A DNA stretch of 32,000 nucleotides, taken from Candidatus Hermodarchaeota archaeon (GTDB lineage: Archaea; Asgardarchaeota; Heimdallarchaeia; Hodarchaeales; Hodarchaeaceae). The position numbers were made by a program, and so were the translations under genes. The stretch is taken from positions 60,001 to 92,000 of the forward strand of contig JBHLKY010000002.1 in the NCBI GenBank assembly GCA_048886185.1, given 5' to 3'. Positions 1-32,000 of the stretch are shown here, piece after piece. How positions within the stretch are numbered: the first letter of the stretch is position 1; each line of letters opens with the position of its first letter. The notes below the pieces were generated by a model. It was not told where the DNA came from and ran no database searches. It saw only the letters and a list, made by a program, of their open reading frames with translations.

Positions 1-2171
1 TAGATGTTTATGTATAGATAACTCATACTTGAAACTGTTAAAATGAAAAATTCATCGATTGTTCCATTTACTGTATGCTTGCGTTCGTATTCATCAAACA
101 CAAGTAGAGATGGAAGATTTCCACCGTGGACATACAATTGGTCAATGAACACGGCATCACCAGTTAAATGTACACTGATATTATAGAGTCTATAGGGCTC
201 TAAAAGTAGTGGAATTCCCAAAATTTGATATCCAAACGGATCTTGATCACCTAATGCGATCGAACTAGTGCCACTTATACCTATTTGGGGAATAAAATAT
301 CCATCGCCAATATAGTCTCCCGAAATAAAAGGATGATGATCTGCAGTAACTGAACTTGTTAATGTGAGAGTAGCTGAGTAGTTAACCGTCATAGTATTTG
401 TGTTATCATATGCCTGGTATGGTCTTACAATGACAATAGGTACTTCAGATTTTAATGTGGTTAAATCAGAGTAGATGCCGACATCATCGTAATCCCAAGG
501 ATAAAGTAAACCGCCTGTCTCATAATGCCCTATTTGTATCCATGAGGATGTAGGATAGATTCCTTCTCCATATTTTCCTATTATGCTGTATTCATATAAA
601 ATGGCTTGGTGAATTCTATCAGAAGTTGAGAGATTTATTCGATTATACTGATTTCGCATAATTTGTGGCTCAAAAGCAACAAGGCTATTTGTATTGATAA
701 TCACTGTTTCGGAGTCTGACGCTTCATTTATTGAAATAACATTAAACCTAATCATCGCCTCTGAATTACCTTTATAACGTACGAATACCGAATAATTCCC
801 AGCTGGAATATATCTCCAATTCGTCCCCAGATCTCCTAGAGATTCACCATAAAGCCAACCATATTCTGGATTGAAGTAGTTATCGTTTGTTAGGTATTGT
901 AAATTACCTGTTATTGAATCTTGAAGGTAGAATGAAAGAGAATAATCATCTGTCCAGTTTATCGCAAAAATTGAGGGAGTTATTATGGTGAAGTTATAAA
1001 ATTGATCTTCATCTAAAGAAATGTCTTCATTAAACCTAATTCCATCTGTAGTTTCAGCTTCTTTAGAAATTTCTGTGAAATATAGTGTGTATTCTAGATT
1101 CATTATTCCTATTGCGTGAATTACTAATGAGATATCACCGCTCTTACTCGTTGAAATTAACAATCCATTTTGATCAAGTGAACCAGAGTGGATTTGTACA
1201 TAATCTTCAATAAAATAGAAAAGTAAATCAGAGGGAGGTAACCCCCCAATAGATCCTAAGTGATCTATAGTGTTTAAATACAACTTATAGGACTTTCCTT
1301 CCTCTATTGGTAATGAGAAAATTCTTAAGCTAAATATATTGTTTTCCTCGTATGAAATGAAATCTGTATCTGTGTCTAGATTAAAGATACCACCTTGAGA
1401 AATCTCGCCTGTATAAGAAGTATTTAATTCTATTGTAGGTAGACTTGACGGAAGCTTCATTCGGTGAGGAGTAACTGTCACCAGTGATGTTTCAGACAGG
1501 GTTATTTCAAATGATTGTGTAATGGTCTCATTTTGCGGAAATACTGGATAAGTCATAGATTGATAATTAAGATAGTACATTGATGGTTCTGATTGGGTGA
1601 GCACAACCCATCCAAAGGCATCTTCGTCTCGTAGTTCAATATCTAAAAAGAATGGATCAGTATAATTTATTTGTCCCTTGTATGGAGTGTTTGCTTCTGC
1701 GAGAAATGTGAAAGAATAGTCTATATGGACATTGAAAGGTGTTTTTTGTTTTATCTGATAATCTGCCTCATTTCGGGATTCTGTCCGTACTGCTCGCGGA
1801 TATACTTCTGCATCTAAAAAAGGATTATAGGTCGATTGATAATCATCTGATCTTAAAAAATATCCCATATTTTCGTTTTGGGCTAGATTTGTAGAATATT
1901 CACTAAATCCATAAGATCCTACCTCTGTATAGTATGCTGCTCCTGATACCCCTAGGTATTCAACGTAAGGATAATATGTTCCAGGTTCAATAATGTAATA
2001 ATCCCAGCCTTTATAAAATCGAGGAGTACAGGTTTCACAAATATCCTCAATTTCTATTACTGGAAGTTTTTGATTAGTAGTTGCATGAACTACTGTTGGA
2101 AAGATAAGAAAACTGAATACAAAAACAAGATTAAATGTAACATTCATTTTCAGGAATTGGACTTTTTTCAA
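1..2171 (-). CDS. Large secreted or surface protein, partial (runs off the left edge; at least 723 codons), beta-rich, function unknown
   Basis: Manual translation of the minus strand gives an uninterrupted frame from TTG 2171 (alternative ATG 2147) to the window edge. In-frame TAA upstream at 2196-2198. SD-like GGGG lies 6 nt before the TTG. N-terminus MKKVQFLKMNVTFNLVFVFSFLIFPTVVHA looks like a signal peptide. Tyr/Thr/Ser-rich with several NxS/T sequons. Missing from the ORF track because its stop lies outside the window. Confidence 0.85.
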   Translation of the reverse strand, partial: MKKVQFLKMNVTFNLVFVFSFLIFPTVVHATTNQKLPVIEIEDICETCTPRFYKGWDYYIIEPGTYYPYVEYLGVSGAAYYTEVGSYGFSEYSTNLAQNENMGYFLRSDDYQSTYNPFLDAEVYPRAVRTESRNEADYQIKQKTPFNVHIDYSFTFLAEANTPYKGQINYTDPFFLDIELRDEDAFGWVVLTQSEPSMYYLNYQSMTYPVFPQNETITQSFEITLSETSLVTVTPHRMKLPSSLPTIELNTSYTGEISQGGIFNLDTDTDFISYEENNIFSLRIFSLPIEEGKSYKLYLNTIDHLGSIGGLPPSDLLFYFIEDYVQIHSGSLDQNGLLISTSKSGDISLVIHAIGIMNLEYTLYFTEISKEAETTDGIRFNEDISLDEDQFYNFTIITPSIFAINWTDDYSLSFYLQDSITGNLQYLTNDNYFNPEYGWLYGESLGDLGTNWRYIPAGNYSVFVRYKGNSEAMIRFNVISINEASDSETVIINTNSLVAFEPQIMRNQYNRINLSTSDRIHQAILYEYSIIGKYGEGIYPTSSWIQIGHYETGGLLYPWDYDDVGIYSDLTTLKSEVPIVIVRPYQAYDNTNTMTVNYSATLTLTSSVTADHHPFISGDYIGDGYFIPQIGISGTSSIALGDQDPFGYQILGIPLLLEPYRLYNISVHLTGDAVFIDQLYVHGGNLPSLLVFDEYERKHTVNGTIDEFFILTVSSMSYLYINI

Positions 2172-2446
2172 TTCGATCCCCTTCTTAATACGTGTTTAAA
2201 ATTAAGTGTAATTCAAGATTTTTATTTTACCGCCTTTACCTGAATTACACAGATTTAAATCGGAAAATGGTTGTTTAGTTTCCCTTTCTCTTAATTGTCA
2301 CTAGTTTTTCTTATTAAAATCTTAAAAGGAAACTTATAAAATAGAAACAATTAATTTGTTTTTAAACTTTCAGCTTGTTACTAACTGAAATTCTGTATAA
2401 ACTACTTTGGTTTTTTGCGGAAAATTTTCCAAATGAGGGGTAAAAG
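2172..2446. promoter_or_regulatory. Divergent promoter region between two surface-protein genes
   Basis: AT-rich non-coding interval with TATA-like hexamers (e.g. CTTATAAA 2333-2340). SD-like GAGGGG at 2435-2440 (6 nt before TTG 2447) and GGGG on the minus strand at 2181-2178 (6 nt before TTG 2171). Confidence 0.6.
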
Positions 2447-5400
2447 TTGGTGTTCTTTGTTTTTCGTGGAATAAATCGACATATAATATTGCGTATAGTT
2501 CTAGTCCTGTTATTTATGAGTTCTATTTCACCAAAAATCATTCAAACTTTTAAATCAATTGACATTGTGGAAGAAAGAATTTTTATAAGTGTTCCTAGAT
2601 TGATGGAGTCTTCTACAGATTTAGAAAACCAAAATATTGACAAATCAACTCCCACTCAAGATCAACTTTCATTTAATTCTGAAAATCAAATCTCCACCCC
2701 CCTGAATGGTTTGGAACACCGAATGATAATGAATACCCAAAATTCATTGGATAATGCCTCAATTCTAATTCTGCAATACGATGCTACTCATCAGACGGAC
2801 CTTGAGACATGTCTCAGAAATTCTGGCAATTATGTTGAAAAAATGAGTAAAGGGAATTATTCAGAAAAATTTGTATCATTAGAATACTTGAAGACTTTCG
2901 ACCTCGTATTTATTCTTCGTCCAGTATGGCTATACTGGACAAGAGTCGAATTACTGGCACTTGAGGATTATTTCACCTCTGGAGGATGGATTATCCAAAT
3001 GGGAATTGAAAATCTAAATTGTACTTATAACAAATGGTTACAGAATATTGGGATGAGTGAGTGGGGAGGATACACCTCTTCTGCTTATACAAATAATTTT
3101 AACACAGTTGATTTCAGTGAACTCTTTATAGGTGGAGTATCACAATTATATTTTAGCGATTGTGTGACTTTCCAAACCTCTAGTACCTATCAACCTGTTG
3201 TTTGGGATCAAACTGGTACATATACCTTAGTAGGTGCGATACAAAGGCTTGGAACCCTCATAACCATTAGTGGTAGTTTTGAATACAATATTTATGTTTC
3301 TGATAACACGATTTTCTTAGATAATATAATTGAAACTGCTAAAACACAGATAAAGGAAGGAGTACTGCTTACTCCCTCAAATCTTTTTTCTCGAGAATCT
3401 ACTCATAATTTAACATGGTATAGCAGCCTTAATGATTCTGTATCTGTTGATTATTTTGAGCTCTGGTTGAATGAGATCAATCTAGGAACCACATCAAGTT
3501 CGTGGATTCTGTTAACAAATTTAGTCACAGGTTATCACAATGTCACTATTCAGCTTATTGATAATCACACAAGAACATTTAAAGACTCAAAGACACTTAT
3601 TGTGGATTTCACTCCCCCAGATATCATTGACTTCTGGCCTGAAGAAAATTCTATAATAACTCAACGCTATCTTGGGATAAGATGGAACTCATCAGATAAT
3701 TTGTCGGGAATTGTTCATAGTATCGTATTAATGAAGAAACCAAGTAATCAATCATATGAGGGCCTCTACATTAATCCTACAGATCATCAAAATCAAGCCC
3801 ATGCAGTATTTACAGAAGATGGTGTACATATCTTCAATATCAGTGTATTTGATTGGGCGGGAAATGTCGCGAATGTTAGCTTCAAGCTGATTGTCGATTT
3901 CACTGCAGTTGGATTTATCAGAACTCATTATGAAAGCAGTCTCTCCAGTATTTGGAATTATTGTGCAAACCAACAAGCTTTTGTTGAATATCTTTCATAT
4001 AATGTGCCCGTTACTTATGAATGGCTGATGATGTTTGACCTAGTGTTCGTAGGATATGGGGGATCTTCACCTTGGAGTGTTAGCGAATTAATAGCCCTTG
4101 AAGATTACATCAATTCAGGTGGATGTGTTGTTTATATTCATCGGGATTATTATGATCCTCCATTATTACCCTGGTTGAGTTCTCTCGGTATAACAAAGGT
4201 AGATAATGGCCCAGGATCCCAATATACTACCACTTTTCTTCACTCCCATCCATTATTTTCAAATGTCAGTCAAATCTACTTGTATTCTGCCTACGACTCA
4301 TGGGATCTTACAGGCGATGCTTATCCCATTGCATGGAGCCAAGACGGATTGTATCCATTAATAGTAATGAAAGAGAAGATAGGTTCATTAATCGTTATAG
4401 CAGGAGACCTTGATTATCGATTATATTATGCTGATAATTATGATTTACTGATCAATATTTTAGATCTATCAGAAAACCAAACCAAGGAAGGTATCGCATT
4501 GAGATATTCATCATTAATCAGCAATTCTATTGATCCTACCGTATTATGGTTTTCAAACCTTATTAACACCACAGTGGATCATTATGAGGTTTTCATTGAC
4601 AACATCTCCCAAGGAACTACTTTAGATCAACGTTGGAATTTCACAAGCATCTCAGAAGGAGTGCATAATGTAACAATTGTTTTACACGACAATGCCTCTC
4701 GTACCTTCACTGATACACAAAATCTAGTAGTTGATTTAACATCACCAGAGATTACATTATATCAACTATCTGACGGCACAACAATTAATACTACCTATGC
4801 ATCAGTTTCATGGAAATGTTCAGATAATTTATCGGGTATTTCTGAAGTAAAAGCATATTTAAAGAACCCCGCTAATACTAGCTGGACTGAATTATGGATT
4901 GACCCCTATTCTGCTAATTACACAGATCTTTACTTTCCTGAACCCGGTGATTATCTAATTAAAATTAGTGTATGGGACAAAGCTGGTAATCAAAAAGATG
5001 AGATAATCTCTCTGATTGTTGAATTCCTCATGGTCGGTTTTATATGGACACATGATGAATCATCTCTAGGGAATATTAGAAGCTTCTGTCAAAATCAAGG
5101 ATACATGACTGAATACCTTTATTATGGTGATATTGTAACAAGAGAGTGGTTAGATAGATTCAATATAGTTTTTATTGGTTATGGGGGCTATACAACGTGG
5201 TCAAGTACCGAACTCACAGCTCTTGAAGATTATTTGAATTCAGGAGGATATATCGTCTATATTCATCGGGACTATTATGATCCTCCATTATTACCCTGGT
5301 TGAGTTCCCTTGGTATTACAAAGGTAGATAATGGCCCAGGATCCCACTATACTACCACTTTTCTTCACTCCCATCCATTATTTTCAAATGTCAGTCAAAT

Positions 5401-8400
5401 CTATTTATATTCTGCGTACAACTCATGGGATCTTACAGGAGACGCTTATCCCATTGTATGGAGCGAGGACGGACTCTATCCACTTGTTGGAATAGTTGAA
5501 CGAATGGGTTCCTTAATTGTTATTGCTGGAGACTTAGATTATCGATTATATTATGCAGATAATGAGAAGTTTTTAGATAATCTTCTAGCTCAAGCCAGTA
5601 AAGGGTGTGGTGAGGGGATCGCCCTGAAATACTCTGATTTAATCACAAATTCCACCTCTCCAACGATTTCTTGGTGTTGGTATTTAGAAAATTCATCCTT
5701 CGACTATGTCGATATTTATTTAGATCAAATTTTTCAAGGCAGTTCGGTAAGCAATAACTTTAACCTAAGTACTTTGTCAGAAGGTGTCTACAATCTGACA
5801 GTTCGCCTTTATGACAATATTTCGAGAAGTTTTGTAGACTCTAATGACTTGATTATCGATTTAACGGAACCAATGGTATTTAATTATCCGATTACTAATG
5901 AATCAATTGTGACTTCTGGAAGAATTTATTTTGGTTGGAACACATCAGATAATTTGTCAGGGATCGCTGAAGAAAAACTGTACTGGAAAACTCCTTTTAA
6001 TCAGAGCTGGGATGAGATATGGTTGGACCCCCAATTCTACTACCCCTATTACACTGAGCTGTGTTTTTCTGAGAAAGGAGAATATATACTCAAAATTAGC
6101 ATATGGGATCATGCGGGAAATCGTAAGGATGAAATAATTATCTTTACCGTCGATCTTTTAATGGTCGGTTTTATCATGACACACGACGAAGCATCATTGT
6201 GGAATATCAGAGATTACTGTATTAATCAAGGATACATAACTGAAGATCTTTATTACGGTACTACTGTAACAAGAGAGTGGTTAGATAGGTTTGATATTGT
6301 TTTTATTGGTTATGGGGGCTATACACCGTGGTCAAGTACCGAACTCACAGCGCTTGAAGATTATCTGAATTCTGGAGGGAATATCGTCTATATCCACTAT
6401 GATTATTACGATCCACCATTATTACCCTGGTTGAGTTCTCTTGGTATTACGAAGGTAGATAATGGCCCAGGATCCCACTATACTACCACTTTTCTTCACT
6501 CCCATCCATTATTCTCAGATATCAGCCAAATTTATTTATATTACGCGTATGACTCATGGGATCTTACAGGAGACGCTTATCCCATTGTATGGAGCGAGGA
6601 CGGACTATATCAACTCATTGGTATTATTGAACGAATGGGTTCCTTGATTGTTATTGCTGGAAACTTTGATAATCGATTATATTATGCAGAAAACTATGAA
6701 TTTTTAGCAAATATATTTCAATATGCCACTCTAGGGCCTCGTGAAGGGATTTCAATTTCCTATGAAACGTTGATCTCTAACACTTCTTTCCCAACAATCT
6801 CATGGTTATGGAACCTAGAAAATACCTCTCTTGAATACTTCGAAGTATATATAGACAGTAATTACCTTGGAAATACAATAGAAACAAATTGGACCTTTTC
6901 ATCTTTATCCGAGGGAGTATACAACGTTACAATAATCCTGGTTGATAATATGACACATCAATTTTCAGACTCAGAATATCTAATAGTCGATAAGACAGCC
7001 CCAAACATTCTGACATCTAAGCAGGATGGAGATACAATTGGCGTAAATCAACTATTTTTCGATTGGAATTCCACAGATGAGTCATCAGGAATTTTTAAGG
7101 AGAAGATTTACTGGAAGACACCATTTAATGCGTCTTGGAATGAACTCTGGTATGATCCTTATATGGGATCTTCTATTACCTTATATTTTCCTGAGAATGG
7201 TAATTATGAAATTAAAATAAGTGCGTGGGATCAAGCAGGGAATCGGAAAGACGAAATTATTAGATTGACAGTTGAAATGATGAATATTGGCTTTATCAGC
7301 TCTCATGGAGAGGATAATCTTGATAATATTCGGTATTACTGTCAAAATCTTGGTGCTTTGACAGACACTCTTTATAGTAGTGATGTTTCATTTGAATGGC
7401 TAATCCAGTTTGATGTTGTCTTCATCGGTTATTCAGGTTATGAAGATTGGACAAACGCGGAGTTGGAAGCGTTAAACGATTATTATTATTTTGGTGGGTG
7501 GATTGTGTTCATTCACCGAGAGAATTATGATACCCCACTTGAAGAATGGCTTCAACAGAAAGGATTCACTCTCTCAGATCAAGGACCAGGATCTTTATGG
7601 ACAAACAATACTGATCAATCCCACCCATTATGTTTAGGGATAAATGATCTTTATTTCTATCGTGTTTATGCAAGCTGGTCACTTTCAGGACTAGTTACCC
7701 CAATAGTCTGGTCTTCTGATGGACAGTATACGATTGTAGGAATTCTAGACGAAGCAGGGAGTATCGTTGGTATTTCAGGCGACATAGAACGTTATGTATA
7801 TGATTATGATAATGACCTTTTCATTTCAAATATTTTGAATGAAGCAAAAATAAGTACGAAAGGAGGAATAATTCCGCATGGCGCTTCAATTCAATACATC
7901 AATCAAAATACCTTTCAGTTATCATGGCGGGCTTATCCTCCAAAGAATTCCAGTATAGACATTTTTGAAGTTTATGTAAATAGTACTCTTTTAGGTACAA
8001 CTAATGAGCAATTCTGGGATTTTTCAGATTTAATTGAAACTACCTACAATATTACGATAATTATGGTATTAGATAACTTTGAAAGAAAATCTGGACACAT
8101 TACTCTTATTGTAGATACAAGCGATCCAATTATACAAATTACTGACCCTTCAGATGGTGCTAAAATCAACCAAAAACTAATTCAGCTAAGATGGAATGTA
8201 ATAGACCAAAATCCTGAATCAATTTCATTTCGTGTTGAAATTTGGAACCCATCAGAGAATAAATGGGATGTCTTAGTTATAACAAATGAATTGTATGCTG
8301 ATATAGAAGTACAAAAGGTTGGTATGTGCCAAATAAGAGTTACTGGTATTGATATGGCTAAAAATCAAGGATTTGATGAAGTTACTCTTGATATAACTTT

Positions 8401-9409
8401 ATTAAAGGCTCTTTTAATCACATCGCATGGAGAACAGATTCCTCTAGAATTATACAATTATTATACAGAATATATGATCATTGAAACCATAAGAACAGAG
8501 CTAGATACGACTGATCTTGTAGGAGTAGCATTGGTCATCATTCCTTATGGAGGAGAGGATGAGTGGGATTCTTCAGAGATAAAGAGTCTCGCCACATATA
8601 TAATGAGTGGGGGAAAAGTATTGATATTTGGGCCTTATCTGCCTCAATCTTTGGCGAACCTTTTAGTAGAATATAATCTAGAATTCCACTCAGGAGTCTC
8701 GTATGACGAAGCTGTCACAAAATCTTATGATTTATCCCATCCACTTTTTGATAACATCAATGAATTCTATCTCCCATCAGGAATGGGTCATTTAAGTGTT
8801 ACAGAGAGTTCAAAACGACTTGTATCAACAACAGGAGGAGATTATATCGTCATCGGATTATATGAAGATAAAGGTGCAATTTTGGCAATTGCTTGTCCCT
8901 TACAAAACTCCATTCACAATAAAGACGTTAGGCAATTTTTCTATAATATACTTGTTTGGGTGGGACTAAATAATCCTTCAATGATCAATCTGATCCCCTC
9001 GGTAAGAGTAATCTCCCCAAATGGAGGAGAAATGTTTCGCGGAAATATAAGTATAACCTGGAATGCGAACGATCCAGAAAATGAGTTACTGACCTTTACT
9101 CTTGAAGTGTGGGATGGAACTACATGGAGCCGAATTACGAGTGGACTGACCACAAATGAATATCTCTGGGATTCTTCAACACTTCCAGATGGGATTGACA
9201 TTTACAAAATCAGAATTACGGCATCTGATGGAATTAATTCAGCTCAAGATGAAAGCGATAACTTTTTCTCCATAGAAAACAAGACTGGTAAATCTGGTTC
9301 TGGCTTTCACATACACCTAACTATCCTGATACTGCTTCTTATCCCAATTCTCAGTCGTAGGAATTTTAGAAGGAAATTTATCAGTTTGAAAAAAAAGAAT
9401 ACTGATTAG
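2447..9409 (+). CDS. Giant cell-surface glycoprotein: signal peptide, five [GATase-like/GIFT-DUF4350 domain + two Ig-like domains] modules, sixth GIFT-like domain, terminal Ig-like domain, C-terminal TM anchor
   Basis: 2320 aa ORF with a hydrophobic N-terminus. Recurring motif FDxVFxGY...W...ELxALEDY..SGG.(V/I)V.I...HPLF, typical of DUF4350/GIFT-like domains. Ig-like repeats (vDxTxP...W...SDNLSGI...G...I.I..WD.AGN). Terminal SPNGGE Ig-like module. SGF + hydrophobic helix + RRNFRRK tail. Many NxS/T sequons. Confidence 0.85.
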   Translation: MVFFVFRGINRHIILRIVLVLLFMSSISPKIIQTFKSIDIVEERIFISVPRLMESSTDLENQNIDKSTPTQDQLSFNSENQISTPLNGLEHRMIMNTQNSLDNASILILQYDATHQTDLETCLRNSGNYVEKMSKGNYSEKFVSLEYLKTFDLVFILRPVWLYWTRVELLALEDYFTSGGWIIQMGIENLNCTYNKWLQNIGMSEWGGYTSSAYTNNFNTVDFSELFIGGVSQLYFSDCVTFQTSSTYQPVVWDQTGTYTLVGAIQRLGTLITISGSFEYNIYVSDNTIFLDNIIETAKTQIKEGVLLTPSNLFSRESTHNLTWYSSLNDSVSVDYFELWLNEINLGTTSSSWILLTNLVTGYHNVTIQLIDNHTRTFKDSKTLIVDFTPPDIIDFWPEENSIITQRYLGIRWNSSDNLSGIVHSIVLMKKPSNQSYEGLYINPTDHQNQAHAVFTEDGVHIFNISVFDWAGNVANVSFKLIVDFTAVGFIRTHYESSLSSIWNYCANQQAFVEYLSYNVPVTYEWLMMFDLVFVGYGGSSPWSVSELIALEDYINSGGCVVYIHRDYYDPPLLPWLSSLGITKVDNGPGSQYTTTFLHSHPLFSNVSQIYLYSAYDSWDLTGDAYPIAWSQDGLYPLIVMKEKIGSLIVIAGDLDYRLYYADNYDLLINILDLSENQTKEGIALRYSSLISNSIDPTVLWFSNLINTTVDHYEVFIDNISQGTTLDQRWNFTSISEGVHNVTIVLHDNASRTFTDTQNLVVDLTSPEITLYQLSDGTTINTTYASVSWKCSDNLSGISEVKAYLKNPANTSWTELWIDPYSANYTDLYFPEPGDYLIKISVWDKAGNQKDEIISLIVEFLMVGFIWTHDESSLGNIRSFCQNQGYMTEYLYYGDIVTREWLDRFNIVFIGYGGYTTWSSTELTALEDYLNSGGYIVYIHRDYYDPPLLPWLSSLGITKVDNGPGSHYTTTFLHSHPLFSNVSQIYLYSAYNSWDLTGDAYPIVWSEDGLYPLVGIVERMGSLIVIAGDLDYRLYYADNEKFLDNLLAQASKGCGEGIALKYSDLITNSTSPTISWCWYLENSSFDYVDIYLDQIFQGSSVSNNFNLSTLSEGVYNLTVRLYDNISRSFVDSNDLIIDLTEPMVFNYPITNESIVTSGRIYFGWNTSDNLSGIAEEKLYWKTPFNQSWDEIWLDPQFYYPYYTELCFSEKGEYILKISIWDHAGNRKDEIIIFTVDLLMVGFIMTHDEASLWNIRDYCINQGYITEDLYYGTTVTREWLDRFDIVFIGYGGYTPWSSTELTALEDYLNSGGNIVYIHYDYYDPPLLPWLSSLGITKVDNGPGSHYTTTFLHSHPLFSDISQIYLYYAYDSWDLTGDAYPIVWSEDGLYQLIGIIERMGSLIVIAGNFDNRLYYAENYEFLANIFQYATLGPREGISISYETLISNTSFPTISWLWNLENTSLEYFEVYIDSNYLGNTIETNWTFSSLSEGVYNVTIILVDNMTHQFSDSEYLIVDKTAPNILTSKQDGDTIGVNQLFFDWNSTDESSGIFKEKIYWKTPFNASWNELWYDPYMGSSITLYFPENGNYEIKISAWDQAGNRKDEIIRLTVEMMNIGFISSHGEDNLDNIRYYCQNLGALTDTLYSSDVSFEWLIQFDVVFIGYSGYEDWTNAELEALNDYYYFGGWIVFIHRENYDTPLEEWLQQKGFTLSDQGPGSLWTNNTDQSHPLCLGINDLYFYRVYASWSLSGLVTPIVWSSDGQYTIVGILDEAGSIVGISGDIERYVYDYDNDLFISNILNEAKISTKGGIIPHGASIQYINQNTFQLSWRAYPPKNSSIDIFEVYVNSTLLGTTNEQFWDFSDLIETTYNITIIMVLDNFERKSGHITLIVDTSDPIIQITDPSDGAKINQKLIQLRWNVIDQNPESISFRVEIWNPSENKWDVLVITNELYADIEVQKVGMCQIRVTGIDMAKNQGFDEVTLDITLLKALLITSHGEQIPLELYNYYTEYMIIETIRTELDTTDLVGVALVIIPYGGEDEWDSSEIKSLATYIMSGGKVLIFGPYLPQSLANLLVEYNLEFHSGVSYDEAVTKSYDLSHPLFDNINEFYLPSGMGHLSVTESSKRLVSTTGGDYIVIGLYEDKGAILAIACPLQNSIHNKDVRQFFYNILVWVGLNNPSMINLIPSVRVISPNGGEMFRGNISITWNANDPENELLTFTLEVWDGTTWSRITSGLTTNEYLWDSSTLPDGIDIYKIRITASDGINSAQDESDNFFSIENKTGKSGSGFHIHLTILILLLIPILSRRNFRRKFISLKKKNTD
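2759..8970 (+). repeat. Six intragenic modules, period about 1122-1146 nt (374-382 aa), starting near 2759, 3905, 5030, 6161, 7283 and 8405
   Basis: Module starts align: ILILQYDATH / VGFIRTHYE / VGFIWTHDE / VGFIMTHDE / IGFISSHGE / ALLITSHGE. Near-identical DNA cores at 4136-4339, 5261-5464 and 6392-6595. Confidence 0.9.
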
Positions 9410-9519
9410 GCACTCCTAGCTCACAGGAAACAATCATGCTTATTATCTAAGAATTTACTCTCCTATTTATGTCAGAAAGGTATAGTTTTTAAAATTATAA
9501 GTATCCCTTTCTTGCATAT

Positions 9520-10161
9520 TTATACTAATTTTTTACCAATATAATTGATTTCACCCAGGATATAATCCACTTTTCCTTTTTCATACCGATAAAGCATACC
9601 CTTTTCCTTATGGAGGAGCTCAAAATTCGAAAAATACGCATCTGCTTCATTATCCGTGTGAAAAGAATGGAGACCGGTTTCATTGTTCCCTATAGGTAAT
9701 TTATATTCTCCTTTACCTATCATTTCCCCTCTATCACCAATTTCTGAATCTTCAGAGCCAAAATTAACAAAGCATAACCCATTTGGGGCGAGAACTCTTT
9801 CTATTTCTTTCATTGCTTGATTGATGTCTTTCTTTGACATATGCATAATCGTGTTATAGGAGTATATAAAGGGAAAACTACCATCCTCAAATTCTAGTCT
9901 TCTCATATCACCCAGTTTGATGTTTAGGTTTATATTTAGATTATTCCTTCTACAGAATTCTTCTGCATTCTTGATAGCATGTTCGTTATTATCTATCCCA
10001 AAGGTTTTATAGCCATATTGATAGAAAAGATACAGAGATGGTTGTCTTCCACCAGCTCCACAATCAAGAACTTTTCTTTCTAAGTTTGTTTTGTTACATA
10101 AACGTAAAAATTCGTACAAAGGTGTGGCTCGTGAAACAAATTCCATCCTATCATCCACCAC
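9520..10161 (-). CDS. Class I SAM-dependent methyltransferase
   Basis: Motif I VLDCGAGG, acidic end of strand 2 (FGIDNN), GDMRRLEFEDGSF and RVLAPNG post-motifs. Start uncertain (GTG 10161 or ATG 10146). Confidence 0.9.
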   Translation of the reverse strand: MVDDRMEFVSRATPLYEFLRLCNKTNLERKVLDCGAGGRQPSLYLFYQYGYKTFGIDNNEHAIKNAEEFCRRNNLNINLNIKLGDMRRLEFEDGSFPFIYSYNTIMHMSKKDINQAMKEIERVLAPNGLCFVNFGSEDSEIGDRGEMIGKGEYKLPIGNNETGLHSFHTDNEADAYFSNFELLHKEKGMLYRYEKGKVDYILGEINYIGKKLV

Positions 10162-10277
10162 TTGTCACTAATCATCCAATCTTATCAATGTTGAAGAATC
10201 GTTTTTTTAAGGTGAAATCCTACACTTCATCAATTCACGATTCAGTTTATTACTAAATCGTTATCTTAAAAAATTTT

Positions 10278-11072
10278 CTATTGTGACACATTTCTAAACC
10301 AATACTTAATTCCACTATTAAGCCACCCAGTATGTCGCTGACCTCCTTCTTCCCATTTTGAATGATCTTTATAGCAATATGTAGGCAAATCAGAGTGTTT
10401 GAGTACTTGATTAAGAGTTAACCCTTGAGATTTTAATTTCTTTAGAAAATCTATTAATTTGTCAAAATAATCTTTCACATTTATCAAATAATCTTTATCA
10501 ACTACAAAACCATGTCCAGGAATGATGTATTTCACATCCAATGGTTCCCATGAACGATAAAGATCTAATACCACCTTTCCATTTAAAAAAACCTGGGCAT
10601 AACAACTAAGGAGATTATCCCCTGCGATTAACACTTGATCTGAAGGATAATAAACATATGCAGAGTCAGGTGAATGACCACCAGATACTGTAAAAAGTAT
10701 TTCATTTCCTTTCGACCCTAATGCAAAAGAATCTGCTACTTTGACATCAGCTTTGATTTTAGCCGCTCCCCTCTTCGAAATAATAACTATTACATCCTGA
10801 AAAACACTAAGCGCATCGGAATGATCCCAATGGGAATGAGTTAATAATAAATGCGAAACCTTTCGTTCAAAGTGAAGTTCCATTTCATTACGAAAATCTT
10901 GGGCTTTTTTGATATTAGCACCAGAGTCAACCATTACTAACGCTTCTGGTAAGTTAATACAGGTTAAAGCGACTGTCTCTGATGGATCCATACCAGTTAT
11001 ACCATCAATATTCCTCGGGATAGTTGTTATGACATTAGAAGTGATTTGAGTGTATCCCAACCTTGTATCCAC
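10278..11072 (-). CDS. Metallo-beta-lactamase fold hydrolase (glyoxalase II/cyclase-like)
   Basis: THSHWDH (HxHxDH) motif, GGHSPDS, AGDNL, IIPGHG. Start may be the in-frame CTG at 11075. Confidence 0.9.
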   Translation of the reverse strand: MDTRLGYTQITSNVITTIPRNIDGITGMDPSETVALTCINLPEALVMVDSGANIKKAQDFRNEMELHFERKVSHLLLTHSHWDHSDALSVFQDVIVIISKRGAAKIKADVKVADSFALGSKGNEILFTVSGGHSPDSAYVYYPSDQVLIAGDNLLSCYAQVFLNGKVVLDLYRSWEPLDVKYIIPGHGFVVDKDYLINVKDYFDKLIDFLKKLKSQGLTLNQVLKHSDLPTYCYKDHSKWEEGGQRHTGWLNSGIKYWFRNVSQ

Positions 11073-11093
11073 CAGATAATTTTCCCCTGATAC

Positions 11094-12089
11094 TCACTTT
11101 TCCATAGCACTAACAACTTCTTGAGGTAAAAGTAACTCAAATTTGCAGACAGAATCCCCTTGAAGAACTGATTCAATCAACTTAACTTCCACAGGCTGAT
11201 CCAAGACCGCTTCCCAGAAGTTTTTATAGTATCCCCCACTACAATTACAGAAAATTGGATCGATAGGTTGTTCTTCCTCTAATAATCCCTCTCTAGCCCA
11301 AGGACAATGGCAATAGTAATATCGTTTTTTTCTTTCGTCTGTTTCATTAAGATATTGCTTTGTCATATATGGAATTTTTGTTATAATGACCTTATTTCCT
11401 TCTCGAACTCCTGCCTCCGTCATTCCTTTTTGACTCGTAACGTATTCAAGCACTTGCTCATCAATCTCCTGTGTGAAGAAAAGAGTTTGCTCCTCGTAAT
11501 GTTGTGTTAATGTATCGATAAAATCCTGCCGTTTTGTTCTTAAAAAATCATCAATATTCTCTGCTTTTAGATATTTCTGCCTTGCTGATTTGTAGGAGTC
11601 TGTATATTTGTCTCTAAGCCCATTTGAAAGGAATTCAGCACATTTATTTCTATTAACTTTTTCAAGAAATCTCTCAATCAATTGTTTAGTAATGGTTGGC
11701 TTCTTCGCTGGATGTAATCCTAAGGGGGGCACTTCTATATCACCAAAAACTTCATTCCTTATATCCTCACCAAATTCATCAATCAGACGGTTTGAAAAGT
11801 TCACCAAAACTTCCCCCCCATCAATAACTTCCATCGCAGCAATAATCAAGAGATTATTCTTTGTAAAGTATCCATATCGAAGAATATTGATATAATTATC
11901 GTATGAATTCGTATCATTCTTAATTAGATAAACTGAAAAACCTTGAAAATCGTCATATGTTGCATTGTCAATAGATTGATTATGAGGAAGAAAATTGTTA
12001 AACTCTTGGATGATATTGAGAGCATTTTTAATTTTTTCTGGGTCAAGTTTTCGTTCCTGTAAGTATCCTTTGAAACCTTCTAGATCCAT
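11094..12089 (-). CDS. Cys-rich protein with DUF6144-like/V4R-like C-terminal domain
   Basis: C-terminal YCHCPW...FCNCSGGY...VxLxESVLxGDxxCKF pattern resembling V4R-like metal-binding domains. The family name is from recall and was not searched. Confidence 0.55.
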   Translation of the reverse strand: MDLEGFKGYLQERKLDPEKIKNALNIIQEFNNFLPHNQSIDNATYDDFQGFSVYLIKNDTNSYDNYINILRYGYFTKNNLLIIAAMEVIDGGEVLVNFSNRLIDEFGEDIRNEVFGDIEVPPLGLHPAKKPTITKQLIERFLEKVNRNKCAEFLSNGLRDKYTDSYKSARQKYLKAENIDDFLRTKRQDFIDTLTQHYEEQTLFFTQEIDEQVLEYVTSQKGMTEAGVREGNKVIITKIPYMTKQYLNETDERKKRYYYCHCPWAREGLLEEEQPIDPIFCNCSGGYYKNFWEAVLDQPVEVKLIESVLQGDSVCKFELLLPQEVVSAMEK

Positions 12090-12120
12090 AAAGACACCAA
12101 AATCTTCCCCTTAACCACAG

Positions 12121-12140
12121 CTTATAAATCAACTGATTTA
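12121..12140 (-). promoter_or_regulatory. TATA-like box with overlapping 7-2-7 inverted repeat upstream of the DUF6144-like gene
   Basis: TTTATAAG on the minus strand at 12128-12121; perfect palindrome TAAATCA-AC-TGATTTA at 12125-12140. Confidence 0.5.
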
Positions 12141-12227
12141 GGCATCATTTTCCTTTTTTATTCGGGAATAATATAAGATTCTCCTCCAAATTCTTCGAGA
12201 TACCTTCACCTTAGATCGTGAATGAAT

Positions 12228-13613
12228 TTAGTAAATGAAGGGGATTCCAATATCCTCAAGTTCTTTCCGGGTTTTCTGATAAAGATTCAAATATTCAGGA
12301 GAAGGTTTGATCTTTCGGACATCATAGCATTCACGAAAGTCTTTCCCGAGAGGAGCTTCTTCAATATTCTCTTCATAGGTCTTCAAAAGAGTAAGTGTAA
12401 GCTCATTTGCATCTCCTCGAGAGATTTTCTCTATTGCCGCTCCGCATCCAACTTCAGCCGCCATTTTTGCTTCCATTGGAGTAGCATAATTCTTATGCCT
12501 ATTCTTTGCTACAGCCATTTCCCACAGATTTGCTCCGGAAACAACAGATACTAAACCATGAGTTGCTCCTTCTCTTAAAACCATCTCTGTACAGGGACCA
12601 GCAGCTGCAAATCCGTTTGACATCGATACAAAATTACTATTCCGAGATATGGCTTGATAAGTCGTGGAAATTACCCATAAGAGCTCTCGCATTGTATTGC
12701 AAGTGTGTTTTAAGTGGAAGGGAAAGTAATTCATGAAATGGGCTTGGTTAACAAGTAAACCCATTAAATGATAAGCAATACCTACAAGCGTGGTTCCCTC
12801 AGGGCCGCCTGCATATCCTCCAAGAATAGGTCCTGCAAGAGTGCCTACAAAACACCCATAAGTATGGAAATGAACCATCTTGTTTAAGAGAGAGTTATCT
12901 ATTTTGAGCTCTGTTATACTTGCTACGAAGCGTCCATCCGTTAATCGTTCTCCCCATTCAGAATTACTAGCAGCAATCTGTGCAGCATCTGATTCTGCAG
13001 TTCCAACACTTTTAAGGAAGATACCTGGGCGACCAACTCGTCTTGCAGACTCTCGGAACATCATAGCATGAGCAACAGCTCCTTTCACTTCCGAAGGAGA
13101 CCCAGAGCGAATGGGCATCCCCTCAATCTCATCAAGAATGGGGGCACAAACTCCATCAGCGAGAGGTTCTTGTAAGTACGCCATGGACATTGGAACGAAA
13201 ATATCCTCATCACATGTTATATCAGGTGAGAAAAGACAAAATGGTTTATTTGAATCCTCTATTTTTCTACTTGAGATTTCTTTGGAATCTCGGCCAAAAC
13301 CTAATGTAAACTTGCCAGGAAAGTTTCCAAGAGCCTCCTTTATCTCATCTTCGGTAAACAAAATCCTTCGATGAGTATCTGTACATAGAGTGCCAACCTC
13401 GAGGTATAAATCTAACGCAGCGTTCCATAGACTATCAGCTAACGTGTTATCATCTGGAACTGGTGTTGCAGGGTCAAAAGAAATGTCATATTCCTTGATG
13501 ACCCTCCTGAGTGCAGGAACTAAGAGTTTGAGGTCATAATCCTTCTCCAAACATACTGGCCCAGTTTCTGCTCTTTCCAACACTTCATTTATTCGCCAGG
13601 GAGGAGTAACCAT
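12228..13613 (-). CDS. mtmB: Monomethylamine methyltransferase (MtmB) family corrinoid methyltransferase, non-pyrrolysine form
   Basis: Full-length collinearity with Methanosarcina MtmB as I recall it (CTDTHR...TEDEI, GRPG, ELKID, PIxGGYAGGxE, AGPCTEM, MEA, GKxFxECYDV). No in-frame TAG; the Pyl position is Lys201 (AAA, 13013-13011). Confidence 0.92.
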   Translation of the reverse strand: MVTPPWRINEVLERAETGPVCLEKDYDLKLLVPALRRVIKEYDISFDPATPVPDDNTLADSLWNAALDLYLEVGTLCTDTHRRILFTEDEIKEALGNFPGKFTLGFGRDSKEISSRKIEDSNKPFCLFSPDITCDEDIFVPMSMAYLQEPLADGVCAPILDEIEGMPIRSGSPSEVKGAVAHAMMFRESARRVGRPGIFLKSVGTAESDAAQIAASNSEWGERLTDGRFVASITELKIDNSLLNKMVHFHTYGCFVGTLAGPILGGYAGGPEGTTLVGIAYHLMGLLVNQAHFMNYFPFHLKHTCNTMRELLWVISTTYQAISRNSNFVSMSNGFAAAGPCTEMVLREGATHGLVSVVSGANLWEMAVAKNRHKNYATPMEAKMAAEVGCGAAIEKISRGDANELTLTLLKTYEENIEEAPLGKDFRECYDVRKIKPSPEYLNLYQKTRKELEDIGIPFIY

Positions 13614-14276
13614 CTATCTCGCCCTTTTCTCGAGAAGATCCGCTGCTAGTTTCCCTGCTTGGACGGCAGTTTCAGCCCAACCATCGGCACCAATCTCTTC
13701 TTGCCACTGTACCGTAGTGGGGGCACCCCCGATAATCACTATATAGTCATCTCGTTTTCCCAGCGCTTCAAGCAGTTCAATGACTTCTTTCTGGGATACC
13801 ATTGTTGTAGTCATAAGCGCAGAGAGTGCTATTACATCAGCGTCTACTTCTCCAGCTTTTTCAATAAATTGCATAGAGGGAACATCCTTTCCTAAGTCAA
13901 ACACTTCAAAGCCTGAAACCTCGAGCATGATTTTCACGATGTTCTTACCAATCTCATGGATATCCCCATGGACGGTACCGATTACTACCTTCCCTTTCGA
14001 TTCGAGTCGCTCAGTAGTGGATTTCTTTATGTGTTCAGTTAATACCGAGGTAGCTGCCTGCATCGCTTCTGCAGCACCCATGAGCTCGGGAAGAAAAATA
14101 TCCATTTTATCAAATTGATCCCCTATTTGTTCCATTGTAGGACTCAATACCTCATCGATCACTTTTAAAGGATCCACCTGAGCATTTACGAGTTCTTGGG
14201 CTATTTCTTTAGCTTTTTCAGGCTCATACTCCTCTACTGATCGTTTTAAAGCTTCGAATAGACTCTCTATTGTCAT
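13614..14276 (-). CDS. mtmC: Methyltransferase cognate corrinoid protein (MtmC/MtbC/MttC family)
   Basis: N-terminal helical cap. Base-off/His-on B12 motif GTVHGDIHEIGK (DxHxxG), SALMTTT, IGGAP. Directly upstream of the mtmB homolog. Confidence 0.93.
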   Translation of the reverse strand: MTIESLFEALKRSVEEYEPEKAKEIAQELVNAQVDPLKVIDEVLSPTMEQIGDQFDKMDIFLPELMGAAEAMQAATSVLTEHIKKSTTERLESKGKVVIGTVHGDIHEIGKNIVKIMLEVSGFEVFDLGKDVPSMQFIEKAGEVDADVIALSALMTTTMVSQKEVIELLEALGKRDDYIVIIGGAPTTVQWQEEIGADGWAETAVQAGKLAADLLEKRAR

Positions 14277-14379
14277 TTGAATTCACATCCTTTGCCCTGC
14301 TTAATACAACAAGAGCTTAAAAAAGACAGTCTTGAGACCTTTTTATCTCTTTTCTACTGTTCATCTTGGTTTCAGGAGT

Positions 14380-15519
14380 TTACTTGGATAGCTGTGTAGC
14401 TTGTATTGCTAATTTTAATGCTAAAAGACCATTATCCTCTGTAATGACTCGTTGGTGTTTAGGATCACGAATAAATTTGATTTGATCTAATAATAAACTA
14501 CGAACTGCTTGGGCATAAAGCTCCATTTTCTCTAGGGGTGATTCATAATCTAGACGCACATCTTTGGTCACTGTGATGTCTTTTCCACGACCTTTCATTA
14601 GATGCTTTGCTGGATCAATTTCTTTCTCTTTTGTTATTCTCGTGTTCGGACAGATAGCTCTCAACGTGGCTAATTTTTCTTCATCAACGATGCCATTCAC
14701 AGTCAAGACGATTGGGATCCATCCTTCTATAGTTACATCACCAGTTTCAAATAATATTGTGTGTCTTTGTCGATCCAAGTGACTAGGCTGATCAAAGCCA
14801 TGATAATGGTTAGAAATAACATCTGATGACGTATGGCGAAGAAAACAAAATACTCGATCCACTTGAGTGGAATTAGGTCTATTCTGAGAGTATGCCCAAG
14901 TTACTTCTGTTTCCCCAAACCAATAACGGTAGAGATCAAAGAAATGAACTCCATGTTCTATAAAGATCCCCCCACTCTTCTTCTCATCCCAAAACCAATG
15001 ATTTTTATTTAAAGGTTCATCCGTGGCATAATTCTCGAAATATGCATGTAATGGTTCTCCCAACACTCGAGATTGAATGATTTCCTTTACATAATCCACA
15101 ATCGGAACATAACGTAAGACAAAATCAACAGGGATAATTAATTTCTTCTCTTTTGCAAGATTCACCATATCCTCTGCGTCTTCAAGGGATAAGGCTAACG
15201 GTTTCTCACAGAGAACATGCCTATTATACTTTAAGGCTTGCAGGCCGAAAACAGAATGAGTATCAGGAGGAGTCGCAATGTGAACAAGGTTAATCTCGGG
15301 ACTTTGAATTAACAAAGACGGTAGAGGAAACCATTGAATTCCATATTTTTGAGCAGTTTTTTTGGCAAGGTCAATGTCGATATCTGCAACAGCGACTATC
15401 TCAACCTCTTTCATACCTGAATAGGCATCTAAGCAAAATTGACCAAAATTACCGCAACCAATAAGCCCTAATTTGAGTGGAGTATTATCATTCATAGTTA
15501 AACCCAAAATTTTTCCCAT
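14380..15519 (-). CDS. Gfo/Idh/MocA family NAD(P)-dependent oxidoreductase
   Basis: GLIGCGNFG Rossmann motif, HVLCEKPLA, GGIFIEHGVHFFD. Start ATG 15519 or 15495. Confidence 0.92.
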   Translation of the reverse strand: MGKILGLTMNDNTPLKLGLIGCGNFGQFCLDAYSGMKEVEIVAVADIDIDLAKKTAQKYGIQWFPLPSLLIQSPEINLVHIATPPDTHSVFGLQALKYNRHVLCEKPLALSLEDAEDMVNLAKEKKLIIPVDFVLRYVPIVDYVKEIIQSRVLGEPLHAYFENYATDEPLNKNHWFWDEKKSGGIFIEHGVHFFDLYRYWFGETEVTWAYSQNRPNSTQVDRVFCFLRHTSSDVISNHYHGFDQPSHLDRQRHTILFETGDVTIEGWIPIVLTVNGIVDEEKLATLRAICPNTRITKEKEIDPAKHLMKGRGKDITVTKDVRLDYESPLEKMELYAQAVRSLLLDQIKFIRDPKHQRVITEDNGLLALKLAIQATQLSK

Positions 15520-15636
15520 TGACTAAAGATTACATTTGATCATTTAACTCAATGCAGATATGAAATATTTTATTTATTGATTGATCTAAGGAACCTAACT
15601 TTCTCGAAGAAATTTATGAATGAGGAAGGTTCTATA

Positions 15637-17661
15637 CTGGGAAAAGAAAAACTGAATAGTTTAATGGCTGGAATCGCATTAATAGGACTCCTTTGTACCA
15701 ATCCTCTTTCTACATGTTCACAAGTTATAATATCATCCAAATGGTCTTCAGAATTCCGTCCACATGGGGGATTTGTGGACAAAATCATGTTTCATGTGTA
15801 CACTGCGATCGAGACTCCTCTCGCGATGGCAGCGCTTCAAACGGGTGAGATCGACGCTTATGATGAACAAGTACAACAGAATTATCTAGCTGCAGTGGTA
15901 CGGGATGAGAATATTGAAGTAACATTTACACCAAGTGTAAGATATCAGGCATTGACATTGAATTGTGAACGATTTCCTACTAATATCACTGCTTTCCGTC
16001 GGGCGATGGCTTTTGGGTTTGATAAATACAGAGCGAATGTAGAGGTTATCGGTAGCGGAGTTGGACAACCTCAAGACAGTTACATTCCATTGATTATATC
16101 GGAATGGGAAGTGGAAAGTGCGCTCGCTGAACACTTCTATGAATCAGATTATATTTCTGGGAATAGATCACTCGAGAATGCGGGTTTTAAAAATTTGGAT
16201 ATTGATGGCTGGCGGGAGTATGACAAAAACAACAACGGTGTATGGGATCCTGGGATTGATTTAGACGATGATGAATATGTAAATGGAACTATCCTGCAAC
16301 TTTATGCTTTAGAAGGATCTGATCCTGCTATCAGAATGTGTGACATCATGGTGGATGGGCTTGAAGAGATGGGTGTCCGTGCGGAAACTGTAGTAATGGA
16401 TAATGATTTCATACTTGATGCTGTCTTCGCTGGAAATCATTGGTGTGTTTTTTGGATAGAAAGCTGTCCAGTGATTAATATTGCAAAAATCCTATACGAC
16501 CGCTTTAGAACTGGTGCCCAATGGAACAGAGAGCCGTACAACTATTATCACTATAGTAACAGCACGATTGATGCTATCCTTGATAATATGGTAGACGCGA
16601 CGAATATTGAAGATGTAAAGCAATATGCCTTGGATGCCAGCTTACTTTTAACGTTTGAGCAGCCCCAAATCGTTTACTTAAATTATGTAAATATTGGCGC
16701 TCATAGAAATGATGAGTTTGAAGGATTCTTCAAAGCTGCGGGATTAGGTGTCACCAGTGGTGAAAATTGGGCTGTAACAACAAAAATTCATCTGAAGGAG
16801 TCCCTTGGAGGGCCTTATGGCGGAATATTTGATTATTGTTTGTCAGGGGAGATGGGTACTTGGAACCCTTATTTGAAAAAAACGCAGTACGAAGCTACAG
16901 TCTTTCAGTACATCTATGAATACTTATGGAATTTCGACCCATTCACCTGGGATCCTATTCCTGGGTTAGCATACGACTGGGAAATTGAGCAGACGACTGC
17001 GAATGGAGACATCCGTGATGGCCAGAAATTCACCTTCTATTTATACCAGAACGAGACCTGGCATGATGGGGAACACTTCACTGCAGCTGATATTAACCAC
17101 TCTATTTACATGTGGAGAGACAGTCCATTCCATAGTCCCAATATGTGGGATATATATGAAACAGAACTCCCTGATGGGCCAGATGGGCACGTCATTGAAC
17201 TGTATGTTAACGAGACGGGGTACTTTGAGTGGGCGGATACCACACGATTCCTCATCACCCCTAAACACATCTGGGGAGAGGTGGAAAATGTCACCTCGTA
17301 TTCTCCAGAAATCAATCAGGTAATTGGAACGGGGCCATATATGTTACAAACATGGGTACCTGGAGAGTCTATTACTCTTGAACGGCATGAAGATTGGCGA
17401 TGGGATACTCGACATACTGGCAATGGCCACATTTTTTCTACCATAGAAGACGAAATCACTCTAATCCCACCAACAACTTCAGTTCCTACGACTAAAAACA
17501 CTTTCACTCCCAATTCTTCCTCGACACGCTCCTCCTACTCATCAATTTATTTGGTACCATCTTTTGACCTTATCCCTGTACTCCAGATGGTGGAACTTGG
17601 CACCATCCTGTTCTTTGTGATCACTGTAGTGATCATTATTCGACGAAACCAATTGAAATAA
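15637..17661 (+). CDS. ABC family-5 (OppA/DppA-like) substrate-binding protein 1, circularly permuted
   Basis: Motifs ALQxGxID, FRRAMAFGxD, DxDGWRE, WHDGxxFTAxD, GTGPY. Start revised from TTG 15577 to CTG 15637 (SD GAGGAAGGT + 6 nt; in-frame ATG 15616 is an alternative). C-terminal Ser/Thr linker + TM helix + RR. Confidence 0.88.
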   Translation: MGKEKLNSLMAGIALIGLLCTNPLSTCSQVIISSKWSSEFRPHGGFVDKIMFHVYTAIETPLAMAALQTGEIDAYDEQVQQNYLAAVVRDENIEVTFTPSVRYQALTLNCERFPTNITAFRRAMAFGFDKYRANVEVIGSGVGQPQDSYIPLIISEWEVESALAEHFYESDYISGNRSLENAGFKNLDIDGWREYDKNNNGVWDPGIDLDDDEYVNGTILQLYALEGSDPAIRMCDIMVDGLEEMGVRAETVVMDNDFILDAVFAGNHWCVFWIESCPVINIAKILYDRFRTGAQWNREPYNYYHYSNSTIDAILDNMVDATNIEDVKQYALDASLLLTFEQPQIVYLNYVNIGAHRNDEFEGFFKAAGLGVTSGENWAVTTKIHLKESLGGPYGGIFDYCLSGEMGTWNPYLKKTQYEATVFQYIYEYLWNFDPFTWDPIPGLAYDWEIEQTTANGDIRDGQKFTFYLYQNETWHDGEHFTAADINHSIYMWRDSPFHSPNMWDIYETELPDGPDGHVIELYVNETGYFEWADTTRFLITPKHIWGEVENVTSYSPEINQVIGTGPYMLQTWVPGESITLERHEDWRWDTRHTGNGHIFSTIEDEITLIPPTTSVPTTKNTFTPNSSSTRSSYSSIYLVPSFDLIPVLQMVELGTILFFVITVVIIIRRNQLK

Positions 17662-17720
17662 TTCCTTTTCAGATGGAATTTCCTACAGGTCTTAATTACG
17701 ACCCCGAAGTTGGAGAACTA

Positions 17721-17748
17721 CAATTGCGAGAATATTATACTTTATAAA
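17721..17748 (+). promoter_or_regulatory. Conserved promoter element CAATTGC about 20 nt upstream of TATA box TTTATAAA (SBP2)
   Basis: Same motif and spacing upstream of SBP3; degenerate copies upstream of SBP4 and SBP1. Confidence 0.55.
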
Positions 17749-17818
17749 GGGCAAACCCTAGGATACTAGAATTTTCATAGTTTGTTCATCAGGGACGTAT
17801 ATTGAGGAAGGATATATC

Positions 17819-19780
17819 CTGAAAATAGAGACCTTGAGCTGTTTTTTTATTGGATTTATCCTCTTAGGATTTTGCACCTCTAATACTGCTAATCAAACAC
17901 ACTTGGTTATTAAGAGCTCCAAGTGGGCCTCGGAGTTTCGCCCTTATGGGGGATATGTCGACGAGATAGAGTTTGTAATTTTCACAGAAACAGAAATCCC
18001 CCTTGCTATGTTAGCACTCCAAAACGGAGATATTGACGCATATGATGAACGTATATTACAAGATTATCTTGCAGCGCTCGTAAGGGATCAGAATATTGAT
18101 GTAACCTTCACTCCTAGTGTTCGTTATCGAGCACTCACCTTGAATTGTGAGAAATTCCCACTTAATATCACAGCATTCCGTCGAGCGATGGCTTTTGGGT
18201 TTGATAAATACCGAGCGAATGTAGAATGCATTGGAGGTGTTGGCCAACCTCAAGATGGTCACATCCCAATTAGCGCTACTGAATGGGAGATAGACAGTGA
18301 GGTCTCAAATCACTTCTATGAGGCCGATTTTGCCTCAGGAAACGCATCTCTGGAAAATGCTGGCTTTATCGATTTAGACGGTGATGGTTGGCGGGAATTT
18401 GATGCTGATGGTTCCAAAGATTGGTCTGTTGGGGACTTAGACCATGATGCATATGCTGATGGTGATATTATACAACTATATGCCAGTCTTGGATACGATC
18501 CACCGATTAGAGTCTGTAATATCATGGTTGATGGGCTTAGATCTATGGGTATAATGGCTGAAACATTAGTAGATTGGTTTGATTACATGAGTGAATTATG
18601 GTCTGGTAGAGGTTGGGCTCTTTGCTGGACAGAGGGCATTACTATCACTAATCCTTCACAATTGCTATATGACAATTTTCGAACTGATGCAAAATATAAT
18701 AGAGACCCGTATAGCTATTATCACTTCAGTAATGCCACTATTGATCAGGTTCTCGACCAAATGATAAATTCGACCTCCCTTGAAGATACTAAAAGCTATG
18801 CAAAGGAAGCTGCTTCATTACTGGCTTTTGAACAACCTCAGATTGTATGCTACAACGATGTCAATATTAACGCTTATCGAACAGACAAGTTTGAGGGATT
18901 CTTTGAGTTCAAAGGAATTGGTTCTTCGTCAGGAGATAATCCATATCTTATGCCTAAAGTATTCAGAAAGGAATCAGAAGGGGGGCCTTATGGGGGAACG
19001 TTCAAATATTGTTTATCGGGTAAGCTAAACACGCTTAATCCTTATTTATATCAAACTGATTATGATAGAACAGTCTTCCAGAACATCTATGAGACCCTGT
19101 GGAATATCGACCCATTCACTTGGGATCCCATTCCAGGGTTAGCTTATGATTGGGACATCGAACAAACAATTGCCAATGATGATATCCGTGATGGTCAGAA
19201 ATATACTTACTATCTGTATCAGAATGAAACCTGGCATGATGGAACACCATTCACAGCTCAAGACGTTAATGTCTCGATCCTTCAGTGGAGAAGCTCTCCC
19301 CGCAGTGGTCCTGAGATGAAAGACATTTACAAGATCGAAATACCAGATGATTACACCATTGTCATATATGTGAATGAGACTGGTTTCTTCGAGTTTGCTG
19401 ATACTCAAGTTCCATATATAATACCGACTCACATCTATGATCCAAGTCTTGTTGGAAATATCACAGTTTTCAATCCGACACTTGATGATATGATTGGTAC
19501 TGGTCCGTATAAGCTCGCTGCACATGTCTCTGGTGAATATATCAGCCTGGAACACAATACCAACTGGCGTTGGGATAACAGGACTAGAGTCCCGTTAACC
19601 CCTGATGAGTATTATTGGATTTCCTCACAAAGCGAAACGGAAACGTCTTCTTCCCGCACGTCTACCTACTCAGATCACTCGTTTGACCTGCTTCCTGTCA
19701 TCCAGATACTAGAATTAGGCACTATTGTGCTTTTTTTGGTAACCCTGGTAATCATAATCCGACGACATCAACTGAACTAA
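17819..19780 (+). CDS. ABC family-5 substrate-binding protein 2, circularly permuted
   Basis: Same motifs as SBP1. Start revised to CTG 17819 (GAGGAAGGA + 6 nt); TTG 17834 is five codons downstream and removes the basic n-region. Confidence 0.88.
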   Translation: MKIETLSCFFIGFILLGFCTSNTANQTHLVIKSSKWASEFRPYGGYVDEIEFVIFTETEIPLAMLALQNGDIDAYDERILQDYLAALVRDQNIDVTFTPSVRYRALTLNCEKFPLNITAFRRAMAFGFDKYRANVECIGGVGQPQDGHIPISATEWEIDSEVSNHFYEADFASGNASLENAGFIDLDGDGWREFDADGSKDWSVGDLDHDAYADGDIIQLYASLGYDPPIRVCNIMVDGLRSMGIMAETLVDWFDYMSELWSGRGWALCWTEGITITNPSQLLYDNFRTDAKYNRDPYSYYHFSNATIDQVLDQMINSTSLEDTKSYAKEAASLLAFEQPQIVCYNDVNINAYRTDKFEGFFEFKGIGSSSGDNPYLMPKVFRKESEGGPYGGTFKYCLSGKLNTLNPYLYQTDYDRTVFQNIYETLWNIDPFTWDPIPGLAYDWDIEQTIANDDIRDGQKYTYYLYQNETWHDGTPFTAQDVNVSILQWRSSPRSGPEMKDIYKIEIPDDYTIVIYVNETGFFEFADTQVPYIIPTHIYDPSLVGNITVFNPTLDDMIGTGPYKLAAHVSGEYISLEHNTNWRWDNRTRVPLTPDEYYWISSQSETETSSSRTSTYSDHSFDLLPVIQILELGTIVLFLVTLVIIIRRHQLN

Positions 19781-19851
19781 TTCACTTTCAGAAGCATTAA
19801 AAACAGATTCAAATTACTTAAAAGCTTATATTAAGGAAAAAGGCAAAATAA

Positions 19852-19879
19852 CAATTGCAGAAAAATAAAACTTAATTAA
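19852..19879 (+). promoter_or_regulatory. Conserved promoter element CAATTGC 20 nt upstream of TATA-like TTAATTAA (SBP3)
   Basis: Identical spacing to the SBP2 promoter. Confidence 0.55.
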
Positions 19880-19953
19880 GCGAACGAGCTCTAGATCACT
19901 AGAACTTCAGCTTTTGTTACTAAAAGCGGAAATGAAAAGAGGAAGGACTTGTT

Positions 19954-21966
19954 CTGAAAAAAGGGGTATTAAATTATCTTATTATAGGATTTATCCTCCT
20001 AGCATTATGTACCCCAAACACCGTTAGAACAACAACTTTAATTTTAAAGAGCTCTAAGTGGTCCTCGGAGTTCCGCCCTTTTGGCGGATATGTGGACACA
20101 GTCCAGTTCTTAATTTATCCACTAACCGAATATCCTCTACCGATGCTAGCTTTGCAATTGGGAGATATCGATGCATTTGACGAACAGGTTCGGCAAGATT
20201 ACCTTGCTGGACTTCATAGGGACCCAAATATCGAACAAACTTTTACTCCGAGTTTAAGATATCGGGCACTGACCCTAAATTGTGCTAAATTCCCCACCAA
20301 TATCACAGCTTTTCGTCGTGCGATGGCGTTCGGGTTTGATAAAACCCGAGCGAATATCGAATGCATTGGAGGTGTTGGCCAACCTCAAGACAGTCATATT
20401 CCACTAATATCAACAGAGTGGGAAGTTGAAAGTGAACTCCCTGTGCACTTTTATGAGGCAGACTTTGTTGCTGGAAATGCATCACTTGAGAATGCTGGCT
20501 TCACCGACCTAGATGACGATGGTTGGCGTGAATACGATGCAGATGGCTCAGGTACATGGACTGCTGGCGACTTGGACCATACTTCATACACTGATGGTGG
20601 TATCATGGAGCTATATGCAACAGCAGGGTATGACCCTGCTATTAGAGCCTGTGATATCATGGTAGATGGGTTAGAGTCGATGGGTATCCGGTCAACTGTT
20701 GTTGAATTTGATTTACAACAATGGTTTGACTGTTTCTGCTTGCCCGTTCCTAGTGTTACTTGTTGGACAGAAGAAATTTCTATTGCCAATCCCTCAAGAA
20801 TCCTTTATGATAATTTTCATTCAACAGGGGGGAAGTATAACATAGATCCGTACAATTATTATCATTTTAGAAATAATACCATTAATTTTGCTTTGGATCA
20901 AATGATTACTTCCATAACCCTCAATGAAACCAAATACTATGCTCGGGAGGCTGCTAAATTATTAGCTTTTGAACAACCACAGATTGTCGTGTATAATGAC
21001 GTAATTATCAACGCTTATCGCACAGACAGATTTACAGGATTTTTTGAATTCAAAGGACTCGGAACTTCCTCAGGAGAAAATCCATATGTCGCCACAAAGG
21101 TACATCTCAAGGAATCATTAGGGGGACCTTACGGTGGATCCTTCAAATACTGTTTGTCGGGAGAGATGAATACATGGAATCCCTATCAACAAAAAACAAA
21201 ATACGAATCAACAGTCTTTCAATACATCTATGAGACTCTGTGGAATCTTGATCCCCTCACTTGGGATCCCATTCCAGGACTAGCGTATGATTGGAAAATT
21301 GAACAGACCTCCGCAAGTGGAGACATCCGTGAAGGCCAGAAATTCACCTTTTATTTATATCAGGATGAAACTTGGCATGATGGCGAGTCATTCACTGCAG
21401 CTGACGTGAACCACTCCATTTACATGTGGAGAGACAGCCCATATCATACTCCTAAAATGTGGGATATTTACAAGACGGAGCTTCCAGAAGGACCAGATGG
21501 ACACGTCATTGAAATCTATGTAAACGAAACGGGGTATTTTGAGTGGGTGGACACCACGCAATTCTATATCACCCCCAAGCATATCTGGCAAGAAGTAGAG
21601 AATGTCACCGCTTATAATCCAGCTATCAATGAGGTGATTGGAACGGGACCTTACAGGTTGGCCGATTGGGTACCTGGAGAATCAATCACTCTTGAACGAC
21701 ATGAAGACTGGCGATGGGACATTCGTGAAGTAAATTCTTACATTAATGGAGACACTTTTCCTTCAACTACACAACATCCAATAATAACCAGTGATGGTCA
21801 TTATTGGACTTCCTCACAAAGCGAAATGACAACCATTACTTATAACAATACCTACTTAGATTTCTCCATTAACCTGCTATCTGTCTTCCAGATTTTAGAG
21901 CTAGTTACTGTTGCGTTGTTCGTGGTCACTATAGTGATCATTATCCGCCGATACCAAGTGAATTAA
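19954..21966 (+). CDS. ABC family-5 substrate-binding protein 3, circularly permuted
   Basis: The frame is open upstream of the track start (GTG 20092) to a stop at 19933 and encodes a signal peptide collinear with SBP6. The only plausible initiator there is CTG 19954 (GAGGAAGGA + 6 nt). Confidence 0.88.
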   Translation: MKKGVLNYLIIGFILLALCTPNTVRTTTLILKSSKWSSEFRPFGGYVDTVQFLIYPLTEYPLPMLALQLGDIDAFDEQVRQDYLAGLHRDPNIEQTFTPSLRYRALTLNCAKFPTNITAFRRAMAFGFDKTRANIECIGGVGQPQDSHIPLISTEWEVESELPVHFYEADFVAGNASLENAGFTDLDDDGWREYDADGSGTWTAGDLDHTSYTDGGIMELYATAGYDPAIRACDIMVDGLESMGIRSTVVEFDLQQWFDCFCLPVPSVTCWTEEISIANPSRILYDNFHSTGGKYNIDPYNYYHFRNNTINFALDQMITSITLNETKYYAREAAKLLAFEQPQIVVYNDVIINAYRTDRFTGFFEFKGLGTSSGENPYVATKVHLKESLGGPYGGSFKYCLSGEMNTWNPYQQKTKYESTVFQYIYETLWNLDPLTWDPIPGLAYDWKIEQTSASGDIREGQKFTFYLYQDETWHDGESFTAADVNHSIYMWRDSPYHTPKMWDIYKTELPEGPDGHVIEIYVNETGYFEWVDTTQFYITPKHIWQEVENVTAYNPAINEVIGTGPYRLADWVPGESITLERHEDWRWDIREVNSYINGDTFPSTTQHPIITSDGHYWTSSQSEMTTITYNNTYLDFSINLLSVFQILELVTVALFVVTIVIIIRRYQVN

Positions 21967-22024
21967 TTCTTTTTTAATAGAATAATTACATTTCTCAATC
22001 TTTAGATGAATTATGAAAAAGCAT

Positions 22025-22054
22025 CATTTGCGGGAATAGGATGTTTTTTATAAT
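22025..22054 (+). promoter_or_regulatory. CATTTGC + TATA-like TTTATAAT upstream of the SBP4-5-6 unit
   Basis: Variant of the motif seen upstream of SBP2 and SBP3; spacing about 20-22 nt. Confidence 0.45.
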
Positions 22055-22124
22055 TTATTTACTCTTGAATAACCGATCTTTCTTTTTTATTTCGTGGTGA
22101 TTGTGAAAAGAGGAAGGAAATATC

Positions 22125-24080
22125 TCGCAAAAAAGAAAATTACTCACATTAATAATTGTAATTACTCTCCTAGGATTATTTTACCCTAATACCGTTAAAT
22201 CCACATCGTTAGGTAGTCGGAGCCCCAAATGGTCATCGGAATTTCGCCCATATGGAGGTTATGTTGATGAAATCAAGTTTATGATCTATCCTGATGAGGA
22301 AATCCCTCGCGCGATGTTAGCGCTACAAAATGGCGATATTGATGCCTATGATGAGCGCGTTCCGCAAGACTACTTAGCAGCTCTGGTGAGAGATCCAAAT
22401 ATTGAAGTAAGTTTTACACCAAGTGTCCGATACCGAGCTCTCACGCTAAACAGTGACCGATTTCCCTTAAACATCTCTGCGTTTCGTCGGGCTATGGCCT
22501 TCGGGTATGATAAATATCGTGCGAACTTGGAATGCATTGGAGGCGCGGGGTGGCCTCAAGATAGTTACATTCCGATAACTATCACTGAATGGGAAGTCGA
22601 GAGCGAGATGAGTGATCACTTCTATGAAGCAGATTATGTATTAGGCAACAGATCACTTGAAAACGCTGGATTCAAAGATATAGACGGGGATGGGTGGCGG
22701 GAATATGACAAAAACAATAATGGTGTGTGGGATACAGGCATTGACCTGAATGATGATGAATATGCCGATGGTGGGATAATAATACTCTACACAGTTCCTG
22801 GATATGACCCTGCCATCAAGGCGTGTGACATTATGGCAGATGGATTAGAAGCGATGGGGATTCGTAGTGAAGTTTTTGAACCTATTCTTATGCCTTATCC
22901 CTCCGATCATTGGAATCTTCATGTCAATTGTTGGACTGAAGGTATTCCTCTGATTAATCCATCTAAATGTTTGTATGATAACTTTAGAACAGGAGCGATT
23001 TTAAATACTGATCCTTACAACTACTATCACTTCAGTAACAGCACCATTGACGCAGTTTTCGACCAGATGATGGAAGCTACTAGCCTAGAGGACGTAAAGA
23101 CACATGCAAAAGAGGTTAATAGGTTATTAACCTTCGAACAACCGCAGATTGTTGTCTATAATGACGTGAATATTGGTGCTTACAGGAATGACAGGTGTGA
23201 AGGTTGGTTCGAGTTTACTGGATTAGGGCCGACTACGGGTGGTTATACCAAAAACAATCCGTACTGTGCTACCAAATTACATCTGAAGGAATCTTTGGGA
23301 GGACCATTTGGTGGAACGTTAAAGAACTGTTTATCGGGAGAAATGAATACGCGGAATCCCTATTTACTGCAAACAAGATACGATTCAACGGTCTTTCAGT
23401 ACATTTATGAGACCCTGTGGAATATCGACCCATATACCTGGGATCCTATTCCAGGCTTAGCGTATGATTGGGGGATTGAACAGACCACTGCGGGTGGAGA
23501 CATCCGAGATGGCCAAAAGGTCACATTTTACCTGTATGAAAACGAGACATGGCATGATGGAGAACCCTTTACTGCAGCTGACGTAAACCACTCCCTATAT
23601 CTGTGGAAGAGCTCTCCCCGAAGTGGGGTAGAGATGGCAGATATCTATAAAGTTGAGTTACCTAACGGACCCGATGGTCATACTATCGAAATATTTGTGA
23701 ATAAGACTGGATACTTCGAGTGGGCAGACACCACACACTTTTACATCACCCCCGAGCACATCTGGCGTGAGGTGACCAATGTGTCCGCTTTCGTTCCAAC
23801 TAACGATCAGATTGTTGGTACGGGGCCCTATAAGTGGAACGAACATGTCCCTGGAGAGTATATCAGGCTAGTTCGCGATGAGAAGTGGCGGTGGGATATC
23901 CGTGATGTTGGTTATTTGATTGAAAGCACTTATTCTACTCATTCCTCCACGAATGTACCTGCAACTGAAAGCTCTGCCCCAACAAGCACTCCAGGATTTA
24001 CTTCTGTAACCATACTAGTATTCGTTGTTGTTCTCCTTGTCAAGCGTTCAAAAAGAGAAAGAAAGAAGGATTACATATGA
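22125..24080 (+). CDS. ABC family-5 substrate-binding protein 4, circularly permuted; start codon anomalous
   Basis: The frame is open upstream of ATG 22281 to a stop at 22104 and encodes a signal peptide (QKRKLLTLIIVITLLGLFYPN) collinear with SBP6. The codon at the expected start is TCG. TPGF + TM + basic tail. Confidence 0.82.
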   Translation, partial: SQKRKLLTLIIVITLLGLFYPNTVKSTSLGSRSPKWSSEFRPYGGYVDEIKFMIYPDEEIPRAMLALQNGDIDAYDERVPQDYLAALVRDPNIEVSFTPSVRYRALTLNSDRFPLNISAFRRAMAFGYDKYRANLECIGGAGWPQDSYIPITITEWEVESEMSDHFYEADYVLGNRSLENAGFKDIDGDGWREYDKNNNGVWDTGIDLNDDEYADGGIIILYTVPGYDPAIKACDIMADGLEAMGIRSEVFEPILMPYPSDHWNLHVNCWTEGIPLINPSKCLYDNFRTGAILNTDPYNYYHFSNSTIDAVFDQMMEATSLEDVKTHAKEVNRLLTFEQPQIVVYNDVNIGAYRNDRCEGWFEFTGLGPTTGGYTKNNPYCATKLHLKESLGGPFGGTLKNCLSGEMNTRNPYLLQTRYDSTVFQYIYETLWNIDPYTWDPIPGLAYDWGIEQTTAGGDIRDGQKVTFYLYENETWHDGEPFTAADVNHSLYLWKSSPRSGVEMADIYKVELPNGPDGHTIEIFVNKTGYFEWADTTHFYITPEHIWREVTNVSAFVPTNDQIVGTGPYKWNEHVPGEYIRLVRDEKWRWDIRDVGYLIESTYSTHSSTNVPATESSAPTSTPGFTSVTILVFVVVLLVKRSKRERKKDYI

Positions 24081-26056
24081 GGAAAACACATATGTATCTT
24101 TTAATGATCGGAATCGTACTTTTAGGCATTTTATGTCCCATTCCTCAGTCTAAATCAGCGATAGAGGAAAGAGTTCCCACATGGTCATCAGATTTCCGTC
24201 CATATGGAGGGTATGTCGATGAAGTCAAGTTTATAATCTATCCTGATGAGGACATCCCTCTGGCGATATTAGCACTACAAAAAGGGGACATTGATGCCTA
24301 TGATGAGAGTGTTCCACAAGATTACTTAGCAGCTCTTGTGAATGATCCGAACATTGAAGTGACTTTTACACCAAGTGTCAGATACAGAGTCCTCAAGTTA
24401 AATTGTGAGCTTTTCCCCTTAAACATCACCGCATTTCGTCGGGCTTTGGCCTTCGGGTATGATAAATATCGTGCGAACTTGGAATGCATTGGAGGCGCGG
24501 GGTGGCCTCAAGATAGTTACATTCCGATAACTATCACTGAATGGGAAGTCGAGAGCGAGATGAGTGATCACTTCTATGAGGCAGATTATGTGTTAGGCAA
24601 CAGATCACTTAAAAATGCTGGTTTCAAAGACTTAGATGGAGACGGGTGGCGAGAATATGACAAAAACAATAATAGTGTTTGGGATCCAGGGGTTGATTTA
24701 GACGATGATACTTATGCTCAAAGTCATTATACCAATGATATGGGCATCTTGGATATGTTTGTTACAGCAGGATATGACCCTGCTATCAAGGCGTGTGAAA
24801 TAATGGTAGATACTCTTGCAGAAATGGGGATTCGTTCGAAAATCATTGAAATAGACCCGCGTGCTCTCGATTCCTATCCTTCTGATCTTTATCTAAACGG
24901 TGAGGTAATTTGCCAGACTGATGGTATTGCTTTTATTAATACACCTAAATTTCTGTATAATAATTTTGCTACTGGAGGATGGCTTAATACAGATCCCTAC
25001 AATCATTATCATTTTAATAATGACACGATCTCTGCTATTCTTGAAGATATGGTCGCTGCCAGTGATATCAATGAAGTTAAGCAATATGCTCGTGAAGCAA
25101 GCTCACTATTGGCCTTTGAGCAACCACAAATTGTGGTTTACAACGATGTTGACATCAATGCTTACCGTAATGACAGATTTGATGGCTGGTTTGAATTTAG
25201 GGGTGCTGGGGTGTCCAGTGGTGACAACTGGGCCTGTGCAACCAAGGTACACCTCAAAGAGTCCCATGTTGGGCCTTATGGTGGAAGCTTCTACTATTGT
25301 TTATCTGATAACATGGGAACCTTAAATCCCTATTACCAAAAAACGGGTTACGAAGATACTGTTTTTCAGTACATCTATGAAAAACTATGGAATATCGATC
25401 CAATTACCTGGGATCCTATTCCAGGATTAGCGTACAATTGGGAGATTGAGCAGACCTCTGCAGGTGGAGACAATCAAGATGGCCAAAAGTTCACGTTCTA
25501 CCTGTATGAGAACGAGACATGGCATGATGGGGAACCCTTTACTGCAGCCGACGTGAATCACTCCATCTACCTGTGGAGGAGCTCTCCTCGAAGTAAAGTA
25601 GAAATGGCAGATATCTATAAAGTTGAGTTGCCCGAGGGGCCAGAAGGCCATATTATCGAAATTTTTGTCAATAAGACAGGATATTTTAAGTGGGCGGATA
25701 CCACGCGCTTTTACATTACCCCTGAACATATCTGGCGCGATGTGACAAATATATCAGCATTCATTCCGACTGACGATCAAACGATTGGCACGGGGCCTTA
25801 TATGTGGAACGAACATGTCCCTGGAGAGTACATCAGTCTTCTTCGTCACGAGGATTGGCGGTGGGATATCCGTGACAAAGATAATCATTTTATAAGTCAG
25901 TTCGGATCCACTCAATGCTCGACATCAATTACGATATCTCAGAGCTCTATCCCAACAACCAGTCCAGGGTTCACTGCTTTAACGTCACTAGCGTTATTAG
26001 TAGGTGCTCTCTTTGTTAAACTGTCGAAAAGAAAAGGAAAGGAGAATTACCCATGA
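24077..26056 (+). CDS. ABC family-5 substrate-binding protein 5, circularly permuted
   Basis: ATG overlaps the SBP4 stop (ATGA). SD AAGAAGGA + 6 nt. Signal peptide; SPGF + TM + basic tail. Confidence 0.9.
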   Translation: MRKTHMYLLMIGIVLLGILCPIPQSKSAIEERVPTWSSDFRPYGGYVDEVKFIIYPDEDIPLAILALQKGDIDAYDESVPQDYLAALVNDPNIEVTFTPSVRYRVLKLNCELFPLNITAFRRALAFGYDKYRANLECIGGAGWPQDSYIPITITEWEVESEMSDHFYEADYVLGNRSLKNAGFKDLDGDGWREYDKNNNSVWDPGVDLDDDTYAQSHYTNDMGILDMFVTAGYDPAIKACEIMVDTLAEMGIRSKIIEIDPRALDSYPSDLYLNGEVICQTDGIAFINTPKFLYNNFATGGWLNTDPYNHYHFNNDTISAILEDMVAASDINEVKQYAREASSLLAFEQPQIVVYNDVDINAYRNDRFDGWFEFRGAGVSSGDNWACATKVHLKESHVGPYGGSFYYCLSDNMGTLNPYYQKTGYEDTVFQYIYEKLWNIDPITWDPIPGLAYNWEIEQTSAGGDNQDGQKFTFYLYENETWHDGEPFTAADVNHSIYLWRSSPRSKVEMADIYKVELPEGPEGHIIEIFVNKTGYFKWADTTRFYITPEHIWRDVTNISAFIPTDDQTIGTGPYMWNEHVPGEYISLLRHEDWRWDIRDKDNHFISQFGSTQCSTSITISQSSIPTTSPGFTALTSLALLVGALFVKLSKRKGKENYP

Positions 26057-28035
26057 AAAAAGGAAGTTTATTAAGCTTATTAATAGGACTTACCCTTCTA
26101 GGACTTTTTTACCCGAATACTGTTCAAACAACACCCTCAATTATAAGGAGTCCCAAATGGTCATCGGAATTTCGCCCCTATCCTGGCGGATACGTGGATG
26201 AGATCGAGTTTATGATCTATCCTGATGAGGATATCCCTCTGGCGATATTAGCACTACAAAATGGGGACATTGATGTGTATGATGAGCGGGTTCCGCAAGA
26301 TTACTTAGCAGGTCTGGTGAGTGATCCGAATATTGAGGTGACCTTTACGCCAAGTGTCCGATATAGAGCCCTCACGCTAAATTGTGACCGATTCCCCTTA
26401 AACATCACCGCGTTCCGTCGAGCTATGGCCTTCGGATATGATAAATCCCGAGCAAACAGGGAATGCATTGGAGGTGCGGGGTGGCCTCAAGATAGTTACA
26501 TTCCGATAACTATCTCTGAATGGGAAGTCGAAAGCGAGATGAGTGATCACTTCTATGAGGCAGATTATGTGTTAGGCAACAGATCACTTGAAAACGCTGG
26601 GTTCAAAGATTTAGACGGAGATGGGTGGCGGGAATACGACGCTAATGGTAATGATGCCTGGGATGTTGGTGTTGACTTAGATGATGATGAATACGCTGAT
26701 ATGACGCCTGGAACCTCATCCATAATAGAAATGTATGCTTTAGCTGCTTATGATCCATCTATCAAAGCCATTGATATCATGGTAGATGGATTAGAAGAAA
26801 TGGGAGTTCGATGTTACGCTTATCCTCCTGATTTCTTACCCACCCCACCAGATCCCATGGCCTTTGATGTCCTGTGCTGGAATGAGGGCATTCCATTAAC
26901 CAATCCATCCAAATGCCTGTATGAAAACTTCAGAACGGATGCTAAGTATAATGGAGGCCTCTATAACTACTATCACTTCAGTAACAGCACAATTGACGCA
27001 GTTTTTGATCAGATGATAGAAGCTACCACTTTAGAGGATGTAAAGACATATGCGAAAGAGGTCAATAGATTTTTAACCTTCGAACAACCGCAGATTGTTG
27101 TCTATAATGACGTGAATATTGGTACTCACCGGAATGACAGATTTGATGGTTGGTTTGAGTTTACGGGGTTGGGACCGACTACAGGTGGTTACATTCAGAA
27201 TAATCCATACTGTGCTACCAAATTACATCTGAAGGAATCTTTGGGAGGACCATTTGGTGGAACATTGTACTACTGTTTATCTGGCACGATAGATACTCTA
27301 AATCCTTATTTACAAAAATGGGATAGAGAAGAAACTGTCTTTCAGTATATCTATGATCAACTATGGAGTATCGATCCATATACATGGGATCCCATTCCAG
27401 GATTAGCGTATGATTGGGAGATTGAACAGACCACTGCGGGTGGAGACATCCGAGATGGCCAAAAGTTCACGTTCTACTTGTATGAAAACGAGACATGGCA
27501 TGATGGGGAACCCTTTACTGCAGCCGACGTAAACCACTCCCTATATCTGTGGAAGAGCTCTCCCCGAAGTGGGATAGAGATGGCGGAAATCTACAAAGTT
27601 GAGTTACCCGATGGATCCGAAGGCCATACTATCGAAATATATGTCAACAAGACAGGATATTTCGAGTGGGCAGACACCACCTGGTTTTACATCACCCCCG
27701 AGCATATCTGGCGTGAGGTGACCAATGTATCAGCATTCATCCCAATTAACAATCAGATTATTGGCACGGGGCCTTATAAATGGGAAAATCATGTCCCTGG
27801 AGAGTATATCAGGCTAGTTCGCGGTGAGAATTGGCGATGGGATATCCGTGATGGTGATTGTACACAAATTAAAAACACTTATTCTACTCAGCCCTCCACG
27901 AGTATACCTTCAACTGAAAGCTCCGCCCCAACAAGCACAACAACAGGCACTCCAGGATTTACTTCTGTTACCATACTAGTATTCGCTGTGGCTCTCCTTG
28001 TCAAGTGTTCAAAAAGAGAAGGAAAGAAGGATTAG
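26053..28035 (+). CDS. ABC family-5 substrate-binding protein 6, circularly permuted
   Basis: ATG overlaps the SBP5 stop (ATGA). Signal peptide; TPGF + TM + basic tail. Confidence 0.9.
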   Translation: MKKGSLLSLLIGLTLLGLFYPNTVQTTPSIIRSPKWSSEFRPYPGGYVDEIEFMIYPDEDIPLAILALQNGDIDVYDERVPQDYLAGLVSDPNIEVTFTPSVRYRALTLNCDRFPLNITAFRRAMAFGYDKSRANRECIGGAGWPQDSYIPITISEWEVESEMSDHFYEADYVLGNRSLENAGFKDLDGDGWREYDANGNDAWDVGVDLDDDEYADMTPGTSSIIEMYALAAYDPSIKAIDIMVDGLEEMGVRCYAYPPDFLPTPPDPMAFDVLCWNEGIPLTNPSKCLYENFRTDAKYNGGLYNYYHFSNSTIDAVFDQMIEATTLEDVKTYAKEVNRFLTFEQPQIVVYNDVNIGTHRNDRFDGWFEFTGLGPTTGGYIQNNPYCATKLHLKESLGGPFGGTLYYCLSGTIDTLNPYLQKWDREETVFQYIYDQLWSIDPYTWDPIPGLAYDWEIEQTTAGGDIRDGQKFTFYLYENETWHDGEPFTAADVNHSLYLWKSSPRSGIEMAEIYKVELPDGSEGHTIEIYVNKTGYFEWADTTWFYITPEHIWREVTNVSAFIPINNQIIGTGPYKWENHVPGEYIRLVRGENWRWDIRDGDCTQIKNTYSTQPSTSIPSTESSAPTSTTTGTPGFTSVTILVFAVALLVKCSKREGKKD

Positions 28036-28100
28036 CGTGAGAAAGAGTATTAGTAAAGGAACCCATACATGAGACATTCCTAAGTATTGTTTATATTTCC

Positions 28101-29090
28101 CTATAGGTGATTTGAGATTGAGAGAAAATTATCTGGGCCTAAGCTTGTGGCTAACATGACTCTATTGATATCCATATGTTCAGTCCAATCACTATGCTTG
28201 AGCCAATAAGCATTTATTTCATCTATTAATGCCCAAGACTCCTCTAAGAAGGCCATTTTTTTAGCAGCCTGTAATCCAATGGCTAACCCGAGTTCTCTAA
28301 ATGCTAAAACATGGGAGAGGCGACAATACTTAAGACCTTCTTGAGCAGCAATCATCATTCTTCTTCTTTTATCAGAGTTAAGACCCATCTGTTCCAACCT
28401 ATAAGCATCAAACAATAACCCTCCAATACCTAAAGGATCAGTTGTAACCAGATTGAGTTGTTGAATCATTTTTTCCAAACTTGATAACACTGCTCCTAAG
28501 TCTGCATCAATGACTGTCTGTAATTCTTTAAAGGTAATATACCCATCAACAGGATCATGTTGACCCATCGACGGGACGAGAGGATAAGAAAGGTCAATAC
28601 TCATTTTCCAGAACATCCGATTACTACTGATGAAGAGTGTTGACGCTTTTGCTAGATCTAGAGCCCAAGTAAGGTATTTTTCCTCTTTCATTACGTGATA
28701 AACTTTAATTAAAGCATGAATCCACTTTGTGAGATAATGGAAATATTGACCGTCACGATCCCATTCCAGGTGTGAATTAAAGGTTTCATAGGGTTTTCTC
28801 TCTGGCAAGGGTTTTCCGATTCTCAACCCATTTTTTGTGGGATGATCCTTGGTTCCCAACCACCCTGACCGTTCATCATCATCTCTATGTTTGCCTAATG
28901 TTTTGTGAACTTGGTCAACTAATTGTATTGCTAATTCTTTGAACTTATTCTCTCCAGTCATTTGGTAGAATCCCAAAAAATTACAAACTGCAAAACTATC
29001 AGTCCATAGATATCTTCTTGGAGGTTTTTTAGATGTTAATCCGGTATCGTCTGAAAATTTTAACATGAAATTTATGGCTTTTTCTGACAT
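28101..29090 (-). CDS. Conserved hypothetical protein (RYLWTD...DGQYFHYLTKW family), possibly a six-hairpin (alpha/alpha)6 fold
   Basis: 329 aa ORF with distinctive RYLWTDSFAV, GLRIGK and DGQYFHYLTKWIHAL blocks, helical and aromatic-rich. The fold is inferred. Confidence 0.6.
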   Translation of the reverse strand: MSEKAINFMLKFSDDTGLTSKKPPRRYLWTDSFAVCNFLGFYQMTGENKFKELAIQLVDQVHKTLGKHRDDDERSGWLGTKDHPTKNGLRIGKPLPERKPYETFNSHLEWDRDGQYFHYLTKWIHALIKVYHVMKEEKYLTWALDLAKASTLFISSNRMFWKMSIDLSYPLVPSMGQHDPVDGYITFKELQTVIDADLGAVLSSLEKMIQQLNLVTTDPLGIGGLLFDAYRLEQMGLNSDKRRRMMIAAQEGLKYCRLSHVLAFRELGLAIGLQAAKKMAFLEESWALIDEINAYWLKHSDWTEHMDINRVMLATSLGPDNFLSISNHL

Positions 29091-29134
29091 AAAGGAAAAA
29101 CTGCATCGATAATTATAAGAATATTATGACCCAC

Positions 29135-30172
29135 TCAATTTTCCCTTCCTATTAATTTATACAGATCGCAGGCATTCTCACCATCTACCCCTTGAAGGTG
29201 AAAAAAAATCTTATCCACTAATTTCTGAAAATAGCTCATTCTTAAATTCTTAATTCTTAATCTAGAGGTAACAAAGCGACTTATATCACTTGGAAATTCT
29301 AGCAGAACCATCGAAAGCAATACCAAGGATATTCCAGAGATTACCCAAGTAGAATAGGTAAAACTGCCAAATAAGAACTCAAATCCAAAAGGTACAATTA
29401 CCTGTATCAATAAATAAAACGTTGTTTTAACCGATCCCAGCCGAGATAATGCCCAATTATGAAGTCCAAAAGTGAGGATGGTTGTAAAAATGCCTAAAAA
29501 GATCAGATAAGGGAGTGTATATCGTAACGATGAAAAAGCTTGAGATTTCGTTAAAATAGATAAGAAAAATAATGGTACAAATGTATAAACTAGGGTTGCA
29601 TATAAAAAACTCAAAGGATCATGTTTCCCATAATTGTTTTTAATTTCAGTAATTAACTGACTAGATAGGACAATATTCAATCCCCATACAGACGCTGCTA
29701 TGAGTAACAGCACGATTCCAATACCATTTGTGCTGGATAAACTCCTTAGGTCACCATTGTAACTAATGAGAAAGATCCCTATAGAAGCGATTGTTGCCAG
29801 TAAAAAGATCTTTTTTGAAAGAGAGGTATTTTCTATTCTCCACGATAAAAATGGGACAATTATGATATAACTAGTGGAAATAAGAGTCGCTAGTCCTGCT
29901 GTAGTCAATTCTTGGCCAATTGTTGATGTGAGATATCCCATAGCAATCAAGAATCCTATAAGCATGCATTTCCAATTTTTCAATAAATGGAATCCAGCTC
30001 GTGCCTTTATAACTGGTAATAAAAAGGAGCTGGCTAGTACTGCTATTCCAAATCTCAGTGTCATTATATCTAAGGGAGTTGAAAAGTTTAATATTTGTTC
30101 GACTACAATAGGACTTATGCCCCACAGTATACTACTAATTAACATGGCACTTTGTGCACTTTTGTCTTGCAT
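29135..30172 (-). CDS. DMT superfamily / EamA-like transporter
   Basis: About ten hydrophobic helices in two repeats; ILWG, xRFxxA, GQELTTAG, ALSRLGS patterns. Confidence 0.9.
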   Translation of the reverse strand: MQDKSAQSAMLISSILWGISPIVVEQILNFSTPLDIMTLRFGIAVLASSFLLPVIKARAGFHLLKNWKCMLIGFLIAMGYLTSTIGQELTTAGLATLISTSYIIIVPFLSWRIENTSLSKKIFLLATIASIGIFLISYNGDLRSLSSTNGIGIVLLLIAASVWGLNIVLSSQLITEIKNNYGKHDPLSFLYATLVYTFVPLFFLSILTKSQAFSSLRYTLPYLIFLGIFTTILTFGLHNWALSRLGSVKTTFYLLIQVIVPFGFEFLFGSFTYSTWVISGISLVLLSMVLLEFPSDISRFVTSRLRIKNLRMSYFQKLVDKIFFHLQGVDGENACDLYKLIGREN

Positions 30173-30207
30173 AGTTTCGTTATTAGCTCAGACAAAGATG
30201 AATTTAT

Positions 30208-30225
30208 TACCTCGATTAGGAGGTA
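30208..30225. promoter_or_regulatory. Palindrome TACCTC-N6-GAGGTA in the divergent EamA/HTH intergenic region (candidate operator)
   Basis: Perfect 6-6-6 inverted repeat, GC-richer than its surroundings. Confidence 0.4.
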
Positions 30226-30284
30226 TTTTCTTTAAGATTTAATATTCAACACTATTCCAATAACAAGAAACGAAGTGACAGCAG

Positions 30285-30956
30285 ATGCTTTATAATGTCC
30301 TAGTCAAAATAAACCATAATTGCCCATTTTCGAGACTCTCCAAAAAATTTCCAACAGTTGAAGTTCTACATTGGTGTAATTCACATTATGACGTATTGGA
30401 AATACGAGGAAGTAAAACGGAGGTAGATAATGCAATAGCTGATGTTCATACGAATCTAGGATCAATTATTAAGAAATCCTTAGGTCAAGACCATGTACAA
30501 ATGGTCATCAAGCAATGTGAATGTGATTACGAACCTTTTTCTGTCATATTAGACAGTTATAAATGCATACGATTACCACCAGTAAAATATCTAGCTGGAG
30601 AAGAAGTTGTTAAGTTACTAATCACATTAGATGATCTCAAAACAATTTCAGATGAACTCAAGAAGAAAGATCCAAGTGCTTTAGTCGAGATTCTTACTAT
30701 CGCCCCGATTAAGGAGATTGATAATCCCAAATTACACCCACTGTATTTAGATGAATTAAGAACAGATTTAACATACAAACAACTGCAAGTCATAACCAAA
30801 GCGTATGATCAGGGTTATTATGAACTTCCACGAAATGTTTCAATCGATTCACTTTCAGATGAAATGGCGATTAAACCGCGAACCTTTCAAGAACATCTAA
30901 GAAAAGCAGAAAGAAAAATAATGAAGAAGATTATACCAGTTCTGACTCTGAAATAA
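30285..30956 (+). CDS. Bacterio-opsin activator (Bat)-type HTH_10 transcriptional regulator
   Basis: C-terminal LTxKQLQVIxKAYDQGYYELPRxVSxxxLxxEMxIxxRTFQEHLRKAERK signature; SD GTGA + 6 nt + ATG. Confidence 0.92.
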   Translation: MLYNVLVKINHNCPFSRLSKKFPTVEVLHWCNSHYDVLEIRGSKTEVDNAIADVHTNLGSIIKKSLGQDHVQMVIKQCECDYEPFSVILDSYKCIRLPPVKYLAGEEVVKLLITLDDLKTISDELKKKDPSALVEILTIAPIKEIDNPKLHPLYLDELRTDLTYKQLQVITKAYDQGYYELPRNVSIDSLSDEMAIKPRTFQEHLRKAERKIMKKIIPVLTLK

Positions 30957-30981
30957 AGTCCTTTCTATAGTAATTCAGATT

Positions 30982-31695
30982 CTACTTTTCAAGGGATAAG
31001 CCTCTCCTCCTCAGCTTTTCTCGTACAAAGGGGTACAGAAGTAACTGCTCAATTTCTAATTGCTTTGGTCTCACTACAGCTTCCAAATCACTGATTTCCT
31101 TAGACGTAAAGAACTCAGCCATGATAGCGACATTAAATCGCAATGATGATTTCTGCAATAGCTCAATGGCATGAAGCTGGGCCTTATAAATATCAATGGG
31201 TGCTCCAGTTACCTTCGAAAAGAGGGTTTGTCCTGCTTTCAAACTGATTCGTATATATGGGCGATGTTGAGCGTTTTTTAAGGCTTGAATGTATGTGGAT
31301 TCAGAAAGAAGAATACCATTTGTTTCTAGGACAAACAAAATATCATCTGGGATCTGTTCCAGTACTGAAAGGAGGTGTTCTTTACACAACGTGGGTTCAC
31401 CTCCACTCAAGCGCATACGATGACAATTGTGCTTCTCACTGAGAGCCATCAATGCCCGTACTACCTGATCAGCGGAGTACCATGAGCCCTTTCGAGGAAA
31501 CCATGCGGTTTTTTGAGACCAACAATACCCACAGCGGAGATTACACCCCACTACATCAGCAGTGACAATTCCCCCATAAAACTGACTTGAATACCGAAAT
31601 CGATAGTATTTTCTAAGGGATTCATTGGCCAATCCTTCCTGACATACCTGATTTATTGTTTGACGAGTCAATTGGTGGGTTTTACTAGGATTCAT
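30982..31695 (-). CDS. Radical SAM protein (archaeal YYRFR...GGIxTAD family, COG5014-like)
   Basis: CNLRCGYC (CxxxCxxC), LSGGEPT, LETNG. Confidence 0.9.
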   Translation of the reverse strand: MNPSKTHQLTRQTINQVCQEGLANESLRKYYRFRYSSQFYGGIVTADVVGCNLRCGYCWSQKTAWFPRKGSWYSADQVVRALMALSEKHNCHRMRLSGGEPTLCKEHLLSVLEQIPDDILFVLETNGILLSESTYIQALKNAQHRPYIRISLKAGQTLFSKVTGAPIDIYKAQLHAIELLQKSSLRFNVAIMAEFFTSKEISDLEAVVRPKQLEIEQLLLYPFVREKLRRRGLSLEK

Positions 31696-31886
31696 AATCT
31701 CTAATTACAATTTCTAGAGCTTCATTAAACTATCCTTCGATCTCCTTAAATGATGTTTTTTTAATAAGAAAGTGCACTCGTTTGAGAAGAGATAGGATCC
31801 CTGTAAGTACGCTTACGAATTTAAGCCCGAATGTATTGATGGATTCTCTATTATCTGGAAATTCTATCGTTTAAATTATCAATTTC

Positions 31887-32000
31887 TTAGATTCTACACC
31901 AAGCAGAGGGATCTGCTTCAAGATCTTTTTGAGTAACTGCCTCAACGATTAGTGGGAGAATTGATTCTCTCAATTGGTTAACAGGTTGTCTAAGTCCTGA
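31887..32000 (-). CDS. Probable 3' end of a gene entering from the right edge (37 aa visible)
   Basis: Open minus-strand frame SGLRQPVNQLRESILPLIVEAVTQKDLEADPSAWCRI ending at TAA 31889-31887; too short to identify. Confidence 0.4.
   Translation of the reverse strand, partial: SGLRQPVNQLRESILPLIVEAVTQKDLEADPSAWCRI

Follow-up and report, generated by a model that had tools for sequence, protein, structure and literature searches.

The locus and its neighbours

The window (a stretch of 32,000 nucleotides from the genome of a Candidatus Hermodarchaeota archaeon) contains, at positions 12228-13613 of the minus strand, a gene encoding a pyrrolysine-free (Pyl-free) methyltransferase of the MtmB family, 461 amino acids long (P0001), whose frame of 461 codons runs without interruption. 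Upstream of it, on the same strand, lies the gene of the cognate corrinoid protein, a 220-aa protein of the MtxC type (P0272, 13614-14276), and the TAG stop codon of this gene abuts the ATG of the methyltransferase gene. P0272 matches the Pfam domains B12-binding_2 and B12-binding and contains DIHEIG, an instance of DxHxxG, the cobalamin ligand motif. Its matches to the NCBIfam models "methyltransferase cognate corrinoid protein" (207 bits) and MtgC-like (206 bits) are both below the respective cut-offs.

The next gene, 103 nt upstream of the corrinoid gene (14380-15519, minus strand), encodes an NAD(P) oxidoreductase of the GFO/IDH/MocA family, according to Pfam. This gene is possibly part of the operon. 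It does not recur as a neighbour in related loci, and the nearest solved relatives of its product are sugar and inositol dehydrogenases, with weak scores. A second GFO/IDH/MocA gene precedes the other corrinoid-protein gene of the genome, on contig C7, the two oxidoreductases being 29% identical, in the N-terminal part only. Downstream of the methyltransferase gene there is an open reading frame of 331 aa (P0271, 11094-12089, minus strand) whose C-terminus is rich in Cys and which matches DUF6144 only weakly (Pfam E-value 2e-05, below the cut-off). No counterpart of P0271 was found beside related MtmB genes, and its membership in the methyl-transfer system is doubtful. A class I SAM-dependent methyltransferase gene, assigned by Pfam, is located about 2 kb downstream. 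No second methyltransferase, activase or transporter is encoded beside the P0001 gene.

The corrinoid gene is the only recurrent neighbour. The abutting corrinoid-MtmB pair was observed in 69 of 88 related loci and, among the loci of the clades with Lys and Gln at the pyrrolysine column (the K and Q clades, see below) made non-redundant at 88% identity, in 19 of 22, with other Pfam families each present in at most three of these 22. Three arrangements were found in the K clade, namely, corrinoid protein - MtmB (the locus of the window), M20 peptidase - MtmB - Ada/MGMT followed at some distance by a His-type MtmB, and acid-sugar-dehydratase-like enolase - MtmB - TPP enzyme. The enolase-superfamily neighbour was considered as the proline-betaine epimerase HpbD and rejected, as it resembles acid-sugar dehydratases instead. 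With no conserved neighbour other than the corrinoid gene, the gene context does not reveal the methyl donor, and since the hints conflict (amino-acid versus sugar-acid metabolism), no donor was adopted from it.

Identity, fold and conservation of P0001

P0001 covers positions 3-450 of the 450-position Pfam profile MtmB (PF05369) with E-value 1.6e-101 and 340.8 bits (cut-off 25), and no NCBIfam model matches it at E-value 1e-5. The public NCBI label of its homologs is "monomethylamine:corrinoid methyltransferase". Among solved structures, the phmmer search yielded MtmB1 from M. barkeri as the sole match (PDB 1L2Q, 1NTH and 1TV2, E-value about 1e-74). The AlphaFold2 model of P0001, for which an alignment of 138 sequences served as the input, has pLDDT 96.8 and pTM 0.95, and Foldseek superimposes it on 1TV2, 1L2Q and 1NTH with TM-scores of 0.94-0.95 and an rmsd of 1.5 Å over 454 columns; the scores of MttB-family structures are far lower.

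In comparisons with ten orthologs and paralogs, dN/dS was 0.03-0.09, with synonymous sites near saturation. Judged from these values, the gene is real and maintained by strong purifying selection, and its product is a full-length, genuine and conserved Pyl-free protein of the MtmB family with a corrinoid partner.

The pyrrolysine position and the remodelled pocket

In the phmmer alignment with MtmB1, the segment GRPGIFL-K-SVGTAES of P0001 pairs without gaps with GRPGMGV-X-GPETSLS, where X is the pyrrolysine in 1L2Q, and Lys201 (codon AAA, 13011-13013, minus strand) stands opposite Pyl202. Three glutamates of MtmB1 are replaced, E205 by Gly204 (13002-13004), E229 by Phe229 (12927-12929) and E259 by Leu259 (12837-12839; all on the minus strand), while H248 and P262 are paired with identical residues and the motifs ELKID, GGYAGG and AGPCTEM are kept. 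These are the glutamates that we take to line the methylamine site, a role reportedly assigned to them by Hao et al. in 2002/2004. The preliminary description of this DNA, made from the letters alone, had placed Lys201 at the pyrrolysine position, listed the same three replacements and called the scaffold intact, and the alignment bears out all of this.

Pyrrolysine-type mtmB genes of methanogens were collected in two ways, with a back-translated pattern spanning the UAG codon and with a family search of 151 Methanosarcinaceae genomes. In the MAFFT alignment, the in-frame TAG of all ten methanogen pyrrolysine-type MtmB genes falls into the column of Lys201. Residues E205, E229 and E259 are kept in 42/42, 41/42 and 42/42 UAG-containing MtmB reading frames, respectively, and therefore their replacement in P0001 is a real departure. 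Given Lys in the pyrrolysine column and the invariance of the glutamates across the pyrrolysine-type frames, the observation of a remodelled Pyl-free site stands.

Lys201 is the last residue of barrel strand 199-201 in the AlphaFold2 model, and Phe229 and Leu259 lie in the next two strands (227-231 and 255-260, respectively), so that Lys201 is predicted to be located in the catalytic pocket, as the preliminary description had assumed; this was checked on the model against the MtmB crystal structures. Pyl202 of MtmB also sits on a barrel strand (PMC9842639).

The Lys201 codon is AAA in some orthologs and AAG in others, and thus selection acts on the residue. The letters of the gene are uniform, without variants, in contigs of four metagenome runs, with no TAG in place of the Lys201 codon; these runs belong to one sediment study, which is probably the source of the assembly, and hence are not independent. 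Protein P0153, a 199-aa relative ending near the pyrrolysine column, was considered as a possible close relative with a UAG codon, but its terminal part already diverges ahead of the GRPG motif, and therefore it results from a truncation or a frameshift and not from a stop at the pyrrolysine column.

Phylogeny and correlated positions

The preliminary description had suggested scoring the pyrrolysine column on a phylogeny of the family, and this was done on a FastTree tree of 267 MtmB family members. P0001 belongs to a clade of 54 tips (support 1.0), all of which have Lys in column 201 (the K clade); those tips that bear names are all Asgard archaea. The K clade is nested in a larger clade (102 tips, support 0.96), and most sequences of the latter outside the K clade carry Gln in this column (the Q clade, motif GRPGIFLQGVGTAQS); the larger clade includes Bathyarchaeia and a metagenome-assembled genome labelled [Eubacterium] cellulosolvens. 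The motif GRPGIFLKSVGTAES is common to all 53 sequences with at least 78% identity (P0001 included), apart from two single substitutions outside Lys201. The closest 52 database proteins are 78-89% identical to P0001, and the named ones are all from Asgard archaea (Hodarchaeales, Heimdallarchaeota and "Promethearchaeota").

The most parsimonious ancestral state in column 201 appears to be Gln, with Lys acquired by the main clade and, besides, by a small number of isolated sequences. In more distant branches the column contains Val, Thr, Ala, His, Asn, Gly and others. Representatives of the Gly-type MtmB are 29-40% identical to P0001 and fall outside the K/Q clade. Across the wider clade Lys is not obligatory in this column, which may also be occupied by Gln, Val, Thr, Ala or His. 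The family is large, as 232 clusters of Pyl-free MtmB homologs at 50% identity reach E-value 1e-30.

The pocket residues Phe199, Leu200, Gly204, Phe229, His248 and Leu259 are common to the K and Q clades, and only five columns switch strictly between the two, namely 79, 169, 201, 376 and 407. Residue 376 is Tyr in P0001 (12486-12488, minus strand), and the pair in positions 201/376 is Lys, Tyr in 53 sequences and Gln, Arg in 43. Arg in position 376 is also found in neighbouring clades, and the pyrrolysine-type MtmBs have Lys there. The two combinations, Lys201/Tyr376 and Gln201/Arg376, may be read as one positive charge of the pocket being kept but moved, which would fit an anionic or strongly polar group of the substrate. 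Lys201 and Arg376 occur together in three sequences that do not belong to the main K clade, and thus this charge-swap reading is not strict.

The distribution of the K clade within Asgard archaea is patchy. Orthologs were found in seven of 151 evenly sampled Asgard genomes, in two genera from different families; they were present in three of six genomes of the genus of the window and in three of five genomes of one genus from another family. The genome of the window has three Pyl-free MtmB paralogs, which are P0001 and, on contig C19, a second K-type and a His-type protein.

Methyl-transfer machinery elsewhere in the genome

The genome is 96% complete, and the profile search for PylS (TIGR02367) gave at best 26 bits against the cut-off of 178; no pyl machinery was found in it. 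It encodes two full-length corrinoid proteins of the MtxC type and one shorter B12-binding open reading frame, and P0272 is probably also the partner of both MtmB paralogs from contig C19. One activase of the RACo/RamA type (RamA/AcsV-type) is encoded on contig C23, and no MtrH was found in the genome. Moreover, there are four distant MtaA/UroD-like proteins, and contig C7 contains a Pyl-free MttB cluster with the gene order GFO/IDH/MocA - corrinoid protein - homocysteine-S-methyltransferase domain - MttB - Ldh_2.

Proposed function and alternative explanations

With a probability of roughly 70%, we consider P0001 to be the substrate-specific methyltransferase (MT1) of a Pyl-independent corrinoid-dependent system, with a donor other than monomethylamine and with Lys201 binding the substrate. 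The TIM-barrel enzyme would bind a methylated compound in its central pocket, dock the corrinoid protein P0272 in its Co(I) state and transfer the methyl group to cobalt. The RamA/AcsV-type activase from contig C23 would keep the corrinoid reduced, and a second methyltransferase, encoded away from this locus, would pass the methyl group on, the candidates being the protein with the homocysteine-S-methyltransferase domain from contig C7 or one of the four MtaA/UroD-like proteins. The direction of transfer is presumed here; EmtA, a member of the MtmB family, works in the methylating direction (bioRxiv 10.1101/714501).

The pocket of P0001 combines hydrophobic residues with Lys201, His248 and Glu207. 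The most likely role of Lys201, according to the conservation pattern, is binding or positioning of the substrate (e.g., via a carboxylate or another polar group) rather than covalent catalysis. As for the donor, the preliminary description had suggested a non-methylamine donor, for example a carboxylate-bearing compound, in a basic, hydrophobic pocket or, alternatively, a lysine imine that mimics pyrrolysine. The former part is retained, since a remodelled, non-acidic pocket with a polar or anionic non-methylamine donor would fit both Lys201 and the alternation of Lys201/Tyr376 with Gln201/Arg376, while the imine is set aside for the reasons given next.

Covalent catalysis by Lys201, either as a post-translational Pyl-like imine or as a Schiff base with a carbonyl-bearing substrate, seems to us highly improbable. 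The residue is exactly at the pyrrolysine position, at the C-terminal end of a barrel strand, where Schiff-base lysines of TIM barrels usually reside, and it is invariant in 54 sequences. The main argument against both variants is the sister clade, whose otherwise identical pocket has Gln, a residue incapable of such chemistry and apparently the ancestral one; besides, no modifying enzyme recurs beside the K-clade genes and no pyl genes were found. Equally weak is the case for the function stated in public annotation, that is, a true monomethylamine:corrinoid methyltransferase. It draws on the membership in the MtmB family, on the NCBI naming of homologs and on a trace of such activity in MtqB (PMC13044021), but P0001 has no UAG or pyrrolysine, no PylS was detected in the 96%-complete genome, all three glutamates invariant in the pyrrolysine enzymes are lost, and even a match to NCBIfam at E-value 1e-5 is lacking. 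Because both the pyrrolysine electrophile and the three conserved glutamates are absent, monomethylamine as the donor is, from the sequence, very unlikely.

Two further alternatives come from characterized Pyl-free members of the family. The activity of MtqB, a tetramethylammonium/choline:corrinoid methyltransferase and, among Pyl-free MtmBs, the sole one shown to use a small-molecule N-methyl donor (PMC13044021), could be proposed for P0001 as well, as an aromatic, hydrophobic pocket could accommodate a quaternary ammonium group. On the other hand, a cationic Lys in the pocket disfavours a permanently cationic substrate, and the MtqB-like proteins of Methanosarcinaceae (equated with MtqB by host family, length and profile score only) are 28-29% identical to P0001, have Met in the pyrrolysine column, keep E229 and branch with the pyrrolysine enzymes, far from P0001 in the tree. 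The identity, the Met and the distant branch mean that the clade of the window is not that of MtqB, and we regard this substrate range as quite unlikely. Somewhat less remote, though still improbable, is chemistry of the EmtA/AbeA kind, in which the corrinoid would exchange a methyl group with a carbon or oxygen centre that is bulky and hydrophobic, perhaps in the methylating direction. Both EmtA and AbeA are Pyl-free enzymes of the MtmB family acting on steroids, the pocket of P0001 is largely hydrophobic (Phe199, Leu200, Phe229, Leu259), and the class I SAM-dependent methyltransferase gene is located about 2 kb downstream. However, EmtC/EmtD-like genes and genes for the MT2 AbeC are not adjacent, none being found within the operon of the window; none of the 120 best named homologs (at least 56% identity) comes from the organisms of EmtA or AbeA, which also sets the bound of less than 56% for the identity of these two enzymes to P0001; and the conserved Lys201, Glu207 and His248 suggest a polar ligand.

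The preferred reading, a substrate-binding Lys201 in a Pyl-independent MT1, may be given a more specific form. In pyrrolysine, the epsilon-nitrogen of lysine is amide-bonded to a methyl-pyrroline carboxylate, and Lys201 could be regarded as standing for the lysine portion of this residue. A free N-methyl amino acid, either cyclic or small and bearing a carboxylate (of the N-methylproline, proline-betaine, sarcosine or N-methylalanine type), would then form a salt bridge with Lys201 in the space of the missing ring, so that the enzyme and the substrate together would recreate the pyrrolysine-methylammonium adduct noncovalently, with Arg376 carrying the charge in the Gln clade. We put this forward as a speculative idea with a small chance of being correct. 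If true, it would mean an oxygen-free route of N-methyl amino acid demethylation in a group of Asgard archaea and would provide a concrete structural model relating Pyl-free to pyrrolysine enzymes.

Pyl-free MtmB homologs are numerous, and most of them are annotated as monomethylamine methyltransferases, with a substrate known for only three branches. The donor of the K clade, once found, would correct a widespread annotation, show which methylated compounds are usable by these relatives of eukaryotes, and test whether Pyl-free enzymes take substrates resembling the pyrrolysine-substrate adduct.

Comparison with known enzymes

MtmB1 of M. barkeri, with its partner MtmC, is similar to P0001 in the Pfam family, length, TIM-barrel fold and the adjoining corrinoid gene, and both enzymes carry GRPG, ELKID, His248, Pro262, GGYAGG and AGPCTEM. 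The two proteins are 30-34% identical, and they differ in the residues of the site, as MtmB1 has pyrrolysine (UAG) with E205, E229 and E259, while P0001 has Lys (AAA) with Gly, Phe and Leu. Moreover, unlike M. barkeri, the host of P0001 is a non-methanogenic Asgard archaeon without a detected PylS.

The preliminary description knew of no characterized substrate for a non-pyrrolysine MtmB, which is outdated, given MtqB, EmtA and AbeA. MtqB of Methanococcoides methylutens Q3c, described in 2026, is Pyl-free, demethylates tetramethylammonium and choline and has a trace activity with monomethylamine, and the same paper reports Pyl-free MtmBs in Asgard archaea (PMC13044021). MtqB and its corrinoid protein MtqC share with the pair studied here the organization as a Pyl-free MT1 of the MtmB family with its own corrinoid protein, demonstrating that the family works without pyrrolysine. 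A conserved Pyl-free MtmB of about 459 aa with a high MtmB profile score was found in five Methanosarcinaceae genomes; these sequences, whose identity with MtqB is presumed as described above, have AGCCTDMM besides the Met in the pyrrolysine column and E229, whereas P0001 has Lys201, Phe229 and AGPCTEM.

EmtA from Denitratisoma methylates estradiol (bioRxiv 10.1101/714501), and AbeA from Phosphitispora sp. TUW77 is a 1-dehydrotestosterone C-19 demethylase (PMC11912376). As in the case of P0001, these are Pyl-free catalytic subunits of the MtmB family working with MtmC-like corrinoid proteins, but they act on carbon-bound methyl groups of steroids, occur in bacterial hosts, and their genes share operons with those of EmtCD or AbeC.

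The chloromethane methyltransferase CdmB, which has homologs in Asgard archaea, was considered as a relative and rejected, as it belongs to the UroD superfamily and not to MtmB. Pyl-free methyltransferases of the MttB family (MtgB, MtpB, MtcB, MtyB) act on quaternary amines. The logic shared with this family is that of a pyrrolysine family whose Pyl-free members take substrates with their own activated nitrogen, but MttB is an unrelated sequence family (PF06253), and its likeness to P0001 is limited to the general barrel (TM-score about 0.5). P0001 belongs to a recognized, sparsely characterized group of enzymes, and what is specific to its clade, according to the alignment, is the invariant Lys in the pyrrolysine column and its covariation with residue 376.

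Organization of the corrinoid and methyltransferase genes

The methyltransferase gene (window positions 12228-13613, minus strand) starts immediately after the corrinoid gene (13614-14276, minus strand). At the junction, positions 13608-13622 include AGA TAG ATG, the methyltransferase ATG directly following the TAG of the corrinoid gene, with both genes in one frame. Readthrough of this TAG would yield a fusion of the two proteins. As no PylS was identified above the cut-off in the window's own genome, the TAG is most simply explained as a plain stop codon, with translational coupling to the methyltransferase.

Within the methyltransferase gene, all four runs give assembly-graph contigs that are interrupted at positions 13468-13502, at a 35-base piece of approximately twofold depth. 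This piece may be a sequence common to a paralog, e.g. the copy on contig C19 of the same genome.

Downstream of the methyltransferase gene lies a 331-aa ORF (11094-12089) weakly matching DUF6144, the matching region being its Cys-rich C-terminal part (CHCPW...CNCSGG...C); no counterpart of this ORF is present beside related genes. On the other side, six tandem paralogs of family-5 solute-binding proteins (15577-28035) are divergent from the oxidoreductase-corrinoid-MtmB genes, the gap being only 57 nt. This array has not been seen next to orthologs in other genomes; a further family-5 paralog is located on C19 near the second Lys-type MtmB.

Related genes on other contigs of the genome

The C19 region (L144:8077-13770) comprises genes encoding an M20 peptidase, the second Lys-type MtmB, Ada-Zn/HTH_18, MGMT, PEMT and a His-type MtmB (the last two on the minus strand); a complete Heimdallarchaeota genome (L003) has a syntenic region. 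No corrinoid gene is found near the MtmB paralogs in this region.

Contig C7 (121000-136000; L145:4925-10664) carries a same-strand cluster of five genes, encoding a GFO/IDH/MocA oxidoreductase, a corrinoid protein, a protein with a homocysteine-S-methyltransferase domain (PF02574), a Pyl-free MttB and Ldh_2. The cluster could form a corrinoid route that starts from a quaternary amine and leads to homocysteine or some other thiol, and is also a candidate source of the second methyltransferase for the window's system.

Comparison with other MtmB relatives

In the sister clade with Gln at the Pyl column, the corrinoid-MtmB pair is directly preceded by a gene encoding an AIRS/AIRS_C (PurM/HypE-like) protein (L060:8226-11383, L151:1171-4508 and approximately 19 related metagenome loci, many of which may represent one lineage). 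In one Gln-type lineage, the pair is followed by a gene for a sugar-type MFS transporter, a zinc-ribbon ORF and genes for a DUF2207-like and a radical SAM/SPASM protein. Three Methanosarcinaceae genomes (G012, G040, G081; loci L053-L059) encode extra MtmB paralogs that lack Pyl and have Val, Ile, Ser or Leu in its column, in addition to the Pyl-type copies and the MtqB-like ones, which have Met in this position.

Follow-up and report, generated by a model that had tools for sequence, protein, structure and literature searches.

Probable translation initiation at conserved CUG codons in a solute-binding protein gene array of a Hodarchaeales archaeon

Which codon begins translation of three neighbouring solute-binding protein genes is the question raised by the stretch of DNA analysed here, 32,000 nucleotides from Candidatus Hermodarchaeota archaeon (contig JBHLKY010000002.1, positions 60,001 to 92,000; hereafter the window). 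The window carries six tandem paralogs on the plus strand, all of which match the SBP_bac_5 family (Pfam PF00496) at 125–140 bits against a gathering cut-off of 32.4. Read from a CTG codon, the first three span 15637–17661 (SBP1; 4e-36), 17819–19780 (SBP2; 1.3e-40) and 19954–21966 (SBP3; 2.3e-36), and SBP1 encodes an N-terminal signal or lipobox-like peptide and a C-terminal transmembrane anchor. SBP4 (provisionally 22122–24080; 5.2e-37) is followed by SBP5 (24077–26056) and SBP6 (26053–28035), which start with ATG behind AGAAGGA-N6 and AAGGAG-N8, respectively, and overlap the stop codon of the preceding gene (ATGA). A scan of 10 neighbouring ORFs within the window found ABC permease or ATPase domains in none of them. 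The family of this tandem array has a truncated member, C13, elsewhere. Contigs from four runs, which may be the source samples themselves, are identical over 15400–22397, so the DNA of the CTG genes is no assembly slip. None of the runs listed as containing this DNA is an RNA run.

An earlier note, made from the letters of the window alone, had proposed that SBP1–3 initiate at CTG six nucleotides behind a Shine–Dalgarno (SD)-like motif, and the three sites do read as it described: GAGGAAGGT-TCTATA-CTG at 15622–15639 (motif 15622–15630, CTG 15637–15639), GAGGAAGGA-TATATC-CTG at 17804–17821 (motif 17804–17812, CTG 17819–17821) and GAGGAAGGA-CTTGTT-CTG at 19939–19956 (motif 19939–19947, CTG 19954–19956). 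The pattern GAGGAAGG-N7-CTG matches the window three times, each before an intact SBP_bac_5 gene, compared with 0.01 matches expected from shuffles; the matches lie in paralogs and are not three independent events. At the further sites named in the earlier note (2171, 2447, 14276, 24077 and 30285), a purine-rich SD-like motif does stand 5–6 nt before a canonical start. At the SBP sites, the 3ʹ end of GAAGG falls at −8 from the CTG, the normal SD-to-start distance of this organism; it counts against the CTG reading that the motif GAGGAAGG agrees only partly with the core SD of the genome (GGAGGTGA).

Taking CTG as codon 1 places the signal peptides in register with those of ATG-started SBP5 and SBP6, with Gly12 in 5/5 and Gly or Ala at position 17; the SBP1 CTG aligns with the ATG of SBP5 and SBP6 and with the CTG of an ortholog, L002, from another species (G014). 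For SBP3, no canonical start gives the conserved N-terminus. TGA at 19933 closes the frame, which opens at 19936, and no in-frame ATG, GTG or TTG precedes GTG 20092, leaving the CTG as the only initiator-like codon that retains the signal peptide. In SBP1, the frame contains an ATG at 15616–15618, seven codons upstream of the CTG and 5ʹ of the SD, and SBP2 has TTG 17834 five codons in, so that a canonical start is formally possible for these two genes, and the ATG of SBP1 is plausible despite the acidic N-terminus (MNEEGSIL) that it would give. That translation starts at ATG 15616, TTG 17834 and GTG 20092, with the CTG a mere leucine codon or untranslated, is nevertheless very unlikely. The resulting forms are those found in public protein collections, and NCBI annotates SBP1–3 from exactly these codons, the ones that the earlier note had set against its own proposal. 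Common gene callers accept only ATG, GTG and TTG, and because of this limit the choice made by NCBI is no evidence. GTG 20092 has no SD and lies 46 codons past the CTG, inside the conserved mature domain, so that a start there would cost the protein its signal peptide as well as KWSSEFRP, a motif found family-wide; a start at TTG 17834, 22 nt past the SD, would deprive the signal peptide of any charged n-region. Many family members, ATG-started ones among them, have a comparable ATG or GTG before the SD. In L002 and in SBP3 this upstream ATG is not in frame (offset 22); in SBP3 it lies at 19932–19934, shortly before the SD, and opens an overlapping frame of 31 codons.

Comparison within the genus supports the homology of the CTG with start codons. 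The comparison took in 33 SBP members of the family, 31 of them full-length, and covered 11 genomes in the genus. Behind (T)AGGAAGG(A) or AGGAG plus N6-7, 19/31 full-length members have ATG, and the remainder have TTG, GTG, CTG (five members), ATA (one) or TCG (one); all family members share the N-terminal pattern M/L-[RKG]-K-x-K-hydrophobic. The alignment of orthologs that had been suggested as a check thus shows ATG, TTG or GTG in paralogs and orthologs at the very site of the SBP CTG, behind the same SD. SBP1, SBP2, SBP3 and L002 form one clade (SH-aLRT 99%) with CTG in 4/4. It was correct that the CTG is shared and retained by three paralogs, but these do not represent three origins: because the three genes and an ortholog from another species form a single clade, the CTG arose once, and it was then kept through two duplications and one speciation.

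Within this CTG clade, synonymous sites are saturated (pS 0.58–0.75) and dN/dS is 0.10–0.15. Over columns −48 to +36, the invariant AGGAAGG and the CTG are the sole conserved blocks besides a few scattered bases; as the earlier note had claimed, the spacers have diverged, the N6 segments having nothing in common, while the CTG is invariant in the four members. CTG is the rarest leucine codon in the genome (5.7% of leucine codons), so a conserved internal leucine would not remain CTG. Conservation of the CTG in this clade exceeds neutral expectation, and the reading that begins SBP1–3 at canonical starts must accept that the rarest leucine codon is invariant despite saturated synonymous sites. 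The same data bear on the idea that the CTG genes are silent or decaying copies that lost their start codons in a tandem array evolving by birth and death. The truncated fragment elsewhere and the non-initiator TCG at the start position of SBP4 are compatible with such decay. The chance that it explains the CTG genes is nonetheless very slight: all are intact ORFs of 650–675 codons under the constraint given above, the CTG state has persisted through the duplications and the speciation, and essential-looking single-copy genes of the same genome have the CTG state in 8–10 species.

SBP4 is the exception in the array. This fourth paralog has GAGGAAGGA-N6 at 22110–22124 (motif 22110–22118) followed by TCG rather than CTG; in the ATC-TCG at 22122–22127, TCG stands where the homologous genes have their start codon, and ATC, one codon upstream, is the sole near-cognate candidate. 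Its first canonical start, ATG 22281, lies within the mature domain, and comparison with SBP6 indicates purifying selection (dN/dS 0.21). A non-initiator codon can therefore occupy the SD-N6 position of an apparently intact gene, and this counts against the CTG reading. In one alternative, ribosomes start at the ATG or GTG that immediately precedes the SD (at 19932 for SBP3 and 22103 for SBP4), and either a programmed +1 frameshift or slippage of transcription within runs of A gives access to the SBP frame. SBP3, SBP4 and L002 indeed have ATG or GTG at offset 22, in the +1 frame, then AAAAGAGG and later A6 runs. However, such an upstream codon is absent from SBP2 and in frame in SBP1; the ATG-started members C32, L007, L017 and L014 have the upstream ATGAA too, where its offset differs or a stop closes its frame, and do not depend on it; the A_AAA_AAG heptamer of SBP4 would shift by −1, into the wrong frame; the upstream ATGs have no SD at a working distance; and the length of the A-runs is constant across the contigs of the four runs. 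This alternative is scarcely credible. The specific candidate of a programmed +1 frameshift start was rejected, as no in-phase upstream start and shift site are common to all members needing one.

The genome-wide enrichment that had been put forward as a check was found. The test set was drawn from 3451 long ORFs and consisted of codons preceding the first ATG, GTG or TTG by 8 codons or more; the SBP sites are absent from this set, which makes the test independent of them. Of the CTG codons, 13/107 had a core SD 5-mer in front of them at the appropriate distance, compared with 237/10576 pooled (2.2%; p=5.5e-7). CTG was the sole non-canonical codon clearly enriched behind a correctly spaced core SD at the 5ʹ ends of ORFs, no other surviving correction, and it ranked first in 12/12 parameter settings. 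The position of the SD before CTG peaks at −9/−8 (3ʹ end of the core 5-mer), exactly as it does before ATG. In this genome, the SD signal in G content peaks at −12 to −8, and GAGGA, GAAGG and AGGAA are 5–9 times enriched upstream of ATG starts; the 16S rRNA gene is absent from the assembly, and the anti-SD was inferred rather than read. Individual cases keep their catalytic N-termini only with CTG, for example (L)KVVVLVSGGKDS and LTEYDCIIIGAGSVG. Over 2 Mb of a closed genome of the genus (CP070695.1), 7/93 CTG codons had the SD against a 2% background (p=2e-3), and 3/36 ACG codons had it; under stricter settings this replication is weak (p=0.03). The enrichment has no explanation if SBP1–3 begin at canonical codons. 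As a rough extrapolation, CUG would be a minor fourth start codon in this organism and its genus, on the order of 1–2% of long ORFs, which suggests tens of CTG-started genes in this genome.

Three other genes were tested across the genus, and in these 8, 10 and 2 species retain CTG as the putative start codon. At this position, orthologs of the CoA-transferase have CTG in 10 species, ACG in five, TTG in one and ATG in two, with AAGGTGG before all of them, and those of a nucleotidyltransferase-like gene with CTG in eight species, ATC in one and TTG in one. At the start position of the PP-loop ATPase, ATG occurs 11 times, TTG seven times, GTG twice, ATT twice and CTG once. Among genus orthologs, CTG thus interchanges with ATG, TTG, GTG, ACG, ATT and ATC. 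Both this genome and the orthologs also have ATT, ATC and ATA as start-position codons, while AAG and AGG were not seen there; AUU, AUA and AUC starts are rarer than CUG in the organism and genus, and the relatives use ACG too.

The variety of these codons bears on a further explanation, in which the mRNA undergoes C-to-U editing, so that CUG becomes UUG, the ACG of relatives becomes AUG, and initiation itself is canonical. Plant organelles create AUG starts from ACG in this way, and there, as here, the genomic start position holds a C-containing near-cognate codon. A single C-to-U change would make a canonical start of either CTG or ACG, the two commonest odd starts of the genus. Editing does not, however, account for the ATT, ATC and ATA found at the start positions described above, a point on which the plant-organelle parallel also fails; archaea are not known to edit C to U in mRNA, nor is any editing machinery known here. 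Editing is therefore highly improbable.

Every comparative test run, whether of homology, conservation, enrichment or unrelated genes, agreed with the core proposal of the earlier note, a retained near-cognate CUG start. CUG initiation at SBP1–3 is, by these sequence comparisons, well supported, and it is highly likely that the three genes are functional, encode solute-binding proteins anchored at the surface and are translated from the CTG 6–7 nt downstream of the AGGAAGG SD-like motif. Pairing of SD and anti-SD would bring the CUG to the P site of the ribosome. There, the ordinary initiator Met-tRNA (anticodon CAU) could read it, mispairing with the first base of the codon alone, a geometry that would be the same as at GUG and UUG. 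If the initiator Met-tRNA reads through this first-position mismatch, the SBP proteins should begin with methionine followed by the basic n-region of the signal peptide. The initiator tRNA of this genome is canonical (CAU anticodon, A1:U72, GGG/CCC anticodon stem), and the genome carries one aIF1.

The CTG starts of SBP1–3 are very probably one case of a genome- and genus-wide habit that is not in the textbook lists for archaea. Gene finders shorten the proteins of CTG-started genes. SBP3 is present in the public record only as a 624-aa form from GTG 20092, without the signal peptide and the first 46 residues, and this entry needs correction; housekeeping enzymes would lose P-loop or Rossmann N-termini under canonical-only annotation, and the eukaryotic-signature proteins of Asgard catalogues may be shortened likewise. 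A wider possibility, tentative and rather doubtful at present, is that Heimdall/Hodarchaeales-type Asgard archaea have a relaxed start regime: about 1–2% of genes would use CUG, ACG or AUU/AUC/AUA as initiators that are conserved and under selection and that follow the same near-cognate hierarchy as in eukaryotes. The strength of the start codon would then be a putative heritable expression setting, low for the CTG clade SBP1–3 and high for the ATG-coupled SBP5 and SBP6, and published Asgard proteomes would systematically truncate such genes. The natural SD-CUG and SD-ACG sites offer a concrete set for studying the stringency of start-codon selection by aIF1 and aIF2.

Two reviews of archaeal initiation list AUG, GUG and UUG as the only starts; one does not mention CUG (PMC7531240), and the other discusses it for eukaryotes alone (PMC4705826). 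The GUG and UUG starts of bacteria and archaea resemble the SBP CTG in being positioned by the SD, in mismatching at position 1 only and in interchanging with ATG among orthologs. Unlike them, CUG has no place in the archaeal initiation reviews, yet here it is conserved in the genus and statistically visible genome-wide. NCBI table 11 permits rare near-cognate starts (CTG, ATT, ATC and ATA), such as the AUU of E. coli infC, and these resemble the present cases in affecting single genes, in lying one base from AUG and in having a normal ribosome-binding site before them. In E. coli, such starts are confined to a handful of genes, whereas here tens of genes are expected by extrapolation, and the ACG of relatives is a second-position mismatch. 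Compared with near-cognate initiation in eukaryotes (CUG > GUG > ACG/AUU ..., restrained by eIF1), the codon would be chosen here by SD pairing and not by scanning with Kozak context, and a link by descent is not supported; the codon set, however, is the same (CUG, ACG and AUU/AUC/AUA). The organism is one of the Heimdall/Hodarchaeales-type Asgard archaea, a group considered nearest to eukaryotes among the archaea, and a conserved CUG start in this lineage may bear on whether near-cognate tolerance predates eukaryotes.

In the window, six paralogs of the SBP_bac_5 family (PF00496, Pfam), here termed SBP1 to SBP6, lie in tandem between 15.6 and 28.0 kb, each with a signal-peptide-like segment at its N-terminus and a hydrophobic anchor with a basic tail at its C-terminus. 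SBP1 to SBP4 are each preceded by an intergenic region of 150–320 nt and, as judged by eye, by an AT-rich TATA-like element approximately 70–80 nt 5ʹ of the start or CTG; the starts of SBP5 and SBP6 each share an ATGA overlap with the stop codon of the gene before. The Shine-Dalgarno (SD)-like string GAGGAAGG(T/A)-N6-CTG, reported in the earlier note before SBP1, SBP2 and SBP3, is present at all three places (15622–39, 17804–21 and 19939–56), and the window holds these three matches against 0.01 expected. The CTG codons begin at 15637, 17819 and 19954. A search for sequencing runs covering the region listed four sediment-metagenome DNA runs of one study and no RNA run. Contigs assembled separately from these runs, which are possibly the source samples of the genome and are not independent samples, are identical to the window over 15400–22397, with zero substitutions or indels, the A-runs and the TCG of SBP4 included. 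An assembly slip is therefore excluded over this interval.

When CTG is taken as codon 1, the signal peptides of SBP1–3 align with those of SBP5 and SBP6 residue for residue, including at Gly12 and the Gly or Ala at position 17. The comparison of start positions also took in four more paralogs from this genome, plus 23 homologs spread over ten other genomes of the genus, which share a common layout: (T)AGGAAGG(A) or AGGAG, a gap of 6–7 nt, and then codon 1 of an N-terminus reading M-[RKG]-K-x-K followed by a hydrophobic residue. Most members have ATG at this position and several have TTG or GTG; CTG stands there in SBP1, SBP2, SBP3 and two homologs from other genomes, L002 (G014) and L027 (the closed genome G010). 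In one further homology-defined start position, that of L025 (G016:C18), the sequence AGGGGA-TATGTT-ATA AGA AAA places ATA at codon 1.

Were the genes instead to start at the annotated ATG 15616, TTG 17834 and GTG 20092, no unusual codon would be needed. This reading is possible only for SBP1, is poor for SBP2 and fails for SBP3, and is very unlikely overall. As the earlier note had pointed out, SBP3 has no canonical start that would keep its signal peptide: no ATG, GTG or TTG occurs between the in-frame TGA at 19933 and GTG 20092, which itself lies 3ʹ of the KWSSEFRP motif common to the family. In public protein collections, SBP3 is represented only by a 624-aa form from GTG 20092, which is missing the signal peptide and 46 residues; SBP2 there starts at TTG 17834.

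In a maximum-likelihood tree built with the signal-peptide columns left out, SBP1, SBP2, SBP3 and the G014 ortholog L002 form one clade (99% SH-aLRT), and all four carry CTG. Because these CTG members form a single clade, the three paralogs inherited one single change. L027 may represent a second, independent CTG in the family, although the case is ambiguous, as its sequence GGAAGGA-N7-CTG AAA AGT GTG offers a GTG three codons downstream. Within the CTG clade, synonymous sites are saturated (pS 0.58–0.75) and dN/dS is 0.10–0.15, so every copy is under purifying selection. These values, together with conservation across species, contradict the possibility that the CTG genes are decaying pseudogenes. 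Across 84 columns from −48 to +36, the only conserved blocks in the clade are AGGAAGG and the CTG, and a few scattered bases are also invariant. The spacers have diverged, as first noticed from the window, and their N6 sequences (TCTATA, TATATC, CTTGTT and AAGTAC) have nothing in common. CTG is the rarest leucine codon of the genome (5.7% of Leu codons), and a merely conserved leucine would therefore not stay CTG.

A +1 frameshift, or slippage on an A-run, from an ATG or GTG just 5ʹ of the SD would likewise bring the signal peptide into frame, and SBP3, SBP4 and L002 do have an ATG or GTG at offset 22. However, SBP2 lacks that codon, that of SBP1 is already in frame, and ATG-started paralogs have the same upstream ATGAA with no need for it; this explanation is rejected. 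An ATGAA or GTGAA is conserved 2–6 nt 5ʹ of the SD in many family members, ATG-started ones included (15616–15621, 19932–19937 and 22103–22108 in the window; L002; contigs C32 and C4 of this genome; and the homologs L007, L014, L017 and L006). It opens a mini-ORF (ATG AAA TAG or ATG AAT AAA TAG) or, in SBP3 and SBP4, an out-of-frame overlapping ORF of 28–31 codons. A role as a uORF or as a transcript-start element is conceivable. No leaderless promoter, sought by eye as a TATA box about 26 nt 5ʹ of the upstream ATGs, was seen.

SBP4 (22110–22127) has an SD, GAGGAAGGA-N6, identical to that of SBP1–3 and carries TCG at the codon homologous to the start. It has no canonical start before ATG 22281, which is itself inside the mature domain and whose product is not on record in public protein collections. 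The only near-cognate candidate is ATC 22122, one codon upstream of the TCG and at a shorter SD spacing. The gene is nonetheless intact and sister to the ATG-started SBP6, relative to which its dN/dS of 0.21 indicates purifying selection.

The metagenome-assembled genome behind the window (4.84 Mb, 75 contigs, 35% GC) lacks rRNA, and a search of it for a 16S rRNA from which to read the anti-SD found none; the SD consensus GGAGGTGA was therefore derived from k-mer enrichment. Upstream of first ATGs, a G-rich SD lies at −14 to −8 with the consensus (A/T)GGAGGTGA. A first test with a wide set of 35 SD words gave a modest signal (CTG 14.9% versus approximately 10%). A sharper test used core SD words only and left out codons near canonical starts: in all 3451 stop-to-stop ORFs of at least 150 codons, in-frame codons at least 8 codons 5ʹ of the first ATG, GTG or TTG were scored for a core SD 5-mer ending 6–11 nt before the codon, those with a canonical start within −3 to +6 nt being excluded. 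The genome-wide SD-CTG enrichment proposed as a check in the earlier note was found, with 13 of 107 CTGs (12.1%) behind a core SD, compared with 237 of 10576 (2.2%) in the pooled background (p=5.5e-7). The next codons were GAC (p=0.007) and ATT (p=0.03), and the first in-frame ATG, TTG and GTG follow a core SD in 18%, 16% and 11% of cases. The SD profile of these CTGs peaks at −9/−8, as for ATG, whereas that of other codons is flat at 0.4%. When the SD set, the spacing window and the distance threshold were varied, CTG ranked top in 12 of 12 combinations, and ATA and ATT repeatedly came next. This result is independent of the SBP finding, since the SBP sites lie outside the core-SD set. As a rough estimate, (12.1−2.2)/(18−2.2) suggests tens of CTG-started genes, or about 1–2% of long ORFs.

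The genus also contains 'Candidatus Heimdallarchaeota archaeon bin6' (closed genome CP070695.1), 'Promethearchaeota archaeon DZ3S.51' and 'Ca. Hodarchaeota YT2_065', which marks the organism as a Heimdall/Hodarchaeales-type Asgard archaeon. Applied to 2 Mb of CP070695.1, this test placed 7 of 93 CTGs behind an SD versus 2% (p=2e-3 with the distance threshold at its loosest, p=0.03 at stricter settings), the same direction at lower power. ACG was mildly enriched behind SD motifs there (3 of 36; positions 1273081 and 556194).

Several candidate genes require CTG to retain a catalytic N-terminus. Candidate CTG starts were found in a PP-loop ATPase (N-terminus (L)KVVVLVSGGKDS), an FAD enzyme (N-terminus LTEYDCIIIGAGSVG), a CoA-transferase and a nucleotidyltransferase-like protein. 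Across the genus, the start position of the PP-loop gene is ATG in 11 cases, TTG in seven, GTG in two, ATT in two and CTG in one. That of the CoA-transferase, always preceded by AAGGTGG, is CTG in 10 species, ACG in five, ATG in two and TTG in one; that of the nucleotidyltransferase-like gene is CTG in eight species and ATC and TTG in one each. In a fourth gene, two species have CTG and a distant homolog has ATG. The interchange of CTG and ATG among orthologs that the earlier note suggested looking for thus occurs across the genus, in the PP-loop, CoA-transferase and fourth genes. C-to-U editing could restore canonical codons by turning CUG into UUG and ACG into AUG; it leaves ATT, ATC and ATA starts unexplained and is very unlikely.

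The ACG-bearing CoA-transferase orthologs are L078 and L080–L083 (G020, G021, G002, G018 and G004), the others having CTG, TTG or ATG. At four sites in this genome (C25, reverse-strand 6676; C33:27903; C26:20801; and C42, reverse-strand 740), the start position reads ATT or ATC; examples are genes for a HycI-like protease ((I)KILVLGIGNELAGDD), for an FAD enzyme and for an alpha/beta hydrolase. ATT or ATC also stands there in PP-loop ATPase and nucleotidyltransferase orthologs of relatives (L057, L060 and L105).

A canonical archaeal initiator tRNA (CAU anticodon, A1:U72 and a GGG/CCC anticodon stem; aragorn, introns allowed), an ordinary tRNA-Leu(CAG) and one aIF1 were identified in the genome. 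In the simplest model, SD pairing would put CUG into the ribosomal P site, where Met-tRNAi would read it despite a C-U mismatch in the first codon position, in the manner of GUG and UUG. Initiation at CUG may be less efficient than at AUG, and such a difference may serve to set expression in the array, the tuning suggested in the earlier note.

Other features of the region were also recorded. No ABC permease or ATPase gene lies near the six paralogs within the window (15637–28035). Their best Pfam stretch aligns model positions 2–141 with residues ~447–600, a placement that suggests an unusual or permuted domain order. An Rfam scan of the window matched no RNA family. On the reverse strand, 12228–14276 encodes an MtmB-family methyltransferase of 461 aa without an in-frame TAG, adjoining a B12-binding corrinoid protein; three candidate CUA-anticodon tRNAs, so labeled in aragorn's intron mode, lie elsewhere in the genome. 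A giant forward-strand ORF of 2320 aa (2447–9409) has a TTG start behind GAGGGGT-AAAAG.

The CTG observation itself is real, and the earlier note's reading of it as a functional near-cognate start gains support from start-position homology, retention, SD enrichment and ortholog interchange, which together make CUG initiation very probable from sequence comparison. NCBI table 11 permits CTG starts, and a few examples are known in bacteria. A search of the published literature for CUG or CTG starts in archaea or Asgard archaea found no paper describing them. Two reviews of archaeal initiation list only AUG, GUG and UUG as starts (PMC7531240, PMC4705826), and a ribosome-profiling paper on H. volcanii mentioned approximately 30% near-cognate candidate sites and then set them aside. 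The main value of SBP1–3 is as one well-documented example of a probable habit of CUG initiation across the genus.

Follow-up and report, generated by a model that had tools for sequence, protein, structure and literature searches.

We show that six neighbouring open reading frames (ORFs) of an Asgard archaeon, which lie on the + strand at 15637-28035 of the window (the whole stretch of 32,000 nucleotides analysed here) and encode surface-anchored family-5 (Cluster C) solute-binding proteins (SBPs), specify complete OppA/DppA/NikA-type SBPs that are exact circular permutants. The chain begins with a signal peptide, enters the fold near canonical residues 190-200 and passes Domains IIa, III and IIb before reaching the canonical C-terminus. 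A Gly/Pro-rich linker of about 8 residues leads from there into Domain I, which is N-terminal in canonical proteins and is here followed by an S/T-rich stalk and, at the C-terminus, a membrane anchor. The permuted form is a large archaeal family, apparently undescribed: as an earlier note made from the sequence alone had suspected, no paper, Pfam or NCBIfam model, or PDB structure describing it was found in a search whose full-text literature included few subscription journals.

Six permuted SBP genes in a tandem array

The genes and their parts, all on the + strand, are as follows.

SBP1, 15637..17661, +: permuted family-5 SBP; likely start CTG 15637, alternative starts ATG 15616 and TTG 15577; signal peptide, N-module, linker, C-module, S/T-rich stalk and C-terminal TM tail of the type SFDLIPV...IIIRR
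SBP2, 17819..19780, +: permuted family-5 SBP; likely start CTG 17819, alternative TTG 17834; SBP1-type tail
SBP3, 19954..21966, +: permuted family-5 SBP; likely start CTG 19954, open frame from 19936; SBP1-type tail
SBP4, 22122..24080, +: permuted family-5 SBP; open frame from 22107; start uncertain (ATC at 22122, TCG at the position of the paralogs' CTG); PGF-type C-terminal tail
SBP5, 24077..26056, +: permuted family-5 SBP; ATG overlaps the SBP4 stop codon; PGF-type tail
SBP6, 26053..28035, +: permuted family-5 SBP; ATG overlaps the SBP5 stop codon; PGF-type tail; the protein modelled
SBP6 N-module, 26173..27231, +: aa 41-393, equivalent to canonical Domains IIa-III-IIb with both hinge strands
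SBP6 junction KESLGGPFGG, 27232..27261, +: old C-terminus joined to old N-terminus
Junction motif of SBP1-5, +: 16795-16824, 18968-18997, 21109-21138, 23286-23315, 25256-25285
SBP6 C-module, 27262..27843, +: aa 404-597, equivalent to canonical Domain I, ending at WRWD
SBP6 stalk and tail, 27844..28032, +: S/T-rich stalk, PGF motif, hydrophobic helix and basic end (C-terminal anchor or sorting signal)
Upstream motif GAGGAAGG, 15622..15629, +: Shine-Dalgarno-like, 7 nt upstream of the CTG; further copies at 17804-17811, 19939-19946 and 22110-22117

The start at 15637 given by the earlier reader is thus a CTG located 7 nt past the conserved GAGGAAGG. A search of the open frames of SBP3 and SBP4 found no ATG, GTG or TTG ahead of the signal peptide.

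The two halves of the SBP sequence occur in reversed order

The claim that all six family-5 SBPs are circularly permuted was confirmed by profile, BLAST and AlphaFold model comparisons. In six of six ORFs, the motifs of the second half (GGYVDEIxF, ALQxGDID, FRRAMAFG, SNxTID, EQPQIV) come first and those of the first half (GGxxxYCLSG..NP, YExLW, PGLAYDW, WHDGxxFTAxDV, GTGPY, WRWD) come last, in the order originally listed. The linker KES.GGP[YF]GG is likewise present in all six; in SBP1 it occupies nt 16795-16824, a span containing the 16813-16824 first reported. The new N-terminal motif, noted as RP(Y/F/H)GG, reads RP[YFH](P)GG in all six proteins.

Searches with the Pfam SBP_bac_5 model (PF00496) gave 118.7-140.2 bits for the six proteins, relative to a gathering score of 32.4, and each protein contained the two matching stretches in reversed order that had been predicted. 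The stronger stretch placed profile positions 2-143/156 in the C-terminal third. Among NCBIfam models, the N-terminal part matched positions ~240-396 of the Opp4A profile and the C-terminal part positions ~35-220 of the SapA/NikA profiles; none of the equivalogs Opp4A, SapA, NikA, DppA, GsiB, OppA and CntA names these proteins, the best score being 74.5 bits versus cut-offs of 393-1005. BLASTP against a canonical relative, P0118, aligned SBP6 residues 402-588 with P0118 57-234 (E 2e-19) and residues 48-383 with P0118 247-562 (E 4e-14), and phmmer matches to canonical proteins were also in reversed order.

We also used a profile of 623 positions built from the eight canonical family-5 SBPs of the same genome. 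Each of the eight canonical proteins gave one collinear match, whereas all 10 permuted paralogs of the genome gave two matches in reversed order, with the break at profile position 239/247 and no segment covered twice. The permuted proteins gave no collinear match to a canonical SBP over their full length, whether by HMM or, for the modelled SBP6, by structure.

Predicted structures place the break at the boundary of Domain I

The full-length AlphaFold model of SBP6 had a pLDDT of 86.4 and a pTM of 0.81. Residues 37-395 of this model corresponded to 1dpp 204-507, 4oet 160-494 and 6wm7 240-564 (EppA), with Z scores of about 23-25, and residues 396-600 superposed on canonical residues ~1-190 (Z 17-20). 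The C-module was in addition folded alone (pLDDT 91.8), and aligned ranges were read per module; it matched NikZ 1-188, NikA 4-190 and OppA 6-216, with Z of 17-20 and rmsd of 1.9-2.9 A. Aligners that follow sequence order covered only ~310-365 columns of canonical structures (target TM 0.42-0.52). Among Atlas models, archaeal relatives matched the SBP6 model over its full length (residues 33-616, TM 0.72), while bacterial canonical proteins matched only residues 23-396 (TM 0.44-0.45). The end of the N-module coincides with the last residue of canonical chains, and the start of the C-module with their first residues; only 3-8 residues separate the two. In the predicted fold, the two modules tile the canonical bilobed structure and its two-strand hinge in swapped order.

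This arrangement could in principle be an artefact, in which tandem paralogs were mis-assembled or halves of adjacent genes were misread as one. The paralogs are 55-80% identical to one another, and short-read contigs break inside the array, circumstances that favour such an error. Against it, stop codons delimit every ORF, each of which has a signal peptide and a C-terminal anchor of its own, and an independent contig of 4,781 bases covers all of SBP1 with zero differences in four samples. Since such contigs come from four samples, a chimera is ruled out. Many other genomes have the same order at single-copy loci, among them the closed chromosome CP070695.1, and the artefact reading is for practical purposes already refuted. 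It is scarcely more credible that the proteins are partly degraded tandem fusions, with ~1.5 copies of the fold and non-functional remnants, in place of clean permutants. Multi-module chains do exist: P0129 contains permuted, canonical, canonical and permuted modules, and P0142 contains two permuted ones. But the mature length here, ~560 aa, is that of one fold, the module ends meet the canonical last and first residues, the profile covers nothing twice, and both modules were modelled with high confidence and are under purifying selection (below).

The permuted form is widespread, and the six genes are old duplicates

The permuted subfamily that had been proposed is real and not a local oddity: a common break was present in 213 of 255 retrieved proteins. 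The recommended taxonomic survey found a match in 106 of 400 Asgard genomes, and in Bathyarchaeia too. A full-length permuted ORF with the same break was present at 38 of 41 loci in Heimdall-, Hod-, Prometh- and Thorarchaeota MAGs. The junction consensus of the family is KExxGGPxGG, and a genome may contain up to 10 permuted paralogs, the number found in this one.

In the tree, the permuted trait of this form, which we call type A, needs one change, a result compatible with a single origin, although the basal branch that unites the family has an SH-aLRT of only 68%. Tandem duplication and fusion, with the ends trimmed afterwards, is the probable route to the permutation. Among pairs with an estimable dS, dN/dS was 0.08-0.25, and both modules are under purifying selection. 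The six genes are old duplicates maintained by such selection.

Two candidate members were set aside. A match from Desulfurococcales (L040) was canonical on inspection and so does not widen the range. The most abundant family-5 SBP of cultured P. syntrophicum, the N-glycosylated DSAG12_03090 (PMC11284389), is also probably canonical, because a collinear profile match (2-367) lies at its expected position, 3.43 Mb, in genome G134 (family f19, presumed P. syntrophicum) and type A matches were found in 0 of 14 f19 genomes; the protein was placed by locus position, not by sequence.

The anchor leaves from the same lobe as in canonical proteins

The earlier note had proposed that permutation tethers the opposite lobe to the membrane, and this part of its reading was not supported. 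In EppA, Domain I comprises residues 27-256, IIa 257-302, III 303-530 and IIb 531-563, and the hinge strands are residues 295-302 and 531-538 (PMC7312458). The N-module corresponds to EppA 240-564 and the C-module to canonical residues ~1-190, so that the moved block is Domain I and both hinge strands stay together and intact in the N-terminal module of the predicted structure. It follows that the C-terminal anchor emerges from Domain I, which belongs to the same lobe (I+II) from which the canonical C-terminal anchor departs.

All eight canonical family-5 SBPs of this genome have C-terminal hydrophobic anchors as well. C-terminal tethering thus does not need permutation, which weakens the idea that permutation is an adaptation to it. 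Of the sorting signal of PGF-CTERM / Heimdall-CTERM proteins (PGF-like motif, hydrophobic helix, basic end), the motif was recognised by eye in SBP4-6 but not in SBP1-3. The NCBIfam Heimdall-CTERM model (NF045529) weakly matched four of the six tails (14-18 bits, cut-off 24), and the archaeosortase model TIGR04125 gave two weak matches in the genome (24-30 bits, cut-off 75).

Function and possible link to transport

With the two hinge strands and the two lobes retained, closure on a ligand in the manner of a Venus flytrap is expected; the permuted Cluster B protein TpMglB-2 (below) offers a precedent. Taken as a whole, the data make it likely that the permuted proteins are Venus-flytrap receptors for an Opp/Dpp-type ABC importer. 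The ligand would be handed to an Opp/Dpp-type ABC translocator, and peptides are the best guess as to its nature; a Thorarchaeota protein in which a permuted module is fused to a subtilase hints in the same direction. The only Opp/Dpp-type translocator linked to the permuted family in this genome, C4:179030-185871, adjoins one paralog, whose neighbours encode two ABC_tran+oligo_HPY ATPases, an OppC-like permease and an OppB-like permease. This arrangement recurs in a Heimdallarchaeote (L008) and a Hodarchaeote (L020), making three genomes in all. The six proteins of the window may serve as orphan, alternative receptors for the C4 translocator. Prediction of a complex between the OppB-like permease of C4 and residues 40-600 of SBP6 gave no answer (0.59, 0.00 and 0.00 in separate runs), which is evidence neither way.

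Alternatively, the proteins may be modules displayed at the surface for capture, adhesion or sensing, in which the SBP fold serves without a ligand being handed to an ABC translocator. The window contained no permease or ATPase genes, and for nine of the 10 permuted paralogs in the genome none lay within 12 kb; among the 41 related loci, ABC genes lay within 8 kb in six, and most were likewise orphans or tandem arrays, which are common. Some family members are not classical transporter components: such modules stand at the N-terminus of giant surface proteins (2,400-4,300 aa) that contain Big/PKD repeats, or form fusions with a protease (subtilase), and one Bathyarchaeota Atlas cluster has Dockerin_1 in 14% of its members. 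This alternative nevertheless seems rather unlikely to us, given that a complete Opp-type importer is found in a conserved arrangement in three genomes and that the single-domain permuted proteins have the same signal and anchor layout as the canonical, transporter-linked SBPs of the genome. Moreover, bacteria and archaea commonly have orphan SBP genes whose products share a single translocator.

A broader version of this alternative takes in a second kind of permuted SBP, type B, encoded twice in the same genome.

Type B permuted SBP, C2:227806-229596
Type B permuted SBP, C10:60024-62210

It holds that the OppA fold was re-cut independently at least two times in Asgard archaea (and Bathyarchaeia), as types A and B, each shifting the exit point of the C-terminal lipid or TM anchor, and that type A then became free-standing surface capture units (arrays, giant Big/PKD proteins and secreted-protease fusions) that act partly or wholly without an ABC translocator. 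We regard this as improbable. If true, it would define a new class of archaeal surface receptor, which is more than a topological variant.

The family is of interest in several ways. Few binding proteins have been studied as much as family-5 SBPs, which figure in the uptake of peptides, nickel, opines and oligosaccharides and in the design of biosensors. A permutant that is natural, widespread and evidently viable shows where this fold tolerates new termini; it is also a natural test of the influence of chain connectivity on hinge motion and docking. Because of the permutation, profile pipelines would see half a domain, which explains why these abundant Asgard surface proteins have partial domain matches and generic names. 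With 10 paralogs in this genome, the family ranks among the larger expansions of surface proteins in some Asgard lineages and therefore bears on how these archaea feed. On its own, the permuted family opens no long-standing question.

Comparison with known systems

The permuted proteins belong to the same sequence family as canonical Cluster C SBPs (OppA, DppA, NikA, NikZ, EppA; PF00496). None of the structural segments of the latter is missing, the same two lobes and two-strand hinge are predicted, and one permuted paralog is likewise linked to OppBCDF-type genes. Canonical archaeal SBPs also have the same signal peptide, S/T stalk and C-terminal anchor. The order differs, being IIa-III-IIb, linker, I in place of I-IIa-III-IIb. 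KExxGGPxGG bridges the old termini, the new ones lie near canonical residues 190-200, the anchor leaves the end of Domain I, and most permuted genes are orphans or stand in arrays.

Among permuted binding proteins, TpMglB-2 (Tp0684) is a Cluster B protein that retains ligand binding and closure, and it and its relatives were proposed as 'Cluster Bc' circularly permuted glucose-binding proteins (PMC4990184). Like type A, TpMglB-2 is a naturally occurring, circularly permuted and membrane-tethered ABC-type binding protein with a clade of its own. In contrast, it is bacterial, belongs to Cluster B (three-segment hinge) and to another sequence family, and moved only three strands of one lobe, creating a fourth crossover; in type A, a whole domain of 190-200 residues was moved and no new inter-lobe crossover was needed. 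All sequence and structure matches of the permuted proteins were to Cluster C, with none to Cluster B (MglB-like) proteins.

Type B SBPs are, like type A, circular permutants of family-5 SBPs with the same signal and PGF-type anchor, and a complete ABC operon begins with the C2 copy. They differ in the position of the break, which falls at profile position ~385-389 of 623 (Pfam 282), inside Domain III, where the chain ends in a '...LLDEAGY' helix, whereas the type A break is at the Domain I boundary. In the tree, type B does not group with type A.

Permuted order of the six solute-binding proteins

Six plus-strand ORFs (SBP1-6), encoding family-5 (Cluster C) solute-binding proteins (SBPs), occupy positions 15577-28035. 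Each runs from a hydrophobic N-terminal signal through the motifs named in the earlier note to an S/T-rich stretch and a hydrophobic C-terminal tail. The note had proposed that all six are circularly permuted, and motifs, Pfam, NCBIfam, BLASTP/phmmer and an own-genome profile agree on this. As it had expected, the Pfam model SBP_bac_5 matched each SBP in two stretches in reversed order, the stronger of which (profile 2-143) lies in the C-terminal third. In alignments to full-length NCBIfam models, the N-terminal part covered model positions ~240-396, and the C-terminal part ~35-220. BLASTP and phmmer against canonical proteins returned the swapped order again with significant E-values; against the canonical protein P0118, SBP6 residues 402-588 corresponded to 57-234 and 48-383 to 247-562. 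The best control is a profile of 623 positions built from the eight collinear family-5 SBPs of the same genome. It gave a single full-length match in 8/8 canonical SBPs and two reversed-order matches in 10 proteins (SBP1-6 and four encoded elsewhere in the genome), with the break at profile position 239/247 in all 10.

The reversed order is no artefact. Every ORF carries a signal, an anchor and stop codons of its own, and the independent contigs of four samples show no differences, one of them covering SBP1 entirely. Pairwise identity among SBP1-6 is 55-80%. dS was 0.59 or more, and dN/dS was 0.08-0.25 for pairs with estimable dS; from these values SBP1-6 are old duplicates that have evolved under purifying selection. 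The maximum-likelihood (ML) tree divides them among three sub-lineages, all three of which include orthologs from other MAGs.

Predicted structure and site of the cut

The full SBP6 model (pLDDT 86.4, pTM 0.81) retrieved only Cluster C SBPs in Foldseek, with ~310-365 aligned columns and target TM 0.42-0.52. With VIA-align, model residues 37-395 superimposed on DppA 204-507, NikZ 160-494 and EppA 240-564 (Z ~23-25). Residues 396-600, modelled alone (pLDDT 91.8), superimposed on NikZ 1-188, NikA 4-190 and OppA 6-216 (Z 17-20, rmsd 1.9-2.9 Å). Taken together, the two modules thus cover the full canonical chain, but in swapped order. Between the canonical last and first residues lie only 3-8 residues, which correspond to the conserved KES.GGP[YF]GG junction that the earlier note had read as joining the old termini. 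ESM Atlas gave independent support: archaeal relatives matched full-length (TM 0.72), and bacterial canonical clusters over residues 23-396 only (TM 0.44-0.45).

EppA comprises Domain I (27-256), IIa (257-302), III (303-530) and IIb (531-563), with hinge strands at 295-302 and 531-538 (PMC7312458). Since the new N-terminus corresponds to EppA residue ~240, what has been relocated is essentially Domain I, and the two hinge strands remain together in a single module. The suggestion that the opposite lobe is tethered is thus unsupported, since the anchor is attached where Domain I ends (...WRWD), a point that remains within lobe I+II. C-terminal anchors are also present on the canonical family-5 SBPs of this genome.

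Distribution and phylogeny

The permuted form (type A) was found in several Asgard lineages and in Bathyarchaeia-labelled clusters, which supplies the taxonomic range that the earlier note had proposed surveying. Its order was present in 213/255 proteins retrieved by two database searches, and a full-length ORF with the same break in 38/41 loci of species-representative genomes, all 38 from Heimdall-, Hod-, Prometh- and Thorarchaeota MAGs; L021 and L033 are further, partial loci. The permuted SBPs form a large family. Near full-length collinear matches to type A occurred in 106/400 genomes of the Asgard phylum, distributed patchily by family (10/21 in the host's own family, 17/19 in f12, 74/89 jointly in f31-f33), with none in f20 (0/135) or f19 (0/14). 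The order also occurs in two Bathyarchaeia-labelled clusters (P0116 and P0117) and two Thermoproteota/Bathyarchaeota Atlas clusters. The sole match from Desulfurococcales proved canonical. An ML tree built after in-silico re-ordering of permuted sequences required one change for type A; a core of 51 sequences had 100% support and the basal branch 68%.

A different permutation (type B) requires two changes on this tree. It occurs outside the window at C2:227806-229596 and C10:60024-62210 of the same genome, where Pfam 282-363 precedes 2-282 and the break lies at own-genome profile position ~385-389. The chain terminates in Domain III at the '...LLDEAGY' helix, to which a PGF tail is added. At C2, the type B gene is the first of a full SBP-ATPase-ATPase-permease-permease operon, and P0169 and P0203 share the break. 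High-scoring shortened profile matches (2-28x) in other Asgard genomes suggest that type B is widespread.

Starts, tails and sequons

The motif GAGGAAGG is conserved upstream of SBP1-4 (motif through start region at 15622-15639, 17804-17821, 19939-19956, 22110-22127). Exactly 7 nt after it stands CTG in SBP1-3 and TCG, directly preceded by ATC, in SBP4; SBP3 and SBP4 have no ATG/GTG/TTG upstream of the signal peptide. This pattern suggests CTG initiation, with the start of SBP4 doubtful. Two tail classes occur within the array, and Heimdall-CTERM (NF045529, NCBIfam) gave weak, sub-threshold matches in 4/6 tails (SBP1, 2, 4, 6).

C-terminal tails
17407-17661, 19577-19780, 21721-21966 (SBP1-3): conserved SFDL(I/L)PV.Q..ELGT...IIIRR helix, without PGF
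23898-24080, 25868-26056, 27844-28035 (SBP4-6): PGF, then helix, then K/R-rich end

Each SBP has 7-10 N-x-S/T sequons. Three (N117, N311 and N479 in SBP6 numbering, family alignment A1) are nearly invariant in the permuted family, in the contexts P.NIT.FRRA, SN.TID and ENETWHDG, a pattern suggesting that N-glycosylation of these surface proteins is conserved.

Genomic neighbourhood

The window corresponds to C2:60001-92000 of the host genome (4.84 Mb, 96% complete), which shares its GTDB genus with the closed Heimdallarchaeota MAG CP070695.1, and the stretch was found in four sediment metagenome runs, all of one study. The flanking genes are archaeal, and none is counted as a transport gene.

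Neighbours of the array and ORFs with absent or weak Pfam matches
3-2171, -: 723-aa ORF running off the window end, Pfam match absent or sub-threshold
2447-9409, +: 2,320-aa Big-domain protein, neighbour
11094-12089, -: 331-aa ORF, weak DUF6144 match
12228-14276, -: MtmB-like methyltransferase, with corrinoid protein, neighbours
28101-29090, -: 329-aa ORF, Pfam match absent or sub-threshold
Further neighbours: HTH_10 regulator, EamA transporter, radical SAM enzyme

The 2,320-aa product, with Big_13, Big_3_2, Big_7 and PKD repeats and weak ThuA, DUF4159 and IFT52-GIFT (GATase1-like) matches, is probably a giant surface protein. The MtmB-family product (461 aa) matches Pfam over its full length (E 1.6e-101), and its gene has no in-frame stop at the pyrrolysine codon site of methanogen MtmB. 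A B12-binding corrinoid protein gene lies immediately upstream, and in this Asgard archaeon the two may form a methyltransferase pair of non-pyrrolysine type.

Possible function

We infer that the permuted SBPs are Venus-flytrap receptors. The type A paralog at C4:187229-189181 adjoins two ABC_tran+oligo_HPY ATPases and OppC- and OppB-like permeases, and loci L008 and L020 in other genomes have the same importer-linked arrangement. The other nine paralogs, like most related loci, are orphan genes or stand in tandem arrays. The six SBPs of the window would be orphan receptors sharing the C4 translocator. Alternatively, they could be surface capture modules that function without a translocator, a reading favoured by the orphan status of most type A genes, by type A modules in Big/PKD giant proteins and by a fusion to subtilase; the importer-linked loci accord with the receptor reading. 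The subtilase fusion hints at peptide ligands.

Giant proteins with type A modules are P0129, P0142, P0152 and P0187. P0129 (4,308 aa, metagenome) carries type A, two canonical and type A modules in one chain with Big_7/PKD repeats; it may represent an intermediate of duplication and fusion. Two type A modules occur in P0142, and P0152 (Thorarchaeota) has one fused to a Peptidase_S8 subtilase.

Comparison with known systems

The earlier note had been aware of no description of such a family, and our searches agree: full-text literature searches yielded no account of a permuted family-5 SBP, Pfam and NCBIfam searches gave no dedicated model, and PDB sequence and fold searches returned no solved structure with the type A chain order. 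The closest parallel is TpMglB-2, which is likewise permuted but belongs to Cluster B rather than Cluster C, and which retains binding and closure (PMC4990184).
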